Positions 1-64,000 of a stretch of 64,000 bases of DNA are shown here, one piece after another (the first letter of the stretch is position 1; every line of letters starts with the position of its first letter). The translations under genes and the position numbers were made by a program. The notes beneath the pieces are model-generated. The model saw only the letters and a list, made by a program, of their open reading frames with translations. It was not told where the DNA came from and made no database searches. Where the stretch lies: contig CAZDGL010000002.1 of assembly GCA_964505155.1 (NCBI GenBank), forward strand, positions 26,064 to 90,063. Reading direction: 5' to 3'. The DNA is from an uncultured Candidatus Saccharibacteria bacterium. GTDB taxonomy: Bacteria; Patescibacteriota; Minisyncoccia; Phycocordibacterales; UBA9973.

Positions 1-513
1 AACAGTCACAGTGTCTCCACCAGTTCGCCCTGGCATGCGCATCCCCATAACAACACGTCCTCCAGCACGTCCTGGTCCTCCACCTGAAGAACCTCGCTCT
101 CTTTCTGAGTGCTTCTGACCGTGAGATCTTGGTCCTCCCTTGAAATTGTATCTTTTAACAACACCCTGGAAACCTTTTGCTTTTGAAGTTCCAGTTACAG
201 TCACATCATCACCTTTTGCAAAAGATGCTACTGTCACTTCTTGCCCTGCTTCAGCAGAAAGAGCTTCTTCAGAACGAGCTTCAGCTACTATTTTGTAAGC
301 TTTGCCTCCTAGAGAACCAAGCTCTGCTTTTGATACACGAGAAGTCTTTTGGTCTTCTGAACCCAAAACAACAGCATTGTAGCCATCACTTTCGAGAGTT
401 TTAACGCGTGCCACAGTGTTTGGCATAGCTACGATAGCTGTCACAGGAGTAACAACCCCTTTATCATCAAAGAGTTGTGTCATTTTTAATTTTCTTCCTA
501 GGATGTATTTCAT
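1..513 (-). CDS. rplC: 50S ribosomal protein L3, runs off the window start
   Basis: Reverse-strand translation begins MKYILGRKLKMTQLFDDKGVVTPVTAIV and continues ...GFQGVVKRYNFKGGPRSHGQKHSERERGSSGGGPGRAGGRVVMGMRMPGRTGGDTVTV, a typical L3. It lies downstream of rpsJ. Confidence 0.85.
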   Translation of the reverse strand, partial: MKYILGRKLKMTQLFDDKGVVTPVTAIVAMPNTVARVKTLESDGYNAVVLGSEDQKTSRVSKAELGSLGGKAYKIVAEARSEEALSAEAGQEVTVASFAKGDDVTVTGTSKAKGFQGVVKRYNFKGGPRSHGQKHSERERGSSGGGPGRAGGRVVMGMRMPGRTGGDTVTV

Positions 514-677
514 AATGTTCTTGTCAGCCTTGGGCTGATATTGGACCATTTGTAAGCTTTTTAGGGCTATTTAATTGGTCCACAGATTATACACGAGTAT
601 CTATTTTGTGCAAGTCGGACATTAAGACAGTAAAAAAGCCCCTTATTAGGGGCTTAAATAAATTTCATAATTAAGAA

Positions 678-1295
678 TTATTTTGCTGAAATCTCAGGCA
701 TTGCAGGTAGAGATATGGCATCAAGTATTTTTTTAGAAAATTCATCTAAAACTGTTGCGTCATCTCTCTTATCACTGGCTTTCTTTTTGAAATGTTCAGA
801 CCTTTCTCTGATTTTTTGCTTAAAAAATTCAACCCATTTATGTACTGACCACTGTGACAATACAGCTAATACTCTCTGGTATTCAGATTTTAGTTGTTCT
901 TCGCTTATATAGACATCTATTGTGTCTATTTCTGCCCAGTCAGTAAAATCTAAATAAGGGCTATTAGGCCTTTTAGAGTGATGGCTAAATTGAACTATCC
1001 TATCACTACCGAGATATATGTAGCCCCACATTCTTTTTGGAATACCCAGACACTCATCTTTTTGGTTAACCTCAAATGATACTTTAATTTCAAACTGCTT
1101 AAGCTCACTTAGAGCCTCCAGGACATTTTTGTAGATTGTCTCTCTTCTTCCATCAGGATCATCAATCTTTTTTGTTGGTTCGCACATTATCGGCCATTTC
1201 AACATTTTTTTCTCAAAAGGAACTCCGGGGCTAAGTAAGCCATCAGTACCATGATTCTTAATAAGGATTAAAGAAGGTTTCTGCTTGTTTTCCAT
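678..1295 (-). CDS. Hypothetical protein (205 aa) inserted between rpsJ and rplC; C-terminus ...SLPAMPEISAK
   Basis: Long ORF with its own terminator hairpin at about 640-662 (AAGCCCCTAATAAGGGGCTT). No recognisable family motif. Shares a C-terminal LPxxPEIS motif with the neighbouring ORF. Confidence 0.55.
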   Translation of the reverse strand: MENKQKPSLILIKNHGTDGLLSPGVPFEKKMLKWPIMCEPTKKIDDPDGRRETIYKNVLEALSELKQFEIKVSFEVNQKDECLGIPKRMWGYIYLGSDRIVQFSHHSKRPNSPYLDFTDWAEIDTIDVYISEEQLKSEYQRVLAVLSQWSVHKWVEFFKQKIRERSEHFKKKASDKRDDATVLDEFSKKILDAISLPAMPEISAK

Positions 1296-1402
1296 CTTTT
1301 AAAGTTTTAAGTGAACAAAATAGTTTAATTCTTATAACACCCTATCATCCAACTTAACAAAGTCAAGTAAAAAGAAAATCCCCTGAAAGGGGATTTGAAT
1401 GA

Positions 1403-1948
1403 TTAATTAGTTTTTGAAATTTCTGGTAGCTGAAGAGTAGGTAATCCAGCAAAGCAGGCCATGGCCTGCAAGCCCTTGAAGAATAACTCTACCTCACGAG
1501 AAGTATTTACGGTTTCTTTCCATTCCCCACTCTTTCCCTCTACATTAATTTGAAAAACGGTTGTTTCGGGATCAGTAGGAACAATTACTGGATCAACAAC
1601 TACTTTTGGTAGAGTCTTAGGCGCTTGCGTTGAACCACCCCACCGTGAATTAAAATCTCTAAAAAATGGCCAGTCGTTACTAATATCTGATTCGAGAAGA
1701 AAATCGCAAAGTTCTAAATACCCTTTTTCGCCTGTACCGCGATACATGAATACTTTTAATGAATCGGTCTCAAGTACCTCTTTCAAAGATTTCCCTTTAA
1801 AGTAATTGTCAGAACTAGGAGAGATCATTGAACTCAGAAGTGCATTATATATTCTTGTTAGACTGTAATTGCCCTTACTTTTTGAAATAATCAGAACCTC
1901 TTTGAGAAAAGTATCAAATGGCTGATTCAAATCTATTTTCTTTTTCAT
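1403..1948 (-). CDS. Hypothetical protein (181 aa); C-terminus ...LQLPEISKTN; weakly similar to the 678-1295 product
   Basis: ORF flanked by terminator hairpins (1384-1402 AAATCCCCTTTCAGGGGATTT; 1995-2030 AAACTCCCCCAAAAGGGGAGTTTTTG). Weak similarity to its neighbour (IYKNVLEAL / IYNALLSSM) plus the shared C-terminal LP..PEIS motif. Confidence 0.55.
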   Translation of the reverse strand: MKKKIDLNQPFDTFLKEVLIISKSKGNYSLTRIYNALLSSMISPSSDNYFKGKSLKEVLETDSLKVFMYRGTGEKGYLELCDFLLESDISNDWPFFRDFNSRWGGSTQAPKTLPKVVVDPVIVPTDPETTVFQINVEGKSGEWKETVNTSREVELFFKGLQAMACFAGLPTLQLPEISKTN

Positions 1949-2064
1949 TGTGCATTATTTTTATACATTTTACATATATAAATCTATTTGTCAAGCAAAC
2001 AAAAACTCCCCTTTTGGGGGAGTTTTTGTTGTTTTTATTGAAGAGTTTTCGCAATTCTAGAGAA

Positions 2065-2421
2065 CTACATCATCTTCACATCTATATCGACACCGCTTGG
2101 CATAGATAGATTTGTGAGAGCTTCGATCACCTTCGCAGAAGGATTTTCGATATCGATGAGTCGCTTGTGTACACGCATCTCAAACTGCTCACGAGCATTT
2201 TTGTAAATGAACGCAGAGCGGTTGACTGTGTACTTTTTGATCTCTGTCGGAAGTGGTATAGGACCACGCACCTTAGCATCATAGCGAGTAGCAGTATCAA
2301 TGATTTGCTTGGTACTAACATCGAGAATCTTATTCTCATATGCTCGGACACGTATGCGAAGCATTGAAGCCACCTCATCTTTTGTAGCAGTCTTTTTTGT
2401 TACTTTTTTTGTAGTAGCCAT
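2065..2421 (-). CDS. rpsJ: 30S ribosomal protein S10
   Basis: Product ...LRIRVRAYENKILD...RGPIPLPTEIKKYTVNRSAFIYKNAREQFEMRVHKRLIDI. Sits directly downstream of tuf. Confidence 0.9.
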   Translation of the reverse strand: MATTKKVTKKTATKDEVASMLRIRVRAYENKILDVSTKQIIDTATRYDAKVRGPIPLPTEIKKYTVNRSAFIYKNAREQFEMRVHKRLIDIENPSAKVIEALTNLSMPSGVDIDVKMM

Positions 2422-2455
2422 AGTATTTTTTTCAGAAAGAGCAGTTAAGCTTAGT

Positions 2456-3649
2456 TTAGGCGATTATTTTTGTAACAACACCTGCACCAACTGTTCGGCC
2501 TCCTTCTCGGATAGCAAAGCGCATTTGCTCTTCCATCGCTACAGGAGCAACGAGCTCTACTTCAACCTTTACAGTGTCTCCTGGCATAACCATTTCTACA
2601 CCTGCTGGAAGAGTCACAGAACCAGTCACGTCTGTTGTACGAACGTAGAACTGAGGCTTGTAACCATTCATAAATGGAGTGTGTCGTCCACCTTCTTCTT
2701 TCTTAAGAACGTATACTTCACCTTCAAACTTTGTGTGAGGCTTCACAGAACCAGTCTTTGAAAGCACTTGTCCACGAGTAAGCTCTTCTTTTTTAACACC
2801 ACGGAGAAGGATACCTGCGTTGTCTCCAGCTTGACCTTGATCGAGTTGTTTGTTGAACATTTCGATACCAGTCACAGTTGTCTTCATAGTATCTTTGATA
2901 CCCACGATTTCAACTTCTTCACCAACCTTTACGATACCTCGCTCGATACGACCTGTAACCACAGTTCCACGTCCTTCGATAGAGAAAATGTCTTCGATAG
3001 GCATAAGGAATGGCTTGTCGAGATCACGAACTGGCATAGGGATGTATTCGTCGAGAGCCTTTGTAAGCTCAAGAACTTTTTGTGCCCATGGATCATCGAT
3101 AGAAGTAGATTCTAGCCCCTTGAGACCTGATCCACGAATAACAGGACAATCCTTGTCAAAACCTTGTTTTCCAAGGATTTCACGGATTTCTTCCTCAACG
3201 AGGTCAATCATTTCTGGGTCATCCACCATGTCGCACTTGTTTAGAAATACGATCATTTTTGGAACACCAACTTGTTTTGCAAGCAAAACGTGCTCACGAG
3301 TCTGAGGCATCGCTCCGTCTGTCGCTGCCACCACAAGGATAGCACCGTCCATTTGAGCGGCACCAGTAATCATGTTCTTGATGTAGTCCGCGTGACCTGG
3401 AGCATCAATGTGAGCATAGTGACGATTTGCTGTCGAATACTCGTTGTGAGAAATGTTGATTGTAATTCCACGTGCCTTTTCTTCAGGCGCTCCGTCGATT
3501 TCATCAACTCCTTTTAATTTAACTTGGTCCCCGTTCATAGAAAGAACGTGGAGGATAGCCGCTGTAAGAGTAGTCTTTCCGTGGTCAACGTGACCAATTG
3601 TTCCTACGTTTACGTGTGGCTTTGAACGATCAAATGTATCTGCTGCCAT
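2456..3649 (-). CDS. tuf: Elongation factor Tu
   Basis: [18 protein letters not shown] and NKCD GTPase motifs; 397 aa; follows fusA. Confidence 0.97.
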
Positions 3650-3838
3650 AATAATGAACTAATTAATTAATTTTGATAAATAAACTCTCGCAAATAAAAA
3701 CAAAACGCAACCATGCGATTGTGACCTATCATAGCATTTGGGCAGATATTGTCAATCCGGTAATGAGATTCTCTACTAACAGATCAAATAAAAAAGCCCC
3801 AAGAAAGCTTGGGGGTGAATTAAATAACAAATTCTAAG

Positions 3839-4264
3839 TCAGGCAATTTTCAAATGATCTATTTTGAGGTCAGTGACAGAGCCCTGTTCCAGGAACAATT
3901 CTGGAATTTCGTAATGACTACAGAATTCTTCAAAAAAGTCAGATAATGCTTCGTTTTTTACCACAGAAAGAACCTTGTTTTGTACAAAACCATCCTTACC
4001 TTCAGGACTTATATTTGCGCTCAAGAGTGCAAATATAGGTGTTTTCTGATCTTCAACAAAAAGGTTGATTATCATCGAGCCTTTTTGGCTAATCAGGCAA
4101 AACCTCATATCTAAACCTTTGAAAGAAGCAGGTAAAACAAGTAAGTCTCCTACTCCTCCCTTGATCTTTTCATGAGAGTAGTCAGTTTTGAACTTGTGAT
4201 GGGCAAATTTGAAAAGGGCTGCGGCCAAATATCTTTCGCCTTTGTTTAGTAAGTGTTTTGACAT
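3839..4264 (-). CDS. Hypothetical protein (about 141 aa), inserted between fusA and tuf
   Basis: ORF. A TTGACA-17-TAATTT promoter overlaps the annotated GTG start, so the second start (MSKHLL at 4264) is preferred. No family motif. Confidence 0.5.
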   Translation of the reverse strand: MSKHLLNKGERYLAAALFKFAHHKFKTDYSHEKIKGGVGDLLVLPASFKGLDMRFCLISQKGSMIINLFVEDQKTPIFALLSANISPEGKDGFVQNKVLSVVKNEALSDFFEEFCSHYEIPELFLEQGSVTDLKIDHLKIA

Positions 4265-4326
4265 AATATAAAAGATTTTTAATGAAATTAACACGATAAG
4301 AGCGTTTTGTCAAAAAAAATCGCTGT

Positions 4327-4995
4327 TTAGGCGATTTTTGATAAAACATTTTCTACATAATCCTCTGGAGATAATTCTTTCTGCCAGTCCGGGTCTTCAC
4401 CTATAGTTTCTGAGGTAAAAGACTTTTTTGCACTTTCTGTACCTATCCTACCGGGTTCCTCCAAAATGACTTGCTTGAAAATATTTTGTTCTTGTAAGTC
4501 TTTAGCGAGCTCTGAGACCTTCATCATACTCCTCACATAACCTTCTTCGCCTTTGCGAAATGGGTGGTTTTCGTCAAAATGAGCAGCGTGTGAACTAATA
4601 ATAATAAGAACGGTTTCCTTAAGACTTTTTTCAAAGACTTGTTTAAAGGCATTGAGTGCTACTTTTTTAGTCAAAAAATTATCTTTTGAAAGCTCGGCAA
4701 TGGCTTTTTCTTCACTTTCAAAATCCTTATCCCAAGCAAATCTACCGGCAGACAAAACTATAAGATCAACATGGTCTCGAACATCTTTTATCTCCTTCAA
4801 AAAATTGATAAAAGATTCTTCATTTTCCATATTTATCTCTTTTGCAAAGAAGTTGCCATGAAGACCTGTAATCTTGGTAATATTCCTAACTGGCAAAAAC
4901 AAATCATAACTTTTTTTCTCTAAAACTTTAGCAAATGCCCCGCCTATCCCTCCTGTAACACCTGTGATTAAAGCTGTTTTTTTCATAATGTTCAT
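4327..4995 (-). CDS. Short-chain dehydrogenase/reductase (SDR)-like NAD(P)-binding protein
   Basis: N-terminal Rossmann motif TALITGVTGGIGGAFA. The catalytic YxxxK is not canonical (GYVRSMMK). Terminator hairpin at 4296-4326. Confidence 0.6.
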   Translation of the reverse strand: MNIMKKTALITGVTGGIGGAFAKVLEKKSYDLFLPVRNITKITGLHGNFFAKEINMENEESFINFLKEIKDVRDHVDLIVLSAGRFAWDKDFESEEKAIAELSKDNFLTKKVALNAFKQVFEKSLKETVLIIISSHAAHFDENHPFRKGEEGYVRSMMKVSELAKDLQEQNIFKQVILEEPGRIGTESAKKSFTSETIGEDPDWQKELSPEDYVENVLSKIA

Positions 4996-5057
4996 TCTAC
5001 TCTTACCTCAGGACAAAAACAAAATCCGCTCTTTTTAAATTAAGCGGATTGATTGGT

Positions 5058-5252
5058 TTAATCTTCAAGTGATGACAACGCAAAGTTGGTAGCTCTTTCT
5101 CCGGAGACATCTCTGTCTGCCTTGGGTTCAGGGTTTTTGTTCTCTGGTATAACTGACCCCCTATTAACCTCGTTGTGCACGATTGGATGTGGGAATCCAA
5201 AATATGTTTGACCACCAACGATATACACCTTTGGCTTTTCTTTATTTTTCAT
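5058..5252 (-). CDS. Small hypothetical protein (64 aa)
   Basis: ORF sitting between the fusA terminator (5268-5295) and the SDR gene. No similarity recognised. Confidence 0.3.
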   Translation of the reverse strand: MKNKEKPKVYIVGGQTYFGFPHPIVHNEVNRGSVIPENKNPEPKADRDVSGERATNFALSSLED

Positions 5253-5304
5253 ATTTTTTCTTTAGTATAGCAAAAATCCCCAACATTGGGGATTTTTGAA
5301 TTTA

Positions 5305-7446
5305 TTAACTTCTTGATTTGATAATAGTGTCCGCGACGTTCTGAGGCACGATATCGTAACGCAAGAACTCCATGGTAAAACCAGCGCGTCCTTCAGTCAT
5401 AGAGCGAAGTGTTGTCATGTAACCAAACATTTCTGAAAGTGGCACCACAGCACTTACTGCTTGGTTGAGACCTCTTGTTTCCATACCTTCGATAAGACCT
5501 CGACGAGATGAGAGAGAGCCATTGACGTCTCCCATGAACTTGTCAGGAGTTACAACCTCTACCTTCATCATCGGCTCAAGGATCACAGGGCGAGCTGCCT
5601 TACATGCGTCTTGGATAGCCATAGAAGAAGCAATCTTGAACGCCATTTCGTTTGAGTCGACTTCGTGGAAGCTTCCATCATAAAGATCCACAGACACGTT
5701 CTCCATTTTAAACCCAGCCAAGATACCTCGATCGAGACCTTCTTTGAGACCTTTTTCGATAGCTGGGATGAATTCTCCTGGAATAGCTCCTCCTTTGATG
5801 TTGTTGATAAATTCAAATCCACTACTTCTCTTTGTGTTCTTTGGAAGATCTTTTTCATCCACAGACTGATCCATAGGTTTGATTTTGATTTTTACGTGAC
5901 CGTAGTTACCCTTACCACCGGATTGCTTGATGTATTTACCTTCTGCTTGTGCTTCACCAGTAATAGTTTCTCGGTAGGCTACTTGTGGTTTACCTACATT
6001 TGCCTCCACACCGAATTCTCGCTTCATACGATCCACGATAATTTCAAGGTGAAGTTCCCCCATACCTGCGATGATGGTTTCTTCTGTTTCTGGATCAGTA
6101 GAGACTTTGAAGGTTGGATCTTCATCAGCAAGCTTATTGAGAGCAAGACCCATTTTTTCTTGGTCAGCTTTTGTTTTTGGCTCAATACGAAGGTTGATAA
6201 CAGGCTCTGGGAACTTGATACGATCAAGTGCCACAGGATTTTTCTCATCACAGAGAGTGTCGGAAGTCTTGGTGTCTTTAAGTCCTACAGCAGCTGCGAT
6301 TTCTCCAGCAAAAACTTTCTTCACTTCTTCACGTTGATCGGCTTGCATACGCACGATACGAGAGAGACGTTCTTTGTTGCCAGTACGAGGATTGTAAACA
6401 TAAGAACCAGATTCGATAGTTCCAGAATAAACACGGAAAAAGACTAGCTGACCAACGAACGGATCCACCATACTCTTGAAAGCAAGAGCAGAAAACGGAG
6501 CATTGTCGTCTGCTGGAAGAGCAACTGCCTCTTCGGTATCTGGGTTGGTTCCAGTAACAGCCTTGATGTCTGTTGGAGCTGGTAGATAGTCCACCACAGC
6601 GTCAAGCACTAGCTGAACACCTTTGTTTTTCAAAGCACTTCCGGCATATACAGGGAAAATAGCGTTGGCGATGACAGCTTTTCGAAGTGTTTTCTTGAGT
6701 TCTGGTAGTGTTGGAACAGTCCCTTCTAGATAAGCTGACATTTGATCATCATCATTTTCTACGATACGTTCGATAAGCTCATCGTGATATTTTTGTGCAT
6801 CTGCCATCATGTCAGCTGGGATTTCTTTTTGAACTACTTTATTACCCATGTCGCCTTCAAAATAGTAAGCTTTCATTTCTAGAAGATCTACTACTCCTTC
6901 GTGCTTATCTTCAAGACCGATAGGGATTTGTACACGTACTGCTTTTTTAGAGAGTCGGTCGAGAATAGTTTTGTATGAGTGCTCAAATGAAGCACCAGTT
7001 CGGTCGAGCTTGTTTACAAAACAAATGCGGGGTACATTGGCTTCATCAGCATAACGCCAGTTGGTTTCTGATTGTGGCTCTACTCCAGCTACACCATCAA
7101 ACACCACCACAGCACCATCAAGCACACGAAGACTTCTCTTCACCTCAACAGTAAAGTCGATGTGTCCAGGAGTATCGATAATGTTAAATCTGTAAGAGTT
7201 CTTTTTGTCACCACCTGAATATGTCGGAATCCAGTTACAAGTCACAGCAGCAGCAGTGATAGTAATACCACGCTCACGCTCTTGTTCCATCCAGTCTGTA
7301 GTAGTCTCACCATCGTGCACCTCTCCTATCTTGTGGCTCATACCTGTATAGTAAAGGACGCGCTCTGAAGTGGTTGTCTTACCCGCATCAATATGGGCAA
7401 TGATTCCAAAGTTTCTTGTTCGCTCTAATGAATATTCTCGTTCCAT
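5305..7446 (-). CDS. fusA: Elongation factor G
   Basis: 713 aa; [10 protein letters not shown] and DTPGHIDF motifs; downstream of rpsG. Confidence 0.97.
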
Positions 7447-7711
7447 AAATTATTAATATTTGTTGTGTAAATTATAATTAAAAATAGAGCCCGACCGGGA
7501 CCTGCTTTTAGTGCAAATACTATACGATTAAACGATTATTTTTGCAACAAAAAACCCCGGTAGAAACCGGGGTTTTAATGAGACCAACTGCTTCTGTAAA
7601 GCCTCATTAAACCAAAACCAAATCCTTATGAGAACCTGTGTAAAGACTACCATAGCATAAATAAAAAACAAGCCCTAGCTGATAGTGTCAGCGAGGGCTT
7701 GTTTTTTGGGC

Positions 7712-8182
7712 TTACCAAGCAAAGTGAGCAAAAGCTTTGTTGGATTCTGCCATTTTGTGAGTATCCTTTTTCTTCTTAACAGCATTTCCTTCCCCTTTTG
7801 AAGCTTGGATAAACTCTTCAGCCAAAGCGTTGGCAATAGTGATGCCTTTGCGAGCTCGAGCGCTTTCGATGATCCATCTCATCGCTAGAGCAAGTCGGCG
7901 CTCATTGCGTACTTCTCTTGGAACTTGGTAGTTAGCTCCTCCAATACGTCGAGAACGTACTTCTACAAGTGGTCCTGCATTCTTGATAGCATTTTCAAAT
8001 ACTTCCATCGGATCTTCTACGCCTTCTTTTTCCTTCACGATATCTAGAGCATCATAAACCGCACTGCGAGCAGTGTTTTTCTTACCATCCCACATGATGC
8101 AGTTGATAAACTTCTCCAGCTTGAGTGAACCAAACTTGATATCAGGAGAAACCATATTTCTGTTTTTTACTGGTCTTCGCAT
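7712..8182 (-). CDS. rpsG: 30S ribosomal protein S7
   Basis: S7 signature ...KFINCIMWDGKKNTA...LVEVRSRRIGGANYQVP..; 156 aa. Confidence 0.92.
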   Translation of the reverse strand: MRRPVKNRNMVSPDIKFGSLKLEKFINCIMWDGKKNTARSAVYDALDIVKEKEGVEDPMEVFENAIKNAGPLVEVRSRRIGGANYQVPREVRNERRLALAMRWIIESARARKGITIANALAEEFIQASKGEGNAVKKKKDTHKMAESNKAFAHFAW

Positions 8183-8188
8183 AAAATT

Positions 8189-8611
8189 TTATTTCTTAGC
8201 TGCCTTAGGACGCTTTGTTCCATAAGCACTTCTACTCTTTCGACGCTTTTCGATACCTTGAGTATCAAGCACTCCACGAACTATGTGGTATCTCACTCCG
8301 ATCAAGTCCTTCACGCGACCACCACGGAGCATAACCACTGAGTGCTCTTGTAGATTGTGCCCTTCTCCTGGGATATAAGCTGTTACTTCTGTACCGTTTG
8401 TAAGTCTTACACGAGCAATCTTTCGAACCGCTGAGTTAGGCTTCTTTGGAGTAGTAGTAGATACCTTTACGCAAACTCCTCTCTTAAATGGAGATGGGTA
8501 AAATACTGGGCGGTTTTTGATGTGGTTCATGCCACGAGAAAGAGCCACAGCTTTGCTTTTGCGTGGAGCCTTTGATCTTGGCTTTTTTATAAGTTGGTTT
8601 ATTGTTGCCAT
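8189..8611 (-). CDS. rpsL: 30S ribosomal protein S12, with an internal N-terminal insertion
   Basis: [10 protein letters not shown]...[30 protein letters not shown]...[20 protein letters not shown]. The start was moved to MATINQ, which is downstream of the first ATG of the ORF. Confidence 0.92.
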
Positions 8612-8654
8612 TTGTCCCGCTATCCTACTATAGTTCTCAAGTAAACGCAAGCCC

Positions 8655-9305
8655 CTAGCTCAGTGTTATCCCCGTCAGAAGGGTAAAAATCTTAAAAGCC
8701 AGAGGAGCTACAAACTTCCAACCCCAAAATAAGAATATGATGAGTATCGGCAAAGAATACTTTTCCAAAGCACGCATTTGTCTTTCATATTTAAAAGGCA
8801 AAATAGCCCCAAGGAAACGAAAACCATCAAGTGGAGCGATAGGGATAGCATTGAAAAGCGCCAAAACTATATTGACTAGTACAACGATGCTTGCGATTTC
8901 AAAAAAACCAGTAGAGTAGATATGAGCAAATGGAGCAAGACGAATAAGAAGTCCGAAAAATATCGCAATAGAGAGGTTGACCACAATCCCAGCGATAGCA
9001 ACTATCGCTACACTTTTTTTACCCCTTTTTAAGTTATCTGGATTGTATGGCACTGGCTTGGCCCAACCAACGACAAAACCGGCCTTGGAGAGAATAAGTA
9101 CCAAAGGCAGTATCACAGAGCCAAACCATTCTATGTGCTTCAGTGGGTTAAGTGTGATGCGCCCAAGCATTCGAGCTGTCGGATCCCCTTCTCGCTCAGC
9201 CGCGATGCCGTGCGCTACTTCATGCACGATGATGGAGATGATGAGAACTAGGAAATAAAATATAGAAAGTGAACCAGTCATAAAAGTAGTTATTAATATT
9301 TCCAT
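8655..9305 (-). CDS. Site-2 protease family (peptidase M50) membrane zinc metalloprotease
   Basis: HEVAHG HExxH motif inside a transmembrane helix; [10 protein letters not shown] motif; multiple hydrophobic segments. Confidence 0.75.
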
Positions 9306-9495
9306 ATTATAACATTGTTTTTTATATCAAATCAGAATGCTCATATTATAAGTATGTCCTATCGCAGACTGACTGAGCCGAGGTGAGAGAAAATCAGTAG
9401 ATTTTAATCGTGACATACGAATAATATGAGTATTCTAATTAAGAATCTCTTAATATATTGCACAATACTATCTGCTGTGTTATTATCTCGGGACT

Positions 9496-9741
9496 ATGGC
9501 AAAAGAATGTGTAGTAACAAAAAAGAGCTCCCTCGTAGGTGGTAAATACGCCAACCGTACTCGTGCGACTGTTTTCACACCAGTAGGCTCAGTCCGCCGA
9601 TATGCAAACCTTCAAAAGAAGCGTGTTTTTGTGCCGGAACTTGGCAAAAGCGTGATAGTTACTATCTCCCCTCAAGGCCTCCGCACTATCAAGAAAAACG
9701 GTGCCTACGCCACCCTCAAAAAAGCCGGAGCGATAAAATAA
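9496..9741 (+). CDS. rpmB: 50S ribosomal protein L28
   Basis: 81 aa, basic. Pattern MAKECVVTKK...GGKYANRTRATVF...RVFVPELGKSV matches the L28 family. Terminator at 9752-9775. Confidence 0.7.
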   Translation: MAKECVVTKKSSLVGGKYANRTRATVFTPVGSVRRYANLQKKRVFVPELGKSVIVTISPQGLRTIKKNGAYATLKKAGAIK

Positions 9742-9773
9742 TCTCCAAATAAAAATCCCCAAACGGGGATTTT

Positions 9774-10310
9774 TTAATGCCACATGTGATGTAATTCTTC
9801 AGTAAAAGGATCAAAAAATGGATGATCGTGCTCTTCTTCTGGAGGAAGAAAATCTACAAACCCTGTCCATTCTCTATCAAAACCAATAATGACAATGTCC
9901 AGACCTGCCAATTCTTTTGCTTCTTTTGCAAGATTAAAAGATTTTTTGTTTTGCGCGACAATACAGTGAAGATTTGATTTATCAAATTCAAATATCTTAC
10001 CTATCTTGGTAGATATGTAATCTTCTTGAGTAGCAAATGATATGGTTTTGTATTTTGATAAATCATAAAGTTCTGGTTGGTCGTACAGATTAACATTGTG
10101 GTCAAAAGGTATTTTGAGTTGTTTCTCAAAAAAATCATTTATTTTCCAATCTATGTAACTTTGTGGTTTTCCTCCATCACATATAGCAATAGGTTGTTGT
10201 ATCAGGGAAATAAAATAACTAAGTGGATATCTTTTATCCATAAGAATATTTTTAGAATGAACAAATTTGTTTACTAGTGTAGATATTACAAGTATTAGCA
10301 CAAAAGTCAA
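9774..10310 (-). CDS. Hypothetical protein (178 aa)
   Basis: ORF; acidic His-rich C-terminus EEEHDHPFFDPF. No family recognised. Confidence 0.45.
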   Translation of the reverse strand: MTFVLILVISTLVNKFVHSKNILMDKRYPLSYFISLIQQPIAICDGGKPQSYIDWKINDFFEKQLKIPFDHNVNLYDQPELYDLSKYKTISFATQEDYISTKIGKIFEFDKSNLHCIVAQNKKSFNLAKEAKELAGLDIVIIGFDREWTGFVDFLPPEEEHDHPFFDPFTEELHHMWH

Positions 10311-10358
10311 AAGTTTTTAGTTTGACTTATATACTACAAATGCTAGTGTAAAGAAAAA

Positions 10359-11183
10359 TTGATCACCTTAAAAACTTATACTATGAGTAAGGCACTCGCT
10401 AAAAAAGGGGTTTCTGGTCTAGAAAAAAGCTCACCAGCTACAATTGTTGTTAGAATACTTGGAGCAACAATGGATAACCAAATCAAAAGACTTTTAAAGA
10501 TATTGGAAGAAAATAAGTCTAATGATGCTGTGGTATTCTGTGTGTTAAGTGGAATATTCTATGTTATTGCCAACAATGAAGAATCAAATCTCAATGAGCT
10601 CTTTGAACTAGGACATCATGGAGACGCCATGGAAGAACTTGATACTCTGATTGAAAGTTTAAAGCAGATTTTGACCAAAGACAATTATGGCGACTACCAT
10701 ATAGCCGTTATGCCTGGAGAAGAAATCAAAAAAGAAGATTTTTGGATTTATGTCTGGGATAAATTATTTTTAAGAGTTCTGGATGAGGCTTTTGTGACAC
10801 AGTACTATAAAGATCGAATGTTTATGAGAGTAAACATTGTTAACAAAGTTTTATCTATTACTTCACAGTACAATCTTTTTAATAAAGATTTGTTTTATAA
10901 AAAACATCTCAAAAAAGCTGTCTGTGAAAAAATAGATATTTATTATGTAAACGGGTTTTCAAACTCTGTAAACAAAATCTGGGATGCCGGCAGAGCCGCA
11001 TGGGAATATTTCATGAGAAAAATTGTACTGTTTAACCCTTCAATACCTGATATCGCCAAAAAAGATATCGAAAAGAGGTGGCGAGTCTGGTTTTTGCTTG
11101 AAGATAACTACAAGCAGACACAAAAGGTTGTAAAAAGAAAAGAGCTTTTAAAAGAGCTCGAAGCTTCCTTGAAACTCATTTAG
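10359..11183 (+). CDS. Hypothetical protein (274 aa)
   Basis: ORF arranged divergently from the 9774-10310 gene. No family recognised. Confidence 0.45.
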   Translation: MITLKTYTMSKALAKKGVSGLEKSSPATIVVRILGATMDNQIKRLLKILEENKSNDAVVFCVLSGIFYVIANNEESNLNELFELGHHGDAMEELDTLIESLKQILTKDNYGDYHIAVMPGEEIKKEDFWIYVWDKLFLRVLDEAFVTQYYKDRMFMRVNIVNKVLSITSQYNLFNKDLFYKKHLKKAVCEKIDIYYVNGFSNSVNKIWDAGRAAWEYFMRKIVLFNPSIPDIAKKDIEKRWRVWFLLEDNYKQTQKVVKRKELLKELEASLKLI

Positions 11184-11219
11184 CTTAATGGGTAGGATAT
11201 AAACATCCTGCCCATTTTT

Positions 11220-11648
11220 TTATTTATGATGGTCTTTTACTTGCACCTCTAGCTCTTCGAGTTTGCGAGAAATAGCACTCACAGTGTGTTTGATGTCAGA
11301 AATGGTAGAAACTTCTGTCTTGACGTCATCTTCTGTAGCTTTGGCCAAACGCTTTTCAGCTCGAAGTCCTGAGAGGATAAGTTCATTACCGATAAAACTA
11401 GAGACAAATGCTCGAGTAACATACAAAACTAGGCATCCAGCTAAAAAAGATGCTGGCCCATCCCACCAAGGATGATCAAGCAGGCTAGTACTCCCTGTAG
11501 AATAATAATGATTTATATAAAGGTGAAATGTATCCACGCTATGCCACACTCCTCGCCAAAAAAGCACTATCCCGATACCTACTATAGTTGCATATAGATA
11601 TGAGTGGTGACTAAGGAAGATGTGAAAACGATTGAATATTTTGGTCAT
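11220..11648 (-). CDS. Hypothetical membrane protein (142 aa)
   Basis: Two predicted transmembrane segments followed by a coiled-coil C-terminus. Confidence 0.45.
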   Translation of the reverse strand: MTKIFNRFHIFLSHHSYLYATIVGIGIVLFWRGVWHSVDTFHLYINHYYSTGSTSLLDHPWWDGPASFLAGCLVLYVTRAFVSSFIGNELILSGLRAEKRLAKATEDDVKTEVSTISDIKHTVSAISRKLEELEVQVKDHHK

Positions 11649-11665
11649 AATATTTAATAATTATA

Positions 11666-12520
11666 TCATCTTTTATACCACTTAAATCCATCAGTTTCAA
11701 AGATTACCGCGCCTTCGGTTTGAGTCGAAAGATATGGCACGTTGAATTGTTTCAAAAGATTGAGGACTTCTTTGTGCGGGTGACCATATCTGTTGTTTTT
11801 GCCGGCGCTGATGAGAGCTAGGCTTGGGGTTGTGGCTTTGAGATATGCTGATGTTGTAGAAGTCCTTGAGCCATGGTGTCCAAGCTTCAAAATATCTACG
11901 TCAAGATTTTTTGATTCCTTTTTTGCTAAGTATTGCTCAATAGGCGCCGGTGAGTCCCCAGTAAAAAGAATGCTTCGCTTGCCTGAGACAAACTTCCCTA
12001 CCACTGAACCAGTATTGGTCTCCCATCCTCCTACATCTCTATCTGGAAAAAGTACTTCAAAGTATTCTGTGTCAGAGAAATTTATCTTCATCCCGCTCCT
12101 TAAAAAGTAAGCAGGTATCTTTTTGCTCTGAACCAACTTCATCAAGCTTTTATACTCCGCTGTTTCTCCTCCGACTTCTGAGGTGACAAAGACTCTGACT
12201 TTATATCTTTTCAAAACTTCATCAAGTCCACCGATATGATCCATGTCGGGGTGTGTCGCCAAGACTATATCGATACTTCTGTCATTCAAAGGCATGACCT
12301 TTGAGAGCTCTCCGAGGACTGTTGCGTCTTTGCCTCCATCTATAAGCATCTGCTTGCCATTGGTCGTTTGTATAAGAAAACTATCTCCTTGTCCGACATC
12401 AAGCATTGAGACCTTTGTTAAAGCAATCTCTGGCTTGGTATTTCTAGAGAGAAAAAGTCCGAGTCCAAGCAAAATACTGACTATGAGAAGCACTACGAGT
12501 CGAGAGAGCTTTTTGTTCAT
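11666..12520 (-). CDS. ComEC/Rec2 C-terminal metallo-beta-lactamase-fold domain protein, encoded as a separate gene
   Basis: Signal/TM at the N-terminus. MBL motifs LDVGQGDS and ATHPDMDHIGGL plus HHGS. Directly downstream of the ComEC membrane-domain gene. Confidence 0.75.
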   Translation of the reverse strand: MNKKLSRLVVLLIVSILLGLGLFLSRNTKPEIALTKVSMLDVGQGDSFLIQTTNGKQMLIDGGKDATVLGELSKVMPLNDRSIDIVLATHPDMDHIGGLDEVLKRYKVRVFVTSEVGGETAEYKSLMKLVQSKKIPAYFLRSGMKINFSDTEYFEVLFPDRDVGGWETNTGSVVGKFVSGKRSILFTGDSPAPIEQYLAKKESKNLDVDILKLGHHGSRTSTTSAYLKATTPSLALISAGKNNRYGHPHKEVLNLLKQFNVPYLSTQTEGAVIFETDGFKWYKR

Positions 12521-12540
12521 ATTTTGAGTATACTAAAGCC

Positions 12541-13131
12541 ATGTTTACAGAACAAAAATTCAATATCCCAACATTGCACGGTATTAGCACAAAAACCATA
12601 GAAGAGCATGTGAAGCTCTATGCTGGCTATGTCAAAAATACAAATGCCATCATTGAAAAAATGAGCACAATAGATAGCGAAAAAGATGCTTATGCCTTAG
12701 GAGAACTCTTCCGCAGATTTAGCTTTGAGTACAATGGCATGCGCAACCATGAAGTGTATTTCTCTCTCTTTGAGGGTGGTGCAAAAGCTCTTGATCCAGA
12801 AAGTGCACTCGGCAAAACACTACTTGGACTATTCGGAAGTTATGAAAGATTTATCGAAGAATTCACTTCTCTTGCAACTACTCGCGGTATCGGCTGGGCA
12901 GTCCTCTGGTATGACAAAAAACAAAAGACTATCCTTGCGTCATGGGTAGATGAACAACACTTGGGCCAACTCAACGGTTGTGAAATGATTATCGGACTTG
13001 ATATGTGGGAGCACTCATATGTCGCAGATTATCAACCTTCTGGCAAAAAACAGTATGTTGCTGATTTCTTTGCAAATATTAACTGGTCAGTGGCTGAAAA
13101 ATATTTCTCAGATGCGCAAAGTAAAGCTTAA
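12541..13131 (+). CDS. sod: Fe/Mn-family superoxide dismutase-like protein
   Basis: C-terminal IGLDMWEHSYVADY (canonical D..WEHAYY) and a mid-protein NHEVYF. The N-terminal His pair is altered (KLYAGY instead of KHHQTY). Confidence 0.65.
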   Translation: MFTEQKFNIPTLHGISTKTIEEHVKLYAGYVKNTNAIIEKMSTIDSEKDAYALGELFRRFSFEYNGMRNHEVYFSLFEGGAKALDPESALGKTLLGLFGSYERFIEEFTSLATTRGIGWAVLWYDKKQKTILASWVDEQHLGQLNGCEMIIGLDMWEHSYVADYQPSGKKQYVADFFANINWSVAEKYFSDAQSKA

Positions 13132-14536
13132 TGTTTTTTCGGAAAATTATAGTAAACAAAACTACATAAAAAGACACAACACACCAAGCCGGCAAGCTTG
13201 GTGTTTGCCATTGTGGGAATGTCGAGAGCGAGGTTAGAAGTTTTATCGTCATTTCACCTATCACTGAAGTAATGCCTCCAAAGATACCAGCTAAAAACGG
13301 TATGAAAGAAATTGCCAAAGTAACAAGTCCACCAAGCATCAAGACAGGGATAATAGGAACTAGAACAATGTTGGCAATTGGCGAAACCAGCGGGAAAAGA
13401 CCAGAGAAATACATCATATAAGGAAGCATAAAGATAGGAAGCCCAACAGCCAAAATAATAGTCTCTAGCAGATTTGTTTTCCATTTAGGTTTTATTTCAT
13501 CATCGCCAGCAAATTTATTTTTTAAAATTGGAAGGATTGTGATGATAAACAGCGTAGCCAAAAAAGATAAATGTAGTCCAGGATCAACGAACACAATCTT
13601 GGGGTTTAGGAAAAAGAAAAACAGTCCTGAGATGATGAGCGCTCGCAAGGCTTGATAGTTTTGAAGCGTCATGCCAGCAAAAAGCGCGATGCTCCCCATA
13701 ATCCCAGCACGCACTGCCGCTACTCCTGCTCCACTTATAAGCACGAGCCCAGCGATACCGACACCTATGAGAACTGTCTTTATTCGAAATGGAAATCGTC
13801 TAAGCAACAGACCAAGGAATCCCGCCAAAACCGTGATGTTGTAACCAGAGAGCACCAAGGTATGTAGCGTCCCAGTATCTCGAAAAATATCCGAGAGGTA
13901 TTTGGGTATAGCGCCTTGAAATCCAACCAACATCCCCGCTACTATACCGTCTACCGGAAAGACTATGTGTCTAGATAAGGTACTAGCAATGAAGATGCGA
14001 GTTTGTGTTGCCAATCTTGTAAAAGAAAAGCTTCCAATTTCTACCAGACTAATTGTCGGACGACGCATGACTGCTTCCACTCCTCTACTTTCTAGATAGC
14101 CATCATAATCAAAAGTGCGCCCTGTCTCAGTCACAAAATCTTCTGGCTTCTCTACTATTCCTCGTACTGAGACTTTGTCTCCTGGCAAAAAGTTGGTCTC
14201 GCTATAAAGTGTAGCTTGCACATCAAAGTTTTCTTGATCTACCTTTAGAACCAAAAGCTCTCTATCAAGCCTTTGGTCTACGCTTTTGATGACACCCGTA
14301 AAAGCTCTGTTGCCAAATTCTATCTGTGGCTTTTCTACTACCCATAAACGCAAAGCTCCCAAACAAATGCTCATCAAGATAGCAAGTCCCAAGACCAAAG
14401 CCTTGCGACTACGAAAATACAAAACAAAAAACGCCCCCAAAAGAGCGCCCACCAAAACAACTTCCAAAATAGAAAATCCAAAGCTATGAAAAAGTACTGC
14501 CCCAAGCAACAAACTAATACAAAAAAGTATTAACAT
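13079..14536 (-). CDS. comEC: ComEC/Rec2 competence membrane channel domain protein
   Basis: 485 aa polytopic membrane protein with a DUF4131-like N-terminus. Followed by the MBL-domain gene. Its 3' end overlaps sod convergently. Confidence 0.7.
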   Translation of the reverse strand: MLILFCISLLLGAVLFHSFGFSILEVVLVGALLGAFFVLYFRSRKALVLGLAILMSICLGALRLWVVEKPQIEFGNRAFTGVIKSVDQRLDRELLVLKVDQENFDVQATLYSETNFLPGDKVSVRGIVEKPEDFVTETGRTFDYDGYLESRGVEAVMRRPTISLVEIGSFSFTRLATQTRIFIASTLSRHIVFPVDGIVAGMLVGFQGAIPKYLSDIFRDTGTLHTLVLSGYNITVLAGFLGLLLRRFPFRIKTVLIGVGIAGLVLISGAGVAAVRAGIMGSIALFAGMTLQNYQALRALIISGLFFFFLNPKIVFVDPGLHLSFLATLFIITILPILKNKFAGDDEIKPKWKTNLLETIILAVGLPIFMLPYMMYFSGLFPLVSPIANIVLVPIIPVLMLGGLVTLAISFIPFLAGIFGGITSVIGEMTIKLLTSLSTFPQWQTPSLPAWCVVSFYVVLFTIIFRKNIKLYFAHLRNIFQPLTS

Positions 14537-14554
14537 TTTTAAATTATACGAAGT

Positions 14555-14582
14555 TTGACAAAACTTTTCAAAAGGTTAGGAT
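14555..14582 (+). promoter_or_regulatory. Sigma70-like promoter module, copy 1 (TTGACA-16-TAGGAT)
   Basis: TTGACAaaacttttcaaaaggtTAGGAT; the same module recurs at 14977 and 15868. Confidence 0.55.
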
Positions 14583-14595
14583 GAGAGAAAAAAAT

Positions 14596-14919
14596 ATGAG
14601 CGATCCTTTAAGTGAAAATCTGAGAGAAGAGAAATTTAATGAGTTGTATCTAAATTATCTTCACAATCTCTTGCTGTACATAGAAATTGATTCAGTACAA
14701 AACCAAATCAATTTCTATGAATCTCTGATTGAAGTTGCCAAGGCAAAACCAACCCCTCACTTTATTGACCAAAAGATTGCTCGATTAAGAGCACTTAGGC
14801 GTGGTGACAGTAATGAGTGGTCTTCTTTATCAAAAGAGATACACGAGGGGTGTGTTGAAGAAAAACTTCTTAACATCTTCAAAAGAGTTAGCAAAAACAA
14901 ATTTGAGGAAAAACAGTGA
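14596..14919 (+). CDS. Cassette gene A, hypothetical (about 107 aa)
   Basis: ORF downstream of promoter module 1. The start is placed at the second ATG, the one conserved in position relative to the module. Terminator hairpin at 14945-14968. Confidence 0.5.
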   Translation: MSDPLSENLREEKFNELYLNYLHNLLLYIEIDSVQNQINFYESLIEVAKAKPTPHFIDQKIARLRALRRGDSNEWSSLSKEIHEGCVEEKLLNIFKRVSKNKFEEKQ

Positions 14920-14944
14920 GACATCACAAATTTCTCGTTTAAAC

Positions 14945-14968
14945 CAAAACCGGATAAAACCGGTTTTT
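14945..14968 (+). terminator. Intrinsic terminator AAAACCGG-ataaaa-CCGGTTTTTT
   Basis: Hairpin plus T-run; a near-identical copy sits at 15837-15860. Confidence 0.6.
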
Positions 14969-14976
14969 TCATTTGG

Positions 14977-15004
14977 TTTGACAAAATTTTTCAAAAAGGT
15001 AGGA
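14977..15004 (+). promoter_or_regulatory. Promoter module copy 2 (TTGACA-16-TAGGAT)
   Basis: TTGACAaaatttttcaaaaaggTAGGATGAAGAAAAAATAAAATATG. Confidence 0.55.
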
Positions 15005-15021
15005 TGAAGAAAAAATAAAAT

Positions 15022-15837
15022 ATGGTTAGAAAAAAACAAACAGAGCTTCACCGGCTGTGTATGTTTTACCCAGACCAGATGAAAGCAAGTGGAATCAAAA
15101 CATTCCAAGACCTAAAAAACAAGTTCATTAAAAATGGAAAATTTGTTCGTTTTTACGACAATAGCTTCAGACGTTATAAGCTGTGTAATTTTAATATTGC
15201 AGTTGCAGAATTATTGTTAGAAAAAAGATGTATCTCAAAAACAGAACGTTTGAAACAAAGCTCCTTGTATAGTTATCGCATTAGCGGTTGGAATCACAGA
15301 TTCTTCAAAAAGCATGGGCTTACTTATTTGGGAGAAGCAATAGATAGATGTATTGATAAAAAAGGGTCTTTCAAACCTATAGGTGGAAAAGATACCGCTA
15401 TCGCTACAAACCATCGCATCGCTGAAATACTAAATCAAACAGGCTTCCTTTCTGAAAAAGAGTTTTTAAAAGTTAGAAGACCTATATGGAAAAACCGAAA
15501 GTTAACAGATAAAGAACTTGGTGAATCAAAAGATGTCGTGGTCAATATTTCTAAATGGCCTTATGACACAAAAAGAATACTGAGTGTTCTCTGGAAACGG
15601 CGGCACAACTTCTCTTGGGATCGATACCAAACACCAACACCTGAAATAAAATCTGTAACTATTGGTTTTTTGGCAGAGGAGTTTATTCGCATTACTCCCT
15701 ATGACGATATACCTATATTTAAATCGAGAGGGCACAGACTAAATCATGCTTTTGCTCCCACTTGGACTGATAGAAACTTAGATGAAGCATTAGAAATCGT
15801 AGAGAAGACATTAAGAGAAAATAATCTACTTCCTTAA
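15022..15837 (+). CDS. Cassette gene B, hypothetical (271 aa)
   Basis: ORF between promoter module 2 and the terminator copy at 15837-15860. Basic; no family recognised. Confidence 0.5.
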   Translation: MVRKKQTELHRLCMFYPDQMKASGIKTFQDLKNKFIKNGKFVRFYDNSFRRYKLCNFNIAVAELLLEKRCISKTERLKQSSLYSYRISGWNHRFFKKHGLTYLGEAIDRCIDKKGSFKPIGGKDTAIATNHRIAEILNQTGFLSEKEFLKVRRPIWKNRKLTDKELGESKDVVVNISKWPYDTKRILSVLWKRRHNFSWDRYQTPTPEIKSVTIGFLAEEFIRITPYDDIPIFKSRGHRLNHAFAPTWTDRNLDEALEIVEKTLRENNLLP

Positions 15838-15860
15838 AAAACCGGCTAAAACCGGTTTTT
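15837..15860 (+). terminator. Intrinsic terminator AAAACCGG-ctaa-AACCGGTTTTT
   Basis: Hairpin plus T-run; a copy of the 14945 terminator. Confidence 0.6.
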
Positions 15861-15867
15861 GTTTTAT

Positions 15868-15895
15868 TTGACAAAGTTTCTCAAAAAGGTAGGAT
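15868..15895 (+). promoter_or_regulatory. Promoter module copy 3 (TTGACA-16-TAGGAT)
   Basis: TTGACAaagtttctcaaaaaggTAGGATGAAGGAAAAATAAAAATG. Confidence 0.55.
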
Positions 15896-15910
15896 GAAGG
15901 AAAAATAAAA

Positions 15911-16291
15911 ATGAGTACAATCAAGTATTTTAGTTTTGAGAAAAAATTAAAAGATATTGGCCTTAAAATGACCGATATTATAGCTCGGGTGACGATCGGC
16001 GAAAATGATATGGAGGAGACTCGGCTTAGCGTATCTATTGTTGGTGAGCATGGTGAAAGTGTTGTTTACTGCTCTGAATCAATAGGAGCAAATGTTTACG
16101 TAAATGGTGCTGATGACCTGCACAATCTGATGTATAGGCTTCATCAAATCATGCTAAACAACCTTGTTTGTCTTAATCCTTCTTCCCAAGAACCACAGAT
16201 TATTGAATGGTCTTCGGAAAAAAATGGTTATTTCAAAAAAAGACCAGCATTGAATGAAGAAATCATTCGCCTGCGAAAATTCTACACCTAA
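15911..16291 (+). CDS. Cassette gene C, hypothetical (126 aa)
   Basis: ORF following promoter module 3. A bidirectional terminator at 16296-16325 (TACTCCGCAttttGCGGAGTA plus T-run) is shared with the convergent rnhA. Confidence 0.5.
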   Translation: MSTIKYFSFEKKLKDIGLKMTDIIARVTIGENDMEETRLSVSIVGEHGESVVYCSESIGANVYVNGADDLHNLMYRLHQIMLNNLVCLNPSSQEPQIIEWSSEKNGYFKKRPALNEEIIRLRKFYT

Positions 16292-16324
16292 TTTACATAC
16301 TCCGCATTTTGCGGAGTATTTTTT

Positions 16325-17050
16325 TTATAAAAGTGTTTTGAGTGTATAGTCTTGAACCAAGCTAGTTTCCTCACCCTTTGAAAACACCTTTTGGTATTTT
16401 GCACCCTTTTTGCCTTTGACTCGTCTTTCACACTCTGCCCACGTTTTGTCCGCATACACCTTGCCATCAACTAGTGAAACATATGAATAAGCCGGGCCAG
16501 TTGTTTTTGACTTTTTCTTAGGAGAAGCTTTTTTTAGAGTCGTGCCAATATCCAAAAGAAATTTATCATAATCTTTTTGAGAGCCTTTGAAGAGCTGTTG
16601 TTTTTTGTGGAGCGCAGCATTGACCGCCAACTCATCACAGCGCTCATTGTAAAGCTCACCACCGTGGCCTTTGACCTTTTCTATGGAGAGTCTTTTGCCG
16701 TATTCTTTGAGGAGCGCCAAAAGCTTCACCCAGATATCTTTGTTTTCTACCGGAGTCTTGGTACTTGTGATCCAGCCTTTTTTCTCCCAACCCCAAATCC
16801 AAGAGTTCAGACCGTTTACTACATAAGCACTGTCAGAATAGACAATCACAGAGCCTTTATGAGCTCGAGCTGCACTATCAGAGAGCACCTCTAGCACTGC
16901 CTGAAGCTCCATTTGGTTGTTCGTGGCTTTCTTTGAAGCTCCGGCTATTTCCATTGCATAGTCTTGTACCAAAATAACTGCCCCCCACCCTCCCGGACCA
17001 GGATTCCCTCTCGACGCTCCATCTGTATAGACAATCAGTTTGTTTTTCAT
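16325..17050 (-). CDS. rnhA: Ribonuclease HI with a C-terminal RNA/DNA hybrid-binding (caulimovirus-VI-like) domain
   Basis: N-terminus IVYTDGASRGNPGPGGWGAVIL..., catalytic motifs and a basic linker. C-terminus AYSYVSLVDGKVYADKTWAECERRVKGKKGAKYQKVF resembles the HBD fold, which is normally N-terminal. Confidence 0.8.
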   Translation of the reverse strand: MKNKLIVYTDGASRGNPGPGGWGAVILVQDYAMEIAGASKKATNNQMELQAVLEVLSDSAARAHKGSVIVYSDSAYVVNGLNSWIWGWEKKGWITSTKTPVENKDIWVKLLALLKEYGKRLSIEKVKGHGGELYNERCDELAVNAALHKKQQLFKGSQKDYDKFLLDIGTTLKKASPKKKSKTTGPAYSYVSLVDGKVYADKTWAECERRVKGKKGAKYQKVFSKGEETSLVQDYTLKTLL

Positions 17051-17093
17051 TGTTTGATTATAACAAAAAACCCTCCTAAAAGGAGGGTTAAGA

Positions 17094-17693
17094 TTATTTT
17101 ACCTTAAAGAAAAAGGTGTCACCAACAAAGCCTGGAGCTTCATCTGCAAAAATCAACGGATAAACACTTAGTTTAAAATTTGCAGGAGTGAAATTAAACT
17201 CAGGGGCACCCCCATCATTTCTATCGGTGTAGCAAAAACGATAGAGGAAGATGTTGTTAAAAACTTTTTTCCAGCCATTAGGAATGACAAAAAAAGAAAA
17301 AGCTTTCTTAGAATTTAAATTAAGAAAAAGGCTTTTCAGATACTCTTCATTACTATTAAAGATCTGGTTAAGTCTTGCTTCTTCAAAAGTAAATTCCATA
17401 GAGCATCTTTCTCTTGAAAGACCATTGTTTAATTCATAAATTAAGTCTGAAAGCCTAAGGTTTTTTAAAAGTTTAACCTTATGGTGCTCATGGTTTATTT
17501 TCCTTGATTCAATTTTAGAAGCTTCTAATTCAACTTCTTCTGCCCCTGCTGATCTAAACCTCCAATCAAAATAGATTTGATCAAATTTTAGAGGAACACC
17601 ATTGATTATTCTTTCTGGTAAATAGTTTTGTGTTTTGTATTTATTTAGATTAAAACTAACACAATCAATAAATAACTCGTTATTAAATTCCAT
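17094..17693 (-). CDS. Hypothetical protein (199 aa)
   Basis: ORF lying between the two copies of the rnhA 5'-end sequence. No family recognised. Confidence 0.45.
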   Translation of the reverse strand: MEFNNELFIDCVSFNLNKYKTQNYLPERIINGVPLKFDQIYFDWRFRSAGAEEVELEASKIESRKINHEHHKVKLLKNLRLSDLIYELNNGLSRERCSMEFTFEEARLNQIFNSNEEYLKSLFLNLNSKKAFSFFVIPNGWKKVFNNIFLYRFCYTDRNDGGAPEFNFTPANFKLSVYPLIFADEAPGFVGDTFFFKVK

Positions 17694-17757
17694 AATAGAA
17701 GTTTTTTCTATAATACAAGAATGTATGTATATGTCAAATTTGTATATGCACCCTCAC

Positions 17758-17812
17758 TGCGTTGGCCCAGGATTCCTTCTCGACGCTCCGTCTGTATAAA
17801 CAATCAGTTTGA
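17758..17812 (-). pseudogene. Relic of the rnhA 5' end (encodes KLIVYTDGASRRNPGPTQ then a stop)
   Basis: About 45 of 48 nt identical to 16997-17044 (ccaggattccYtctcgacgctccRtctgtataRacaatcagtttg). There is no start codon. Confidence 0.7.
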
Positions 17813-17836
17813 CAAAAAAGGTTCTTAAGGTAATAT
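17809..17836 (+). promoter_or_regulatory. Promoter TTGACA-16-TAATAT for the HTH gene
   Basis: TTGACAaaaaaggttcttaaggTAATAT, placed directly at the end of the rnhA relic. Confidence 0.5.
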
Positions 17837-17860
17837 CAAGAAAAAACTTATGCCTAAAAA

Positions 17861-18154
17861 ATAAATTTTGGACTTGGAGACGTTATAGCCCAAACTAGAA
17901 AAGATAAAAATCTACTAGCAGAAGAAGTGGCTAGAAAAACCAAAATATGTGCTCCTTATTTGTCCTCGATAGAAAATAGCAGAAAGAAACCTTCTATCAA
18001 GGCGCTTAAAAGGCTTTCGAAAGTATTGGGCACAACTCCAGAGAAACTTTTGTTTGCTTGGTGGAGACATAACAATCCCAAAAAGTCTTATAACCTAAGA
18101 CAACAAATAGGGATACAAAATATCTTGAAAGAGGTTTTGGAGGTTATTAGCTAG
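17861..18154 (+). CDS. XRE-family helix-turn-helix transcriptional regulator with no canonical start codon
   Basis: In-frame translation ...NFGLGDVIAQTRKDKNLLAEEVARKTKICAPYLSSIENSRKKPSIKALKRLSKVLGTTPEKLL is a textbook HTH_3. There is no ATG/GTG/TTG upstream of helix 1. The first in-frame ATA is at 17861 and the first GTG is at 17927, inside the HTH. Confidence 0.55.
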   Translation: MNFGLGDVIAQTRKDKNLLAEEVARKTKICAPYLSSIENSRKKPSIKALKRLSKVLGTTPEKLLFAWWRHNNPKKSYNLRQQIGIQNILKEVLEVIS

Positions 18155-18215
18155 TTTTTAGTATAACAAAAAACCGCTCATAGAGCGGTTTTAATTATTG
18201 ACCTTAAAATACTAA

Positions 18216-19226
18216 TCACCTAAGTTCTCTTCTGGCATTAGCAAGAGCACTTACTGTTTCATGATTTATTTCAGATATCTTTAAGTCTAGCTGTAATGTT
18301 TTTTTCATTGAAGAAACTAATCGAAAACAAACTTCTTCTAAACTCTGAGACAATTCTAGGATTTGGAAAAACTCGTCATAACTAAACCAAAGGTAAGGGT
18401 TTTTTATATCAATAGATCTATGATTGACCCTAACTCCGATATAAGTAAAAGCGAGATTGATGTTTTCCTTGTCAAAAGTCTCCCCTTTTAATTCACCTAT
18501 AAAAAAATCTTTATAGATACTTATTAAGTCTTCTGGGCGATCTGTATTATCCTCAAAACTTAATACCCTTTCTTTGATTCCTAATCTTTTAGAGGGCATT
18601 TTTAAGTTTAGACTACTTATAAATTGTTTGTAGTTTTTAGGGAGAAATGGAATCGAGTTTTCATCAAAAGATTTTTCAAAGCTATCTGTAGGGTAAATGG
18701 ATGCAATCTGTTTAAACATGGCGATATTAGCCTGAAACATTTCTTCAATCCTTTGATCAAAAATACTTGTTCTCATTGAGTTGTTATGGCAGGAGATTGT
18801 TAAGTCTTTAATTTTAGAAAAAAAGAAAATCTTTATAAGATTAATTATATCCCTTGTATAATCACTCAAAAATCCTCTATTTTCTAAAAAAAGAAAAAGT
18901 TTAGCATTTGGGGCTTTTTCTTCTAGATATCTAAAATTTTCTTTTACAACCTTAGTGTCAAAAGGAAGCTTGATATTACAACCTAAACCACAGCCAATTT
19001 CTTCTATACCAAAAGAGAACCTTTTTAAGTCAACAAGAAGTTCAGATATATCGCTTTGCAACGAAAACACTACTTCATCTTTTTTAAACTTGTTCTTAAG
19101 CTTACTTGTAGCTTCAAACATTAAATCATAGTATGGCCCGCTATTTGGTCCAGATACAACATGGGGACAAGTAGGGCACTTTGCTTTACAGCCCTTAGAT
19201 CCATAGTTGAGTATTTCTATCTGCAT
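18216..19226 (-). CDS. CX3CX2C-motif protein, possibly a divergent radical-SAM/Fe-S enzyme (336 aa)
   Basis: N-terminal GCKAKCPTCPHV matches CxxxCxxC. The rest is too divergent for me to recognise the SAM-binding motifs. Convergent with the HTH gene. Confidence 0.45.
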   Translation of the reverse strand: MQIEILNYGSKGCKAKCPTCPHVVSGPNSGPYYDLMFEATSKLKNKFKKDEVVFSLQSDISELLVDLKRFSFGIEEIGCGLGCNIKLPFDTKVVKENFRYLEEKAPNAKLFLFLENRGFLSDYTRDIINLIKIFFFSKIKDLTISCHNNSMRTSIFDQRIEEMFQANIAMFKQIASIYPTDSFEKSFDENSIPFLPKNYKQFISSLNLKMPSKRLGIKERVLSFEDNTDRPEDLISIYKDFFIGELKGETFDKENINLAFTYIGVRVNHRSIDIKNPYLWFSYDEFFQILELSQSLEEVCFRLVSSMKKTLQLDLKISEINHETVSALANARRELR

Positions 19227-19343
19227 AATATTATATTTTAAAGTTAAAGAATTTAACTTTAAAATATAATATTACAATTACTATGTCAAGGATACCGAGT
19301 AAATCACCATCCTTGAGTAATCTAAATTTTTAACCTAAAAAAC

Positions 19344-20984
19344 TTATAAAACTTCTTGTATCCTCACTCTCACTCCTCCACGCCAGCCAGCTTCAAGGCT
19401 TCCGACAAATGAAATACTTTCCCCTTCTTTGATTTTCTCTTTCATTTCATCATCTACAAAAAAAGTAAACGCTGTTGCCTTGCCTGTTGCATCTTCAATG
19501 TTACATTCTAGATGTTCTTTGTTTTTGCCAAACATTTTTGTAGAAAGTACTCTCACATTTTCAAATAAAAAACTTGGTGCAATATTGCCAACACCAAAAG
19601 GCGCAAGGGCACGTAGCTTTTGTAAATGTCTAGTCGTCACTATACCTAGAGGCATTGGTATGGCATCAGTATTGTTTTTTTCTTCTGTAACATGATTAAC
19701 TTTTGAAATAGCTGTGTTGAGTTCTTGTTCTAAGAAATGTATCTTTTCTTTGGCAACTGCAAAACCTCCAGCTGCTTGGTGCCCACCGGCATGTAGTAGT
19801 ACTCCTTCAGGGAGAGCTTGGAAGATATAGGCTGCGTGATGCTCATCAAGCATGCGACATGAGCCTTTGATAACTCCATCTCCTGACTCACCCCAGACAA
19901 AGAAGCTCCGACTATATGTTTCTTGGAGCTTGGTAGCCACAAGTCCAAGCACTGCTGGTCGCCATGACAAGTCTCCAAGTACAACTATCTCTGGGAGATC
20001 TCTGCTATCGAGTTTTTTGTGAGCTTCTTTGACTATGCGTGCGACAAGGAGCTTTCTTTCAGCATTTATTTTTTCAAGCTCTTTTACTAAAGCAAGCGCT
20101 CGAGAAGGATTGTCAGTAGAAAGAAGCTCAAAGGCAAGCATAGGGGTATTCATGCGCGAAGCAGCATTTAATCGGGGCGCAACAGTAAAAGTCAGATCGG
20201 TCTCTGTCAGGGCATTCATATCCATCCTCTGCTCTCCAAAAAGCTCTCGCAGTCCAACTCGACGAGTCTTTTTCATAACCATCATGCCATATGTTACAAG
20301 CATTCTGTTCTCTCCCAAGAGTAGCACCATATCTGAAAGAGTCGCAAATCCTACGAGATCAAGCAACCATTTCTCCCAACCTTCTTTGATACCAAACTCT
20401 TCTCGATACTTTTCTAGAAAAGCGCAAACGAGATAAAAAGCGACTCCTGCTCCACACGGATCTTGGTTTGGATACGAGCTTTTTTTCGGATGCACTACCG
20501 CAAGGGCTGATGGATACTCTGCTAATGGCTCGTGGTGATCAGTCACTATGATATCCATCTCTCTACTGCGTGCATCAGCCACTTCAGCGATAGCGGTAAT
20601 ACCAAGATCAACAGTGATGACGAGCGAAACACCTTTGGCTTCAAGTGCATCTATACCTATCTTGCTAAGTCCATAACCTTCATCATGACGATCTGGTATA
20701 TAAACGTGTACTCTATCTTCTACTTTCAAAGCTTTAAATAAATCTAGAAGCACTACTGCTCCTGGTATACCATCACAATCATAGTCCGCATATATGCCTA
20801 TCTGCTCATCACCTTTAACTGCTTTGTAAATGCGCTCAACAGCGACACTCATGTCTTCAAACAAAGACAAATCTCCGAGTTTGTATTCTGGAAACAAAAA
20901 TGCCTTTTTTTGACTTTCATCAAGACCAAGTCTCTCTATCAGTATATCTTGCAACTGATCCGGTGTCGGAATAGTAGGGTTCAT
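19344..20984 (-). CDS. recJ: Single-stranded-DNA-specific exonuclease RecJ
   Basis: DHH motifs IYADYDCDG and VTDHH; DHHA1 region; 546 aa. Confidence 0.85.
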   Translation of the reverse strand: MNPTIPTPDQLQDILIERLGLDESQKKAFLFPEYKLGDLSLFEDMSVAVERIYKAVKGDEQIGIYADYDCDGIPGAVVLLDLFKALKVEDRVHVYIPDRHDEGYGLSKIGIDALEAKGVSLVITVDLGITAIAEVADARSREMDIIVTDHHEPLAEYPSALAVVHPKKSSYPNQDPCGAGVAFYLVCAFLEKYREEFGIKEGWEKWLLDLVGFATLSDMVLLLGENRMLVTYGMMVMKKTRRVGLRELFGEQRMDMNALTETDLTFTVAPRLNAASRMNTPMLAFELLSTDNPSRALALVKELEKINAERKLLVARIVKEAHKKLDSRDLPEIVVLGDLSWRPAVLGLVATKLQETYSRSFFVWGESGDGVIKGSCRMLDEHHAAYIFQALPEGVLLHAGGHQAAGGFAVAKEKIHFLEQELNTAISKVNHVTEEKNNTDAIPMPLGIVTTRHLQKLRALAPFGVGNIAPSFLFENVRVLSTKMFGKNKEHLECNIEDATGKATAFTFFVDDEMKEKIKEGESISFVGSLEAGWRGGVRVRIQEVL

Positions 20985-21274
20985 AGATTTGATTTTACCA
21001 TGATATACTGACCAAATGGATTTACTAATCTCTGTTGGGCTACCTATATTATTAATCTTAATCTGTAGTCTTTCTCTATCAAAAGCAAATTCTAAGGTCC
21101 TTAATCTTTTATTTTGGATTATAATAATTGCCTCTATAGGGTACTTATTATTTATAGGAATAGGAATTATTGCTTTAAAAAGTTTAGCTTAAATAAGACT
21201 AAGTAGTAATACTAAAAAAGATTTTATTAAAATAAAAATCTAAATTAAAAAGGCCAGCAACCGCTGGCCTTTTA

Positions 21275-21910
21275 TTACTGAGCTTGTCTGAGTAAAAGTT
21301 TTCCTTTGCGAAAATTAGGATCCTTTCCCTCAAAATAACAACTCCATCCTGCATGTACCAGCCAAGGCCTTTTGGAAAAAGTCCCTACAAACTCAACCTC
21401 TCCTGTAGGCAACATAAGTGGAAAAAAATTATAACCCTCAAAAAACAAAACTCCATTTTTCTTTTTTTCGTTCTTATGACGATTCAGAATTGAACAAATC
21501 TGTGAATAAGAGAAAGCTTGGGATGCCAAATCATTGGCGGATTTAATGCCTAACTCTTGAAACAGTTCATTAGGTTGGAGTGTGATATTTATATGCACAG
21601 ACTTGATTAAGCAATCTGGCTGAGGTGGTTGATGTTCAAGAACACACCTAACAAATTTATCATAGAGTACTCTATCAATTAATCTTTTCTTCCACAAAAC
21701 TTTTCTAGTTGTCGTCCTTACTGCTGGCAAAAAATAAGGTTTCGAGTCTGGAAAAGTAACTGGTTCAAAGTCTTTAACCTTATTCAAATGTTCAACTAAA
21801 AGCTCTTCGTTTCTAGCCCAAAAAAGTTGTACATTTTTGGGCAATTCTCTTAGTGCAGATATTACAGTTTGGCAAAGCTCAAGTGGTAGTTGATCTATTT
21901 CTGTTTTCAT
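21275..21910 (-). CDS. Hypothetical protein (211 aa)
   Basis: ORF followed by the terminator hairpin GGCCAGCGGTTGCTGGCC at 21253-21272. Confidence 0.45.
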   Translation of the reverse strand: MKTEIDQLPLELCQTVISALRELPKNVQLFWARNEELLVEHLNKVKDFEPVTFPDSKPYFLPAVRTTTRKVLWKKRLIDRVLYDKFVRCVLEHQPPQPDCLIKSVHINITLQPNELFQELGIKSANDLASQAFSYSQICSILNRHKNEKKKNGVLFFEGYNFFPLMLPTGEVEFVGTFSKRPWLVHAGWSCYFEGKDPNFRKGKLLLRQAQ

Positions 21911-21981
21911 AATTTACAATTTTCCTATAATCTACAGGTAAAAATTTATATGTCAATGCAAAAATCATATATAATATAAAA

Positions 21982-22377
21982 ATGGAAAATAACACAATAT
22001 TTGGCAAGATTATTCGGGGTGAGATACCAGCAACCAAGGTTTATGAGGACGAGAAGTTTTTGGCATTTCTCGACATTAACCCTGTAAAAAAAGGTCATAC
22101 CTTGCTTTTGCCTAAAGAGCACTTTGTTTGGGTTCAAGACTTACCAGATGAACTTATCTCTGAAATATTTATAAAAACAAAAGAAATTATTTTAGCAATT
22201 AAAAAAGCTACTTCTTGTGATTATGTCCAGGTTGTTATTGAAGGAATTCAGGTGCCTCATTTTCATATACATCTAATACCGAGTATGAATTTGAAAGAAA
22301 ATGCGAAATGGGAACATGTTTCCTATGAAGAAGGCGAAATAAACTCTTGGGCTGAAAAAATAAAAAATAGTTTATAA
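21982..22377 (+). CDS. HIT-family (histidine triad) nucleotide hydrolase
   Basis: HxHxHxx motif VPHFHIHLIP; 131 aa. Confidence 0.8.
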   Translation: MENNTIFGKIIRGEIPATKVYEDEKFLAFLDINPVKKGHTLLLPKEHFVWVQDLPDELISEIFIKTKEIILAIKKATSCDYVQVVIEGIQVPHFHIHLIPSMNLKENAKWEHVSYEEGEINSWAEKIKNSL

Positions 22378-22517
22378 AATAAAGGCCGGGTAGAAACCCA
22401 GCCTCGTTTTTTGTACCTTCTATGATAACTATCTTAAACTATAGCTTATCTAAGAAAAAAAAGCAAAACCTGACTTAAAGTCAGGTTTTAGAGATATGTT
22501 TGGTTTTTCAATAGTCA

Positions 22518-23633
22518 CTATTTTAGATATTGTATACCTGGAAGTGTACCCTTCGCAAGATACTCGAGAGTTGCTCCACCACCAGTAGAGACAAAAACAT
22601 TTTTGGAATTACCAGCTATTTTTTCAACAAGAGCTCCAGTGTCCCCGCCTCCAACAACAGCAAAGCCTTTATTCTTTGCTACCTCTTGTGCCAAATCTTT
22701 TGTGGCTTTTACAAAGCCTTTTTCATACCAACCAGTTGGACCGTTCCAAACAATGAGTTTGGATTTTTGTATTTTTTGTTTTATGAGATCTGTACTTTGT
22801 TTGCCAATATCCACTATCACATCGCCTTTTTGCACTTCATTGGCCATTACAAGTTTCTTGGCACCAGAGCGAAGTACAATGACATCGACAGGAAGTAAAA
22901 GGTTTGGCAAAGAAAGTAGTTTTTTTATCTCTCTTTCATAACCCTCTTCTACTACAGAGCTCCCTACCTCAAAACCAGCAGTCTTATAAAAAGAGTTGAG
23001 TATTGCTCCACAAACAACTATTTGGTCAGCACTTGTAGCAAACCTTTTTATCAAGGGGATTTTGGTAGCAAACTTTGCTCCACCCAAAATAAAAAGAAAT
23101 GGATGCTTTTTGATAGTCAAAAGACTTGAAAGATTCTTGATTTCCTTTTCCATCTGTATACCAGCATAACTAGGCAGATACTTTGCTACCCCTACCACAC
23201 TTGCATGTTTTCGATGTGAGACAGAAAAAGCATCGTTTACATATACATCTCCGAGCTTTGATAATGCCTTGGCAAATTTTGGATCGTTTTTTTCTTCACC
23301 TTCATAGTGACGAATGTTTTCAAATAAAACAACTGTGTCTTTTTCTATTTGTCCTAAATCTTCTGTTATATCTTTAACAAATTTAACCTTGAAATACTTG
23401 GCCAAAAACTTGGCAATTGGAGCAAGAGACGCTGAAGCATCACCCAAATGAGCCAAAAGCCTTACTTGGAAACCTTTTTTTTGTAAAGTCCTGATAGTTT
23501 CAAAGGATGCTTCTATACGCCTAGTATCCAAAATCTTGTTGCCTTTCATTGGCACATTGTAGTCGACACGCACAAGAACTCTTTGTAATGAATTTTTTTG
23601 TTTTGTTGGTTTTAAATCTTTTAGAGTTTGCAT
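22518..23633 (-). CDS. pgk: Phosphoglycerate kinase
   Basis: 371 aa; ...VRVDYNVP...; GGGA/GGGD nucleotide-binding motifs in the C-terminal half; adjacent to tpiA. Confidence 0.9.
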   Translation of the reverse strand: MQTLKDLKPTKQKNSLQRVLVRVDYNVPMKGNKILDTRRIEASFETIRTLQKKGFQVRLLAHLGDASASLAPIAKFLAKYFKVKFVKDITEDLGQIEKDTVVLFENIRHYEGEEKNDPKFAKALSKLGDVYVNDAFSVSHRKHASVVGVAKYLPSYAGIQMEKEIKNLSSLLTIKKHPFLFILGGAKFATKIPLIKRFATSADQIVVCGAILNSFYKTAGFEVGSSVVEEGYEREIKKLLSLPNLLLPVDVIVLRSGAKKLVMANEVQKGDVIVDIGKQSTDLIKQKIQKSKLIVWNGPTGWYEKGFVKATKDLAQEVAKNKGFAVVGGGDTGALVEKIAGNSKNVFVSTGGGATLEYLAKGTLPGIQYLK

Positions 23634-23634
23634 A

Positions 23635-24396
23635 TTAAGAAATCATTGATAAAGCTTTCATAAGAGAGGTAAATCTTTTGGCATCCAGACTAACTCTGCC
23701 CACCAAAAGCCCTTGGGCTCCACCTTCAAGTATAAAAGCTGGAGCATTTTGTTCATTTACTGATCCGCCGTACAAAATGTTGATGTTTTTTGCTGTTTTT
23801 TCGTCTTTGATATCAGCAATAACTTTACGTATGAACATTATCATTTCTCGAGATTCAGCTACCGTTGCTTCTCGAGCAGCATTTTTTCCTATTGCCCAAA
23901 CTGGTTCATAAGCAAAGACGAGTTTTTTGACTTGGTTTTTAGCGACACCTAGGACTACCTTTTCAACTTGTTCTTTTACAGAACTAAGATACCAACCATG
24001 GCCATCACGCTCCTTCTCCCCTACACAAACTATAGGAGTGATGTTTTTTTGTAAAAGAGAAACTGTAGAAGCAAGGATTTGTTCATCATTTTCACCCCGA
24101 GCTCTGACTTCTGAGTGCCCAACTATACAGTGGTTTGCTCCATAACTCTTTAACATAGCAGAGTTTATAAGGCCAGTTTGTGCAATCTCTTCACTGGGCG
24201 CGACTGACTGTCCTCCAAAACAAACATTGGTCTTTATGTTTTTAATCAAAGCTGGCAAATGTATAGCTGGAGCACAAACAACAGTGGTGATGCTTTTTTT
24301 GTAAGCTTTGGCTGATAGCGAGATTTTTTTGGCGAGATTTATGGCTTCAGTATCTTTGTTTGGCGCCATTTTCCAGTTTCCAACAAGTAATATCAT
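23635..24396 (-). CDS. tpiA: Triosephosphate isomerase
   Basis: MILLVGNWKM start; AYEPVWAIG and GGSV motifs. Confidence 0.9.
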   Translation of the reverse strand: MILLVGNWKMAPNKDTEAINLAKKISLSAKAYKKSITTVVCAPAIHLPALIKNIKTNVCFGGQSVAPSEEIAQTGLINSAMLKSYGANHCIVGHSEVRARGENDEQILASTVSLLQKNITPIVCVGEKERDGHGWYLSSVKEQVEKVVLGVAKNQVKKLVFAYEPVWAIGKNAAREATVAESREMIMFIRKVIADIKDEKTAKNINILYGGSVNEQNAPAFILEGGAQGLLVGRVSLDAKRFTSLMKALSMIS

Positions 24397-24424
24397 TTTG
24401 ATATTATAGCATGTCCAAAAACCC

Positions 24425-25906
24425 TTAGCTTTCAAGCTCTTCCCAGAGAATTATCTGATATTTGTCTGAGGCGAGAGGAAAGTTTGGTGGCGGAGCATAA
24501 AGAAGATTTGTATCATAAGTAATAACACGATCGTCATAACCAGTGCCGTCTGTATAAGCAAAACCATAACGACCATTTGTACCCAACATCCCATAAAGAG
24601 AAATGCTGTTTCTATAAACATTTACACCGCAACGATTTGTTCCTCCGCCATTTGTTGGTGGGTCATAATAATACCTACCGATGCGTCCATTTTGAGCAAC
24701 TAAGGCTGCATCTATTTGCAAGTTATTGTCTGAAAATAACCCTACATTTATATTGTTTTGGGCAATTAAGGCGATAACGTCTGTCCCATCATAGTTTGTA
24801 TACTTCAAATCATTATTAACTGTTATATTTTTTCGGGTTGCAACAGTGTCTGGGAACCTAGCAGCCGCGATAGTGACTCTTGCCGAATTTATTTGTCCCT
24901 CAACCCATAGATTATCTTCCACAAAGATAAGTCCGTTGGCAGGGATAGCATAGTTGGCTAGCAAAGTTTTTGCTCCAACACTCCAAGACCCCCATGTAGA
25001 GTCACTTGTTACATCAGAACAACCACTAGGTGGAGCGGTCAAACTTGTAACACGATATAAATCAAAAGTATCATTGGTCTTTAAAACTATTTGGTATCCT
25101 TGATATCCTGAAGGGGCAAAATATCTACCAGAAGAAACTGCCTGAGTTTTTATGGTTGCCAAATCGTTAGTAATACCTGCAAAATCAGCCGCTGGTACAG
25201 GAAAAGTTCTACCTGCCTTAAAAACATCATTTCTGTTTGCCAAAGTTGAAGGTGGGGCTTCTGCTGGGCGAAAACTATTGTTAACACTTGTACTTCCAGT
25301 ATTAACATGGGTATGAACACCAAACTCTACTGCACCACTATGATCAGGATCATCATAACTGGTCTTTGAGCTTGTAATTTGGTTCCAAATAACACCATCA
25401 AATCTTATTCCTCCATTTGAATGAATAGGTCCATAAACAACAGTCCCCTCACCAAAGCGCATATCAGCATTTGCTAAAACAGAGTATTTGGCTAGAGAAG
25501 GGATAGCTAGATTGACATTTATGCTTCGAGTTACAGTAGGATCTGCAAGTGTTGCTCCTGTTGATTTTACCTTAACCAAGGTTGAACCAGACGGAGGAGG
25601 TGTAACAGTTAGTGTATAAGAGCCTATCTGGTTTCCGTCTTTGTCATTAAAAGGGTATACATATGGACTAGCACCATTATTACCCAGTGTGTAACCAGTT
25701 TGGTAGTGAGCCAAATACCAGCGAGCATACTCAATCCCAGCTTCAGCTATCTGTAGTGCCAACTCTCTTGATTGAACTCTTTTGGCCAATCTTGAGCTTG
25801 TACTAGCCCAAGAAACAAAAGCAGTTATAGTAACAATACTAACTGCTGAAAAAACAAGAACTCCTATCAATAAAAAACCTTTTTGTTGTTTATTTTTTTT
25901 AAACAT
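24425..25906 (-). CDS. Type IV pilus assembly protein PilX-like minor pilin
   Basis: PilX_N-type N-terminus QKGFLLIGVLVFSAV...LALQIAEAGIEYA; 493 aa. Confidence 0.65.
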   Translation of the reverse strand: MFKKNKQQKGFLLIGVLVFSAVSIVTITAFVSWASTSSRLAKRVQSRELALQIAEAGIEYARWYLAHYQTGYTLGNNGASPYVYPFNDKDGNQIGSYTLTVTPPPSGSTLVKVKSTGATLADPTVTRSINVNLAIPSLAKYSVLANADMRFGEGTVVYGPIHSNGGIRFDGVIWNQITSSKTSYDDPDHSGAVEFGVHTHVNTGSTSVNNSFRPAEAPPSTLANRNDVFKAGRTFPVPAADFAGITNDLATIKTQAVSSGRYFAPSGYQGYQIVLKTNDTFDLYRVTSLTAPPSGCSDVTSDSTWGSWSVGAKTLLANYAIPANGLIFVEDNLWVEGQINSARVTIAAARFPDTVATRKNITVNNDLKYTNYDGTDVIALIAQNNINVGLFSDNNLQIDAALVAQNGRIGRYYYDPPTNGGGTNRCGVNVYRNSISLYGMLGTNGRYGFAYTDGTGYDDRVITYDTNLLYAPPPNFPLASDKYQIILWEELES

Positions 25907-25908
25907 GA

Positions 25909-26556
25909 TTATTGTTGAACTTTTAAGTTACGTATTGCAACTTGTGTACTAACCTCAACAGTAGTTGGTGACTGATTTGGATCTGGATCAAGTCTTATTT
26001 TAACACTAATAAGTCTAATACTCGAAAGTGAGCCAGTTGTAGGAGAGACTACTCCGCCACTACCTCCAGTATAAGTACTGTCATAATAAGTAAAAACTGG
26101 TATACCATCTGTAATATTGCGAACACCTGTCATAAAAGTTTTTGTTATTTTGTTTGCAGAATTATAAGTCAAAGGATTGCCTGATGGTTTTATTGTTTCT
26201 TTGGAAAGTGTTGTGCCAGATAGTGTGTACTTGACCCACTCTTTTAGTCCGTCATTATCAATATCGCTATAAAAAGAAAAACTATTGTCTGCTATTGAGT
26301 CTATCGGGTAAGCACCGTTACTAGAAGGACTAGCCGACCTAATCTCTGCTGTCATCGGACGAAGAAGTTTTTGAGCACTATCCCCAACAGAAAGACTGTT
26401 ACTAAAATACCTGTTGAAAGAAAAAACGTCTCCTTGAAACTTAGAAATAGTGATTCCTAAAACTCCGACAATGGCCATAACTACAAGAACCTCTATAAAA
26501 GTATATCCGCCACTAAAGATCTTTTTTCTTTTATGGGTTGAGCTGTATTGTTTCAT
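25909..26556 (-). CDS. Prepilin-type N-terminal cleavage/methylation domain protein (minor pilin)
   Basis: GGYTFIEVLVVMAIVGVLG class III signal peptide. Confidence 0.75.
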   Translation of the reverse strand: MKQYSSTHKRKKIFSGGYTFIEVLVVMAIVGVLGITISKFQGDVFSFNRYFSNSLSVGDSAQKLLRPMTAEIRSASPSSNGAYPIDSIADNSFSFYSDIDNDGLKEWVKYTLSGTTLSKETIKPSGNPLTYNSANKITKTFMTGVRNITDGIPVFTYYDSTYTGGSGGVVSPTTGSLSSIRLISVKIRLDPDPNQSPTTVEVSTQVAIRNLKVQQ

Positions 26557-28318
26557 AAGTATTACTATCTATTGTAATTGTTTTCTCCGAAGTAGTATAG
26601 CCACTCTTGCTGACAGTAACAGTATAACTACCAGAAGAAAGTCCTGAGAAGTCTATCTGCCCTGGTGGTAAACATCCAGAAGTGTAAGTGATGGCTATAT
26701 CACTGATACTAGGAGTAAAAGAAGTATCATCTGTTGATAGTATTGCCTTATACCTTACATATCTATCACCATTGTGAATATCAGCTATATCGCTAGTTGG
26801 ATTTGTATAGTAGCTACTATCTGTTCCGTCTGGTCCCAAAAAGTCCCAGGTAGCATTATCGTTGTTGGTTGCAATTTGAAATTTTACTGACTGAGAACCT
26901 GTTTGAGCTGGCTGGTTTATAGGGCTCCAAGAGAGTTGTTGAAATACCGATGCCTCTCCAAGATCGATACTAGAAGATACGAGCTCTCCACTACTTATAT
27001 AACTAGCTCCTAAAAGTAAAAGCTCTAACTCTCCTTGGTTGGTAGAATAATCGACCCCTCCATCAGTACTAAAGAACATTGCTTGGTCTGTATAATTATC
27101 TTGTCCACTGCCTCCAATCCAACTTGTTTGAGAAACAGATCCTACACTGGTTTGATTTGTAAATGTACCAGAAGGACCAGAGACACTAACATCGGCACCA
27201 GCAACAGGAAGCCCGGCAACATCGGAGGCAGCGACAACCAATCGACTACCTGAGGTAGCGGGTTTTAGGGTTAAAGTGACCTGTTGACTTGATCCTGGAG
27301 AGATAGATAATGGGAAAATAGGATTTGTGCCTGCGATATCATAACTAGTACCAGAGAGTTCTACGTTATAAGTATCCCATTCTATATTTGCAATATTGTT
27401 GGAGGCGCTACTTAAACTAAAAGGAATTGTATTTTTTATAACGTCTGGATTTGTTCCAATGATTTTTGAACCTACTAGATTGCCACTCTCACCTGTGATG
27501 CTAGAGCACTGAGCAGATTGACCTTTTAGATCTATAGAGCTTGATTGGTCTATAGCAAAAGTACCTTGGCTTACAGTGTTGGCCACAATAGTTATGTGCG
27601 GTTTTGTTGGGTTTGGGTTACCGACACCACCTACAACATAAGTTTGCTCAGAAGAATATCCATTTTTTGTAACAGTAATATGATAACTCTCTGTAGAAGG
27701 TGGAGCATCAACGATAGTCAAAACACCAAAACTATCTGTGATATCGGTAAAATCAATAGCTGGATTGAGGGTGTCGTTTTGTATTCGTATAGTTGCATTT
27801 TGTACTGGCAAACCACTTGCATCGATAACTTTTATAACCAAAGCACCGTTTCCATTTTCTGTTTCCAAACTCTTGGGAGCAACGTTTGTTGTGTACTCTA
27901 TAGAAGTCTGGCTTTTGCAATCAACACAAGCGACTTCTATAACTACCAGCTTATTATCTGCAGGAGAAAGATCGTTAGGATTACCGCCCAATGTGCCATC
28001 TGCTGGTAGGTCTATGTTACGTATTGTTGTATTGACAACAAAACTAACACCGGCCCTTGAGATTGTCTTTGAAGCTGGGACAACACCAAGAGGAATACCA
28101 GAGACTATCCCAACGTCTGAGTATTGTAGGTTGCGGATAAACTCTATTTGTTCACTAGCAATCTGGTTGGCAATAGTTTTTATTCTGATTCGAGCAGAGA
28201 TCTCAATAACTTTTGCATAAAGCTGATATATCGCCAAAGAAAAAACAACAAAAAATGCCGCCGCAACCAATTTCTCTATTAAAGTTGTCCCTGCTTGATG
28301 ATTCTTACTCTTTATCAT
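26531..28318 (-). CDS. Large prepilin-like pseudopilin (595 aa)
   Basis: N-terminus AGTTLIEKLVAAAFFVVF, followed by a long Ser/Thr/Gly-rich beta-type extracellular region. Confidence 0.65.
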   Translation of the reverse strand: MIKSKNHQAGTTLIEKLVAAAFFVVFSLAIYQLYAKVIEISARIRIKTIANQIASEQIEFIRNLQYSDVGIVSGIPLGVVPASKTISRAGVSFVVNTTIRNIDLPADGTLGGNPNDLSPADNKLVVIEVACVDCKSQTSIEYTTNVAPKSLETENGNGALVIKVIDASGLPVQNATIRIQNDTLNPAIDFTDITDSFGVLTIVDAPPSTESYHITVTKNGYSSEQTYVVGGVGNPNPTKPHITIVANTVSQGTFAIDQSSSIDLKGQSAQCSSITGESGNLVGSKIIGTNPDVIKNTIPFSLSSASNNIANIEWDTYNVELSGTSYDIAGTNPIFPLSISPGSSQQVTLTLKPATSGSRLVVAASDVAGLPVAGADVSVSGPSGTFTNQTSVGSVSQTSWIGGSGQDNYTDQAMFFSTDGGVDYSTNQGELELLLLGASYISSGELVSSSIDLGEASVFQQLSWSPINQPAQTGSQSVKFQIATNNDNATWDFLGPDGTDSSYYTNPTSDIADIHNGDRYVRYKAILSTDDTSFTPSISDIAITYTSGCLPPGQIDFSGLSSGSYTVTVSKSGYTTSEKTITIDSNTYETIQLNP

Positions 28319-28323
28319 AAAAA

Positions 28324-29541
28324 CTATTTTATAGAGTCCATTATGGAGTACATCGGGGAGAGCATTGAAACAGCAAAGAATCCAACTGCCACTCCGATAA
28401 ATATCATAAGGACTGGTTCTATGATAGTAGAGAGGTCTTTGGTTTTGCTATCCACCTCTCCTTCATAAAATGTCGCCACATCTAGAAGCATACTACCGAG
28501 CTTTCCTGTCTCTTCACCGACCTCTATCATCTCTCCGACCATGACTGGATAGATTTTGGTATTTTCTTTGAAGATACTAGACATAGTGCCCCCTTTTTCT
28601 ATAGCTAAAGAAATATCATCCATGACTTTTTTATAATAAACATTTTGCAAAACTTCCTTGGTTATAGATATGGCCCGACCGATATTTACCCCCGAAGATA
28701 GTAGTGAGCTCATGGTTCTAGTTGTTCTAGCTGCATTCATTTCTTTTATTATTACACCGACAACAGGTAGTCTAACGACAAGCCAATCTATAGCCTTTTT
28801 GGTTCTTGGTATCTTCAAGATCATTATTACAATAAAAACTATAAAGATTATCCCCGCAACTAGTAAGAGCAAATGGTTGGAAATGAGATCACTGAGACCT
28901 ATAACAAACTTGGTAGATGAAGGAAGTTCTGTGCCGAGCTCTTTGAAAGTTTTGGTAAGAGTAGGTACCACATAAATAAACATCAGTATTCCAATAATAA
29001 AAATAGCTGCCAAAATAATACTCGGATACATCATGGCGCTTTTGACTTTTTTGTTCAAAGCGTAGCTTTTTTCAAGGTTTATACCTATCTCTGTCAGAGT
29101 ACTTGGCAATCCACCGGACTCTTCTCCTGCTCTAACCATCGAAACAAAGAGGGCTGAGAAGACTTTGGGATACTTGGCTAGTCCATCCGAAAAAGTCCCT
29201 CCGCGATCGATAGTCTCTGAAAGAGTTTGTATCACCTTTTGCAAAAATTTATTTTTGGTTTGACGAGACAAAACAGACAAAGCTCTAGTGAGAGGTAGTC
29301 CAGCCTTAAGCATTCCCGAGAGGTTTTTGGTAAAGAGAATCTTTTCACTAAGCTTAACCTTCCCGCCTCCGATAGAAAAAGACCCGAGCTTGGACAAAAA
29401 TCCGTTTGAAGTTTGATTAACAAAAAGCGGAACAACACCAAGATTGCGAAGTTCATTTATAGCCTCTACTCTATCTCGCGCCTCAACAATGCCTGTTGCT
29501 ATAGCTCCTTCTTTATTTCTTCCTTTATAAGAAAATTTCAT
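28324..29541 (-). CDS. pilC: Type IV pilus platform protein PilC (GspF family)
   Basis: 405 aa with duplicated GspF domains and three transmembrane segments. Confidence 0.85.
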   Translation of the reverse strand: MKFSYKGRNKEGAIATGIVEARDRVEAINELRNLGVVPLFVNQTSNGFLSKLGSFSIGGGKVKLSEKILFTKNLSGMLKAGLPLTRALSVLSRQTKNKFLQKVIQTLSETIDRGGTFSDGLAKYPKVFSALFVSMVRAGEESGGLPSTLTEIGINLEKSYALNKKVKSAMMYPSIILAAIFIIGILMFIYVVPTLTKTFKELGTELPSSTKFVIGLSDLISNHLLLLVAGIIFIVFIVIMILKIPRTKKAIDWLVVRLPVVGVIIKEMNAARTTRTMSSLLSSGVNIGRAISITKEVLQNVYYKKVMDDISLAIEKGGTMSSIFKENTKIYPVMVGEMIEVGEETGKLGSMLLDVATFYEGEVDSKTKDLSTIIEPVLMIFIGVAVGFFAVSMLSPMYSIMDSIK

Positions 29542-29744
29542 TCTTATATTGTATCAAATATTTAGTTTGTTTGTGAGTAAGGAATATTTTTTAGAACACC
29601 CTTTTGGCGAGCTCAGGACGAGTATTATCAAATTCGGATCAAAATATATATAAAAAATACACTAAGACAATCCTAATAAAGAAATTTTTTTAAAGCGTAT
29701 GTATACCATTAAAAAGAAAAAGGCCTCAATAGAGGCCTTTAATA

Positions 29745-30209
29745 TTATTTCACATTTACCACTGCGTTGAATATACCTCTTTTAAAGGTTTCAAGGCGCG
29801 GCAGGTCTGGATAGGCTGAGAGTACTTCAAACTCTATGGTACCGTTACTGTACCTGGCTTCTCTGATCCAAATTTGTGAATCAAGCCTTGATGAATTGAT
29901 AACGATGTTCCCATATTGAACTCCCCATCTTTTATCGTTGTTCCATTTGTCATCTCTCTCCAAAGTAAATCCGAAATTCAAATCAACTTGGAGTTCTTTG
30001 AAAATGACTATTAACGTAACCTTCGCCTGTTTTGTAGTTCTAATAGTACCGAAAACATCCTCTTTTCTTGGTAAGGAGAAAACGATCTTTTGTTCTACAA
30101 AGTCAAATTGTTTTGATTCAAGTAACCATTCAGTTACAAGAGTGGCAATGTGTATTGCCTTAGCTGACGATATGTTCATCGACAGCCTTTCTTCTTTTTT
30201 AAAGTACAT
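29745..30209 (-). CDS. Hypothetical protein (154 aa) between pilC and pilB
   Basis: ORF; no family recognised. Confidence 0.4.
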   Translation of the reverse strand: MYFKKEERLSMNISSAKAIHIATLVTEWLLESKQFDFVEQKIVFSLPRKEDVFGTIRTTKQAKVTLIVIFKELQVDLNFGFTLERDDKWNNDKRWGVQYGNIVINSSRLDSQIWIREARYSNGTIEFEVLSAYPDLPRLETFKRGIFNAVVNVK

Positions 30210-30379
30210 AAATTCCTGTATTAGGATTTTGGCAAGAAATACTCAATGCCAAATAGCCTTTAAGACTATATTAATTATAATATCACAAATACTAGATTAT
30301 GTCAAGTAATAATTATCAACAAACAAAACTATTTTCTAACTATTAGATTCCGAAATCCTCCAATGTTTGGATAAAAACC

Positions 30380-32128
30380 TTACTCACTCACCACACGCAA
30401 GACTTCATCTATCGTAGTGTTCCCTTGGATAGCTTGGAAAATACCGTCTTCGATCATGGTCATCATTCCCTCTTTTTTGGCTTGAGCTTCTACTTCATCG
30501 GCTGAACCACCGCGCAGGATTATTTCTTTGATTGTCGCTGAGACTTTGAGCGCTTCGTGAATACCGACACGTCCTTTGTATCCATCTTCTGATTCTTCAC
30601 TTTTTACAGGTTTATAAAAAGGTATTTCTTTCCAAGGAGTACCTGGCTTAATCAGGTTTTCGGCTTCTATAAATACTCGAGCATGATCTAGATCAACAAC
30701 ATCAGAGAGGGCTTTGAGTTCTCCGTCAGAGAGGAAGTATTTTTCTTTGGTAGCAGTCAATCTTCGCACCAAACGCTGAGCGACTATGACCTTGGCAGTT
30801 GAAACGATAAGGAATGGCTCCACTCCCATATCGATAAGTCTAGGAATCGCGCCGGCTGCTGAGTTGGTGTGGATAGTCGAAAGCACCAAGTGGCCAGTAA
30901 GAGCAGCGTTCACGGCAAGAGATGCTGTTTCGCCGTCACGGATCTCTCCCACCATGATGATGTTTGGGTCTTGTCGCAGAAGTGCGCGCAGACCATTGGC
31001 AAAGGTCATACCTATTTCACTTTTTACTTGAGTTTGGTTGATGCGTGGCATTTGATACTCTATCGGATCTTCGACAGTAGAGATGTTGACACTTGGAGTG
31101 TTCAAGATATCGAGCATGGTATAGAGAGTTGTAGTTTTACCAGAGCCAGTTGGTCCTGAAGCAAGCACGATACCTGAGTGTTGTTTCATACCTTCGTGAA
31201 TACGCTCCAGACTCTCTCCGTGAAATCCAAGCCCTTCGAGAGTAAAACCATGGGAGGATTCTCTTAAAATACGAATCACAGTTTTTTCACCAAAGTATGT
31301 CGGTAGTGTTGAGACACGGAAGGACACCGGAGTATCATCTAGGACTATTTTAAATCTTCCGTCTTGTGGAAGGCGCTTTTCGTCGAGTTTGAGATTTGAA
31401 AGCACTTTGATACGAGCAGTGATAGCTGGGGCTGCATCCTTGGGCAAGGTCATAGCGTCGTGCAAGATACCGTCAATACGATAGCGAACAATAAGAGCCT
31501 CTTCTCCAGGCTCAATGTGTATATCAGAAGTGTTTTGCAAGATGGCATGAGAAATCAAAGAGTCTACTATCTTTACCACTGGCAAATCCTCCGCCATTTG
31601 CTTCAAATCTTTTTCAGTGGTTTCGTCGTTTTTTTCATCCACCTTTTGAATGCTACCAACTTCTTTTTGGATTATTGAGTCAAACTCAGCTTGCAAGCTC
31701 TTTTTGTATTGAACCAAAACACTCTTGATAGAGTCACTATCTGTGAGACGTGGCAAGATACGAAGTCCTGTCTTTTTCTTTACGAAATCAATAGCCGGAA
31801 GATTGTCGATATCAAGTATACAAACTTCCAAGTCATTGCCTCTTTTTTTATAAGCAACAATGTTATATTTGCGAGCGATAGGCTCAGGTATCATCTGCAA
31901 GACATCTCTTTCTATCTTTTCTTTTTCAAGACTGAGATATGGTATACCCAAAACATAAGCTTGTAGCTTACGCAATTCTGGCTCTTTTACTTTACCTAGA
32001 GACAATACAAAGTCAGAAAGATTTGTATCCTTTTGTTTTTTTAACTTTTCAAAATTAGTAATATCATCTATTGATATTATTTTTGTATCGATCAAAAGAT
32101 TTTTGAGTTTTTCCTCATCAATAACCAT
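30380..32128 (-). CDS. pilB: Type IV pilus assembly ATPase PilB (GspE family)
   Basis: GSPII_E N-terminal domain, Walker A GPTGSGKTTTLY, Asp and His boxes. The start was placed at MVIDEEK, just after the upstream terminator. Confidence 0.9.
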   Translation of the reverse strand: MVIDEEKLKNLLIDTKIISIDDITNFEKLKKQKDTNLSDFVLSLGKVKEPELRKLQAYVLGIPYLSLEKEKIERDVLQMIPEPIARKYNIVAYKKRGNDLEVCILDIDNLPAIDFVKKKTGLRILPRLTDSDSIKSVLVQYKKSLQAEFDSIIQKEVGSIQKVDEKNDETTEKDLKQMAEDLPVVKIVDSLISHAILQNTSDIHIEPGEEALIVRYRIDGILHDAMTLPKDAAPAITARIKVLSNLKLDEKRLPQDGRFKIVLDDTPVSFRVSTLPTYFGEKTVIRILRESSHGFTLEGLGFHGESLERIHEGMKQHSGIVLASGPTGSGKTTTLYTMLDILNTPSVNISTVEDPIEYQMPRINQTQVKSEIGMTFANGLRALLRQDPNIIMVGEIRDGETASLAVNAALTGHLVLSTIHTNSAAGAIPRLIDMGVEPFLIVSTAKVIVAQRLVRRLTATKEKYFLSDGELKALSDVVDLDHARVFIEAENLIKPGTPWKEIPFYKPVKSEESEDGYKGRVGIHEALKVSATIKEIILRGGSADEVEAQAKKEGMMTMIEDGIFQAIQGNTTIDEVLRVVSE

Positions 32129-32191
32129 ATGTGCTTTTATTGTAACATGACCAAAAACAAAAACCCGCACCTCTGGGGTGCGGGTTTTTGT

Positions 32192-33412
32192 TTAAAATTC
32201 TATGAACAAGAACTTTCTTCTAAGAGAAACTGTTGCTTGATCTGAGGCCGAACTAGATCCATCAGTACAAGAAACTGTATAGGTTGTGTTCACTGTTGGT
32301 GAAACTGGAGTTGAGCCAGAAATAAGTCCACCTGTTGAAAATCCTATACCTGAACAAGAAGTCGCATTGTTAGATGACCAAGAAAGTGTTGATGACTCAC
32401 CCAAAGCTATTCTCTCTGGATTTGCTGTCAAAACAGCAGCCACCTCCGAACCTGTATCTTGTAAGACTTGCACTGTCTCTGAATCACTAGCACTACCATT
32501 TACTCCGGTACAAGATAGAGTAAAGGTTGTATTTGCGTAGAGATTGCCTGTTGATTCATGAGGATAAGAGCTACTTGTTGATCTACTGCCTGTCCAAGAA
32601 GCGCTTGCAGGGCTGGCACTAGCAGTACAAGAAGAGACGTTAGCTGAAGTCCAAGAAAGTGTTGACGAATTACCACTGAAAACACTTGAAGGAGAGACAT
32701 TTAGAGAAACAGACGGCGTAACCACGGTTGTTTGACAAACAGATCCGTTCCAAGAAGAGCCACTAGCACAACTAGTAGTAGCAGTATCTTGGTCGAGCAA
32801 AACGCTATTGTGATAAAGATAAAAGTCAGTATTTCCATATCCAAGCGTTACTGACTGAGAGCCACTAGAGAGCGGACTTGGAGTAAATGAGCTAGGTACT
32901 CCGGTACTACGAGTGATGCTTGTTGGGTTTATTGTGAGATTTGAAGTAGTCCAAGCAACAGAGCCGTTACAACTAGATGCTCCAGAACTTATAGTACAAC
33001 TTGTAGCTGAAAGAGATCCGGAAGGAACAGGAGCACTACTTACAACAACAAGTACTGAGTCTGTAGCATCAGACGAACCTGCTTTTGAACAAGTTATTTC
33101 AAAAACATAGTTACCAGCTACAAGTCCTGATACTATCTCAGAGCTACCACTAGCACTTTTTGCTCCTGACCAGTCAAGACTAGCAACACATGAATCTGGC
33201 GAACCACTAGTAGTCCAAGACAGGGTTGTTGTATTTGTCGGTAGTGTCATAGAAGAAGGAGAAGCTGTTATGTCTACACCGATAACTATAGGTGAACTCG
33301 ATGCCACAGTATAAGTCTCTGAGTGAGTATAGTATGTCCAGGCAGCCGAGCTTACAGACGGTATTGATACTGTTAGCAAACTTACAAATATTAGGGAAAT
33401 TATTTTTTTCAT
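32192..33412 (-). CDS. Secreted Ser/Thr-rich repeat protein (406 aa)
   Basis: Signal peptide, then three Ig-like repeats each carrying an LSWT(S/T)...SC(S/T)AS motif. Confidence 0.6.
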   Translation of the reverse strand: MKKIISLIFVSLLTVSIPSVSSAAWTYYTHSETYTVASSSPIVIGVDITASPSSMTLPTNTTTLSWTTSGSPDSCVASLDWSGAKSASGSSEIVSGLVAGNYVFEITCSKAGSSDATDSVLVVVSSAPVPSGSLSATSCTISSGASSCNGSVAWTTSNLTINPTSITRSTGVPSSFTPSPLSSGSQSVTLGYGNTDFYLYHNSVLLDQDTATTSCASGSSWNGSVCQTTVVTPSVSLNVSPSSVFSGNSSTLSWTSANVSSCTASASPASASWTGSRSTSSSYPHESTGNLYANTTFTLSCTGVNGSASDSETVQVLQDTGSEVAAVLTANPERIALGESSTLSWSSNNATSCSGIGFSTGGLISGSTPVSPTVNTTYTVSCTDGSSSASDQATVSLRRKFLFIEF

Positions 33413-33441
33413 AAACTTTAATAAATACTTAATAATTACTA

Positions 33442-35409
33442 CTAAAAGTTCTCAACTATATCTTGTGGACAAGTCCAACCATCGCATGCAACTGCTGAAC
33501 AATAGCCTCCTATATCGTGATCAATTTTACTAACTTCTAAATCGACCTCAAGTTGCCCTGGTAAAAACCTAGCTGTAAATTCTGACGTCTGTGGGACATC
33601 CTCATTGTCTGTTCTTATACGGAATGTAAAGTCTACTGAAGTGACCCCTCTAGCAGTGGCACTTGCTTCTGTAGCAACATCTCTTATTGCCTTAAGATAA
33701 CCAGTTTCACCAGAATAAGGATCGGGCATGATATTACAAATACCCATAATAGCTGCTAGATTAGTTTCATTGCCATAATTTTGAACAATAGCCGCATCAT
33801 TGTCTACCCCGGCAGTAAAATCTACATTATAGTTACCAGCAATAGGTTGGCCGTTTTGTGTCGGAACACTAACTTGAAAATCTCTCTGATCCCCCATAAA
33901 AGATGGTTGTGAAGGTCCTAGAGCAACTACGGTAGGGAAAATATCTTTTGAAATATTACCAATTGTGATAGCACTCAAGCTAACATCTCTAGTTAGAGAA
34001 GAAGCCGTATCCATATAGCCATCTACTAACAAAGTATCTCCTTGATTAAAAACAGTACTGCCTGGATTTAATGGATTAGAAATATTTACTATAACTCTTA
34101 TATCATTTTGAGCACCTATCCAGTAGGTCGCAGCCTGCGCTTTTGCACTAGGCAAGAAAGCTAAGACCAAAAACACTGCTATCCCTCCTATGGTAGTTAC
34201 TTTTTTTCTTTTCATAATGATTCCTATAGTTGCTATTATTATCAAAAGCAAGACTAGTAAGATAGCACCCTTCTTGCCAGAGAATATTCCAGAGTCTTTT
34301 GAAACTGATGTAGTCGGGATAGAAACATATCTCTCCACTATAGTTTCCCCGTCGACATCCTTGAGAGTAAGCGCTATCTTTGGATCATAACAATTCTTTT
34401 TTATAGAAACCAAAACACTTTGGTTAAAAACTGGCTTTTCAAAACTAGAAGATCCACAAACCACCCCTCTACCAGAAGAGATTTTGACTTCCATCGAAGC
34501 TACCTCTTTGGCATTTGATGTCCACAAAGTAGTGATATTTGCCACTTCGTTTTTCATATAAACATCTTTATCAGAAGAAATGTTGAAAATATTGGCGCTA
34601 AATCCGTAAGTGTTATAACTGATGATTATCTCATTTGTATTATTTGTGCCGTCAAAAAAAGATAGCTTGGTTTTGTAAACACCTGCATTTTGTGCAGTTG
34701 GTATCTTTAGAGAAAAAGCTTTTTTCTCTAAAGGCTTTAGGTTTACAGTATCAGAGATACTACTTACCTCTACAATATCTCCATATATACTTTGCGCTCG
34801 TGTTTCAAGATTTGGAGAAAGTGACAAGTCTTTTATACTAGGATTTGTTATAGAACAATCCAAAGTCAAACTCTGCCCAGCAAAAACTACAGGAGAGGCG
34901 CTTATAGCGTATTTCTTTTTCTCTCCCTTGCCTTCAACCAAAAGCGAACAAGTACTACTATCTAAAAACAGAGACTTTTGACTAGAGACAAGCTTGATAT
35001 CTCCCAGAGAATAATACCCGAGCATCAAACCAGAAGTATTTCCAACAAATAGATAAAGTGAATAATCTCCAGAGAGAGTCTTGGGTGCTTCATAAACTAT
35101 TGTTTTTCTGGTGGTGGAGTTTTCAAGTAGAGTTAAGTTTTCATCATAGACCTTTTCTTCCAAGATAGTGTTGGGTTTACCTTTGGGTGAGAGTCTGACA
35201 CTGTAGTAGACATTGTTCTGCGCACTCTTACCGTTTGTAAGCACAAAAGATATGTTGAATACTGAACCGACCTGGTCAACTATTTTTGCGCCGGAGATGT
35301 TAACATCGGCAACCATTGTTACGTTTGAAGTATTTTGCGCATTGGCAATATTTGCTAAGACAAAAAATAATAAAAGAGTGATTATAGAAAAATATTTGTT
35401 TAGTTTCAT
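33442..35409 (-). CDS. Large surface protein (655 aa) with a signal peptide and an internal TM/second signal-like segment
   Basis: N-terminal signal MKLNKYFSIITLLLFFVLANIANA. Internal GAILLVLLLIIIATIGIIMKRKK is followed by VTTIGGIAVFLVLAFLPSAKAQA. Confidence 0.55.
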   Translation of the reverse strand: MKLNKYFSIITLLLFFVLANIANAQNTSNVTMVADVNISGAKIVDQVGSVFNISFVLTNGKSAQNNVYYSVRLSPKGKPNTILEEKVYDENLTLLENSTTRKTIVYEAPKTLSGDYSLYLFVGNTSGLMLGYYSLGDIKLVSSQKSLFLDSSTCSLLVEGKGEKKKYAISASPVVFAGQSLTLDCSITNPSIKDLSLSPNLETRAQSIYGDIVEVSSISDTVNLKPLEKKAFSLKIPTAQNAGVYKTKLSFFDGTNNTNEIIISYNTYGFSANIFNISSDKDVYMKNEVANITTLWTSNAKEVASMEVKISSGRGVVCGSSSFEKPVFNQSVLVSIKKNCYDPKIALTLKDVDGETIVERYVSIPTTSVSKDSGIFSGKKGAILLVLLLIIIATIGIIMKRKKVTTIGGIAVFLVLAFLPSAKAQAATYWIGAQNDIRVIVNISNPLNPGSTVFNQGDTLLVDGYMDTASSLTRDVSLSAITIGNISKDIFPTVVALGPSQPSFMGDQRDFQVSVPTQNGQPIAGNYNVDFTAGVDNDAAIVQNYGNETNLAAIMGICNIMPDPYSGETGYLKAIRDVATEASATARGVTSVDFTFRIRTDNEDVPQTSEFTARFLPGQLEVDLEVSKIDHDIGGYCSAVACDGWTCPQDIVENF

Positions 35410-35506
35410 TTTGAATAAAAGTACTTAACTTGTACAGATATAAGTATAACAATATAAACAATAAAAAAATACCCTCCTGTGCGATGCACAAAGAGGGTAC
35501 ATTGAT

Positions 35507-36142
35507 TTAATGCCTGTAGCTTGTGACAACTAACTCGTTGTCTGCGTTAATCCTGGAAAGGACTAAGTCTGTTTCGGTAAGTGTTACCACATTCCAGGTC
35601 TTTGCTGAGAAAGTCAGAAGCATATTTCCTTCGTCAAAGTTAAACGGAGATGGTACTCCGTCAACACCTCCGACCGGTGTTACAACTGATTTTAAATCAG
35701 TTCTAAATGTTACACCATACAGCCAGGCGGATGGGATTCCGTTACCAATATTAATAGTGGTACCGTTCCATTTTCCGTTTTTAGACAGAAGTGAAAACTT
35801 CTGAGACCAGCAGTCAGCCACTACAGTAGTTTCTGCAGTTTGGCCAGAGCCTGAGGCACTAAGCTTAACAGGTGTTTGACCAGTTACACTGGAAACAGTA
35901 TAGCTACCGCCGGTAACAATGCCTGGATTGGCAGTTATTGTAGCCGGCAAATTGGTAGTTACAGACCCAGAAGCTGGATCACCGAACCACACCTTTGTTG
36001 GCGCAGTTGCAGAAATCTGTAACTTAGTTGCCGGTGGTGGAGGTGGTTCAGGTGGAGGTGTTGGAGAAGAACTCCTTCCGCAAGATACAATAAGGATGGC
36101 AAATACGCTCACCATCCCCAAGGCGTTTTTTAAATTTTTCAT
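35507..36142 (-). CDS. Lipoprotein with a Pro-rich linker (211 aa)
   Basis: Lipobox LIVSCG, then PTPPPEPPPPP. Confidence 0.55.
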   Translation of the reverse strand: MKNLKNALGMVSVFAILIVSCGRSSSPTPPPEPPPPPATKLQISATAPTKVWFGDPASGSVTTNLPATITANPGIVTGGSYTVSSVTGQTPVKLSASGSGQTAETTVVADCWSQKFSLLSKNGKWNGTTINIGNGIPSAWLYGVTFRTDLKSVVTPVGGVDGVPSPFNFDEGNMLLTFSAKTWNVVTLTETDLVLSRINADNELVVTSYRH

Positions 36143-36419
36143 TTTAAAAAATTAAAAGGATGAGGGCAATATCGCCAAAAAATCAATTTGAATGTACTCT
36201 CGTACGTTTGAGCATATTATATACCCAAAAGGGGTGTTTTGTCAATGTAAATACCCCAAAATGGGGATAATATGTGGATATTTGCCTATACAATATATAT
36301 ATGCTATATTCCCTAGTAGTAAATGTCCGGCCCAAAAAGCTCGGACATTTCTGTTAAAAAGCGATAAAAACCCTTACAAACGTGCCCCGCAATAGCGGGG
36401 AAAATAAAAATACAAATAT

Positions 36420-37631
36420 ATGTTAGATATAAAAGCCCTAAAAATAGCTATAGAACAGCTCGAAAATGAGCGTCGCATCGGTCGCGATAAGCTCGTTGAT
36501 GCTATCGAGCAATCTCTGGCTGCTGCTTACAAAAAAGAATACGGCAAAAAAGGCCAAGTAGTGCGTGCCCACATCGATCTCGATGCTGGTAGTGTTTCCT
36601 TTGACCAAGTCAAAACCGTTGTAGACGATACTTTGGTGTACTTTGAAGACGAGGTGGACACTCTTTCAGAAACAGACGAAAGAGAATCCTACAACGAAGA
36701 AAAGCATATTCTCCTAGAAGACGCCAAGATTATGAGAAGTGGTGCGCAGGTAGGAGATGAGATAATCTTCAACCTAGAACCAAAGGATGACTTTGGACGC
36801 ATCGCCGCTCAAACTGCCAAACAGGTTATTATTCAACGTATCCGAGAAGCGGAACGTGGCTCTATCATGGAAGAGTTTGGTGGCAAGGAAGGCGACATAG
36901 TCTCAGGACATATTCAAAAAGTAGACAAGGGTACTGTTTTTATCGACTTTAACAGAGCTACAGGTATAATCCCGCCAGCAGAGCAAATCCCGGGAGAGCG
37001 TTATGCTCGTGGAGCTCGTGTACGTGGTTATCTATACCATGTCGAAGAATCTCCTCGCGGTATCAACCTTCGCATCTCTCGCACTCATCCCAAGTTTATG
37101 GAAAAGCTCTTCGCGCAAGAGTCTCCAGAGATAGCTACCGGTGTTGTAGAGATCAAATCCATAGCTCGAGAGCCAGGCGCAAGAAGCAAAATGGCTGTCT
37201 ATACTGCCGATCCAAACATCGATCCAGTAGGATCATGTGTTGGTCAGCGTGGTGTCAGAGTCTCGACTGTTATGAATGAGCTTGGTGGCGAAAAGATAGA
37301 CATCATCGAATGGTCAGAAGATCCAAACGAATTTGTTCGCAAGGCTCTCTCTCCAGCAAAAGTCTTGGATGTAGTGCTCGACGAAGCTGAGCACAAAGCT
37401 CTGATAGAAGTCACCCCAGACCAACTCTCGCTCGCTATCGGAAAAGGTGGTCAAAACGTTCGCCTTGCAGCTAAGCTCACTGGGTGGAAGATAGATATCA
37501 AAGGCGCAGAAGTTCCAGAAACTGAAAGCCAAGAAAGTGCTGAAGGTGAAGACTTCAAACCACTAACTGAACTAACTACTGAGCCTCAAGCGCAAGAAAC
37601 TACAGAAGCAACTCAAGAAGAGACTGAATAA
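36420..37631 (+). CDS. nusA: Transcription termination/antitermination factor NusA
   Basis: NusA N-terminal, S1 and KH domains (GKGGQNVRLAAKLTGWKIDI), plus an acidic tail. Confidence 0.9.
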   Translation: MLDIKALKIAIEQLENERRIGRDKLVDAIEQSLAAAYKKEYGKKGQVVRAHIDLDAGSVSFDQVKTVVDDTLVYFEDEVDTLSETDERESYNEEKHILLEDAKIMRSGAQVGDEIIFNLEPKDDFGRIAAQTAKQVIIQRIREAERGSIMEEFGGKEGDIVSGHIQKVDKGTVFIDFNRATGIIPPAEQIPGERYARGARVRGYLYHVEESPRGINLRISRTHPKFMEKLFAQESPEIATGVVEIKSIAREPGARSKMAVYTADPNIDPVGSCVGQRGVRVSTVMNELGGEKIDIIEWSEDPNEFVRKALSPAKVLDVVLDEAEHKALIEVTPDQLSLAIGKGGQNVRLAAKLTGWKIDIKGAEVPETESQESAEGEDFKPLTELTTEPQAQETTEATQEETE

Positions 37632-37656
37632 TTTATCAACTTAAAATACAAAAACT

Positions 37657-38208
37657 ATGATGAACCTTTGGCACGATATTACTTTAGGCAAAAATCCAAC
37701 AGAATCTTTTAACTGTATTGTAGAAATACCAAAAGGTTCTCACAACAAATACGAGATAGATAAAGAGACAGGTTTGATAGCTCTCGATAGAGCCAACTAT
37801 AATTCTGCGCCTTATCCATTTGACTACGCTTTTGCTCCACAAACTCTCTGGGAAGACGGAGATGCACTAGATGTAGTTATCATAACTACATATCCGCTAA
37901 ATGTCGGTGTGATGGTCAATGTTAGACCGATAGCAATCATGAATATGGTTGATTCTGGAGAAAGTGATGACAAGATCATAGCTGTTCCAACAAATGATAG
38001 ACGTTTTGAACATATCCATGATTTAGCTGATCTCAACAAACACCTTCTCAAAGAATTCACTCACTTTTTTGAAACTTACAAAAATCTCAAAAGTGACGAC
38101 GGGCACATCGCTCATCCTGTAAAGATAAATGGTATTGAAGGCAAAGAAAAAGCAGTCGAAGCCATCAAAAAATCTATCGAACTCTACAAAGCAAAGTTTC
38201 AAAAGTAA
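37657..38208 (+). CDS. ppa: Inorganic pyrophosphatase
   Basis: Family I PPase motifs ...DGDALDVVI...; 183 aa. Confidence 0.85.
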   Translation: MMNLWHDITLGKNPTESFNCIVEIPKGSHNKYEIDKETGLIALDRANYNSAPYPFDYAFAPQTLWEDGDALDVVIITTYPLNVGVMVNVRPIAIMNMVDSGESDDKIIAVPTNDRRFEHIHDLADLNKHLLKEFTHFFETYKNLKSDDGHIAHPVKINGIEGKEKAVEAIKKSIELYKAKFQK

Positions 38209-38583
38209 TCTCAAAAAGAAATGCCTCCCATACGGGAGGCGTTTTTTTAATTAATGACCACTGATATCAACAATGTCTTTGTCCAGGGCACGAGCAATGA
38301 GCAGGCAAAGGCACGAGAAAATAAGTGGTGCAACAAACCCAAAATAACTCATATCAGGGTCACCGAAGGATATGCTTCCAAAGACAAAGGATGCTACCGA
38401 TGCAAATATCCTGACAACAACAAACATAACAGCGACGATTATCAAAGCTTTTGAACTTTTCAAGAAAAAAAGAGCAAATTTAGCTTTCAAGGCTATAAAT
38501 TTTATTTTCATATATTGATTTTTCAATCACTATACCGTAATAAACGCTCTAGTCAATCGTCAAAAAATGTGTATAATAAGCAT

Positions 38584-39072
38584 ATGATAAAAAAGATTCT
38601 AATCCTTAGTTTTATAGCTATTTTGGCACTAAGTGCTCCTGTATCTGCGCAGATTGCTAGCCAAGCCCCTACTACTCCAAAAGAGGTAAAGGCTGAACCC
38701 CTAACCAAAAAACAAAAAATAGAGGCTGATTTGCGCTCTACTTCAAACAAGCTAAAAGTTGCCATCAACAAAACTCAAAAGCTTCTAGACCTTTTGAACA
38801 AAAATGACAAAGACACATCTTTGGCCCAAGAATCTCTCGACTCTGCCAATACTTCTTTAGAAGAGGCCAGTGAAGCCATCGACCAATACGCGGGTATTTT
38901 ACCTGAAATAAATCCAAGCGAAAAAGCTGACAAAAAATCAAAAGAAGTGGTCCTTATCAAAGAGCCTCTCAAAAAAGCTCAAGAATCTCTCAAGAGCGCT
39001 AAGGCTTCTTTGATAGAGAGCATCAAAATATTAAAAGAAGGTCTTGCTCCAAAAGAGGGCTCTGAAGAATAA
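38584..39072 (+). CDS. Secreted coiled-coil protein
   Basis: Signal peptide MIKKILILSFIAILALSAPVSA, followed by a charged helical region. Confidence 0.45.
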   Translation: MIKKILILSFIAILALSAPVSAQIASQAPTTPKEVKAEPLTKKQKIEADLRSTSNKLKVAINKTQKLLDLLNKNDKDTSLAQESLDSANTSLEEASEAIDQYAGILPEINPSEKADKKSKEVVLIKEPLKKAQESLKSAKASLIESIKILKEGLAPKEGSEE

Positions 39073-39074
39073 AA

Positions 39075-39275
39075 ATGGAAGAGCCACGCAAAAGTCCATG
39101 GGCGATTGTAATCATACTGTTGGTTATAATCACTTGTGGACTTTTTTGGTTTAGCCAAAAACCAGAACAAATAACTCCTGTAAATATAACCAAACCCTCT
39201 TTTAGTGACAATGCGCAAGCACTAGAAGCTTCTGTAGAAGGTATCATTATCCCCGACTATTCTGAGGAGATGTAA
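39075..39275 (+). CDS. Small membrane protein (66 aa)
   Basis: One transmembrane segment; tightly spaced with its neighbours. Confidence 0.35.
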   Translation: MEEPRKSPWAIVIILLVIITCGLFWFSQKPEQITPVNITKPSFSDNAQALEASVEGIIIPDYSEEM

Positions 39276-39316
39276 CTTTTGGCATCAAAAGCATAGTGTG
39301 TTAGACTGCGCTAACT

Positions 39317-40357
39317 ATGATCAAAAATATCGACAATTTGGAAATAAAAAGCCTAGAAAATGGGCAGGTAGAGATAAAGGCAGAAATCGCTTGGGAAGCT
39401 TTTTCTAGCTTTGAAAAAAAAGCCTTAGAGAGACTTTTGCCACATGTAGAAGTACAAGGTTTTAGAAAAGGTAACGTTCCAGAAGCTATAGCCAAAAAAC
39501 AGCTCGGTGAAGAACTCATCCTCTCTGATATGGCAGAGCTCATTATCCAAGAATTTTATCCTCAAATCCTAGAGGAAAAAAAGATAGATGCTATCGGCCG
39601 TCCTAATGTCCTTATCACTAAACTAGCTAGAGAAAATGCTTTGGGCTTTACTATCACTACAGAAGTTTTACCAGAAATAGCACTACCCAACTACAAAAAG
39701 ATTGCCAAAGATGCGCCCAAGGTAGATGAAGTTTCAGTCTCTGAAGAAGAGATAGACAAAGTCATAGAAGACCTACGCCAAATGCGTGCTTATGGTCACG
39801 TCCATCACCACGAAGACCACGGACACTCACACGAAGAGCCTCTTCCAGAAGTAAACGATGAATTTGCCAAAAGCTTTGGTGCCTTTGAGAGTGTCGCTGA
39901 TCTTCGAAACAAAATCAAAGAAAACACTTTGAAAGAAAAAGAGCAAAATGAAAAAGACAAACGTCGCATCGCTATCATGGATGGCATTATCGCCGAGGCT
40001 AAGTTTATAGTTCCATCTATCATCTTAAAATCTGAACAAGAAAAAATGCTTGCTCAAATAGAGGCCGATGTATCTAGAAGTGGCATGGAGTTTGAAGAAT
40101 ACCTAAAACACACCAGTAAAACTCGCGAAGGTATCATGGAAGAGTTTAAAGGTGAAGCTGAGCGTCGTGCTAGATTTCAAATGTGCATCAATGCTATCGC
40201 CAAAGATATGGCTCTCAAAGTAACTGATGAAGAAGTAAATGCGGAAGCGCAAAAGCTTATGCAGATGTACCCTGGTGCCGACCTCGCCCGCACTACTGCC
40301 TACGCTGATATGCTACTGACAAATGAAAAAACCCTTTCGACACTAGAGAGTTTATAA
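39317..40357 (+). CDS. tig: Trigger factor, short form lacking an obvious PPIase domain
   Basis: Ribosome-binding motif GFRKGNVP; lies upstream of clpP. At 346 aa it is shorter than the typical 430 aa. Confidence 0.75.
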   Translation: MIKNIDNLEIKSLENGQVEIKAEIAWEAFSSFEKKALERLLPHVEVQGFRKGNVPEAIAKKQLGEELILSDMAELIIQEFYPQILEEKKIDAIGRPNVLITKLARENALGFTITTEVLPEIALPNYKKIAKDAPKVDEVSVSEEEIDKVIEDLRQMRAYGHVHHHEDHGHSHEEPLPEVNDEFAKSFGAFESVADLRNKIKENTLKEKEQNEKDKRRIAIMDGIIAEAKFIVPSIILKSEQEKMLAQIEADVSRSGMEFEEYLKHTSKTREGIMEEFKGEAERRARFQMCINAIAKDMALKVTDEEVNAEAQKLMQMYPGADLARTTAYADMLLTNEKTLSTLESL

Positions 40358-40405
40358 AAAGAAAAGCCTTTACGAAAATTTGTAAAGGCTTTCTGTTTGA
40401 TCTTG

Positions 40406-40648
40406 TTAGCACTTCGTCATTGAACACTCTTCAGCTCCAAATACAATCTCAAGAATTGTTTTATCTTCAATTATTTTTGCTGCTTTTTCTTTATGATCTC
40501 TTCTAAGGGCAGAGATAATATCGTCCTTTTGTGCAACAAACTTGCCCTTAACGTTCCTGGACCAAACCTTGAGATTTTTGAAAGCTTTTTTAAGAACAGT
40601 GTCTTTTTGTATTTCAGGAGGAAATGCTTTGATTTCTATAAGTATCAT
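40406..40648 (-). CDS. Hypothetical protein (80 aa)
   Basis: ORF sitting convergent between tig and clpP. Confidence 0.35.
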   Translation of the reverse strand: MILIEIKAFPPEIQKDTVLKKAFKNLKVWSRNVKGKFVAQKDDIISALRRDHKEKAAKIIEDKTILEIVFGAEECSMTKC

Positions 40649-40860
40649 ATTTAACTATTTTACTTAATATACAACTTATACGATTTTAGTCAACTCAGTA
40701 ATAGATCTTGTTTGCAAAACTCCCTACTGGGTCAAATCATTTTTGCTTTTCGGGCAAAATACCGTTATAGTAGATACATTCTGAACTACTGTTTTCTGCC
40801 TAGTCTGCACCCTGGTCCTTCTTTATAAATTTACAAACTTTATAACTTTAAACTAACTCT

Positions 40861-41451
40861 ATGTTAATCCCAACCGTACTCGAAAAAACACCGCAAGGTG
40901 AGCGTGCTTATGATATTTATTCTCGCCTTTTAAAAGATAGAATTATTTTCTTAAATGATGAGATCAACGACCACAATGCCAACCTTGTCATTGCTCAGCT
41001 TCTATTTTTAGCCAACGAAGATCCAAAAAAAGATATTTACCTTTATATCAATTCCCCTGGTGGCTCAGTCACCTCTACTATGGCAATGTATGACACTATC
41101 CAGTTCATCAAGCCTGATGTCGTTACTGTTTGTGTTGGTCTCGCTGCTTCTGGTGGAGCCATGCTACTACTATCTGGCTCAAAGGGCAAAAGATATGCAT
41201 TACCAAACTCTCGTATCATGATTCACCAACCACTAGGAGGTGCTCAAGGGCAAGTGAGTGATTTGGAAATAATTACCAAAGAATATCTAAGAACAAAAGA
41301 AAATCTCAATAAACTTATTGCCAAGCATACAGGTCAAAAGCTAGAAAAAATAGTAATAGATACAGACAGAGACTTCTTTATGTCTGCTGACGAAGCCAAA
41401 AAGTACGGCATTATTGACGCTGTTATTACCAAAAACCCTGGGGTAAATTAA
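40861..41451 (+). CDS. clpP: ATP-dependent Clp protease proteolytic subunit
   Basis: YINSPGGSV...GLAASGGAM...IMIHQPLGG, carrying the catalytic Ser and His. Confidence 0.92.
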
Positions 41452-41458
41452 TCGTGGT

Positions 41459-42946
41459 ATGAATCCTTTTTTATTGGCTATAGGAATGCTCTTGGCAGGA
41501 GGCATTATCGGCTATAGCATTCGTGCTGTTATATTTATACTTCGCAAAAATTCCCTAGAGCTCACAATCGGTGAGCGTTTGATGCATGCCAAAGAGCAAG
41601 CCCAAAAGATATTGGATGAAGCTCGCGAAATAGAAAAACAAAAAGAACATGAGTTAAAAAGCTTTGAAGATAGACTAATCAAAAAAGAGTCTCTCTTGGA
41701 CCAAAGACAATTAGAACTAGATGGCAAATCAAAATCTATAGAAGAAAAAGAAAGCAAAACAAATGCTCTCAAAAACCAAGCTGAAATCTTGGTAAAAGAA
41801 AGACTATCAATCTTAGAAAGTATTTCTGGATTTTCTTTGGAAGATGCTAGAGATGCCCTCATCATCGAAGCTGAGAGAAAATACGCCGAAGACTTGTCAG
41901 TGCGAATGAACAAACTAGAAAATCAAATGGATGAGAGTTTGCAAAATCGTGCCAAAGAGATCTTGATGACCGCCATCCAGAGACTCTCTGTCCCAACAAC
42001 CAACGCACTCACTACTACCAGTGTCGCTATCCCAAACGAAGAAACCAAAGGCAAAGTGATAGGTAAAGAAGGTCGCAACATCAGAGTATTTGAAAAGGCT
42101 TCTGGAGTAGAGCTCTTGATGGATGAGGCTCCTGGCTACATCGTGCTTTCTTGTTTTGATCCTGTCAGGCGTGCTATCGCCTCCTTGGCGCTCGAAGCCC
42201 TTATCAAAGACGGACGCATCCAACCAGCAAAGATTGAAGAAGAACTCGAAACTGCCAAAAACAGTATTCACGAAGTTATCAAACAAAAAGGCTCTGATGC
42301 TGTCTTTGAGTGTGGCATCTTCAATCTCGACCCTAGAGTCGTGGCAATACTTGGCAGACTACACTATCGCACTAGTTATGGACAAAATGTTTTACAGCAT
42401 TCCATAGAAATGGCACACGTCGCTGGCATGCTCGCTACAGAACTTGGCGCTGACGCTTATATAGCCAAAGCTGGCGCACTTGTTCACGATATTGGCAAAG
42501 CGCTGGATCATGAGTTTGAAGGCACTCATGTCGAGATAGGAGTCAAAATGCTTAGACGCTTTGGCACTGATGAGAGGATAATCTCTGCTATGAAAAGTCA
42601 TCATGATGATTGTCCACATGAGAGTTTGGAAGCCGTCATAGTGCAAACTGCTGACATGATCAGTGGTTCACGCCCTGGTGCTCGTCGAGATACTACCGAG
42701 ATGTACCTTAAACGTCTCACTGAACTTGAAAACTTAGCGGGCAGTTTCGATGGTGTAGAGAAAGCCTTCGTCCTCCAAGCTGGACGCGAAGTACGCATCT
42801 TTGTCTCCCCTTCTGACATCTCTGATTTAGAGTCCAAAACCTTAGCGCGCAACATCGCCCTTTCTATCGAGCGAGACTTACGTTACCCCGGCCAAATCCG
42901 TGTAACAGTTATCCGAGAAACAAGAGTTATAGACTACGCCCGGTAA
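41459..42946 (+). CDS. rny: Ribonuclease Y
   Basis: N-terminal TM, coiled coil, KH domain (GKVIGKEGRNIRVFE) and HD domain (HDIGK). Confidence 0.88.
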   Translation: MNPFLLAIGMLLAGGIIGYSIRAVIFILRKNSLELTIGERLMHAKEQAQKILDEAREIEKQKEHELKSFEDRLIKKESLLDQRQLELDGKSKSIEEKESKTNALKNQAEILVKERLSILESISGFSLEDARDALIIEAERKYAEDLSVRMNKLENQMDESLQNRAKEILMTAIQRLSVPTTNALTTTSVAIPNEETKGKVIGKEGRNIRVFEKASGVELLMDEAPGYIVLSCFDPVRRAIASLALEALIKDGRIQPAKIEEELETAKNSIHEVIKQKGSDAVFECGIFNLDPRVVAILGRLHYRTSYGQNVLQHSIEMAHVAGMLATELGADAYIAKAGALVHDIGKALDHEFEGTHVEIGVKMLRRFGTDERIISAMKSHHDDCPHESLEAVIVQTADMISGSRPGARRDTTEMYLKRLTELENLAGSFDGVEKAFVLQAGREVRIFVSPSDISDLESKTLARNIALSIERDLRYPGQIRVTVIRETRVIDYAR

Positions 42947-42952
42947 TATAAC

Positions 42953-43513
42953 CTATTCAACAAATGGTTTTGCTTTTTCGTATTTAATAAAATAATACTT
43001 AGTACTATGATGGCTCCTATCATCATCCCCTCCGCCTCTGTGCTCACTGAGACGAATGTACTTTTGGCCATTTTTTTTGTTTATAACAACATCTACACTG
43101 TTGCCACTTCGAGTGATAAGGACATCCCCTGTTTTTGAAAAACTATCATTTGATCTAAAAATTCTACTACCAAAAGAGTCTTGTAGCTTGAGAAGCTTTC
43201 GTTTTTCTTCGTACATAGTATCTGTTGATGGCTGTTTACCGTTCTCTTCCCATAGTTTTTTCTCCCATGTATACCTAACAGGAGTTTCTTTTTTTTCTGT
43301 TGAATCAAAAACTTTCTGAGTAATAATTTCATCTTTAAGATGGTTAATGGTAGGCTGTTCTGCCGATTCTCTTTCCTCTTTCATTTTTTTGTAGAGCATT
43401 TCTTGAGCTTGTGCTTCTCTTTCAAAAAAACTTTTATTATGGGCATCATTCCAAGAAAGTTTCTCTTCCCCGCCTAATTCCTCATTGTTATCAGTAACCA
43501 TTTTTTCTGTCAT
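42953..43513 (-). CDS. Hypothetical acidic protein (186 aa)
   Basis: ORF; no family recognised. Confidence 0.4.
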   Translation of the reverse strand: MTEKMVTDNNEELGGEEKLSWNDAHNKSFFEREAQAQEMLYKKMKEERESAEQPTINHLKDEIITQKVFDSTEKKETPVRYTWEKKLWEENGKQPSTDTMYEEKRKLLKLQDSFGSRIFRSNDSFSKTGDVLITRSGNSVDVVINKKNGQKYIRLSEHRGGGDDDRSHHSTKYYFIKYEKAKPFVE

Positions 43514-43631
43514 ATGTCATAAGTATAACCTTTTTAAGGAAAAGTTAAAATTATGCCTTAAACAGAGCCTCTATGCCAAGCATGTCCAGTTATTAAAATA
43601 AAAAATCCCCGCTAATTGCGGGGATTTTTTA

Positions 43632-43841
43632 TTATTTGTTGTGTAGATCTTCTCTTTTTTCTGCCATTCTTTTAGCAATCTCTGCTTCACTACCAAAGAA
43701 AACCTCTCCGTCACCAAGATCTTTTGAGTATCTTGGATTTCCTTTAGCGTCATACATTTCTTTGTTGCCACCTGAACCACGTTCTGGGGCATCAGCCATC
43801 TCTTCTAAAGCATTTTTTTCCATTTCGTTTTCTATTGACAT
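43632..43841 (-). CDS. Small acidic hypothetical protein (69 aa)
   Basis: ORF followed by a terminator at 43600-43630. Confidence 0.35.
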   Translation of the reverse strand: MSIENEMEKNALEEMADAPERGSGGNKEMYDAKGNPRYSKDLGDGEVFFGSEAEIAKRMAEKREDLHNK

Positions 43842-43893
43842 AATTTGACAAAATATTATTTATATGATACAATTGTATTAAATTGCAACAAAA

Positions 43894-44391
43894 ATGTCAA
43901 GCATTATCCCTATTTATGGGGAAATCAACAAACAAACAGTTGCTGAAGTAAAGAGTTTTTTAAAAAAAGTATTAGCAAATCCTACAGATAAAAATATTAT
44001 TTTTGAATTTAATTCTGAAGGTGGCGATCTAGAGAGCATAAGAAGAATCAAGACTTTTATGTACGCTATGAATAAATGGGGGTTTAAAATAATCGGTAGG
44101 ATTATTTACGCCGAATCAGCCGCTTTGCTTTTATTCCTTAATTGTGAAGAAAGGCAGGTTACAAAAGAAAGTATAGGTGTAATTCATATACCGGTACTCA
44201 ACCGCCAATATAGCCTCAAAAAACTTGAAGAAGAAAGGGGTGATCAAGCGTCTTTCATCATGAGAAGATGTAAAATGAAAATAATGTGGAAACAGATTTT
44301 TGAACTTGAGGGCAAGAAGCTTAGTTGCCAAGAACTCATTGATCTCGGATTTGCTAATAAGTTGGTACAAACTTTTACTTTAGTAGCATGA
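43894..44391 (+). CDS. ClpP-like (S14/ClpP-crotonase fold) peptidase paralog, 165 aa
   Basis: FNSEGGDL...MYAM..., IYAESAALLL and VIHIP align with the ClpP blocks INSPGG / GxAAS / MIHQP. Its stop overlaps the start of the downstream ATPase (ATGA). Confidence 0.6.
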   Translation: MSSIIPIYGEINKQTVAEVKSFLKKVLANPTDKNIIFEFNSEGGDLESIRRIKTFMYAMNKWGFKIIGRIIYAESAALLLFLNCEERQVTKESIGVIHIPVLNRQYSLKKLEEERGDQASFIMRRCKMKIMWKQIFELEGKKLSCQELIDLGFANKLVQTFTLVA

Positions 44392-47165
44392 GGTTGGACA
44401 TTTTGTTCAACCTTTTTTATTTTTCAAGTTATACTATAACCATGTTCACCCCCAAAGAAACATTTGTCTCTCAAGAAGCTGAGATTGGTCACATCGCTAG
44501 CGAATCACAGCGCTCTTATATATTGCAAGAAGGCGGTATCAGGACCAGAGAACAAGCTACTCACAAAACTATCGAGGAGTACGCCCAAGTAGAAGCCAAA
44601 GACTTTTTACATGAAACTCGCGCCCTTCCCGCTCACGAAGCAGAGCGCATCGTCCTCAAACTAAAACCAGAAACACATGACCAAAAGATAGAAGAGCTCT
44701 TTGGGCTAATGCTAGAGAAAGGTATCAAAAACGCTTTGGATATCGCCCACAAACTAGCTGACCCACACCTCGAAGATGACTTCCATAGATTTTTGGTTCA
44801 ATATTTACACACTATCGGCGCTATCCCAGGACTAAAAGAAAAGGATGACACTTATAAACATTTAAATCACACCCTCTTTTCTATCGCCCTGCCACCAGAG
44901 AGCGAGGAGTCTGACTTCAAAAAGAAAGTCGGGGCTATGGGGCAGTTTTATACTAGCTTGATTAGTCTTGTGGGTATCGAAAACACCATCTCTATCGAAC
45001 TAGCTGTTGAGCAACAAACCAAAAACATCACTATCTATACAGCAATCCCTCGTGACAATATCGATGGCTTTGAAAAGTTGGTTCATTCTTTTTTCCCTGG
45101 GTCAGCTGTTGAGGAAGTAGTTGATGACTTCAATATTTTTGGAGATAAGACTAGTGCTATATCTGTAAGCTTAGCGAAGCTCAAAGAAGATCCTTACAAA
45201 CCACTCAAAACCTACAACGATTTTGACAACGATCCTTTTTCAGCTACCCTTGGAGCTTTGTCACAAATAGCTGAGACCGGCGAAGGTTGCGCGTTACAAA
45301 TCATCCTCTCAGAGAGTCTTCATCGTATCGCCGAGCGCAACAACCACATCCTAGCCGAAGCCCAAAACGGATCTGGCAAAGTCAAAGACTTGTACAAAAA
45401 TGCTGTCGAAGACTTAGGAAAAGGCTTGGCCAAAGAAGTCTTTAGTCTTTTCAAAAAATCAAAAGAAGAAAAGGAAGGTCAAGAGAAAAATATAGACACT
45501 GAAGGCGTCGAGCTTCTCAAAAAGAAAAACGATTCTCGGATAGTTGAAGCTTCTATTCGTATCATCGCTTCTTCTAAAGACCTCACTCGTGCCAACCAAA
45601 TGCGCTCTAGTGTAGAGGCAAGCTTTAGTCAGTATAGCCTTGTTGGAGGCAACGCTTTGGAGTGGCAAGAAGTCAAAGGCACCAAAATTTTGGAAGAGTG
45701 CAGGTCGTTTTCTTTCCGAACACACTCTGACAACAAAATGGAACTCTCTTTAAACGAAGTCTCTTCTCTTGTTCACTTCCCTACAAATGCCAAGGGCCCT
45801 AGCGAACTACAAAACAATGACAGCGCAAGTGCTCCAGCCCCTCTTAACGCTTCCAAAAATGTTGAGGGTGTCTATCTAGGGACCAATACTTTCCGAGGTA
45901 GAACCAGCGATGTTTTCTTGGCCAAAGAAGACCGAGTGCGTCACTGCTATGTCGTCGGACAAACAGGTACTGGTAAAACCACTATCTTAAAAAACATGGC
46001 TATCCAAGATATCCAAGCTGGCAACGGTATCTGTTTTATCGATCCACACGGCAATGACATAGAAGACATCCTCGCCAACATTCCAGCCGAGAGACTCGAT
46101 GACGTTATCTACTTTGATCCAGCTTATACTGCTCGACCAATGGGGCTCAACATGCTCGAATACGACATAAACTATCCAGAGCAAAAAATATTTGTTATCA
46201 ATGAACTCCTCGGTATCTTCAACAAACTCTTTGATATGAAAACAGCTGGAGGTCCGGCCTTTGAACAATACTTCCGCAACTCTGCTGGGCTGGTCATGGA
46301 AGATCCAGAAAGTGGCTCTACACTACTTGAGATCAGTCGTGTCATGAGTGACAAAGCCTTTCGAGCTCTCAAACTTTCAAGATGTAAGAACCCAATCATC
46401 AAACAATTCTGGGAAAATGCCGAAAAGACTACCGGCGAAGCATCTCTTGCCAACTTTGTGCCCTACATCACCAACAAGTTTGACCCCTTTGTTTCCAACG
46501 ACATCATGCGCCCAGTGATAGCTCAGCAACACAGTGTACTTAACTTCCGCGAAATCATGGATGGCAGAAAAATCCTTCTAGTAAATCTATCGAAGGGTCG
46601 CCTCGGGGACATCAACTCTCACCTTATCGGACTTTTGTTAGTAGGCAAGATAACTATGGCAGCACTTTCTCGTGTAGACATTGTCGGCAAAGAAAAGATA
46701 AATGACTTCTATCTTTATATCGATGAATTCCAAAACGTCACTACTGATTCTATTGCTACTATCCTCTCTGAGGCTCGAAAATATCGCCTAGCACTCACTG
46801 TCGCCCATCAATACATCGAACAGCTTGAAGAAAAAATCAAAAACGCAGTCTTTGGCAACGTCGGCAACATGATCATCTATCGCGTCAGTCCAGAAAATGC
46901 TTCTGTCTTTGAAAAACAACTTGCGCCGACATTTACGCCAGATGACGTCCTTAAACTTCAAAACTTCAATGCCTATGCCAAGATACTTGTTGGCGGTGTA
47001 CCTGAAAAACCATTCAATCTACGCATCCCTCCTCCACCAAAGGGCAACTTAGCTATTTCCGAGAAGATCAAAGAGCTTTCATACCTCAAATACGGCCGTC
47101 CGAGAGAAGAAGTAGAAGCTGAAATCCTCTCTAGATATAAACCAAAAGAAGAGCTAACTAGTTAA
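44388..47165 (+). CDS. FtsK/HerA/VirB4-superfamily P-loop ATPase (925 aa) with an N-terminal domain of unknown function
   Basis: Walker A VVGQTGTGKTT (about 45950). Walker B LYIDEFQNV followed by ARKYRLALTVAHQ (about 46715-46800), a pattern resembling HerA/VirB4/TraD. The N-terminal 450 aa are unassigned. Confidence 0.65.
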   Translation: MRLDILFNLFYFSSYTITMFTPKETFVSQEAEIGHIASESQRSYILQEGGIRTREQATHKTIEEYAQVEAKDFLHETRALPAHEAERIVLKLKPETHDQKIEELFGLMLEKGIKNALDIAHKLADPHLEDDFHRFLVQYLHTIGAIPGLKEKDDTYKHLNHTLFSIALPPESEESDFKKKVGAMGQFYTSLISLVGIENTISIELAVEQQTKNITIYTAIPRDNIDGFEKLVHSFFPGSAVEEVVDDFNIFGDKTSAISVSLAKLKEDPYKPLKTYNDFDNDPFSATLGALSQIAETGEGCALQIILSESLHRIAERNNHILAEAQNGSGKVKDLYKNAVEDLGKGLAKEVFSLFKKSKEEKEGQEKNIDTEGVELLKKKNDSRIVEASIRIIASSKDLTRANQMRSSVEASFSQYSLVGGNALEWQEVKGTKILEECRSFSFRTHSDNKMELSLNEVSSLVHFPTNAKGPSELQNNDSASAPAPLNASKNVEGVYLGTNTFRGRTSDVFLAKEDRVRHCYVVGQTGTGKTTILKNMAIQDIQAGNGICFIDPHGNDIEDILANIPAERLDDVIYFDPAYTARPMGLNMLEYDINYPEQKIFVINELLGIFNKLFDMKTAGGPAFEQYFRNSAGLVMEDPESGSTLLEISRVMSDKAFRALKLSRCKNPIIKQFWENAEKTTGEASLANFVPYITNKFDPFVSNDIMRPVIAQQHSVLNFREIMDGRKILLVNLSKGRLGDINSHLIGLLLVGKITMAALSRVDIVGKEKINDFYLYIDEFQNVTTDSIATILSEARKYRLALTVAHQYIEQLEEKIKNAVFGNVGNMIIYRVSPENASVFEKQLAPTFTPDDVLKLQNFNAYAKILVGGVPEKPFNLRIPPPPKGNLAISEKIKELSYLKYGRPREEVEAEILSRYKPKEELTS

Positions 47166-47182
47166 ATCAAAAGATTTTATGT

Positions 47183-48148
47183 GTGGTATTATATGGCTAT
47201 ATGACAGAAAAAATACCACCAGCAAATGAGATCTTACAAGAAAATTTAAATCCAGATCAAGAAAAAGGAAAGGATGTTAAGGTAGACCCTGTAGCCATGG
47301 AAGATTTAGAAAAATTAAACTCAGAAATTGAGTTTCGTGGCACAGAAACGGCAGAAATAATAAGAGATGCTCAGGCTAAAAAAGAGCTTGGTACTGAGTC
47401 TTGGAATAGTGAACCAGTGACTGTTTACAGCGCCTCACCAAAACAATCTCCTTCTAATAAATTTCGTAACGGTATTATGGGTCTTAAAATAGCTCTTGCA
47501 GGACTTCTAGGCCTTGGGGCAACAAAAGAATCCAAAGCCAGCACCCCAGAAGATAGTCTTGGTAAAAAGCCTTTGATAGAAAAAGTAAATACTGGTGGTA
47601 TTGAAATAAAAGAAGGCCTAAAAATCAGAGAGATCACTCCTTCAGAAAGAAATGATTGGAATAATTTTATAGATTTTGTTGAATCAAAAGGTCTTAAAGG
47701 TTCTGAAAAGTTAGACAAAGGTAGCGATGCTTTAGCTCGAAGTTTATTTACTGAATACAAAAAACTCCACCCAAATACAACTATAAACTACGAATCAGTT
47801 CCATCTTTCCAGTATGAAATGCAAAAACTAAAACAACAAGCTCAAGGTTTTGCCAAGAGAAGAAATGACCCTAATGCAGATAAAATAATGAGTTTTGTTT
47901 CTAAGGTTGATGGCTGGTTTGGCAAACAAACTTCTCAATCAAAATTTCCTTTTATGGTCGAAAATACTTACCACAATGACGCACTTATTTCTTCTGAAAA
48001 CCTCGGACTTATAGGTGCAGATATGACTCCTGAAAAAAGAGAGCAGATTATGAAAAAAGTTCCTGCAGGAAAACAACTAGAAGAATTAGCTGACGGCTTT
48101 TATTATCAAAACGATGATGGAGATTTTATAAAAGTCTCTAATAAATAA
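47183..48148 (+). CDS. Hypothetical protein with a central TM segment (321 aa)
   Basis: GIMGLKIALAGLLGLGA hydrophobic helix; last gene before the terminator at 48155-48185. Confidence 0.45.
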   Translation: MVLYGYMTEKIPPANEILQENLNPDQEKGKDVKVDPVAMEDLEKLNSEIEFRGTETAEIIRDAQAKKELGTESWNSEPVTVYSASPKQSPSNKFRNGIMGLKIALAGLLGLGATKESKASTPEDSLGKKPLIEKVNTGGIEIKEGLKIREITPSERNDWNNFIDFVESKGLKGSEKLDKGSDALARSLFTEYKKLHPNTTINYESVPSFQYEMQKLKQQAQGFAKRRNDPNADKIMSFVSKVDGWFGKQTSQSKFPFMVENTYHNDALISSENLGLIGADMTPEKREQIMKKVPAGKQLEELADGFYYQNDDGDFIKVSNK

Positions 48149-48507
48149 AAATAAACCGCCTCTCATAACTGAGGCGGTTTTTCATAGAACATTTTTCTTT
48201 TTTATAACAGCAACGTTTTGATTATTTGTTTTTTGATTCTTTCAAGAAGGATCGGTGGATCAAGATAGCTACAACCGAAACTACAACAAGGAAAGAATTA
48301 AAACAAATAATGATCAGATTTAACGTTGCTTGGTTCATAAAGTATTGGTTATTTGCTTATAGTATAGCATATATGAATCTATATGTCAATTTTGCATCAA
48401 AAAACCCTTGATATATAATGGTGTTAGCGTAAAGCTAGCCAAATAGCTTACACGCTCTGACGAGAATTATCAGACGCAATCCCTAAAAAGGATAAAAAAG
48501 AACAACT

Positions 48508-48780
48508 ATGAACAAATCAGCACTTGTTGAACTAGTACACGGTATCGTTGGTGGTACAAAAGTACAAGCAGAAGAAGTAGTAGAAAGTATCATCAGTGGT
48601 ATCACTAAAACCCTCAAAAAGGGCGAGGAGGTATCTATCGCTGGTCTTGGAATCTTCTCTGTAAAGACTCGCGCAGCTCGTACTGCTCGCAACCCAAAAA
48701 CTGGGGAACCAGTAAAGGTAGCAGCAGCTCGCGTGCCTCGTTTCCGAGCAGCTAAGGCTCTAAAGGACGCAGTTAAATAA
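48508..48780 (+). CDS. hup: DNA-binding protein HU
   Basis: 90 aa; ...GLGIFSVKTRAARTARNPKTGEPVKVAAARVPRF.AAKALKDAV. Confidence 0.9.
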   Translation: MNKSALVELVHGIVGGTKVQAEEVVESIISGITKTLKKGEEVSIAGLGIFSVKTRAARTARNPKTGEPVKVAAARVPRFRAAKALKDAVK

Positions 48781-48914
48781 GCATTTTCCCGAGCTCGGGT
48801 ATATGCAAATCAAAAGTCCCCTTTTAGGGGGCTTTTGATTTTTGCTTGCAAAATATAGATAATTTGATATAGTTTTACCTAAACCCATTTTGTTTACATT
48901 AAAAAACTTAGCCA

Positions 48915-49277
48915 ATGCCAAAAGTACTTGTGATTTGCCCCAATGAAATTAAAAAATCTTTTTTAAAAATGCTTAAAAAATGCGGTGTTTTTAAAGAAGA
49001 TAACGAAATCCAGGCAATAAACCCTCATGTTCCACCCGATAAAGTGGCCGAAAAAAGATTTTTATTCGGCGCAACAAGAGTAATTTATGTGGGTGTTGAA
49101 GCTCGCAGGCTTGGTGACTACCAGGCATATATGGCCTCAAGAAGAAGGCCTGATGAAAAAATTATTCAATGTGCTGTTGAATGCAAAGAACCTGGCAGAA
49201 AACCACCAGATGCAAAAGAAGTCATATTATTTAATTCTGCAGAAAAAATGACAGAATATCTGAGAGTGGCAATCTAA
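48915..49277 (+). CDS. Hypothetical protein (120 aa)
   Basis: ORF with a terminator at 49293-49315. Confidence 0.4.
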   Translation: MPKVLVICPNEIKKSFLKMLKKCGVFKEDNEIQAINPHVPPDKVAEKRFLFGATRVIYVGVEARRLGDYQAYMASRRRPDEKIIQCAVECKEPGRKPPDAKEVILFNSAEKMTEYLRVAI

Positions 49278-49347
49278 AACAAAATTAAAACCCCGCTTAA
49301 AGCGGGGTTTATTTTTTCATAAGGAACAAAAAAATACAACTGCGACA

Positions 49348-50412
49348 TTACTTCTGACCCAGATCTTTTAGTTTACCAACATGGCTTTTTAAAGCTGCTA
49401 AGAAGCTTGGAAAAATAACAATCTTGAAACTATACTTTTCACAAACAGATTTTATTATCTTATGTATCACAGGATAGTGAACATGAGATATCTTTCTAAA
49501 AACATGGTGCTCAATTTGAAAATTAAGCCCCCCTACCCAACAAGTAATAAACCTGTTGTTCGGAGCAAAATTTGCTGTGTGAAGTAATTGGTGTTCTGTT
49601 ATATCCTCACCTTTTGTCTCTTCTATAAATGAATTTTTTACTCCGCGCACAATATGCGCAGGTTGAAACACGACAGAAAGAAGAAAACCTAAAGGCATAG
49701 CAAAAAGTAGGAAGCCTACTAACCATTGCTGAAAACCTAGCTGGTAAATTGGAATCCAAAAAAACATTACCCCAAAGAAAACCTTTCCACCCCAGAAAAG
49801 TATGTGGTCAGAGAATTTAAACCGCAACCGCTCACCCATCACCTTGCCACTAAAGTATTTGAAAAAATCTTTAATCGGCCAAATAATGTAGAGCAAACTA
49901 TAGGCAAGTGGCCAGTACCAGTGCTGATATTTATGAATACGGTACCACTTTTGACCTTCATGAAGTCTCAGAAGCGGGCGAGCTTCAATATCCTCATCTA
50001 CACCCAATACATTGACACCATCATGATGCACTCTGTCGTGTTTTGTATCCCAAATACTACAACTAACACCTAGGCACTCTGATGTTGCCTTTGCCACATT
50101 GTTAAGCCAGGCATGTTCTGAAAACGCGCCATGATTACCATCGTGCATAATGCAAAATCCTATGCCTGCTGCGAAAAAAGCATCGATGGGACATAAGAAA
50201 ATCTTAATTAAGACTGGTAGGTCAGAATAAATTATTAGATACCAAATAAACCAGAAACCGAAGAAAAAGAAAAATGCCTTTAAGAAGAGTTTCCAATTTC
50301 CTTTTTTTGACAAATTGTTGTCTTTGAAATAATTATTTACCCTGGCTATTATTTCTTGGGCCATGGCACTTTTGTTTTTTAACCCTAGTTCTTTGATAGA
50401 ATAAGTTTGCAT
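49348..50412 (-). CDS. Membrane fatty-acid desaturase (front-end/Des-like, three His boxes)
   Basis: His boxes HDGNH, HDRVHH and QIEHH; four or more transmembrane helices. Confidence 0.8.
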   Translation of the reverse strand: MQTYSIKELGLKNKSAMAQEIIARVNNYFKDNNLSKKGNWKLFLKAFFFFFGFWFIWYLIIYSDLPVLIKIFLCPIDAFFAAGIGFCIMHDGNHGAFSEHAWLNNVAKATSECLGVSCSIWDTKHDRVHHDGVNVLGVDEDIEARPLLRLHEGQKWYRIHKYQHWYWPLAYSLLYIIWPIKDFFKYFSGKVMGERLRFKFSDHILFWGGKVFFGVMFFWIPIYQLGFQQWLVGFLLFAMPLGFLLSVVFQPAHIVRGVKNSFIEETKGEDITEHQLLHTANFAPNNRFITCWVGGLNFQIEHHVFRKISHVHYPVIHKIIKSVCEKYSFKIVIFPSFLAALKSHVGKLKDLGQK

Positions 50413-50528
50413 GGCTAAAGTTTTAAGCTGTTTTTAAATAACGATGTTTGTTATAAGTTTAACAATTTGATACCAAAAAGCTATTTGACATAGGTTTTTA
50501 AAGTAGTTAGTATAAAGAAAAATGCACC

Positions 50529-50864
50529 ATGATAGATAACACGCTTACACAAAAGGTTCTGATTCTCACCTTCAATCAAGACAGTTTTCCTTTGGCGACA
50601 GGCATACCTCCAGAAGAGGTAAAATTAACTGACCCAAAAAACATCTCAAAAATAAAAGAGATTGTTGATAAACAAAATCCAAAACTAGTCATTATTGATG
50701 GCTGTATCGAAGTCGAAAGTATTGTAAGATCTGTAGTTGCTGTATCAGCAGTACGCAACAGGAAAAGGCTGGACTTAAACATCTATATAGTCAACCAAGA
50801 CAAGCTTTTGATAAGAGGAGCTCGTTGGATACAAAATCCAGAAGACGTAAAACAATACGCCTAA
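50529..50864 (+). CDS. Hypothetical protein (111 aa)
   Basis: ORF; no family recognised. Confidence 0.4.
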   Translation: MIDNTLTQKVLILTFNQDSFPLATGIPPEEVKLTDPKNISKIKEIVDKQNPKLVIIDGCIEVESIVRSVVAVSAVRNRKRLDLNIYIVNQDKLLIRGARWIQNPEDVKQYA

Positions 50865-50886
50865 AATAAAGCCCGAAAGGGCTTTA

Positions 50887-50908
50887 TTGTTTTGGTAGTG
50901 TGCGGGAT
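50887..50908 (-). repeat. Copy of the tRNA-Gly(TCC) 3' end (att-like 20-21 nt repeat)
   Basis: gtgtgcgggataagggagtc is identical to the 3' end of the tRNA at 51779-51800. Confidence 0.6.
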
Positions 50909-51110
50909 AAGGGAGTCTCCCTCGACTCTTTTGCTAAGCAACGAAGTCAGAACTAAACTGAGGTAATAACTTTTTTATTCAAACCTGTTTCATATACAAA
51001 GACAAGGATTTTATCCTTGTATATAAAAGGTTATTTTGTCTTGACAAATATATAACAATATGCTACTATTATATAACAGTAAACAAGTACATTAACCAAA
51101 AAAAATAAGT

Positions 51111-51461
51111 ATGAAAAGTTTTTTTGTTTTTCTCGCAACAGCTTTGTTGTCAATTTCTTTATTTATGACAAGCTGCCAACCAAAACCTGATCTACAGTAT
51201 AAAGTGGAAGAAGATTCTACAGGAGCAATAAGTAATATTCTTGCCTGGGAAATAAACCACGAAACTAATTACGATGTTGGTAACAAAGTATATTACTGTA
51301 TAGGAGGCATAGATGCTTCTGTTAGGATCTATGAATCCCACGATATCAGGATCGACACCATTAATGGTAAGCCGACCAAGGTCGTCTATACCGGGATTGA
51401 TGGGTGGCAACCTGTTCACTATGGGGAAATTGTTTCCAAAACAAACCTGAAAAAGGATTAA
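51111..51461 (+). CDS. Small lipoprotein (116 aa)
   Basis: Signal plus lipobox LFMTSCQP. Confidence 0.5.
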   Translation: MKSFFVFLATALLSISLFMTSCQPKPDLQYKVEEDSTGAISNILAWEINHETNYDVGNKVYYCIGGIDASVRIYESHDIRIDTINGKPTKVVYTGIDGWQPVHYGEIVSKTNLKKD

Positions 51462-51633
51462 GTTAAAGAACTATCAGTTAGAAAGCGGAGTTACTCCGCT
51501 TTTTTATTTTGAGCCTAGTCTCGAAGGTTGTCTGGCTCTAAAAATTAAAACTCAAATAGACATTCGGATTGATAAAAATCTAGACAATGTTTTTCAATTC
51601 CATAAAGACAGAATTTTTTCGTATTAAGCAAAT

Positions 51634-51656
51634 TTGTGCGGGATAAGGGAGTCGGT
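51634..51656 (-). repeat. Second copy of the tRNA-Gly(TCC) 3' end
   Basis: tgtgcgggataagggagtcgg; the 5' half of the tRNA is absent. Confidence 0.6.
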
Positions 51657-51778
51657 CACGAGTATTTTTCTGCTGAAAAATCTCGCTACCCTGCCTCGCG
51701 CCAGTCGCGCTCCGGCTTTCTCCTCCCTGCCTTCACAAACAAAAACACCCAGAGAAAATCTGAGTGTTTTTGTTTGTG

Positions 51779-51849
51779 TGCGGGATAAGGGAGTCGAACC
51801 CTTCACCACAGTTTGGAAAACTGTTATTTTACCGATAAACTAATCCCGC
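51779..51849 (-). tRNA. tRNA-Gly (anticodon TCC)
   Basis: Reverse strand reads GCGGGATTAGTTTATCGGTAAAATAACAGTTTTCCAAACTGTGGTGAAGGGTTCGACTCCCTTATCCCGCA. The cloverleaf has a 7-nt anticodon loop TTTCCAA. Confidence 0.7.
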
Positions 51850-51894
51850 AATATTTATATTATAACAAGCATCTTTAGGCTCTTCAAAACTGAG

Positions 51895-51965
51895 TCGGGG
51901 TGCCGGGAATCGAACCCGGCCCTCATGTTCCCAAAACATGTATACTACCGATATACTACACCCCG
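51895..51965 (-). tRNA. tRNA-Pro (anticodon TGG)
   Basis: Reverse strand reads CGGGGTGTAGTATATCGGTAGTATACATGTTTTGGGAACATGAGGGCCGGGTTCGATTCCCGGCACCCCGA. Confidence 0.75.
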
Positions 51966-52059
51966 ACTCAGTTTTTAAGATTCAAAGATCGCACACTCCC
52001 CAAAAGTGTCTATAACAAAGGACACTATACTATAACTTTACCTTTTTTGCTATAGAAAA

Positions 52060-52428
52060 CTAATTTATATCTATCAGCTCTACCTTAGAAGGGCTTTGGG
52101 GGTCTATCTTTTCAAGGATGACCACTATCCCCTGCGCATTATAGTCCTTGATTCCTTTAAGTAGGCAATAATGCTCCACAGAGATCAAAAATTTACGAAG
52201 CTTTTCTTTAGTCAGGTTTTCAGCTGGATTAAGCCATCCACCCTTGCGACCAGTTTTGACCTCAAAGAAATAGTGCGTACCATGACTTTTGGCTACTATA
52301 TCTATCTCGCCAAACTTGTTGGCTATGTTGCGCTCCAAAACGGTAAAACCGTGTTTCATCAGAAATTCACAGGCTTTTTCTTCACCTATTTCCCCTATTT
52401 TTTGTGTTTTTGAGGTAAACTGTTTCAC
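52060..52428 (-). CDS. YraN-family (UPF0102) predicted endonuclease
   Basis: GEIGEEKACEFLMKHGFTVLERN...GEIDIVA pattern. Confidence 0.7.
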   Translation of the reverse strand: MKQFTSKTQKIGEIGEEKACEFLMKHGFTVLERNIANKFGEIDIVAKSHGTHYFFEVKTGRKGGWLNPAENLTKEKLRKFLISVEHYCLLKGIKDYNAQGIVVILEKIDPQSPSKVELIDIN

Positions 52429-52722
52429 GTGAAACTTTTATTGCAGTTTCATGTGTAACTGCAATAAAAAATGTTGTTAATGCTAGATATTTTATCAAAA
52501 AGACATAAACATTACCAATTTTATAAGCCACAAAAAGTCGTCGTTTATCCCACTTACACACACACTTATCCACAGTTTTGTCAAAAATCCACTCTTTTAA
52601 GGCTTCAAACACACTAAAAAGGAGTTTTGTCTAAAGGACATTATACAAACACAAAAGTCCCTAACATTAGGGACTTTTGTGTTTGTTATACACCGCTAAG
52701 TCGCGCCTGACTCCACGAAGTG

Positions 52723-52793
52723 TGCGGGTACAGGGACTCGAACCCTGGTCTACTCGTTGGCAACGAGTTATTCTACCCCTAAACCATACCCGC
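52723..52793 (-). tRNA. tRNA-Gly (anticodon GCC)
   Basis: Reverse strand reads GCGGGTATGGTTTAGGGGTAGAATAACTCGTTGCCAACGAGTAGACCAGGGTTCGAGTCCCTGTACCCGCA. Confidence 0.8.
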
Positions 52794-53455
52794 TAGTTTT
52801 TAAAACTTTCATTTACCGCCAAAGAAAGCCACTTTAGAAGCTTTTTCTTTTGTGCAGTACTCGATATTATACTGATACAGGTTCCATATTGCAATCTTTT
52901 TATTACTTCTCGGCCCTGTATAACCTGAGGTTCATAAAATAAGCTTTCTTCAACTCCTAGCTCTTGAGACCACTGCTCTATACACTCATTTGGGTTATTA
53001 TCAGGGTATATTATAAGGCTATAACGGAAATTTTCCCTAGAAAGAAGTAGGTATTTACAAATAAAATCAACCGCTATCCTGTGAATATATGGCTCACAGT
53101 TACTAATTCGAATTTGATGAGGTGATTTTCTATCTCCCTCACCAGCATAAAGCATCAATCCTGCCCAAAACAAAGGTTCTTTCTTATAAGTTTCATACTC
53201 TTTTTCAGCCTCTTTTTCTATCAAAGCGTACTGATACTGGAGCTTTAGTTTGCGTACCATATTCATTCGTTCCATCCTCTCTTTGGAGGCTCCAAGGTTT
53301 TTCTTTGAATGCTCCAAAGAAAGATGCCTAGACCAATCCTGATCTTTAAACCAAAGAGAAAGTGTTGCACGTGAAACTCCGGTATCACGCTGTATTTCGC
53401 GATATGTTCTACCTTCTCTGCGTAATTGAAAAATTCTATCTTTGTCCTGTCTCAT
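52793..53455 (-). CDS. HTH plus LAGLIDADG-like homing-endonuclease-family protein
   Basis: N-terminal resolvase/sigma-r4-type HTH (RTYREIQRDTGVSRATLSLW). Motif FWAGLMLYAGEGD resembles LAGLIDADG. Its stop abuts the 5' end of tRNA-Gly(GCC). Confidence 0.55.
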   Translation of the reverse strand: MRQDKDRIFQLRREGRTYREIQRDTGVSRATLSLWFKDQDWSRHLSLEHSKKNLGASKERMERMNMVRKLKLQYQYALIEKEAEKEYETYKKEPLFWAGLMLYAGEGDRKSPHQIRISNCEPYIHRIAVDFICKYLLLSRENFRYSLIIYPDNNPNECIEQWSQELGVEESLFYEPQVIQGREVIKRLQYGTCISIISSTAQKKKLLKWLSLAVNESFKN

Positions 53456-53521
53456 CCTATATAAGTATAATACGTCGGTTTAATTTTACAAATAGCTTAT
53501 AAAATAGTATTATCTAAACAC

Positions 53522-53596
53522 GCACCCGTGGTGAAATGGATATCACAACGGTCTTCGGAACCGTCGTTCCAGGTTCGAATCCTGGCGGGTGCACCA
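53522..53596 (+). tRNA. tRNA-Arg (anticodon TCG), CCA encoded
   Basis: GCACCCGTGGTGAAATGGATATCACAACGGTCTTCGGAACCGTCGTTCCAGGTTCGAATCCTGGCGGGTGCACCA. Confidence 0.85.
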
Positions 53597-53632
53597 CTAC
53601 GCTAAAGCTTCGCGGTGCGAGCACAAAAATTA

Positions 53633-55161
53633 TGGACAAATCCAAAATCCCTCCATTTGTTTCACATGTAACACAAACCCTGCAAAATGCGGGTTTTGAA
53701 GCATATTTGGTAGGTGGATGTGTAAGAGACTTGCTTATGTCCAAGGAACCCAAAGATTGGGACCTGACAACAAATGCTCACCCAGAGCAAATACAAGAAG
53801 TCTTCAAAGATCTGAAAACTGTGTGTGAAAACAACTTTGGAACTGTAACAGTTTTAAATATGACCCCTGTTTCACATGAAAATGTTACACCCGACGACAC
53901 TGAAGCTGTGCCGGGCAGGCGCCAAACACCAGACCAAGACAACACTGTCCAAGTAACAACCTACCGTTCAGAGGCTGGTTATTCAGACAATAGGCGCCCA
54001 GATAGTGTTTCATATGAAACAAAACTTGAAAAAGATCTAGAAAGGAGAGACTTTACTATGAATGCTATAGCCTACGACCCTATAAAAGACGTTATAAAGG
54101 ACAGTTTTGAGGGTATAAAGGACATAAAGGACAAAATAGTAAGATGTGTCCTTGATCCAGAAATACGCTTCTCAGAAGACGCCCTACGCATCATGAGAGC
54201 TATAAGGTTTTCCACAACCTTGGGTTTTGTTATAGAAAGCGAGACTTTCGATGCTATTTTGAAAAAAGCAGATTCTATTCAAAACATCTCTGCCGAAAGA
54301 ATACGGGATGAATTTATGAAAATCATAGACTCTGATGCTCCAGCAGTAGGTATAGATATGATGCAAAAAGCTGGTATTTTGAAACACATAATCCCAGAAC
54401 TAGAAGAGGGTATAGGTTGTGATCAAAAAGGAGCTCATATATATGATGTTTATCAGCACTTGTTACACGCTCTTCAGCACTCGGCTGACAAGGGCTTTTC
54501 TCGCGCTATCCGTCTTTCAGCCCTTTTTCACGATATAGGTAAACCTGCCACCCGTAGATATGATGCCAAAAAAGACAAATATACCTTTTTTGGGCACGAA
54601 GTAGTTGGTGCTCGCATGACCAAAAAGATACTAGAGAGGCTAAAAGTTCCACGTGAAACAGTAGATATAGTTGTTTCTATGGTTAGAAACCATATGTTTT
54701 TCTCTGATACTGAGCAAATCACGCTCTCAGCCGTCAGAAGAATTATCCAAAAGGTTGGTCCAGAGCATATTTGGGAGCTTATGCAGGTGCGTGAGTCTGA
54801 TAGGGTAGGGATGAAAAAAGCTGAAGCACCATACCGACTACGCAAATACCATGCCATGATAGAAGAAGCGCTCCGAGATCCAATCTCAGTTTCACAGCTG
54901 GCCATCGATGGTGCCTATCTAATCAACGAATTGAAAATGAAACCCGGACCACGAATGGGCTGGATACTCCACGCACTCCTTGAGGAAGTCCTTGAAGATC
55001 CGAGTCTAAACACTATTGAAGCTCTTACAGAGCGAGTAAAAGACCTCGATGAACTTGAAGATAAAGACTTGAAGATATTGGGGGAGAAAGGAAAGGAGAA
55101 AAAGGAAACTCTAGATCAAGAAGAGGTCAAAAAACTCCGAACCAAACATAGCGTAAAGTAG
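53633..55161 (+). CDS. cca: CCA-adding tRNA nucleotidyltransferase with HD domain
   Basis: LVGGCVRDLLM...DWDL head domain, then the HD motif FHDIGK. The true start MDKSKIPP lies after the tRNA. Confidence 0.85.
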
Positions 55162-55289
55162 GGAGGCCTGCCACGCTGGAAGCGCTAGCTTTCCTGCGGG
55201 GTGAAACAGCTTCATGCAAAACATAATGTAAAGAAATAAAAAACTCCGTGAAGATCACGGAGTAAATTAAAAAACTTAGAAAAACTAGC

Positions 55290-56063
55290 CTACAAAACCA
55301 TTTGGGCATGGACCTGCTCGATTTTTTCTTGCCACCAAAGGTCAATAATTGGGGCTTGAGGACCATCAGCTTCAAAGTTAGGAACAAATGCTTCTATCTC
55401 TGATCGCTTTGTTTTTGTAAAAGAAACAAGAAAATTGATTTCTTCTTTTTTTACCTCTTCCTCTGTAGTGTACTTTGGTCTCAACATTACTTGTTGACTT
55501 TCTAAACCAAACCCTTTTGTTTTTGCCATTTCTTCATGTTCTTTTCCAACAAGCACCCCAACGACAACACTTGGAATATTGTATAACACAAAATCATACA
55601 TGAACATTTCAAAAGATTGAGTTTTGATTGCTGTAACAATAAACCCGATAAAGGAAATGACTACTATAGTACATACTACTAGTTTGTACTGCCACCCGTG
55701 CCTTGCTTCATGTTCATATATTTCATTAGCCACATTTGATCCCAGGAAAAATACAGCGATAATACCTGCAAAAAACAATAAGATTGTGTCTACATAATCA
55801 CCGTTATTTGATGAGTCATAGTTTGGCAGGCGCTTTACCTCTTCAGAAACAGAAATCCCTGATGTTTGTTTCTGATAAAGTTCCTCGATCTTTTTATTAA
55901 GCAAATAAAACCTTCGTATAGATATCCATACGAGCAGTGACACCACGAGAAGCACACCGGTAATTTGAAGGGGGTTGAGCTGAAAATAAGATGCTGGACC
56001 AAAGATTAGTAGGAAGCTAAGGAACAGGAAATACATAGCTTTTCTCAAAATAACTTTTTTCAT
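55290..56063 (-). CDS. Hypothetical polytopic membrane protein (257 aa)
   Basis: Five or more hydrophobic helices. Confidence 0.45.
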   Translation of the reverse strand: MKKVILRKAMYFLFLSFLLIFGPASYFQLNPLQITGVLLVVSLLVWISIRRFYLLNKKIEELYQKQTSGISVSEEVKRLPNYDSSNNGDYVDTILLFFAGIIAVFFLGSNVANEIYEHEARHGWQYKLVVCTIVVISFIGFIVTAIKTQSFEMFMYDFVLYNIPSVVVGVLVGKEHEEMAKTKGFGLESQQVMLRPKYTTEEEVKKEEINFLVSFTKTKRSEIEAFVPNFEADGPQAPIIDLWWQEKIEQVHAQMVL

Positions 56064-56525
56064 CGTTATAGTTTAAGGTTAAAGAAATCGATTTTTTATT
56101 ACTATACTTATTTATATAGAGAAGTCAATCCGTCTCTCACAGGATTTTCATATGAAAATCCCCCGTGGATATAGTTACCTACGGGGGAAGATTGATCGGT
56201 GGATTTTTTGTATGTGCAAAAGCCAAATGATAGACAGGCCTGCGAATAAAACTATTAGTATCTGTATATCCAAAACAAGGAGACCTACCAGCTTGAGCTC
56301 TACAGGCATATGGTTACCACGACTGCTGCGAAGAAAACCAAAATCAAGGATAAGCAATCCGACAACGATCCATTTAGCGAGACCCTTTTCAAACTCATTT
56401 TTTTCCATATGGAAGCATTTGTTTGCATCCTAACAAAAAACAAAACAAAAAGCCATCCCCTGAAATACTTCTGAAATCGAAAGGGGATGGCGTAGGCTTT
56501 AAGCGACGTTACCGCTTAAAAGATT

Positions 56526-56774
56526 TTAGGCTCTGGCACCAACGACCAGACGCCTCTGTTTTTTCTTTTCTAAAAAATAGTTTCTTATACCATTGATCGC
56601 AAAATATAAAGCGACCAAAGCAAACACTATTCTAGCAATCCAGCTACATATCACCACATAGTGCAATGTCGCTTCTGCTGGGGCAAAACCTGATAAGATT
56701 TTGGGGGCTAGGGCAGTAATAACTGCGAAAACAAAAAAAACAGTAGTCTCAAGAACATAGTATTTTTTATCCAT
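56526..56774 (-). CDS. Small membrane protein (82 aa)
   Basis: Two transmembrane helices. Confidence 0.3.
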   Translation of the reverse strand: MDKKYYVLETTVFFVFAVITALAPKILSGFAPAEATLHYVVICSWIARIVFALVALYFAINGIRNYFLEKKKQRRLVVGARA

Positions 56775-56807
56775 AACGGATTAGTTTTGTTTTATACTAA
56801 CACATCC

Positions 56808-57581
56808 CTACGATAAATCAAGTTCTATAGAAATAGGACAGTGGTCGCTACCGTAGTAATCCTCAAGTGTCGAGAACTTTTTAACCTTGGTAAATATATC
56901 TGCAGTACAAAAAAAGTAATCTATTCTCCAGCCCACATTGCGCTCTCTGGCACGAGTCTTTTGATCCCAGTACGTATAAACGTCTTTTTCTGTGGGATGC
57001 AAGGTTCGATATATGTCTATCCAACCTTTTTTGACGAGTTTGTCCATCCAAGCTCTTTCGATAGGGAGAAATCCGGTATTTTCGCTATTTTCTTTTGGTC
57101 GAGCTAGGTCTATCTCGTTGTGAGCAGTATTTACGTCCCCACAAAATATAACAGGCTTCTTCTTTTTGAGTTTCTCAATGTAAGAAAGAAACGCATCATA
57201 AAATCGAAGTTTATAGTCCAGTCTCTCTGGTCCACCGCCACCATTAGGGAAGTAGCAAGTAATAAGATAAAAGTCTTCATACTCAGACACTATAGTACGC
57301 CCTTCAGCATCAAACTCTTCTATACCAAATCCTAGTTTGGTAGAGATAGGCTCCTCTTTGCTATAAATAGCGACACCACTATAACCTTTGCGGGTACGAC
57401 AATAAGAGAGTGCTAGGTTGTAACCACGAAAGTTTTGCAGTTCTTCTGGGAGTTGATCTAGTTCGCTCTTTGTCTCCTGTAAACAAACGATATCTGGCTT
57501 ATATTTATCAAAAAGAGGCTCAAAAAAGCCTTGTTTGGCTGTGGCACGCAGGCCGTTGGTATTCCAGCTAATAATTTTCAT
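56808..57581 (-). CDS. xth: Exodeoxyribonuclease III
   Basis: MKIISWNTNGLRA...DIVCLQETK...SDHCPI motifs. Confidence 0.88.
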   Translation of the reverse strand: MKIISWNTNGLRATAKQGFFEPLFDKYKPDIVCLQETKSELDQLPEELQNFRGYNLALSYCRTRKGYSGVAIYSKEEPISTKLGFGIEEFDAEGRTIVSEYEDFYLITCYFPNGGGGPERLDYKLRFYDAFLSYIEKLKKKKPVIFCGDVNTAHNEIDLARPKENSENTGFLPIERAWMDKLVKKGWIDIYRTLHPTEKDVYTYWDQKTRARERNVGWRIDYFFCTADIFTKVKKFSTLEDYYGSDHCPISIELDLS

Positions 57582-58009
57582 ACAAAGATTATAGCAACCC
57601 TGCTTCGCCAAGGCTATGCAGGGCAAAAAAAAGCCATCCAGGAAGGATGACTTTATGAGGTTTGTCCCGAAGGACTATAGAGAGTTGTTTTTGCTTGTTT
57701 TTATTTGAGAGCAAATTGTGGAAAGAACATCTTAAAAGTACAGAGTTCGTTTTTTGTTTTATCTAACTACCGAAGCAGTGAGAGTGTGCCTTGATGGCAG
57801 ATACAATCCGAAGATTGTTTTAAAAAAATATTTATTTGTATATCGCCGTGTACCTGACGAGAAATACACATTGATAAAAGATCATCTGTGTTTATTATAC
57901 ATCAATAAAAATTTTGCAACAATAGTGGATAACTCCTTTATTCAAAAAACAAAAAAGCCCTGGTCTTACGACTCAGGGCTCTCACTAATCACTCTTCACA
58001 AAATCAAAA

Positions 58010-58681
58010 TTACGACTGGTTGTCTTTTGTTTCTGCAGGAGATTTTTTATCCTCTTTTTTCACAGGAGGAACAATTCTGAAACCACCATCAGGATAAACT
58101 ATAACAGTAGAACCTGATGCTTCTGCTCTCGCATAAACATCTTTCAGGTCTACGGCAGGTGCAACTGGTGCGCGATACCCCGGAGTAGCAGGTGGCGTTG
58201 GTGGAACATGCACTGTTACTGAAGGCGCTGTTTGCGACCTTGTAGCAAGATACACCAACAAAACAATCAAGCCCAGCAGAAGGAGAGCTGCTAACCAGGA
58301 CCAATCATCATTGTAGCAATGATGATTTACCGGTACAGGAGGTATCTTTTTAATACTGATGTGCCGATTAAAACTTCCATTTACCTCTTTCAAATTTGAA
58401 ACGGCTGGAGGAAAAAACCTTTCAGGAATATTCGCTACAACAGGAAGGGTTATGGCATCACTGTAATCCTCAATAACAATTGAGTCATTGAAGCTCTTGG
58501 TGATGAGCCCTTTCCCGTCTGTTTCCACATATCTCCACGGACGCGGAGAGGGGAAGGTTTTTTTAACCGGCTTCTGTGTTTCCGCTTTCGGACAGGAGCA
58601 GGTATCTTTGAGATTCTGGCCTGATGAACTCAAGGAAAACATAATGGTGCTGACAATAGCCAGCATAATAATTTTCTTCAT
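58010..58681 (-). CDS. Secreted/membrane-anchored Pro-rich protein (223 aa)
   Basis: Signal peptide, a TM helix LAALLLLGLIVLLVYL and PPTPPATPG. The locus has higher local GC than the surrounding sequence. Confidence 0.45.
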   Translation of the reverse strand: MKKIIMLAIVSTIMFSLSSSGQNLKDTCSCPKAETQKPVKKTFPSPRPWRYVETDGKGLITKSFNDSIVIEDYSDAITLPVVANIPERFFPPAVSNLKEVNGSFNRHISIKKIPPVPVNHHCYNDDWSWLAALLLLGLIVLLVYLATRSQTAPSVTVHVPPTPPATPGYRAPVAPAVDLKDVYARAEASGSTVIVYPDGGFRIVPPVKKEDKKSPAETKDNQS

Positions 58682-58836
58682 TGTAACTGATTTTGTGTGT
58701 TTTAAAGATCAATCCTCTTATATTTAGGCGGGACTGTTTTGCCTTTGTTTATTTATATATATAATAGCATATTTAAAGTATTTTGTCAAGCAAAACCCCT
58801 CCATAATAAGGAGGGGTGAAGTTAGGAACTAAACAA

Positions 58837-59163
58837 TCAAGCTGCAGAAGCTGTTACCAACTGAAGGAAAGTGCATTCTTCAGAGTCCGAAAATTCTTTA
58901 ACGTAGATTATAGAACCACCGTCTTTGTGAATGTAGCGTCTTTTCAGATTGCCACTCAAATTAAACTCAGCATGAACATGTTGCCTTGAAATTTCCAATT
59001 TATCAATGCATTCATGTATCTGTCGAACCAATTCTTCAATTGATTCTCCACGGCACGGGGTAAAATCTTCTCTTTTTTCATAGCTTTTAGCAAACCTTGC
59101 AAAGTATGTCCATGGACCATTTATGGTTGATCCGACCTTATAAATTGAATATAAGAAGTACAT
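58837..59163 (-). CDS. Hypothetical protein, possibly HicB/UPF0150-like
   Basis: DFTPCRGESIEELVRQIHECI resembles the PGC..G.T.eEAl core of UPF0150. The assignment is weak. Confidence 0.3.
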   Translation of the reverse strand: MYFLYSIYKVGSTINGPWTYFARFAKSYEKREDFTPCRGESIEELVRQIHECIDKLEISRQHVHAEFNLSGNLKRRYIHKDGGSIIYVKEFSDSEECTFLQLVTASAA

Positions 59164-59335
59164 AATAAATAGTTTTCTATAATTATACAGAAATATAGAA
59201 AAAAGTCAAGTTATCTTTTGCTATGGTATTTCTGGTGTATTTCGCGGAGTTTGGCATCAGTCACGTGGGTATAAACCCCGCTGTAAAATCTATTGCCGAG
59301 TGCGCAATAAATTTACTACGGGGCGAGATGTGGCT

Positions 59336-60265
59336 TTATCTCTTGCTGTGATACCTCTTATGTACCTCTCTCAGTTGACTGTCTGTAACATGAGTGTAAA
59401 TCTGAGTAGTAGCAATATTGGCATGTCCAAGCATGACTTGAACTGAGCGGATGTCGGCGCCGTTTGAGAGGAGATCAGTAGCAAAGCAGTGTCGGATGAC
59501 GTGGGGAGTGACCTTTTTGGAGATACCGGCTTTGACAGCGCACTGTTTGACGATGCGCTCGACAGAACGACGAGTGAGGGGTTTGATATCCATGTTGTTT
59601 TTGTTGCTCTTTTCGCCAGTGCCAAGCTGGACAAAGAGTGCATCAGACATATCTTTGCGAAGTTTCAAATATTTTTTGAGTGTCTCACGAGCCTCTTCGG
59701 AGATAAAAACCACTCTGATCTTGCCACCTTTTCCGCGGATAGAAAATTCGCCTTGAGTAAAGTCGATGTCGTTGGTGAGTGAACAAAGCTCAGAGACACG
59801 CAGTCCTGTCGAGAAGAGTAGCTCAAGTATCGCCTTGTCGCGCAAGCTTTTGATATCGTCGCCTTCTGAAGACTTGAGCAATCTGCTGAGCTCACCCTGA
59901 GAAATCAAATCCAAATGTCGCTCGGGGACTTTGGCGAGATCTATCTCTTCGGCCGACATGCTCTTAATCTTTTTGCGAGTGAGGTACTTGAGAAATACAC
60001 GCAGGGCTATCATGTAGTAGTTTTGAGTTTTACGAGAGACGGTTTTGCCGGTAGACTTGTTGTTGCCCATGCTTTGGCGGTTGAGCCAGAGACGGAATTC
60101 TCGAACCTTATCTGCATTGATGTCTTGTGGGTTTTCAACTTTTGAAAAGCTCAAAAAGCGAGTGATGTAGTGATCATAATTTTCGACAGTCTTTAAACTA
60201 CGACCTTTTTCTATCTCTATGTGTTCTAAGAATTCTCTCTTAAGTTGTTCTATTTGTGTTGCCAT
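59336..60265 (-). CDS. xerC: Tyrosine recombinase, XerC/XerD family
   Basis: C-terminal HVIRHCFATDLL...GHANIATTQIYTHV containing the R..HxxR..Y catalytic residues, plus the N-terminal SAM-like domain. Confidence 0.85.
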   Translation of the reverse strand: MATQIEQLKREFLEHIEIEKGRSLKTVENYDHYITRFLSFSKVENPQDINADKVREFRLWLNRQSMGNNKSTGKTVSRKTQNYYMIALRVFLKYLTRKKIKSMSAEEIDLAKVPERHLDLISQGELSRLLKSSEGDDIKSLRDKAILELLFSTGLRVSELCSLTNDIDFTQGEFSIRGKGGKIRVVFISEEARETLKKYLKLRKDMSDALFVQLGTGEKSNKNNMDIKPLTRRSVERIVKQCAVKAGISKKVTPHVIRHCFATDLLSNGADIRSVQVMLGHANIATTQIYTHVTDSQLREVHKRYHSKR

Positions 60266-60363
60266 TTGTATATAGAGTCGCACAATAATTGTAGCACTAC
60301 TCATAAATATTAAGGTAAATATAGTACTTGCATTTTTTTGGTATTTATGTTATGATGACTATT

Positions 60364-60624
60364 ATGTTAACAAGCAAGAAAAAACAAGCAATTATCAAAA
60401 AGCACCAAATCCACGACAAAGACACTGGTAGCAAGGTTGTCCAAGTAGGAGTGCTTTCTGAAACTATTGATAAGTTGGCTGATCACTTGAAGAAACACAA
60501 GAAAGACAACCACTCTCGAAGAGGTCTTATCAAAATGGTGGCAGATCGAAGAAGTCATCTCAAGGCACTAGAGAAGAGCAATCCAAAGCAACACGCAGCT
60601 GCTCTAAAAATAGTAAAACAATAA
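60364..60624 (+). CDS. rpsO: 30S ribosomal protein S15
   Basis: [40 protein letters not shown]. Confidence 0.9.
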
Positions 60625-60693
60625 TTTCACTATAAATAAAATCTCTCCATTCGGAGAGATTTTATTTATATATGAGTTATACTTAATACATAT

Positions 60694-60808
60694 GGTCCCG
60701 TTAGAAACCGCGGTCACGAACGAGATCATAATTTTTACATACGAAAAGTTTATTAAATAATTTTATTTTAACAGGGCGAATAGACCGCGACCTGTTTCTA
60801 ACGGGATG
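60694..60808 (+). promoter_or_regulatory. Long imperfect inverted repeat (leader hairpin) overlapping the start codon of the NYN gene
   Basis: Left arm GGTCCCGTTAGAAACCGCGGTC (60694-60715) pairs with right arm GACCGCGACCTGTTTCTAACGGGA (60783-60806). The ATG at 60806 lies inside the stem. Confidence 0.5.
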
Positions 60809-61318
60809 GCAATCATTAAACAAAAAGAGCAACGCGTAGGAGTATTTATCGATACTCAAAACCTTTACCACACCGCAAAGGCTTTGTATAAGAAAAAGGT
60901 AAACTTTGGAGCAGTACTCAAAGACGCTGTTTCTAGTCGACAACTCATCCGAGCTATCGCTTATGTTATCACTACTGAAAACGAAGATGAAAAAGCTTTT
61001 CTAGAAGCTCTTGGCAAAGCTGGTATAGAGACCAAAGCCAAAGATCTTCAGATATTTTATGATGGAAGCAAAAAGGCAGACTGGGATATCGGACTTGCTA
61101 TCGATGCAGTCACCATGGCACCCAAGCTCGACGCTATCGTGATAGTCTCTGGGGACGGGGACTTTGTACCACTTTGCAACTTTCTTCGTTATCACCATGG
61201 AGTACAAGTCGAGGTCATGACCTTTGGCAAAAGCGCCTCAGCATCACTCAAAGATGTAGCGGATGAATTTATCGATCTATCTGCCAACCCAAAAAAGTAT
61301 TTGATAGGCTATCATTAA
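60806..61318 (+). CDS. NYN-domain (LabA-like PIN) protein
   Basis: VGVFIDTQNLYH...DWDIGLAIDAV...IVSGDGDF motifs. Confidence 0.7.
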   Translation: MAIIKQKEQRVGVFIDTQNLYHTAKALYKKKVNFGAVLKDAVSSRQLIRAIAYVITTENEDEKAFLEALGKAGIETKAKDLQIFYDGSKKADWDIGLAIDAVTMAPKLDAIVIVSGDGDFVPLCNFLRYHHGVQVEVMTFGKSASASLKDVADEFIDLSANPKKYLIGYH

Positions 61319-61321
61319 AAT

Positions 61322-62167
61322 ATGGAGAATTCTGAGAACAAAAAACCTTTGATGCACACCTTTGAGCAAGATCTCGGCAAAGCTATGGATGCGACAGATG
61401 CAAAAGTAGTGCAAGAAATCTTGGAGCGTGGTAGAGAAAAGGAGTTTATCGAAAAAGAAAACCGAACAAGAACCAAACAAAAGTCTTGGTATAAACTTGG
61501 AGCTATTGTTTTTATAATTTGTGCCTTAGCATCGGGAGCTTATGGTTTTTATTATTACAAACGTTTGACTGTCCCAGCTGAAAAGTCTGTTTCTATAGGC
61601 GTCTTTCCTAGCACCCAAGCTATAACTATAGACTCCTTTGATATACGCAAAGCTATTCTAACCATAAAAAACGATTCGACTTTGGAAAAAGATAAACCTT
61701 ATCTCATCCCTCTAGTTGAAAGCGCTGAAAATCCTTCGCTACTAAGTACAAACAAGATGTTTGCTTTTTTTGAATCTGGTGCTAGTGAACCTTTTATTAA
61801 CTCTTTCAACATCGTTCGTCTTGGTGCGATAAATACAAATGATGGCAACATCCCTTTTGTTATCGCTGGTGTCAAAGATCCTGAAATAGCCAACAAAGAA
61901 CTCCTTATCGCTGAAAAAAGTCTTTTGCAGTATTTTTATAAAAGCTTAGATATAGATTTGGCACTACACAAAGAAGAAGTAGGTAAGGGTTTTGTCTCAG
62001 AATTTCTATACAACATTCCTATAAAATCTCTAAAGTACAAAGATGCAGAAGGTGTAGAGAAAAATCTGTTTTTCTATGCTCGAGTTACCGACAATGTCAT
62101 TTTATTTTCTACTTCACCGAATGCCCTAAAAGCTATATATGACAGCCTTATTCGGCAAGGACTTTAG
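61322..62167 (+). CDS. Hypothetical single-pass membrane protein (281 aa)
   Basis: TM helix LGAIVFIICALASGAYGFYYY; the start is 4 nt after the NYN stop. Confidence 0.45.
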   Translation: MENSENKKPLMHTFEQDLGKAMDATDAKVVQEILERGREKEFIEKENRTRTKQKSWYKLGAIVFIICALASGAYGFYYYKRLTVPAEKSVSIGVFPSTQAITIDSFDIRKAILTIKNDSTLEKDKPYLIPLVESAENPSLLSTNKMFAFFESGASEPFINSFNIVRLGAINTNDGNIPFVIAGVKDPEIANKELLIAEKSLLQYFYKSLDIDLALHKEEVGKGFVSEFLYNIPIKSLKYKDAEGVEKNLFFYARVTDNVILFSTSPNALKAIYDSLIRQGL

Positions 62168-62239
62168 TCTTTAAAACAAGCTTGCCCCGCCAAAAAAGCG
62201 GGGCTTGCTCTTTGAGCTAGCCGTGGTACCATATGAGCC

Positions 62240-62593
62240 ATGAATACATCAAAAGCCAAAGAAACATTGCTCGCTGAAAAAAGCCTTCTAGAAGGGGAGC
62301 TTGGCAACATTGCGCGCTTCAATTCTGAAACAAATCTCTGGGAAGCTACTCCTGATACTGAAATGATGCATGAATCAGATGACAACGATGCAGCTGATAG
62401 ATTTGAAGACTTCGAAGAGCGCACAAGTATGCTCAAGACTCTCCAAGCTCGTCTCTCTGATATCGAAAGCTCTCTCAAAAAAATAGAAGACGGTTCTTAT
62501 GGAAAGTGTGTTGTTTGCGGAAAATCTATAGAAGCTGACAGACTAAATGCCAACAGCGCCGCTCAAACTTGTAAGGAGCATATGAATGGATAG
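62240..62593 (+). CDS. dksA: DksA/TraR-family C4 zinc-finger protein
   Basis: Coiled-coil N-terminus, then CVVCGKSI...C..C. Confidence 0.7.
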   Translation: MNTSKAKETLLAEKSLLEGELGNIARFNSETNLWEATPDTEMMHESDDNDAADRFEDFEERTSMLKTLQARLSDIESSLKKIEDGSYGKCVVCGKSIEADRLNANSAAQTCKEHMNG

Positions 62594-62672
62594 TTCGACA
62601 AGCTCACTATAAATAATAAAAGAAAAAACCGCCTTCACATAACGTGAGGCGGTTTTTTGTTACAATAGATAC

Positions 62673-62990
62673 ATGAAAACATTTAGCGAAAGAGTTTTAG
62701 AATGTGCGCTCATGATACCGAGCGGGAGAGTGACGACTTATGGCCACATTGCAAAAGCAAGTGGTGGCGGAGGGCAATCAGCTCGCAGTGTCACAGCGAT
62801 ACTTGGTAAAGCTTACCAAAACGGAGAAACGAAAATACCTTTTCACCGAATTGTTTATGCTGGTGGCAAAGTCTGGCTTTCGAGTGGATACGAAAAGAAA
62901 CGACTTGCACTTTATAAAAAAGAAAAGATAGAAATAGATGCAAAAGGAAAAATCAAAAACTTTGAAAAAATACTGTTTGAGTTTAAATAA
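62673..62990 (+). CDS. Alkyltransferase-like (MGMT DNA-binding domain) protein lacking the active-site Cys
   Basis: VTTYGHIA..., with IPFHRIV where canonical MGMT has IPCHRV. Confidence 0.6.
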   Translation: MKTFSERVLECALMIPSGRVTTYGHIAKASGGGGQSARSVTAILGKAYQNGETKIPFHRIVYAGGKVWLSSGYEKKRLALYKKEKIEIDAKGKIKNFEKILFEFK

Positions 62991-63011
62991 AATTGATATA
63001 CTTTTATTATT

Positions 63012-64000
63012 ATGTTTTCACGCATTCAGAGCGCGCAACTCTCTGGACTCGGAGCTACCGGTGTAACGGTGGAAGTCGACATTTCTCGTGGATTGTATTT
63101 GTTTCAAATAGTAGGCTTACCTGACAAAGCAGTCGAAGAGTCTCGCGAACGAGTAATCTCAGCGCTACGAAATAGTCTCGATATCAATCCAAAATCTCAA
63201 AATGAAAAAGTGATAGTATCACTGTCTCCCGCAGAACTCAAAAAAGAAGGGGCTTATTTTGATCTGGCTATCGCTCTCGGATACCTCAAGTCTACCGGAG
63301 TGGTAAAGGGTGAAACTGACGGCAAACTTTTCCTCGGAGAACTATCTCTCAATGGTGATGTACAACCAATACGCGGACTTCTCTCTATCGCGCAGTGGGC
63401 AAGGGAAGCTGGTTACACAGAGATTTTTATCCCAAAAGGCAACGAAGTAGAAGCCACACTCATAAGTGGGATAGATTTTTATTTGGTACCGACACTTAGT
63501 GACCTGCTCATGCATATCAACGGCGGGTCACAACTTGATCAAAGCGAGTTTGTACCATTTGAGCACAAAGAGCACACCATAGAAATGGACTTTGGTGATG
63601 TGCGAGGCCAGTCAGCAGCCAAGCGTGCTCTCACTATCGCTGCTGCCGGTGGGCACAACATCGTGCTTTATGGACCACCTGGTACTGGTAAGACAATGCT
63701 TGCCAAAGCATTTCACGGCATCTTGCCAGCACCACAAAATGAACATTTCTTGGAAGTAGCTACTATCTACTCAAGTGTCGGGCTGGTAGAAGATGCACTA
63801 AAGACACCGGTACCACTTCGCTCTCCACACCACAGCGCTTCACATGTCGCTATCATCGGTGGAGGACAAGGACAAATCCGTCCAGGAGATATCACACTCG
63901 CACATCGAGGGGTTTTGTATATGGATGAATTTCCAGAATTTGATAGAAGAGTTTTGGAAGCACTGCGCGAACCTCTCGAAGAAGGCTCTATCACTGTCGC
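63012..64000 (+). CDS. comM: ComM/YifB Mg-chelatase-like AAA ATPase, runs off the window end
   Basis: Lon-like N-terminal domain, then Walker [14 protein letters not shown] and Walker [11 protein letters not shown]. Confidence 0.85.

Follow-up and report, generated by a model that had tools for sequence, protein, structure and literature searches.

The locus analysed here raises the question of why two small genes lie between rpsJ and rplC in the window, that is, in the whole 64-kb stretch of DNA under study. The bacterium belongs to the Paceibacteria, within the candidate phyla radiation (CPR). The original prediction saw in them a paralog-like pair with a common C-terminal tail, set into one of the most conserved gene junctions in bacteria. 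Two intact open reading frames of 181 and 205 aa, here ORF181 and ORF205, were indeed found between rpsJ and rplC on the minus strand, and they are non-housekeeping cargo, as had been proposed. The pairing, the tail and the conserved junction fared less well, and the best explanation, which we consider probable, is that ORF181 and ORF205 are independent, unrelated accessory genes that occupy a gap, peculiar to this lineage, from one transcription unit to the next, and do not interrupt an intact operon.

Organization of the locus

The gene order on the minus strand is tuf, rpsJ, ORF181, ORF205 and rplC. The features, listed in this order with their positions in the window, are as follows.

2456..3649, minus strand: tuf (EF-Tu), open reading frame; Pfam GTP_EFTU families matched by the identical gene
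2065..2421, minus strand: rpsJ (ribosomal protein S10), Pfam PF00338 Ribosomal_S10, E 7e-32; last gene of the upstream unit
1998..2030, minus strand: predicted intrinsic terminator 3' of rpsJ, 14-15 bp stem and U-run, -20.8 kcal/mol, z -4.86
1967..1994, minus strand: predicted sigma-70-like promoter of ORF181, TTGACA, 16-nt spacer, TAAAAT; 11/12 matches
1403..1948, minus strand: ORF181, hypothetical protein of 181 aa, intact open reading frame
1376..1396, minus strand: predicted intrinsic terminator 3' of ORF181, -11.5 kcal/mol, z -3.6
1339..1366, minus strand: promoter-like site for ORF205, TTGACT, 16-nt spacer, TAGGGT, proposed from reading the sequence
678..1295, minus strand: ORF205, 205 aa, intact open reading frame, member of an uncharacterised protein family
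636..655, minus strand: predicted intrinsic terminator 3' of ORF205, -13.3 kcal/mol, z -2.9
586..613, minus strand: predicted rplC promoter, TTGCAC, 16-nt spacer, TATAAT
509..585, minus strand: conserved rplC leader, from a covariance model and comparison with relatives
1..513, minus strand: rplC (ribosomal protein L3), partial, 5' part; Pfam PF00297 Ribosomal_L3

The promoters and terminators are predictions from sequence, a terminator being a hairpin with a U-run that is more stable than shuffled sequence. Reading of the 34 nt between tuf and rpsJ revealed no intervening terminator, and the two genes would therefore form one transcription unit. After rpsJ, ORF181 and ORF205, a GC-rich hairpin with a U-run follows directly on the stop codon, and the predicted strong terminator 3' of each of the three genes agrees with the earlier view that the operon is transcriptionally split. 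The promoter-like site of ORF205 was not listed by the promoter scan and was found by reading the sequence; its -10 box is poor, so that ORF205 might depend on read-through. The downstream unit, rplC-rplD-rplW-rplB, starts with rplC, as seen from the full operon on identical contigs.

The rpsJ/rplC junction in related genomes

The comparison of the junction in related genomes, which the original prediction had proposed, found a gap of variable length that is filled with differing genes or empty, and the premise of a conserved junction fails in this lineage. The L3 N-terminus of the 12 nearest relatives is 63-86% identical. Each of the 12 has a predicted terminator 3' of rpsJ and a separate, conserved promoter 5' of rplC, and 11 also share the conserved leader that follows this promoter. 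The gap measures 150-2617 nt in these genomes and is longer than 300 nt in 9 of them. The cargo, viewed in these relatives and additionally in L023, differs among the genomes: DUF4258 and DUF2283 in L012 and L023, HicB and HicA with a pilin-like protein in L014, PemK/MazF (Pfam) in L020 and L021, a homologue 67% identical to the L021 protein in L024, unknown genes in L015 and L022, and nothing in L013 and L017. Among 61 more distant Paceibacteria the gap is at most 120 nt and lacks a terminator in 41. Within the clade, the junctions rplC/rplD, rplD/rplW, rplW/rplB, rpsS/rplV and rplV/rpsC are all at most 125 nt, and only fusA/tuf, rpsJ/rplC and rplB/rpsS are expanded or variable. The rpsJ/rplC junction thus combines the features of an accessory-gene hotspot, namely the same core flanks, cargo that differs or is absent, and tight neighbouring junctions. 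Because the relatives carry the terminator, the promoter and unrelated cargo, the operon appears to have been split already in the ancestor of the clade, and the junction is such a hotspot, placed at the border of an operon; with the site already cut and occupied differently in relatives, it is variable in an ordinary way and not the seat of a tagged gene pair.

Accessory-gene hotspots flanked by core genes are a general feature of bacterial pangenomes, in which they are called integration hotspots. The present junction resembles them in its constant core flanks, differing cargo, toxin-antitoxin modules among this cargo and empty sites in relatives, but it spans only 0-2.6 kb, is embedded in the best-conserved cluster of genes in the genome and is free of integrase and transposase genes, tRNAs and att repeats. 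No integrase or transposase family was matched by the open reading frames in the gap, no att-type repeats were found flanking the cargo, and no tRNA lies nearby, so that the features of a mobile genetic element are missing; the GC content and codon usage of ORF181 and ORF205 are host-like. Evolution by the insertion of a few genes between the units of the ribosomal operon cluster has been described, and the boundary reported for Gammaproteobacteria and Bacilli is str/S10, upstream of rpsJ, where the inserts are metabolic operons (PMC8046335). The Paceibacteria clade shares with those cases a small number of unrelated genes at a unit boundary, a preserved order of ribosomal genes and a content that varies among related species. 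It differs in that the boundary has moved to rpsJ/rplC, with rpsJ riding with tuf and rplC having its own promoter and leader, and in its cargo, with toxin-antitoxin modules and genes of unknown type taking the place of metabolic operons. A search of the literature for this junction in Patescibacteria yielded nothing specific.

The rplC promoter of the clade is conserved as cTTGCRC-N16/17-gTGTATAAT (13 genomes compared). The leader contains a variable hairpin with covarying positions, bordered by UGGUCCAAU and AAGAACA, both of which are invariant. The covariance model matched the window with 56 bits, this being a training sequence, and it matched the 11 relatives used in its building as well as L023, which was not used. 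Rfam assigned no family to the leader, and a scan of positions 1-8000 gave only sub-threshold terminator look-alikes. The leader is a candidate cis-regulatory RNA of CPR bacteria, possibly an autoregulatory one controlled by a ribosomal protein. In E. coli, the leader of the S10 operon is an autoregulatory RNA whose action is mediated by L4. Both are conserved structured 5' leaders before the unit for L3, L4, L23 and L2; however, the leader of the clade stands upstream of rplC and not of rpsJ, differs in sequence as well as in structure, and is not matched by any Rfam family.

The model that we prefer for the whole locus is that the Paceibacteria clade would have re-cut the classical S10 operon. 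The tuf and rpsJ genes would end at a strong intrinsic terminator, and rplC-rplD-rplW-rplB would start from a conserved promoter and 5' leader of its own. The DNA between the terminator and the promoter may be selectively neutral for the expression of the ribosomal genes, and would for that reason gather and swap small self-contained cassettes, each with a promoter, a gene and a terminator, of which the window would hold two, ORF181 and ORF205. The cargo may turn over by homologous recombination through the conserved flanking ribosomal genes.

Two independent proteins

Profile and structure searches had also been suggested by the original prediction. The profile searches on both proteins gave no Pfam, PADLOC, PHROGs, NCBIfam or PDB sequence match for either. 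In an exhaustive phmmer search ORF205 recovered 74 family representatives at E<=1e-3, 35 of them at <=1e-10, with E values from 2.5e-37 to 1e-3 across residues 1 to ~195. The members are stand-alone proteins of ~175-215 aa (about 190 aa), and they are characterized by the motifs MENKxKPS, EMLxWPI, RTWGxIYL, FSH[DH]xR..N.PF..L..WPE and W..FF..RI, after which come helices at the C-terminus. ORF205 keeps the invariant W120 and W154 together with the near-invariant F68, S73, W90, G91, H105, E122, W149 and F158. From these alignments ORF205 is a member of a real, uncharacterised, stand-alone and sporadically distributed family. The same libraries gave only scattered single matches on 40 aligned relatives, no fused domains were found in the longer members, and the AlphaFold model of ORF205 alone was unusable (pLDDT 36).

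Three assignments were tried for this family and rejected. A WYL domain was indicated by one of the 40 members, which matched the PADLOC WYL profile (E 1.2e-5), but there was no Pfam WYL match, hhalign against the pEFER BrxR WYL protein gave a probability of 0.1%, and after this comparison and a scan of 10 divergent members the lead was dropped. A 2H phosphoesterase, with H-x-T/S motifs, and a PD-(D/E)xK protein were both considered by eye; the first motif of the former and the acidic residue of the latter are not conserved in the family, and neither has PDB sequence support.

ORF181 has a helical N-terminal half and a single distant homologue, which a second Paceibacteria genome (L016) carries between rpsJ and rplC as well, this count coming from a word-indexed search that also missed every relative of ORF205. 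Its cassette is syntenic in L016, the promoter region included, though the protein is merely 21-24% identical, and the conserved N-terminal region and promoter persist across genomes whose L3 proteins are only 64% identical. Downstream of the L016 homologue, TTGACT, a 16-nt spacer and TAAGGT repeat the architecture of the promoter-like site of ORF205 in the window. An AlphaFold model of ORF181 with its homologue reached pLDDT 54, and a Foldseek search of PDB and BFVD with it found nothing below E 0.1. The known sister strain was the only match to the ORF181 alignment in the metagenome scan, and no relatives of ORF181 or ORF205 were found in the phage GenBank collection or IMG/VR. ORF181 would accordingly be described as a fast-evolving, clade-restricted protein.

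The two proteins had been called paralog-like, with weak mutual similarity. BLASTP produced no alignment between them at E<=100, and hhalign of the family profiles gave a probability of 0.3% over 9 columns; compared by sequence, ORF181 and ORF205 are unrelated and not paralogues. Moreover, the nine other contexts in which ORF205-family genes were viewed contain no relative of ORF181 and no common neighbour, and across these contexts the two are not a conserved pair.

Both genes are probably of the accessory or conflict type, as the toxin-antitoxin cargo of the sister genomes suggests. A stronger form of this idea, in which ORF181 and ORF205, alone or as a pair, are a system not described before, for defence against phages or for toxin-like conflict, in a defence-type hotspot, is unlikely. 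HicAB, PemK/MazF and DUF4258/DUF2283 at the same junction of sister genomes, the fast evolution of ORF181, the sporadic and context-independent occurrence of the ORF205 family and its one WYL-profile match would favour it. Against it stand the lack of PADLOC, PHROG or Pfam matches in both window proteins, the isolation of that WYL match among the 40 members, and the failure to recognise any effector motif, such as that of a nuclease or an ATPase; elsewhere the family has ordinary housekeeping genes and not defence islands around it. Type II toxin-antitoxin modules (HicAB, MazF/PemK, DUF4258/DUF2283) are found at this very junction in sister genomes, but ORF181 and ORF205 match no such family in Pfam or PADLOC, are much larger and, with a terminator and a promoter between them, are not a co-transcribed pair. 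It is tempting to speculate, with very little expectation that it is right, that the ORF205 family represents an undescribed Patescibacteria protein for conflict or defence, acting alone and moving from one 'safe' terminator-promoter gap beside core genes to another; ORF181 would then be a rapidly evolving partner or counter-measure, and PEIS a species-specific tag by which both dock to a common factor.

A second alternative regards the two frames as pseudogenes in decay, or as spurious open reading frames without function, in a neutral spacer. The comparison of two strains gives it some encouragement: rpsJ differs by 5 synonymous and 0 non-synonymous changes, whereas ORF181 has 4 synonymous and 6 non-synonymous changes and ORF205 has 1 and 4, and in both the non-synonymous changes are at least as many as the synonymous ones. 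The two proteins also contain no known domains, and ORF181 is nearly an orphan. However, 5-10 substitutions are too few to establish neutrality, both frames are intact and of full length in both strains, and each has a predicted terminator of its own. Over its full length ORF205 can be aligned with dozens of homologues, and none of the invariant residues of the family is missing from it; the conservation of the ORF181 promoter and N-terminal region among genomes as divergent as noted above speaks in the same direction. This alternative is very improbable.

The C-terminal ends

The two proteins end in ...LPAMPEISAK and ...LQLPEISKTN, and to this extent the common tail that had been described is present, PEIS occurring in both. 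The similarity is at chance level, ~0.3-2% per pair: a common 4-mer within the last 12 residues was found in 5 of the 2080 gene pairs of the window, and the alignment score of the two tails, 24, is attained by 6 of 2080 (shuffle p ~0.01). When PE[IVL][ST] or LP..P was sought in the last 15 residues of the ORF205 family, the same-species copy was the sole carrier and all 74 representatives outside the species lacked a tail of the PEIS type; the ORF181 homologue, which ends in ...LIIPMPK, has none either. LPxxPEIS is consequently not a family feature, its absence from orthologues being the very outcome that the original prediction had named as refuting.

Elsewhere in the 64 kb, a C-terminal PEIS was found on no open reading frame of 50 aa or more. 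Like the LPXTG sequence recognised by sortase and the PEP-CTERM signal, LPxxPEIS is a short proline-containing motif near the C-terminus, but it differs from both in being unconserved in homologues and in having no hydrophobic helix, basic tail or N-terminal signal peptide. Only 2-3 polar residues follow PEIS, without a hydrophobic segment or basic cluster, and inspection of the translated N-termini, MENKQKPS... and MKKKIDLNQPFD..., showed no hydrophobic signal segment. The least credible of the explanations, that ORF181 and ORF205 form a functional pair with an LPxxPEIS tag for targeting, sorting, degradation or partner docking, can point to adjoining genes, to endings of the form L-P-x(1-4)-P-E-I-S plus 2-3 residues, to the low chance of such a match for a given pair and to a tail unchanged in the second strain (L001), but it is opposed by the results on homologues, on the remaining window and on sorting features given here, by the lack of relationship between two proteins never seen together in the other contexts, and by the predicted promoter and terminator of each gene. 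The common ending is most readily taken as a coincidence.

Significance of the gap

The findings are not a new kind of biology. They correct an assumption: in the Paceibacteria clade rpsJ/rplC would be an operon boundary and not an intra-operon junction, and cargo would therefore be tolerated and common there. A contiguous S10 operon should not be expected by annotators of such CPR genomes. Two by-products are the uncharacterised protein family of ORF205 (74 clusters) and the conserved, covarying rplC leader, which has no Rfam entry. The gaps fusA/tuf, rpsJ/rplC and rplB/rpsS are easily located sources of lineage-specific accessory genes, toxin-antitoxin modules included, and might be of further use as neutral sites at which genetic tools could be inserted.

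Gene order and signals around rpsJ and rplC

Two hypothetical-protein genes, ORF181 (181 aa) and ORF205 (205 aa), separate rpsJ from rplC in the window, in the following order:

5305-7446, minus strand, fusA
4327-4995, minus strand, short-chain dehydrogenase (222 aa, PF00106), between fusA and tuf
3839-4294, minus strand, 151-aa protein without family match, between fusA and tuf
2456-3649, minus strand, tuf
2065-2421, minus strand, rpsJ
1998-2030, intrinsic terminator 3' of rpsJ (-20.8 kcal/mol, z-score -4.9)
5' of ORF181, promoter-like site TTGACA, 16-nt spacer, TAAAAT (11/12 matches; sequence reading and promoter scan)
1403-1948, minus strand, ORF181
1376-1396, intrinsic terminator 3' of ORF181 (-11.5 kcal/mol, z-score -3.6)
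5' of ORF205, promoter-like site TTGACT, 16-nt spacer, TAGGGT (weak -10 box; sequence reading)
678-1295, minus strand, ORF205
636-655, intrinsic terminator 3' of ORF205 (-13.3 kcal/mol, z-score -2.9)
509-613, minus strand, rplC promoter (promoter-like site TTGCAC, 16-nt spacer, TATAAT; sequence reading) and 5' leader of ~70 nt, with counterparts 5' of rplC in the related loci L013-L024
513 down to 1, minus strand, rplC, partial, running beyond the window edge

The hairpins at the ends of rpsJ, ORF181 and ORF205 were located by a terminator scan and then compared with shuffled sequence, which all three far exceeded in stability. On the minus strand a promoter-like site lies 3' of each of the three terminators, and the spacer from tuf to rpsJ is only 34 nt long and contains no hairpin. 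Because of these terminators, promoter-like sites and spacing, the anatomy described in the original prediction, two ORFs between rpsJ and rplC each with a terminator, is real. No Shine-Dalgarno sequence was recognisable at any of the four start codons read (rpsJ, ORF181, ORF205, rplC), and the regions upstream of start codons are A-rich (e.g. 2422-2435, 1949-1960, 1296-1310 and 514-525, minus strand). With transcription from the predicted -10 box, ORF181 would have a leader of only ~12 nt.

The junction in related genomes

Eighty Patescibacteria loci were gathered through the S10 protein, mostly from Paceibacteria, Nomurabacteria or Yonathbacteria-type MAGs, which places the window's organism in that group. 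The 12 loci with an L3 N-terminus 63-86% identical constitute the window's clade. The view of the junction as inviolable did not survive this comparison: all 12 clade loci carry a strong terminator directly 3' of rpsJ and the conserved promoter cTTGCRC-N16/17-gTGTATAAT 5' of rplC, the two genes lie 150-2617 nt apart, and the cargo between them varies among genomes. The classical contiguous arrangement, with no more than 120 nt between the two genes and no terminator, is found in 41 of 61 more distant relatives; among all 73 loci measured, a terminator is present in 12 of the 16 gaps above 400 nt.

Content of the rpsJ-rplC gap in related loci
L013, L017: empty (150 and 151 nt)
L018, L019: no ORF of at least 50 aa wholly inside (335 and 235 nt)
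L012: DUF4258 and DUF2283 (toxin-antitoxin, 5433-5878), plus membrane proteins
L023: shorter L012-like DUF4258 toxin and DUF2283-type antitoxin, both by eye (5684-6051); 151-aa unknown
L014: HicB and HicA (toxin-antitoxin, 5827-6214), lipoprotein-like protein, pilin-like protein
L020, L021: solitary PemK/MazF toxin by Pfam (5442-5834; 5490-5879), no obvious adjoining antitoxin ORF
L024: homologue of the L020/L021 PemK/MazF, 67% identical to that of L021 by BLASTP (5396-5785)
L016: ORF181 homologue and a 77-aa gene
L015, L022: other unknowns

The junctions within rplC-rplD-rplW-rplB and rpsS-rplV-rpsC are tight and never exceed 125 nt, and fusA-tuf and rplB-rpsS are expanded, as is rpsJ-rplC. 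As read from the predicted signals, the clade is shown to have re-cut the str/S10 cluster into the units tuf-rpsJ, rplC-rplD-rplW-rplB and one starting with rpsS, the cargo being located exactly in the interval from a unit's terminator to the following unit's promoter; in the window each cargo gene is served by a predicted promoter and a predicted terminator of its own.

The fusA-tuf junction is a second interruption of the cluster (3839-4995 in the window; 145-1423 nt in the clade). A third variable junction, rplB-rpsS, lies beyond the rplC end of the window (6774-7399 in L001 and 4912-6262 in L002, both sister-strain contigs); among 29 more distant Paceibacteria, 20 have more than 300 nt there. 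Both sister contigs contain a diacylglycerol kinase gene (PF01219) there; an extra 168-aa unknown ORF in L002 is missing from the 97-98% identical L001, and therefore shows strain-level presence/absence. The sister strain (L001/L106; 97-98% protein identity) is represented by contig JACCDV010460722.1 (167 kb), number 460722 of GCA_013565675.1, which is present in a metagenome collection too.

A leader with invariant UGGUCCAAU and AAGAACA, the latter just 5' of the ATG, precedes rplC in 11 of the 12 clade loci; the two elements can pair around a variable hairpin, with compensatory changes in four pairs. The leader has no Rfam match. A covariance model matched it in the window, in the 11 relatives from which the model was built and in L023, and in no other source among the 81 searched; L012 too is without a match. 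It is a candidate autoregulatory leader for a ribosomal protein, perhaps L4 or L3.

The two cargo proteins and the PEIS tail

The fetched loci contain a single homologue of ORF181, P0003 (21-24% identity, phmmer E 4e-6), located between rpsJ and rplC of L016, another Paceibacteria genome. The promoter region 5' of ORF181 is clearly conserved with L016, and so are the terminator 3' of the homologue and the following TTGACT-N16-TA[AG]GGT promoter; in L016 the gene behind this second promoter is the different, 77-aa one. Since these three signals are conserved, the cassette is old at the site, and its divergence has been far more rapid than that of the neighbouring S10 (91% identical) and L3 (N-terminus 64% identical) between the two genomes. 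The exact ORF181 protein occurs on short contigs of the run series SRR13076511 to SRR13076595 and of the runs SRR13208906 and SRR26856460, a recurrence which suggests a single habitat or study.

Both ORFs are intact in the two strains, with 4 synonymous and 6 non-synonymous changes in ORF181, 1 and 4 in ORF205, and 5 and 0 in rpsJ; these small counts would reflect weak constraint or fast evolution of the cargo genes. Structure prediction gave no usable answer for either protein.

ORF205 has no match in Pfam, PADLOC, PHROG or NCBIfam, and a word-indexed search returned solely the 98%-identical copy of the sister strain. At E<=1e-3 exhaustive phmmer gave 74 cluster representatives, with 35 left at <=1e-10 and 5 at <=1e-30; nearly all are of 170-215 aa, and most align across most of their length. 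In an alignment of 40 sequences W120 and W154 are invariant, F68, S73, W90, G91, I93, F103, H105, E122, W149 and F158 are near-invariant; the N-terminus is conserved (MENKxKPS), and two helices lie at the C-terminal end. On this alignment ORF205 belongs to a real, uncharacterised protein family. A WYL reading did not hold up, the PADLOC WYL match being limited to 1 of the 40 members. Ten members looked up occupy nine different contexts, including mraZ-rsmH-ftsI, pilM/ruvX, pyk/def-fmt-hisS and NUDIX/Maf neighbourhoods, with no recurring neighbour, ribosomal operon or ORF181 relative; by these contexts the gene stands alone and its placement is sporadic.

The two proteins had been considered paralogue-like, but BLASTP gave no alignment at E<=100 and profile-profile comparison of the two families a probability of 0.3%; they are not paralogues. 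Their tails, ...SLPAMPEISAK and ...LPTLQLPEISKTN, had been proposed as a possible shared tag. A 4-mer common to the last 12 residues occurs in 5 of 2080 gene pairs of the window; the local alignment score of the 15-residue tails, 24, is reached by 6 of 2080 pairs and, against unrelated tails, by 20/911 for the ORF205 tail and 3/911 for that of ORF181, and shuffling gave p ~0.01. By these several null comparisons the match is near chance. No other ORF of the window has such an LP..PEIS ending, and the motif is missing from all ORF205-family representatives outside the window's species and from the ORF181 homologue. This absence in orthologues, named beforehand as counting against the tag, indicates that the tail is not a family feature. 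Nothing in it resembles a sortase or PEP-CTERM signal, as judged from the translations: the motif is followed by neither a hydrophobic segment nor a basic tail, and neither protein has an N-terminal signal peptide. The original observation is confirmed in part: gene layout and terminators stand, the mutual similarity and a meaningful tail do not. Its interpretation, in which two paralogues share a tag at an inviolable junction, is largely without support.

A relocated operon boundary with recurrent cargo

A gap between terminator and promoter would be neutral for ribosomal protein expression, so that insertions could survive there. Cargo would most likely be exchanged via homologous recombination in the flanks, which are very conserved. 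Neither an integrase or transposase nor a tRNA or att repeat lies at the rpsJ-rplC cargo, and composition is host-like, ORF181 and ORF205 falling inside the host range in GC content, GC3 and codon usage. Natural transformation that involves homologous recombination has been shown for Patescibacteria, though for Saccharibacteria and not for the window's clade (PMC10633639). By its context alone, next to the toxin-antitoxin cargo that other genomes have at the site, the ORF181 and ORF205 pair most likely serves accessory or conflict-related roles.

Accessory-gene hotspots flanked by core genes are a general notion, which the rpsJ-rplC site fits. The closest description, in PMC8046335, is that of small gene sets inserted between the operons that make up the conserved ribosomal cluster; there the boundary lies before rpsJ, whereas in the window's clade it lies after rpsJ and the cargo is small, toxin-antitoxin-rich or unknown. 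The arrangement adds a new example to a known type of organisation and is not a new type. Three results are useful: an operon boundary that has moved and repeatedly holds cargo, a defined family of uncharacterised proteins, and a candidate leader RNA at rplC.

Follow-up and report, generated by a model that had tools for sequence, protein, structure and literature searches.

Variable array of small orphan genes behind a repeated putative promoter module between comEC and rnhA in a Patescibacteria genome

Introduction

The interval between comEC and rnhA in this genome from the Paceibacteria lineage of the CPR/Patescibacteria is a variable site, a chromosomal hot spot between two core genes. 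In the window, that is, the whole 64-kb stretch of DNA that was analysed, this site carries three small unrelated genes (g1, g2 and g3), each behind a copy of the same putative promoter module. We estimate a probability of roughly 0.7 that they are autonomous cassettes similar to the morons of phages, gathered at an integrase-free chromosomal hot spot, with the terminator–promoter junctions serving as recombination substrates.

The genomes of CPR/Patescibacteria are very small and rich in genes of unknown function, and since mobile elements and integrases are, to our knowledge, scarce in this group, gene gain and exchange are poorly understood there. The locus provides a concrete and testable case, in which 21 unrelated orphan families meet one conserved putative promoter at one intergenic site and the cassettes appear to spread between strains faster than the neighbouring core genes diverge.

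Results and Discussion

Architecture of the array

The features of the array and its surroundings are listed in Table 1. The module is 45–48 nt long and consists of TTGACA, a 16-nt spacer, TAGGAT, an A-rich leader and the ATG. When up to 3 mismatches were allowed, it was found three times in the 64-kb window against 0.00 expected, each time in this array, while a pattern scan for TTGACA-N15-18-TAGGAT likewise gave 3 matches against 0.07 expected. The three copies share 71–87% identity over 55 nt (repeat family D1). An earlier note on this DNA had described near-identical modules before three unrelated ORFs of 107, 271 and 126 aa, and the scans agree with this, as does the lack of mutual similarity in any frame. 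Paralogy of g1, g2 and g3, frame-shifted relics included, was rejected, as blastp, tblastn and blastn between them gave nothing better than E ~0.1.

Table 1. Features of the comEC–rnhA site and its neighbourhood (window coordinates).
Feature	Position	Strand	Evidence
comEC, Competence and DUF4131 domains; conserved left flank	13079..14536	-	Pfam E 1.4e-38; synteny
Putative comEC promoter, TTGAAA-17-TATAAT; -35 within module copy 1	14543..14571	-	11/12 consensus match
Module copy 1: putative -35 TTGACA, 16-nt spacer, -10 TAGGAT, A-rich leader, g1 ATG	14554..14598	+	pattern and promoter scans, module alignment
g1, 107-aa orphan protein, predicted helical	14596..14919	+	ORF; L012 orthologue
Predicted terminator 1, AAAACCGG-ATAAAA-CCGGTTTT and T-run; copy of g2 terminator	14946..14968	+	repeat family D3; fold -9.7 kcal/mol
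Junction repeat J1: terminator, spacer, module copy 2; paralogous to J2	14946..15021	+	
Module copy 2: putative g2 promoter and leader; orthologous to g2 promoters of L009, L010, L011	14977..15024	+	pattern scan, relatives, module alignment
g2, 271-aa basic protein, rare family, RNA polymerase alpha-CTD-like (HhH) domain	15022..15837	+	
Predicted terminator 2, CCGG hairpin and T-run; orthologous to g2 terminators of relatives	15837..15860 (hairpin 15838-15860)	+	fold -11.1 kcal/mol
Junction repeat J2: terminator, spacer, module copy 3	15838..15910	+	
Module copy 3: putative g3 promoter and leader	15867..15913	+	pattern and promoter scans, module alignment
g3, 126-aa orphan protein, seen in one species only	15911..16291	+	ORF; homologue search
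Predicted terminator 3, 10-bp hairpin between convergent g3 and rnhA	16297..16319	.	fold -14.5 kcal/mol (+), -15.0 (-)
rnhA (RNase H); conserved right flank	16325..17050	-	Pfam E 3.9e-38; synteny
h199, orphan cassette, own putative TTGACA-17-TATTAT promoter and own terminator; second variable site	17094..17693	-	absent from L147/L161, L131
Remnant duplicate of rnhA 5' coding end (cf. 16995-17041); bounds h199 insertion	17764..17811	-	
h336, orphan gene; in L131, absent from L147/L161	18216..19226	-	strain comparison

A consensus scan showed that each module copy matches the sigma-70 consensus at 10/12 positions, with a spacing inside the 16–18 nt range. An alignment of 18 module copies, which stand before at least 11 unrelated genes, shows no variation in either TTTGACAAA or TA...T and a fixed spacing. 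Both results favour the proposal that each gene forms an independent promoter–gene–terminator unit, in which the modules would fire as promoters; promoter and terminator activity are read here from sequence. A related layout, TTGACA-16/17-TAnnnT-nAAGAAAAA-ATG, precedes 8 genes in the window and reads as the standard leadered promoter of this genome. Most housekeeping genes in the window are leaderless and have no Shine-Dalgarno sequence, and the cassette leader, about 10 nt long and A-rich, is likewise without one. A mini-ORF (ATG AAG AAA AAA TAA) in module copies 2 and 3 was rejected, as its ATG lies inside the -10 hexamer and upstream of plausible start sites. The longer, 112-aa reading of g1 was rejected too, as it would start inside the -10 box, while the start at 14596 is used by the gene callers and by the orthologue in L012.

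The comEC mRNA is probably leaderless, because 6 nt separate its predicted -10 box from the ATG. A TATAMT box adjoining the comEC ATG is kept in relatives. Module copy 1 thus appears to be a bidirectional promoter region, serving g1 on the forward strand and the divergent comEC on the reverse strand, which the earlier note had overlooked.

The first two genes had been said to end in near-identical terminators, and the two hairpins with their T-runs are indeed 96% identical (family D3). The third terminator had been described as shared with rnhA. Its hairpin does lie between both genes, 5 nt past the rnhA stop codon, but a T-run, and with it a canonical U-tract, is found only in the g3 (+) direction. 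A scan of the window for known RNA families returned tRNAs only. J1 and J2 are spaced 890–892 nt apart, and their longest common exact stretch is about 19 nt. Repeats of this kind (45–80 nt, 87–96% identical) are close to the lower limit for efficient RecA recombination.

A 19-bp imperfect palindrome, TTTGAcAAAnTTTnTCAAA, overlaps the -35 box and the spacer in all three module copies and in many orthologous copies. It could represent an operator for a dimeric regulator, such as the nearby XRE-type HTH protein, so that the repeats would be kept for common control of a small regulon; an HTH_3 gene does lie about 1.5 kb away in all three close strains. We consider this unlikely as the explanation of the array. 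The divergent comEC -35 box, TTGAAA, accounts for the second half-site, and in L009, L011 and L013 the palindrome is missing, yet -35 and -10 are retained. L013 and L023 possess the module, but their recJ and rnhA are only 10–23 bp apart, leaving no space there for an HTH gene. The presence or absence of whole units would also be left unexplained. Such control is compatible with the moron-like reading, and the two are not exclusive.

Variation of the site among relatives

The gene order recJ>rnhA>comEC<sod>mbl is kept across Paceibacterota. The gap between rnhA and comEC measures 0–40 bp in L014, L017, L018, L019 and L021 and is empty in many species, whereas it contains g1 alone in L012, g2 alone in L010 and likewise in L009 (the contig of which starts at the module), and p108 together with g2 in L011. 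A 72-aa ORF occupies the gap in L015 and a 138-aa ORF that in L023. Larger arrays are found in L099 (4 cassette genes), L135/L150 (at least 3) and L013 (6). Among about 20 loci, the number of cassettes therefore ranges from 0 to 6 with differing content (1–6 in the closest relatives), and the size of the site from 0 to 3.2 kb. This comparison with syntenic relatives bears out the suspicion, voiced from the window alone, that the site is a variable one. When 26 orphan proteins (the cassettes of the site plus three other orphans of the window) were compared, the cassette proteins of the site fell into 21 mutually unrelated families, mostly located behind the same module. The G+C content of the array is 0.34–0.37, compared with about 0.41 in the flanks.

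L013 has its own element of 26–30 nt, which within the L013 sequence examined is repeated only at the cassette junctions; it was considered as a genome-wide repeat and rejected, as it is present only inside the array in that sequence. Because the junction repeat of L013 differs, the specific module sequence is not essential for array formation.

Comparison of close strains

In L147/L161, a strain about 97% identical to that of the window, the order is comEC, module copy 1, g1, a terminator–module junction, g3 and rnhA. Compared with the window, exactly one unit of 891 bp is absent, namely g2 plus one junction, bounded by J1 and J2, and the sole junction of L147/L161 aligns to both of these. 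The idea that recombination takes place at the shared modules gains support from this one-unit difference. In L131, the first gene after the same module is a different one.

The array is also much less diverged than its flanks. In this comparison, which covers two close strains represented by metagenome contigs, the window differs from L147 by 4.82% in comEC and 2.90% in rnhA, while the cassettes differ by only 0.46% and 0.24%, the lower value being that of g3 (Fisher p 2.5e-8). L131 gives the same pattern (p 6e-12). The number of synonymous differences is 0 in g3 and 18 in rnhA, and the tract of low divergence, from about 14505 to 16405, coincides with the array itself. Since the array is 0.2–0.5% diverged between strains against 3–5% for the flanking genes, these data point to a recent horizontal exchange that may have had its breakpoints at the array edges. 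In principle, the same contrast could also have arisen if the flanks had acquired diverged alleles of comEC, rnhA and recJ.

Strictly vertical descent, in which an ancestral multi-cassette array was thinned by deletion between direct repeats and never exchanged horizontally, finds some backing in these comparisons. Direct repeats favour deletion, g1 is common to L012 and g2 to L009, L010 and L011, and their dN values (0.29 and 0.23–0.40, respectively) are comparable to the 0.24 of comEC. However, in strains of about 97% identity the cassettes are 5–10 times less diverged than the flanks, synonymous sites included. Moreover, an ancestral array would have had to be implausibly big to yield 21 unrelated families in about 16 genomes, and the first gene of L131 differs behind the same module. 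A purely vertical history is accordingly improbable.

Further cassette-type sites and the question of a site-specific recombinase

Between two strains of about 95–97% identity, six indel sites of cassette type occur in about 15 kb; those beyond the array had escaped the earlier note. The orphan cassette h199 occupies a second variable site; h336 is 1.0% diverged from its counterpart in L131, against 5.2% for recJ. The junctions of three insertion sites were examined, and all three are bounded by a direct duplication of 45–80 nt: g2 by J1/J2, h199 by 47 nt of the rnhA 5' end, and the site in L161 by about 60 nt (rpmB 3' end and terminator) present in three copies. A 271-aa gene of L161 was considered as a translocated g2 and rejected, as the two are unrelated and their same length is coincidental.

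Integron arrays resemble this locus in several respects, as they are composed of tandem single-gene cassettes of unrelated, mostly unknown functions at a fixed site, with palindromic junction repeats and a strain-variable number. An integron-like system, in which the junctions act as att-type sites for a recombinase encoded elsewhere and the cassettes move as circles, would fit the short direct duplications that border each of these three strain-specific insertions, the palindromes in the junctions and the L013 element confined to cassette junctions. Nevertheless, we give it little credence. Neither the window strain nor L161 has a recombinase, integrase or transposase gene within about 5 kb, the genes there being rpmB, orphan genes, mbl, sod, comEC, rnhA, the HTH gene and recJ; over the same distance, no intI tyrosine recombinase gene lies next to the array. 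The hairpins at the junctions do not have the attC structure, being simple G+C stems with a T-run behind them, and J1 and J2 contain no conserved GTTRRRY core. Integron cassettes are mostly promoterless and depend on a common Pc, in contrast to the cassettes here, each of which appears to have its own TTGACA-16-TAGGAT promoter and terminator, so that the repeats would be transcription signals. Finally, the duplicated sequence varies by site (promoter module, rnhA end or rpmB end), which fits homology-driven events and not a mechanism tied to one fixed sequence.

Relation to morons and other known arrays

Morons were reportedly described by Hendrix, Juhala and colleagues as autonomous promoter–gene–terminator insertions in lambdoid and other phage genomes. 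The cassettes share with them a single gene with its own predicted sigma-70 promoter and factor-independent (intrinsic) terminator, a position between two conserved genes, a lower G+C content, and presence or absence in close relatives, as observed in L147/L161 and L131. Unlike morons, they form an array in a CPR chromosome, not in a prophage; the flanks are housekeeping genes conserved across Paceibacterota and no phage genes were found. Several units in tandem, which reuse one promoter module and one terminator, are a further difference. A phage origin was rejected: there are no PHROG matches, g1, g2 and g3 have no viral relatives, and the module pattern has just 4 matches in IMG/VR, all of them unrelated.

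Chromosomal hot spots and flexible genomic islands between core genes are said to have been characterised by Oliveira, Touchon and Rocha and by Rodriguez-Valera. Bracketing by core genes, high turnover and an inferred homologous recombination in conserved flanks are common to them and the present site. In contrast, the site here spans only 0–3.2 kb and contains nearly exclusively lineage-restricted orphans and no mobile-element machinery, and its internal junction repeats may offer extra crossover points. In the Staphylococcus aureus lpl cluster, the recombination unit is reported to comprise the 3' ORF end, the intergenic region and the 5' ORF end (PMC2568036), so that there, as here, the conserved junction between ORFs, and not the ORF, is the repeated unit of a tandem array. 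The lpl genes are paralogous, whereas the genes here are unrelated and the conserved unit ends at the ATG. A literature search turned up no account of the present locus, nor of arrays like it in Patescibacteria.

Proposed mechanism

In the moron-like reading, a hot spot in this Paceibacteria (CPR) lineage would gather and swap small autonomous transcription units, each composed of a near-consensus sigma-70 promoter with an A-rich leader, one orphan ORF and an intrinsic terminator. The promoter module may be native to the comEC-proximal edge, where it stands back to back with the presumed leaderless comEC promoter. Within the array, copies of the compact terminator–promoter junction (about 76 nt) would part the cassettes, and together with the conserved flanks they could supply the homology for RecA-type recombination. 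An unequal or intramolecular crossover between junctions would lead to the loss or gain of one junction-to-junction unit, while exchange with DNA imported from another strain would replace the whole array.

We infer that this recombination is homologous and follows natural transformation, and we offer junction-homology recombination after ComEC-dependent DNA uptake as a hypothesis. Another class of Patescibacteria has been shown to undergo natural transformation that depends on ComEC and leads to homologous insertion (PMC10633639). More tentatively, the clade may possibly capture and circulate genes integrase-free, with junctions and short target duplications as portable homology arms, so that cassettes are excised, passed on by natural transformation and re-inserted expression-ready. 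The comEC–rnhA array might then be the most developed case of a process behind most strain-level variation in gene content, and perhaps an expression-ready nursery for new genes. The module and terminator could also serve, as a hypothesis, as a natural compact promoter–leader–terminator set for gene expression in Paceibacteria.

Cassette proteins

None of g1, g2 and g3 matches Pfam, PHROG or PADLOC, in line with the earlier statement that the products belong to no recognised family, and 19 of the 20 cassette proteins of relatives likewise gave no match; Ser_hydrolase is the single Pfam family among those scanned. The same note had taken the architecture for that of defence or other accessory cargo. 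A strain-variable, low-G+C region with small, independently transcribed genes between core genes would be expected of an anti-phage defence island or another known accessory cargo island, but this identity is quite improbable here. PADLOC gave no match for g1, g2, g3, h199, h336 or gX, and its only hit, a weak ThsC/HIT-like one, concerns a conserved HIT gene at a distance of 5.7 kb. Viral relatives are absent, and the cassettes encode single small proteins instead of multi-gene systems. Widely shared cargo is not indicated either, as g1 and g3 have no homologues beyond their own species among 5.8 billion proteins.

An assembly artefact from chimeric metagenome contigs is extremely improbable: all sequences are metagenome-assembled and repeats can mislead assemblers, but the three-cassette order of the window recurs in 8 contigs (6 sequencing runs and 2 NCBI assemblies), the exact match of about 19 nt between J1 and J2 is under the usual assembly k-mer sizes, and L147/L161 and L131 are separate strains, since their flanks differ by 3–6% from the window.

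The g1 orthologue in L012 is 58% identical, with a pN of 0.24 and a pS of 0.76. For both g1 and g2, pN is well under pS, a substitution pattern that shows purifying selection and marks them as real genes. A search of PDB sequences with the g2 profile gave no match, while at the structural level a helical domain of about 60 residues in g2 matches the RNA polymerase alpha-CTD and has the HhH fold. Because of this alpha-CTD-like helix-hairpin-helix domain, g2 probably interacts with DNA or with RNA polymerase. It belongs to a short list of fast-moving orphan proteins from this locus with a possible role in host interaction or conflict.

Anatomy of the array between comEC and rnhA

The three-gene array that the earlier note described at 14545-16325 was recovered with all of its modules, open reading frames (ORFs) and terminators. 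The module, a TTGACA-16-TAGGAT promoter with an A-rich leader and ATG, matched three times in the 64 kb at ≤3 mismatches and nowhere else (0.00 expected). TTGACA-N15-18-TAGGAT occurs at the same three sites only (0.07 expected in the 64-kb window), and a consensus scan called TTGACA-16-TAGGAT three times on the plus strand. According to a repeat finder, the module copies are 71-87% identical over 55 nt, while two 23-nt hairpin terminators are 96% identical, with a start-to-start distance of 890-892 nt. The three ORFs (g1, g2 and g3; 107, 271 and 126 aa) are indeed unrelated, showing no mutual similarity in any frame. The proposed sharing of the third terminator with rnhA holds in part: the hairpin lies 5 nt beyond the rnhA stop, but its T-run is present in the g3 direction only. 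All data are metagenome assemblies, and promoters and terminators are sequence-level calls; the same array is found in eight contigs from independent assemblies and is therefore not an assembly accident.

Positions of features in the window and in related loci (L numbers)
Feature	Position	Strand	Remark
g1	14596-14919	+
g2	15022-15837	+
g3	15911-16291	+
Module copies	starts 14554, 14977, 15867	+	pattern scan
Terminator 1	14946-14967	+	consensus scan; hairpin -9.7 kcal/mol
Terminator 2	15837-15860	+	consensus scan; hairpin -11.1 kcal/mol
Terminator 3	16297-16319	+	consensus scan; hairpin -14.5 kcal/mol
comEC promoter	14571 to 14543	-	TTGAAA-17-TATAAT; consensus scan
sod	12541-13131	+
comEC	13079-14536	-
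rnhA (RNase H)	16325-17050	-
Genes with TATAAT-like start box (examples)	11666-12520, 12541-13131, 13079-14536, 16325-17050, 19344-20984, 28324-29541, 62673-62990
h199 (orphan gene)	17094-17693	-	insertion 17094-17811
rnhA 5' remnant	17764-17811		versus 16995-17041
HTH_3 gene	17850-18154	+	TTGACA at 17809; A6 tract 17856-17861
Window-side indel contents: h336, 211-aa ORF, 274-aa ORF	18216-19226, 20986-21981, 9776-11217		h336 on - strand
L161-side indel contents: DUF7178, 177-aa, 156-aa and 271-aa genes, methyltransferase	155-2470, 2926-4666
rpmB-end piece, window	9716-9775
rpmB-end copies, L161	~95-154, 1233-1292, 1868-1930		one per cassette boundary
Six-gene array, L013	6711-9912
Empty slot, L118	880-990
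g2-family member beside a tRNA gene, L153	1-100
Accessory stretch, L154	6001-12600

Sod converges on comEC, with the 3' ends overlapping by 53 nt, and stands between comEC and a metallo-beta-lactamase gene (mbl), a layout kept across Paceibacterota. In many bacteria, ComEC itself contains the metallo-beta-lactamase as its C-terminal domain. Residues 199-221 of the RNase H, at the C-terminal end, weakly match the N-terminal hybrid-binding domain of RNase H1 (Cauli_VI; E 0.0005, just under the Pfam threshold). Relatives of this RNase H come from Candidatus Paceibacterota/Nomurabacteria MAGs.

Promoter context

Most housekeeping genes in the window, comEC, rnhA, recJ, sod and mbl among them, carry a -10 box 6-7 nt 5' of the ATG and lack a Shine-Dalgarno motif, which points to leaderless transcription. 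This suggests that leaderless mRNAs are widespread in this Paceibacteria genome. TATAAT-like boxes at gene starts are exemplified in the table. A second gene class, mainly low-G+C orphans, is preceded by TTGACA-16/17-TAnnnT, nAAGAAAAA and a short leader. Since this layout occurs eight times in the window, the module in its general form represents the standard promoter of leadered genes in this genome; distinctive at the comEC|rnhA locus are the near-identical spacer, leader and preceding terminator. The minus-strand promoter of comEC ends 6 nt 5' of the comEC ATG and has its -35 box inside module copy 1, which thus appears to hold two promoters back to back. Two -35 boxes facing in opposite directions largely make up the apparent palindrome TTTGAcAAAnTTTnTCAAA.

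Variation of the site among relatives

The order recJ>rnhA>comEC<sod>mbl is kept across Paceibacterota, and the rnhA|comEC gap measures 0-40 bp in L014, L017, L018, L019 and L021, likely the ancestral state. Comparison of syntenic loci supported the earlier note's view of a variable site, as cassette number and content both differ between comEC and rnhA. The closest relatives, with 73-87% identity in rnhA, have in this gap a g1 orthologue alone (L012), g2 alone (L010), g2 on a contig starting at the module (L009), an unrelated 108-aa gene plus g2 (L011), a 72-aa ORF (L015/L093), a 138-aa ORF (L023), a ~180-aa ORF with a differing promoter (L016), at least three cassettes (L135/L150), four cassettes (L099) or six genes (L013). 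The comEC-proximal gene stands behind the same module in most of the occupied loci. Across 18 aligned module copies preceding at least 11 different genes, TTTGACAAA and TA...T are invariant and the spacing is fixed, and homology stops at the ATG.

When 26 orphan proteins (those of the site's cassettes and three other window orphans) were each compared with all the others, only two pairs proved to be related; the site's cassettes therefore represent 21 unrelated families. Only one scanned cassette belongs to a Pfam family, Ser_hydrolase. The L013 junctions differ, consisting of a terminator, a ~26-30 nt element (CTGGCAGTTTGGGACGATGTTAGAAC) and a TTGACA promoter; this element is repeated 4-6 times and, among the loci compared, occurs inside the L013 array only. 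The array habit therefore recurs, with repeat sequences that are local. Among the products of the L013 array are two membrane proteins of small size and a Ser_hydrolase encoded on the reverse strand. In L118, a perfect module copy is followed by ATG TAT TAA only and then a long hairpin terminator, and is an 'empty' cassette slot.

Cassette proteins

No homologues of g1 or g3 outside the species were found among 5.8 billion clusters, while g2 has four clusters in that set and 13 representatives among 1.84 billion. More distant g2 relatives occupy other variable places: in L153 a family member directly adjoins the 3' end of a tRNA gene, and in L154 a relative lies in an accessory-gene stretch that also carries a Ser_hydrolase gene, the Pfam family seen in L013. 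For g1 and g2, pN is 0.20-0.31 versus pS of 0.70-0.79, with dN comparable to comEC, indicating purifying selection on both genes. The label of defence cargo is not supported, as PADLOC, PHROG and viral links were all absent for the cassette products.

Cassette changes between close strains

Two contigs ~95-97% identical to the window show whole-cassette changes. L147/L161 read comEC|M1|g1|T-M|g3|rnhA (M, module; M1, copy 1; T, terminator) and lack one 891-bp unit comprising g2 and one junction; their sole internal junction aligns to both window junctions flanking g2 (J1 and J2). In L131 (comEC|M|gX|T'|M|g3|rnhA), a new 117-aa gene, gX, stands in place of g1 and g2.

Divergence from L147 is 4.82% in comEC and 2.90% in rnhA, compared with 0.46% in M1-g1-T and 0.24% in g3 plus terminator. 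For L131, the values are 6.1% (comEC), 5.2% (recJ), 2.8% (rnhA), 1.45% (g3) and 1.0% (orphan gene h336). The contrast, resting on these two close strains, is significant (Fisher p 2.5e-8 for L147 and 6e-12 for L131), and, judged by the mismatch positions, the tract of low divergence spans ~14505-16405 and coincides with the intergenic array itself. Because g3 has 0 and rnhA 18 synonymous differences between the window and L147, the contrast stems from a more recent shared ancestor rather than from stronger constraint. In our reading, the array was recently replaced horizontally between diverged strains, and its edges mark the breakpoints.

Neighbouring indel sites

In L013, L019 and L023, recJ directly adjoins rnhA; in the window, the orphan genes h199 and h336 lie between the two. 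L147/L161 and L131 lack h199, and L147/L161 also lack h336. A 47-nt remnant copy of the rnhA 5' coding end marks the boundary of the h199 insertion, and behind the h199 terminator rnhA starts afresh with a new -10 box of its own. The window and L161 differ at six indel sites over ~15 kb; every one of these consists of a single small autonomous gene or a pair of them, nearly all orphans. A ~60-nt piece (the last ~25 nt of rpmB (L28) and a terminator hairpin) is present once in the window and three times in L161. A short direct duplication bounds each of the three insertion sites examined at their junctions, the trace expected of insertion-duplication or Campbell-type recombination.

An XRE-type HTH_3 gene here stands behind a module-like promoter. 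In the window, a frameshift at an A6 tract disrupts the start of this gene; L147 has A7, and the L161 protein is intact (101 aa). Pseudogene formation, a tract prone to slippage or an error in sequencing could each account for this.

Mechanism and classification

The locus is best accounted for as a hot spot in the chromosome at which autonomous, moron-like cassettes gather. The terminator-promoter junctions would be both products of and substrates for homologous recombination, and strains may exchange whole arrays. In Saccharibacteria, a different class of Patescibacteria, natural transformation that depends on ComEC and inserts DNA by homology has been demonstrated (PMC10633639), which by analogy makes a transformation route plausible for this array.

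The defining features of an integron are missing: neither a nearby intI gene nor attC sites are present, and the cassettes carry their own promoters. Unlike a moron in a phage, the comEC|rnhA array is not in a prophage. The site clearly belongs to the general class of hot spots located between core genes. Its very small size, its content of almost wholly orphan genes and its reuse of one compact expression module are unusual.

Follow-up and report, generated by a model that had tools for sequence, protein, structure and literature searches.

Genomic islets at hotspots lie between conserved core genes; their flanks are conserved, their cargo varies from species to species and is low in G+C, and this cargo is closer between lineages than the flanking genes are. 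The locus described here, between recJ and rnhA in a genome of Candidatus Nomurabacteria (Paceibacterota, CPR), shares these features. However, it measures only 2.3 kb, lacks mobility genes and does not lie at a tRNA gene, and one step in its history duplicated at least 48 bp of the 5' end of the target gene.

The islet encodes a regulator resembling the XRE/Cro-C1 repressors (SinR, DdrO, the C proteins of restriction-modification systems and RstR) in having a full-length HTH_3 domain and in being encoded by a short, stand-alone gene that has a promoter of its own. Among solved structures, SinR (E = 2e-5) and DdrO are its nearest relatives. It differs from these repressors in a C-terminal extension of ~35 aa, which includes a W-x3-NP motif and is otherwise present only in homologues located next to rnhA in related CPR genomes, and in being frameshifted in this strain. 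The best profile for the protein is PADLOC HTH_VI (E = 1.4e-14, positions 2–81 of 92), which outscores the generic Pfam model and which, as far as the model name and Mestre et al. 2020 (PMC7736814) indicate, represents the HTH component of type VI retrons. Unlike in type VI retrons, there is no adjacent reverse transcriptase or small toxin gene, and neither RVT nor any other Pfam family matches the neighbouring ORFs o126, o271, o199 and o336.

The frameshift resembles phase-variable loci and the poly-A frameshift pseudogenes known from AT-rich reduced genomes in that the tract falls within the first codons, A6 and A7 alleles exist, and one base restores the frame. In contrast to homopolymeric-tract frameshift alleles, the tract is short, is not conserved in homologues and has no stimulatory structure. 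A second islet protein, o336, is comparable with the radical SAM superfamily (PF04055; BioB, QueE, PflA) in its CX3CX2C motif, which follows the first beta-strand directly and precedes the first helix, and in its beta/alpha N-terminal half, whereas no aromatic residue precedes the third Cys and there is no recognisable GGE or GxIxGxxE motif.

Results and discussion

Positions 17051–19343 of the window (the whole stretch of 64,000 nucleotides analysed) very probably form a strain-variable islet of 2.29 kb that arose by stepwise insertions into a normally tight recJ–rnhA junction. The gene order pgk-HIT-recJ-rnhA-comEC is conserved throughout Nomurabacteria/Paceibacterota, and the gap between recJ and rnhA is ≤60 bp in 42 of 73 related species (median 22 bp). 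The G+C content of the insert is 29–34%, compared with 44–48% for recJ and rnhA. An acquired mini-island next to recJ, which should be missing from a clean rnhA–recJ junction in relatives, had been proposed by the sequence-only reading, and these tight junctions, the conserved synteny and the low G+C bear that proposal out. Another 25 of the 73 species hold unrelated cargo at the same junction, which is thus a hotspot; the cargo there includes DUF1003, Nramp, pentapeptide-repeat, PaaX/Cas2-like and XRE HTH proteins. The coordinates of the islet and its flanks are given in Table 1.

Table 1. Features of the recJ–rnhA junction, in window coordinates
Feature	Position	Strand	Description
rnhA	16325..17050	-	RNase HI core (residues 3–146) and C-terminal extension of ~90 aa
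rnhA extended -10 promoter (putative)	17051..17065	-	TGTTATAAT at 17057–17065, then 6 nt (CAAACA), then ATG; read from sequence
o199 intrinsic terminator (predicted)	17069..17089	-	9-bp stem, 5 G-C pairs, then T-run
o199	17094..17693	-	199-aa protein, lineage-only
o199 promoter (predicted)	17710..17737	-	TTGACA-16-TATTAT, 11/12 consensus positions
rnhA 5' relic	17754..17811	-	48-nt core 17764–17811, running on to T-Q-TGA, stop at 17754–17756
HTH promoter (predicted)	17809..17836	+	TTGACA-16-TAATAT
XRE-family HTH regulator gene, frameshifted	17850..18154	+	ATG 17850, A6 run 17856–17861, premature TAA 17862–17864
o336 terminator (predicted)	18160..18192	-	Terminator 18170–18192, then orphan extended -10-like TGTTATACT at 18160–18168
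o336	18216..19226	-	336-aa protein, C13-K-A-K-C17-P-T-C20, CX3CX2C-P (C13, C17, C20, P21)
Palindrome, candidate operator	19226..19274	.	Perfect 23+23 nt, 3-nt centre; putative function
o336 promoter (predicted)	19261..19289	-	TTGACA-17-TATTTT
recJ	19344..20984	-	Pfam DHH, DHHA1, RecJ_OB; conserved upstream neighbour, rnhA directly next in most relatives (synteny)

The rnhA gene at the edge of the islet is the intact, functional copy. It has a full-length RNase_H domain (Pfam, E = 3.9e-38, 131 bits), scores 156.5 bits with the NCBIfam ribonuclease HI model (PRK00203), slightly below the equivalog cut-off of 160, and shows a weak Cauli_VI/HBD match at residues 199–221. Eighteen synonymous and two non-synonymous changes separate it from rnhA of L097, a relative with an identity of about 95%.

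Three independent transcription units make up the islet, namely o336, the XRE-type HTH gene and o199. Each has its own near-consensus sigma-70-type promoter, and each of the two minus-strand genes has an intrinsic terminator; the flanks of these terminators resemble each other (17053–17108 and 18156–18208, 77%). The sequence-only reading implied that the regulator and a possible Fe-S enzyme belong together as one unit. This is not supported, as o336 homologues occur in unrelated genomic contexts without an HTH partner, and members of the HTH family sit beside rnhA without o336 in related genomes.

The unknown 199-aa ORF reported between two copies of the rnhA 5' end is o199. To judge from its sequence, it is a real gene: an open frame of 199 codons persists in DNA of ~31% G+C, is intact in two strains, and is provided with a promoter matching 11 of 12 consensus positions and a terminator. 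The second of these strains, L005, differs by five synonymous and four non-synonymous substitutions, and L097 has no o199. Among 5.8 billion proteins o199 matched only itself, and searches of Pfam, NCBIfam, PADLOC, PHROGs and the PDB gave nothing; its single-sequence AF2 model (pLDDT 29) is unusable.

The o336 family is small and unannotated, with 28 cluster representatives among 1.8 billion. Residues C13, C17 and C20 do not vary across 12 sequences (11 close homologues among them) and are ≥90% conserved in 30 family members. In alignment A3 of the family, SFxxD after beta-2 and xNN (N149) at beta-5 are also conserved, and a motif specific to the family, GVRxxHxSxDIxNPxLWxSYDE, lies in the C-terminal half and has no known counterpart. 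The AF2 model of o336 (pLDDT 82, pTM 0.81) alternates beta and alpha elements over residues 1–150, and places the Cys motif between strand 2–6 and helix 33–46.

We regard o336 as a candidate divergent radical-SAM-like enzyme, the link being partial only. Neither Pfam nor NCBIfam gives a match to the protein itself. Its full-length homologue P0029 matches Pfam Radical_SAM (PF04055) with E = 1.4e-5 over profile positions 3–121 (25.8 bits, cut-off 29.5), the family member P0023 matches the same profile with E = 0.1, and NCBIfam rSAM_STM4011 is hit with E = 0.007 in two of the 30 family members. The best structural match in BFVD is a Radical_SAM-domain protein (probability 0.97). Aligned by hhalign with five E. 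coli radical-SAM enzymes, the family gave a probability of 89% and P = 2e-6 over only 41 columns, a segment made up of beta-1, the Cys loop and alpha-1; twelve non-radical-SAM controls gave P = 0.1–0.6.

There is an appreciable chance that o336 is not a radical-SAM protein, and that its cysteines are ligands of zinc, or of a structural or redox Fe-S cluster, in an unrelated fold rather than in a partial TIM barrel. The absence of Pfam and NCBIfam matches to o336 favors this view, and the homology signals to radical SAM end after alpha-1. Confident as the model is, its Foldseek search against the PDB gave a best E of 0.01 with TM 0.13–0.24, and no radical-SAM enzyme in the top 50. The residue before the third Cys is usually aromatic in radical-SAM enzymes, but in the o336 family it is Thr, His, Leu or similar, and no GGE or GxIxGxxE SAM-binding motif is evident on inspection of alignment A3. 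On the other hand, radical SAM is the sole family that recurs among the weak hits from Pfam, NCBIfam and BFVD, the Cys motif lies between beta-1 and alpha-1 as in radical-SAM enzymes, and the hhalign controls remain far below the radical-SAM score. The earlier comparison of CKAKCPTC with radical-SAM enzymes is neither removed nor established: the motif and its immediate surroundings score as radical-SAM-like, but o336 has no Pfam or NCBIfam hit and its model matches no solved radical-SAM structure. As a putative radical-SAM-like enzyme, o336 would bind a [4Fe-4S] cluster through C13, C17 and C20 and perform SAM-dependent radical chemistry.

Upstream of o336, the palindrome covers the predicted -10 element and transcription start and reaches the ATG. 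Both palindrome and promoter are identical in L097, and the palindrome is absent upstream of the o336 homologues in L012, L093 and L094.

The reading frame of the HTH gene opens after a stop at 17855–17857 and extends from 17858 to a TAG at 18152–18154. It matches the full HTH_3 profile (positions 1–55 of 55, from codon 10; E = 2.6e-10, 40.6 bits, cut-off 23). The sequence-only reading was correct in finding no in-frame start for this gene, the first ATG, GTG or TTG being a GTG at 17927, from which helix 1 and most of helix 2 would be lost; what it missed is the ATG at 17850, in another frame. In L005 and L097 the A-run has seven bases and the gene is an intact 101-aa ORF beginning MPKKINFGLGD, whereas it has six in L001, L002 and L011, whose sequences match the window exactly. 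By this comparison of alleles, the ATG of the gene is intact and 1 bp has been deleted from an A7 run located three codons further in. The mutation of an ATG to ATA, or a non-canonical initiator, that had been suggested instead is not supported. The HTH promoter is 100% identical in L097 and L005. Six residues of the recognition helix differ between the window and L097, while the promoters of the HTH gene and of o336 are identical.

The HTH gene could still be functional, by -1 slippage of tRNA-Lys on CCU-AAA-AAA-UAA, by transcriptional slippage, or through the A-run acting as a phase-variable (contingency) switch, but we think this unlikely. A slippery A6-UAA is present: a -1 slip in the P site from AAA (17859–17861) to AAA (17858–17860) re-pairs perfectly and brings ATA into the A site, and the resulting protein is identical to the MPKKINFG... 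product encoded by A7. Furthermore, A6 and A7 tracts both occur in natural strains, and the ORF contains no other lesion past the shift. However, no stimulatory RNA structure was found downstream of the A6 run (MFE -11.4 kcal/mol, z = -0.19 versus shuffles), HTH homologues from L013, L014, L019 and L029 do not conserve the run, and the intact relatives need no frameshift. Both A6 and A7 are shorter than typical phase-variable tracts, and the four A6 sequences may represent a single clone because they are otherwise identical. Some full-length HTH protein may be made at a low level by ribosomal slippage on CCU-AAA-AAA-UAA.

A relic of the rnhA 5' end lies next to the HTH promoter. Its core corresponds to rnhA codons 3–18 and is 92% identical to 16995–17042 over 48 nt (in-window BLAST, E = 1.4e-13); the two copies are spaced 769 bp from start to start, with 721 bp in between. 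Translated on the minus strand, it reads KLIVYTDGASRRNPGP, then T-Q and a TGA stop, with no ATG. The relic that had been noted, with its in-frame stop and missing ATG, is thus real, although it has four mismatches and not three. It also abuts the TTGACA-16-TAATAT promoter as described, the first three bases of the promoter overlapping its end. The two strains that carry the relic differ at 8 of its 48 positions.

Gene content in L097 is recJ, o336, an intact HTH gene and rnhA, with neither o199 nor the relic, and L005 carries both. The duplicated target fragment had been taken to flank an inserted segment, which is supported for the 199-aa gene only. Because L097 has o336 and an intact HTH gene in this relic-free state, strain comparison shows the order of insertion and decay steps, which can be reconstructed as follows. 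From an adjacent recJ and rnhA, insertion of o336 and of the HTH cassette led to the L097 state. The o199 cassette then entered, bringing along another copy of the rnhA promoter and of the first ~20 rnhA codons, and the original rnhA 5' end was left stranded next to the HTH promoter. A 40-bp deletion between CAAACT microhomologies removed the -10 element, the ATG and the first codons of the stranded copy, the rest of which is decaying: in a three-way alignment, the relic corresponds to the HTH–rnhA spacer and rnhA 5' end of L097, from which 40 bp flanked by two CAAACT repeats are missing. Transcription of rnhA would now start from the extended -10 promoter TGTTATAAT that the gene has 6 nt before its ATG, and its mRNA would be leaderless or nearly so. 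A like arrangement (terminator, T-run, TGTTATAAT, CA(A/G)AAC(A/T), ATG) precedes rnhA in L039, and a displaced copy of this promoter layout is present in L013.

The insertion of o199 and the duplication could have occurred through single-crossover (Campbell-type) recombination of a circularised o199 + rnhA 5' fragment, or through an equivalent illegitimate event. The islet contains no recombinase, transposase or tRNA gene, its proteins matching no recombinase family in Pfam, NCBIfam, PADLOC or PHROGs, and the mechanism of an insertion with a duplication of ≥48 bp is therefore a guess. Since the relic is absent at all 25 other occupied recJ–rnhA junctions, the rnhA 5' duplication is a one-off event.

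It is quite improbable that the rnhA 5' copies are instead the attL and attR sites of a site-specific o199 cassette, directed to the rnhA 5' end by a recombinase that is encoded elsewhere and acts in trans, and carrying a replacement 5' end along. The direct repeats of ≥48 bp (48 nt, 92% identity) do flank one self-contained promoter-ORF-terminator cassette, the downstream copy restores an intact rnhA with its own promoter, and the HTH cassette of L097 likewise lies between 16-nt direct repeats, TTTTTTGTTATACTAA and TTTTTTGTCAAACTAA. However, no integrase is encoded in the islet according to the four databases above, the relic recurs at none of the occupied junctions, and the left repeat has since been reduced by the 40-bp microhomology deletion and is decaying. 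Having no homologue in the protein search, o199 also offers no second integration event.

In the stepwise scheme, the last event, confined to this strain, was the loss of one A from the A7 run, so that translation from ATG 17850 ends after Met-Pro-Lys-Lys. Homopolymers are a classic site of indel errors, and adding one A to the run gives a perfect HTH ORF; nevertheless, a sequencing or assembly error in an intact gene is very unlikely. The A6 run is present in assemblies of two runs (SRR13076572 and SRR13076594), in a GenBank MAG (GCA_031972875.1) and in the window, with 100% identity over 1.7–2.5 kb; this agreement of a MAG with assemblies from two or more separate runs excludes a random read error. 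The same kind of data yields A7 for other strains, and six bases are short for a short-read homopolymer error.

An ancestral islet lost repeatedly in relatives, in favor of which there is at most the presence of something in the recJ–rnhA gap of several close relatives, is effectively refuted by the gap survey (42 of 73 tight), with tight junctions (2–30 bp) at both sides of the phylogenetic spread (RecJ identity 42% to 83%), unrelated cargo in the other gaps, low G+C in the islet, o336 homologues in unrelated contexts, and o336 99% identical between lineages whose recJ is only 94.8% identical.

Conclusion

The A6 allele of the HTH gene would be a loss-of-function allele, and the targets it represses would be derepressed. 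The only candidate operators nearby are the promoter of the HTH gene itself, the 49-bp palindrome that lies over the promoter of o336, or both. Overall, the recJ–rnhA insert is an ordinary accessory islet, though instructive in some details.

Gene content of the recJ-rnhA islet

All of the elements that the sequence-only reading had described between recJ and rnhA, namely a copy of the rnhA 5' end, a 199-aa ORF (o199), an XRE-type helix-turn-helix (HTH) gene and a 336-aa protein with a CX3CX2C motif (o336), were found by ORF listing and direct reading of positions 15800-20400 of the window. Their coordinates are given in the table below.

Features of the islet and its two flanking genes
Feature	Position	Strand	Remarks
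rnhA	16325-17050	minus	241 aa
Intrinsic terminator of o199	17069-17089	minus	
o199	17094-17693	minus	199-aa ORF
o199 promoter	17737-17710	minus	TTGACA-16-TATTAT, 11/12 match
Relic, copy of rnhA 5' end	17764-17811		48 nt
HTH promoter	17809-17836	plus	TTGACA-16-TAATAT, 10/12 match
XRE-type HTH gene	end at 18154	plus	
Intrinsic terminator of o336	18170-18192	minus	
o336	18216-19226	minus	336-aa ORF
o336 promoter	19289-19261	minus	TTGACA-17-TATTTT, 10/12 match
recJ	19344-20984	minus	

A repeat search of the window paired the relic with positions 16995-17042 at 92% identity (E = 1.4e-13 by BLAST within the window); the copy is therefore present as claimed, with four mismatches rather than three and slightly shifted boundaries. 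It translates as KLIVYTDGASRRNPGP followed by T-Q-TGA, and has no ATG. An origin in another species is ruled out, the window's own rnhA being 92% identical to the relic and that of any relative at most 87%. Between the window and the close strain L005 the relic differs at eight of 48 positions, with private changes in each strain relative to the real rnhA, as against approximately 1.5-2% difference elsewhere, so that it is decaying and not conserved. This divergence also exceeds the prediction from the synonymous sites of neighboring genes. The complete rnhA has a C-terminal extension of around 90 aa, in which residues 199-221 weakly match the RNase H1 hybrid-binding (Cauli_VI) domain (E = 5e-4), usually found at the N-terminus; the RNase H proteins of more distant Nomurabacteria align to residues 1-146 only.

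The recJ-rnhA junction in related genomes

Scanning with RecJ, one genome per species, gave 80 loci, all from Candidatus Nomurabacteria/Paceibacterota or other Patescibacteria, and mapping the window proteins onto them showed that the gene order pgk-HIT-recJ-rnhA-comEC is conserved. The clean rnhA-recJ junction sought in relatives is common: among the 73 loci in which both genes are complete, the gap is 60 bp or less in 42 (median 22 bp), 60-300 bp in six and >300 bp in 25. Unrelated genes fill the larger gaps, on one strand or the other; among them are those for DUF1003 membrane proteins, an Nramp transporter, a pentapeptide-repeat protein, a PaaX/Cas2-like protein and several unknowns, and in four species an XRE HTH gene of the window's HTH family. 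At 2293 bp the insert in the window is the largest of them, and its G+C content (0.29-0.34) is low compared with that of rnhA and recJ (0.44-0.48). These comparisons bear out the earlier view of an acquired mini-island next to recJ, and the junction itself is a recurrent insertion hotspot.

No rnhA relic was present at any of the 25 other occupied junctions examined. The duplication of the rnhA 5' end is therefore a single event and not a property of the hotspot, and target duplication is rejected as a general signature of insertion at this site.

Low-G+C ORFs of unknown function also lie in neighboring gaps of the window, one of 211 aa between HIT and recJ (21275-21910) and three of 112, 271 and 126 aa between comEC and rnhA (14581-16291). 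Since only some relatives have them, they identify additional variable positions around these core genes. In two of the related loci a core gene matches as two overlapping pieces in different frames (rnhA of L015, 1794-2520; recJ of L046, 8001-9663), possibly because of frameshifts or assembly errors.

Order of events in the islet

In L097, a relative of approximately 95% identity, the order is recJ, o336, HTH (on the opposite strand) and rnhA, without o199, and only 70 bp separate the start codons of HTH and rnhA. A three-way alignment of the window, L005 and L097 shows the HTH gene with its promoter to be collinear throughout. After ...TTTTTTGTCAAACT L097 runs into AAGCAAAAAAGATATATACTAACAAAATGAAAAACAAACT-TATTATC..., that is, the rnhA -10 hexamer, ATG and coding sequence, whereas the window and L005 jump straight to GATTGT.... 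Because L097 continues where the other two jump, the relic is what remains of the ancestral rnhA 5' end next to HTH after loss of 40 bp between two CAAACT repeats; this deletion took its -10 hexamer, ATG and first three codons. The converse derivation, of L097 from the window form by loss of o199 through repeat recombination, is rejected, since L097 retains the 40 bp, ATG included, that the relic has lost.

Beyond codon ~18 of the relic come the o199 promoter, o199 and its terminator; an extended -10 (TGTTATAAT) follows, six bases ahead of the complete rnhA. The module of terminator, T-run, TGTTATAAT, N6-7 and ATG ahead of rnhA also occurs in the related locus L039, with a displaced copy in L013, so that the clade's native rnhA promoter appears to be this module. 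The observed structure would follow from a single crossover with a circularized fragment carrying o199 and the rnhA 5' region; no recombinase gene was found in the islet. A 16-nt direct repeat of the T-run/-10 module brackets the HTH cassette of L097, and in the window an orphan TGTTATACT follows the o336 terminator (18160-18168); these two traces suggest that o336 was once the immediate upstream neighbor of rnhA and that the HTH cassette came in later.

From o336 to the 126-aa gene beyond rnhA, spacer and HTH included, the window and L097 are 97-100% identical, whereas identity in the flanks is lower (recJ 94.8%, comEC 93.9% and pgk 87.8%). This contrast indicates a recent recombination tract over the islet, which was thereby passed between lineages by homologous exchange. 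The mosaic extends over positions 15911-19343. The island reading is confirmed by these comparisons and refined into a dated series of events.

The displaced module in L013 lies beside a 98-bp element (10030-10127) with perfect 14-nt terminal inverted repeats (ATCACGTACAAAAT and ATTTTGTACGTGAT), situated exactly at the rnhA start codon. The old rnhA promoter and start (TATAATCAAACAATGA) have been pushed around 100 bp upstream by this element, which looks like a MITE insertion.

The HTH reading frame

Pfam HTH_3 matches over its full length from codon 10 of the open frame following the stop at 17855-17857, and the earliest ATG, GTG or TTG of that frame is GTG 17927, within the domain. To that extent the claim of an HTH gene with no start codon stands; the gene's ATG is nevertheless intact at 17850, 13 nt downstream of the -10 hexamer of its promoter, and the frame is lost three codons later. 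In the window this ATG is followed by CCT and six A's (17856-17861), after which TAA (17862-17864) ends the frame. Exact-protein look-ups led to other, independently made assemblies, some of this organism and some of close strains. Three of these, L001 (SRR13076572), L002 (GCA_031972875.1) and L011 (SRR13076594), are 100% identical to the window in the HTH region. L005 (GCA_013565575.1), 97.9% identical to the window, has seven A's and reads ATG CCT AAA AAA ATA AAT TTT GGA..., giving MPKKINFGLGDVIAQ... in an uninterrupted ORF. L097, from a JGI metagenome, also has seven, and its HTH gene is called intact (101 aa, with HTH_3/HTH_31 matches). Since both seven-A strains have an uninterrupted ORF opening at an ordinary ATG, the start codon is intact, and the lesion is a 1-bp deletion in an A7 run, derived in the window strain and reproducible across runs. 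The proposed ATG-to-ATA mutation or non-canonical initiator gives way to this poly-A frameshift; initiation at ATA or another such codon is ruled out.

Low-level rescue of the six-A allele by slippage, or phase variation, is a minority possibility. A -1 slip of tRNA-Lys on CCU-AAA-AAA-UAA would restore exactly the wild-type protein; against this, the sequence downstream of the run folds no better than shuffled sequence (z = -0.19), with no stimulatory RNA structure, and the HTH homologues of other species have no such A-run. For these reasons we treat the allele as a presumptive plain loss of function. A programmed frameshift is rejected, no stimulatory structure having been found.

The HTH family

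With its frame repaired, the HTH protein is an XRE regulator of generic type, for which the nearest solved structures are SinR and DdrO and the nearest NCBIfam models RstR and DicA. The profile that fits it best is PADLOC HTH_VI (E = 1.4e-14), going by its name the HTH component of type VI retrons (PMC7736814). No reverse transcriptase was found near the gene, so the locus is not a retron. Homologues of 27-37% identity, which share a C-terminal W-x3-NP extension, occupy the recJ-rnhA gap in four related loci (L013, L014, L019 and L029), where, however, they have the orientation of recJ; it is thus the rnhA 5' neighborhood, and not o336, with which the family seems to be associated.

Between the window and L097 (gene 3992-4297) the HTH gene shows seven non-synonymous and two synonymous changes. 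Six of the seven fall in codons 32-40 (window 17943-17969), together with no synonymous change; alignment with SinR places these codons in the turn and the first half of the recognition helix. L005 is of the window type as far as codon 40, at which point its contig stops, and the HTH genes of L013 and L014 also differ in this segment. Such clustering, recurring in L013 and L014, points to a diversifying DNA-binding specificity. Both candidate operator regions are identical in the window and L097 despite the recognition-helix changes, for which we have no explanation.

Transcription signals and o199

Each of o199, HTH and o336 has a near-consensus promoter. A perfect 23+23-nt palindrome (19226-19274, 49 bp) covers the o336 -10 hexamer and predicted transcription start, up to the ATG, and is 100% identical in L097; the o336 homologues of other genomes lack it in their promoters. 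It is an obvious candidate operator, tied to the HTH protein by proximity alone. The palindrome consists of A and T only, and two o336-homologue promoters carry TTGAC-N1-2-GTCAA over the -35 instead.

The -10 hexamers of rnhA, o199 and HTH lie just 6-16 nt before the ATG (start codons at 17050, 17693 and 17850, respectively), and no Shine-Dalgarno sequence is visible upstream of these three starts, which suggests that their mRNAs may be leaderless or have very short leaders. The 3' flanks of o199 and o336 (17053-17108 and 18156-18208) are 77% similar and share the shape TTTAAGGT..AATAAT..ACC, stem-loop, TTTTTTGTTATA(A/C)T, with different stem sequences. The shared segment comprises the last four codons and the stop in o199 and is non-coding in o336, where the copy leaves an orphan extended -10 aimed antisense into the HTH gene.

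Only o199 itself was recovered among 5.8 billion proteins, no match was found in Pfam, NCBIfam, PADLOC, PHROGs or the PDB, and a single-sequence AF2 model (pLDDT 29) was unusable. The length of the ORF (199 codons in DNA of ~31% G+C), its strong promoter and terminator, and its intactness in two strains, which differ by five synonymous and four non-synonymous changes, argue that o199 is a real gene, of recent origin.

The o336 family

The o336 N-terminus is MQIEILNYGSKGCKAKCPTCP. A word-indexed search found 11 homologues (45-99% identity), none annotated, and an exhaustive profile search of 1.84 billion cluster representatives found 28 matches at E <=1e-3, nearly all of 320-370 aa; a second word-indexed search with a wider profile added nothing. 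Across the family C13, C17, C20 and P21 are nearly invariant and N149, R220, G264, H269 and W280 invariant, and the C-terminal motif is GVRxxHxSxDIxNPxLWxSYDE. A confident AlphaFold model from a 12-sequence alignment (pLDDT 82, pTM 0.81) shows beta-1, a low-confidence Cys loop, alpha-1 and four further beta/alpha units to residue ~177.

The resemblance to radical-SAM enzymes drawn earlier from the motif receives mixed support. The full-length homologue P0029 matches PF04055 with E = 1.4e-5 over profile positions 3-121, at 25.8 bits, below the Pfam cut-off of 29.5 (another homologue, P0023, has E = 0.1), and two family members match NCBIfam rSAM_STM4011 (E = 0.007). Among BFVD structures the best match is to a phage protein labelled 'Radical_SAM domain containing protein' (E = 3.9e-4, probability 0.97, TM 0.33). 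With hhalign, a 30-member family alignment matched an E. coli BioB/MoaA/LipA/PflA/QueE alignment with probability 89% and P = 2e-6, over just 41 columns; singly, all five proteins aligned at the motif (P = 6e-5 to 8e-3), compared with P = 0.1-0.6 for 12 non-radical-SAM E. coli controls. On the other side, o336 itself has no match in Pfam or NCBIfam, and Foldseek against 350,000 PDB chains gave a best E of 0.011 and TM <=0.24, with no radical-SAM enzyme in the top 50. No GGE or GxIxGxxE motif is visible in the family alignment, and when PDB sequences were searched with the family profiles (hmmsearch), nothing beyond a match to BioB at the level of the motif was obtained (E = 0.47). The radical-SAM reading is weakly to moderately supported, the formal membership tests run having come out negative, and we class o336 as radical-SAM-like, membership not established; that it is a divergent member of the superfamily is somewhat probable.

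The o336 homologues are stand-alone genes beside housekeeping genes (mreB, murB and ftsW among them) or miscellaneous ones, with no conserved partner and no HTH neighbor found elsewhere. A dedicated HTH partner for o336 is rejected, as the homologues lack it and the HTH family occurs by rnhA. A phage origin is likewise rejected (no PHROGs match, no viral contig, and no phage tblastn match for o336 or P0029; no viral relatives of o336 were found), as is a defense system (no PADLOC match for o336 or o199).

A joint reading, tentative and on the whole rather unlikely, makes o336 a CPR-only, radical-SAM-like Fe-S family that joins an N-terminal CX3CX2C-P module to a new C-terminal domain, borne on a mobile cassette and controlled at the palindrome by a diversifying, poly-A-silenced XRE repressor. 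The gene, together with its own promoter and terminator, would move as one cassette among Paceibacteria genomes; lineages in which the flanking recJ is 94.8% identical share o336 at 99% identity. The adjacent repressor would act through the 49-bp palindrome, its recognition helix diversifying between strains.

Significance

The findings leave current understanding unchanged. The HTH should be annotated as a frameshifted gene starting at 17850, which corrects the misreading of a lost start codon. The islet gives a base-by-base view of how accessory genes are gained between core genes of a streamlined CPR genome without local mobile-element genes, the traces left being a target-gene 5' duplication, a microhomology deletion, a recombination tract and a homopolymer frameshift. 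The small, unannotated Cys-motif family of o336 may be a very divergent radical-SAM branch, and is a possible lead for enzyme discovery.
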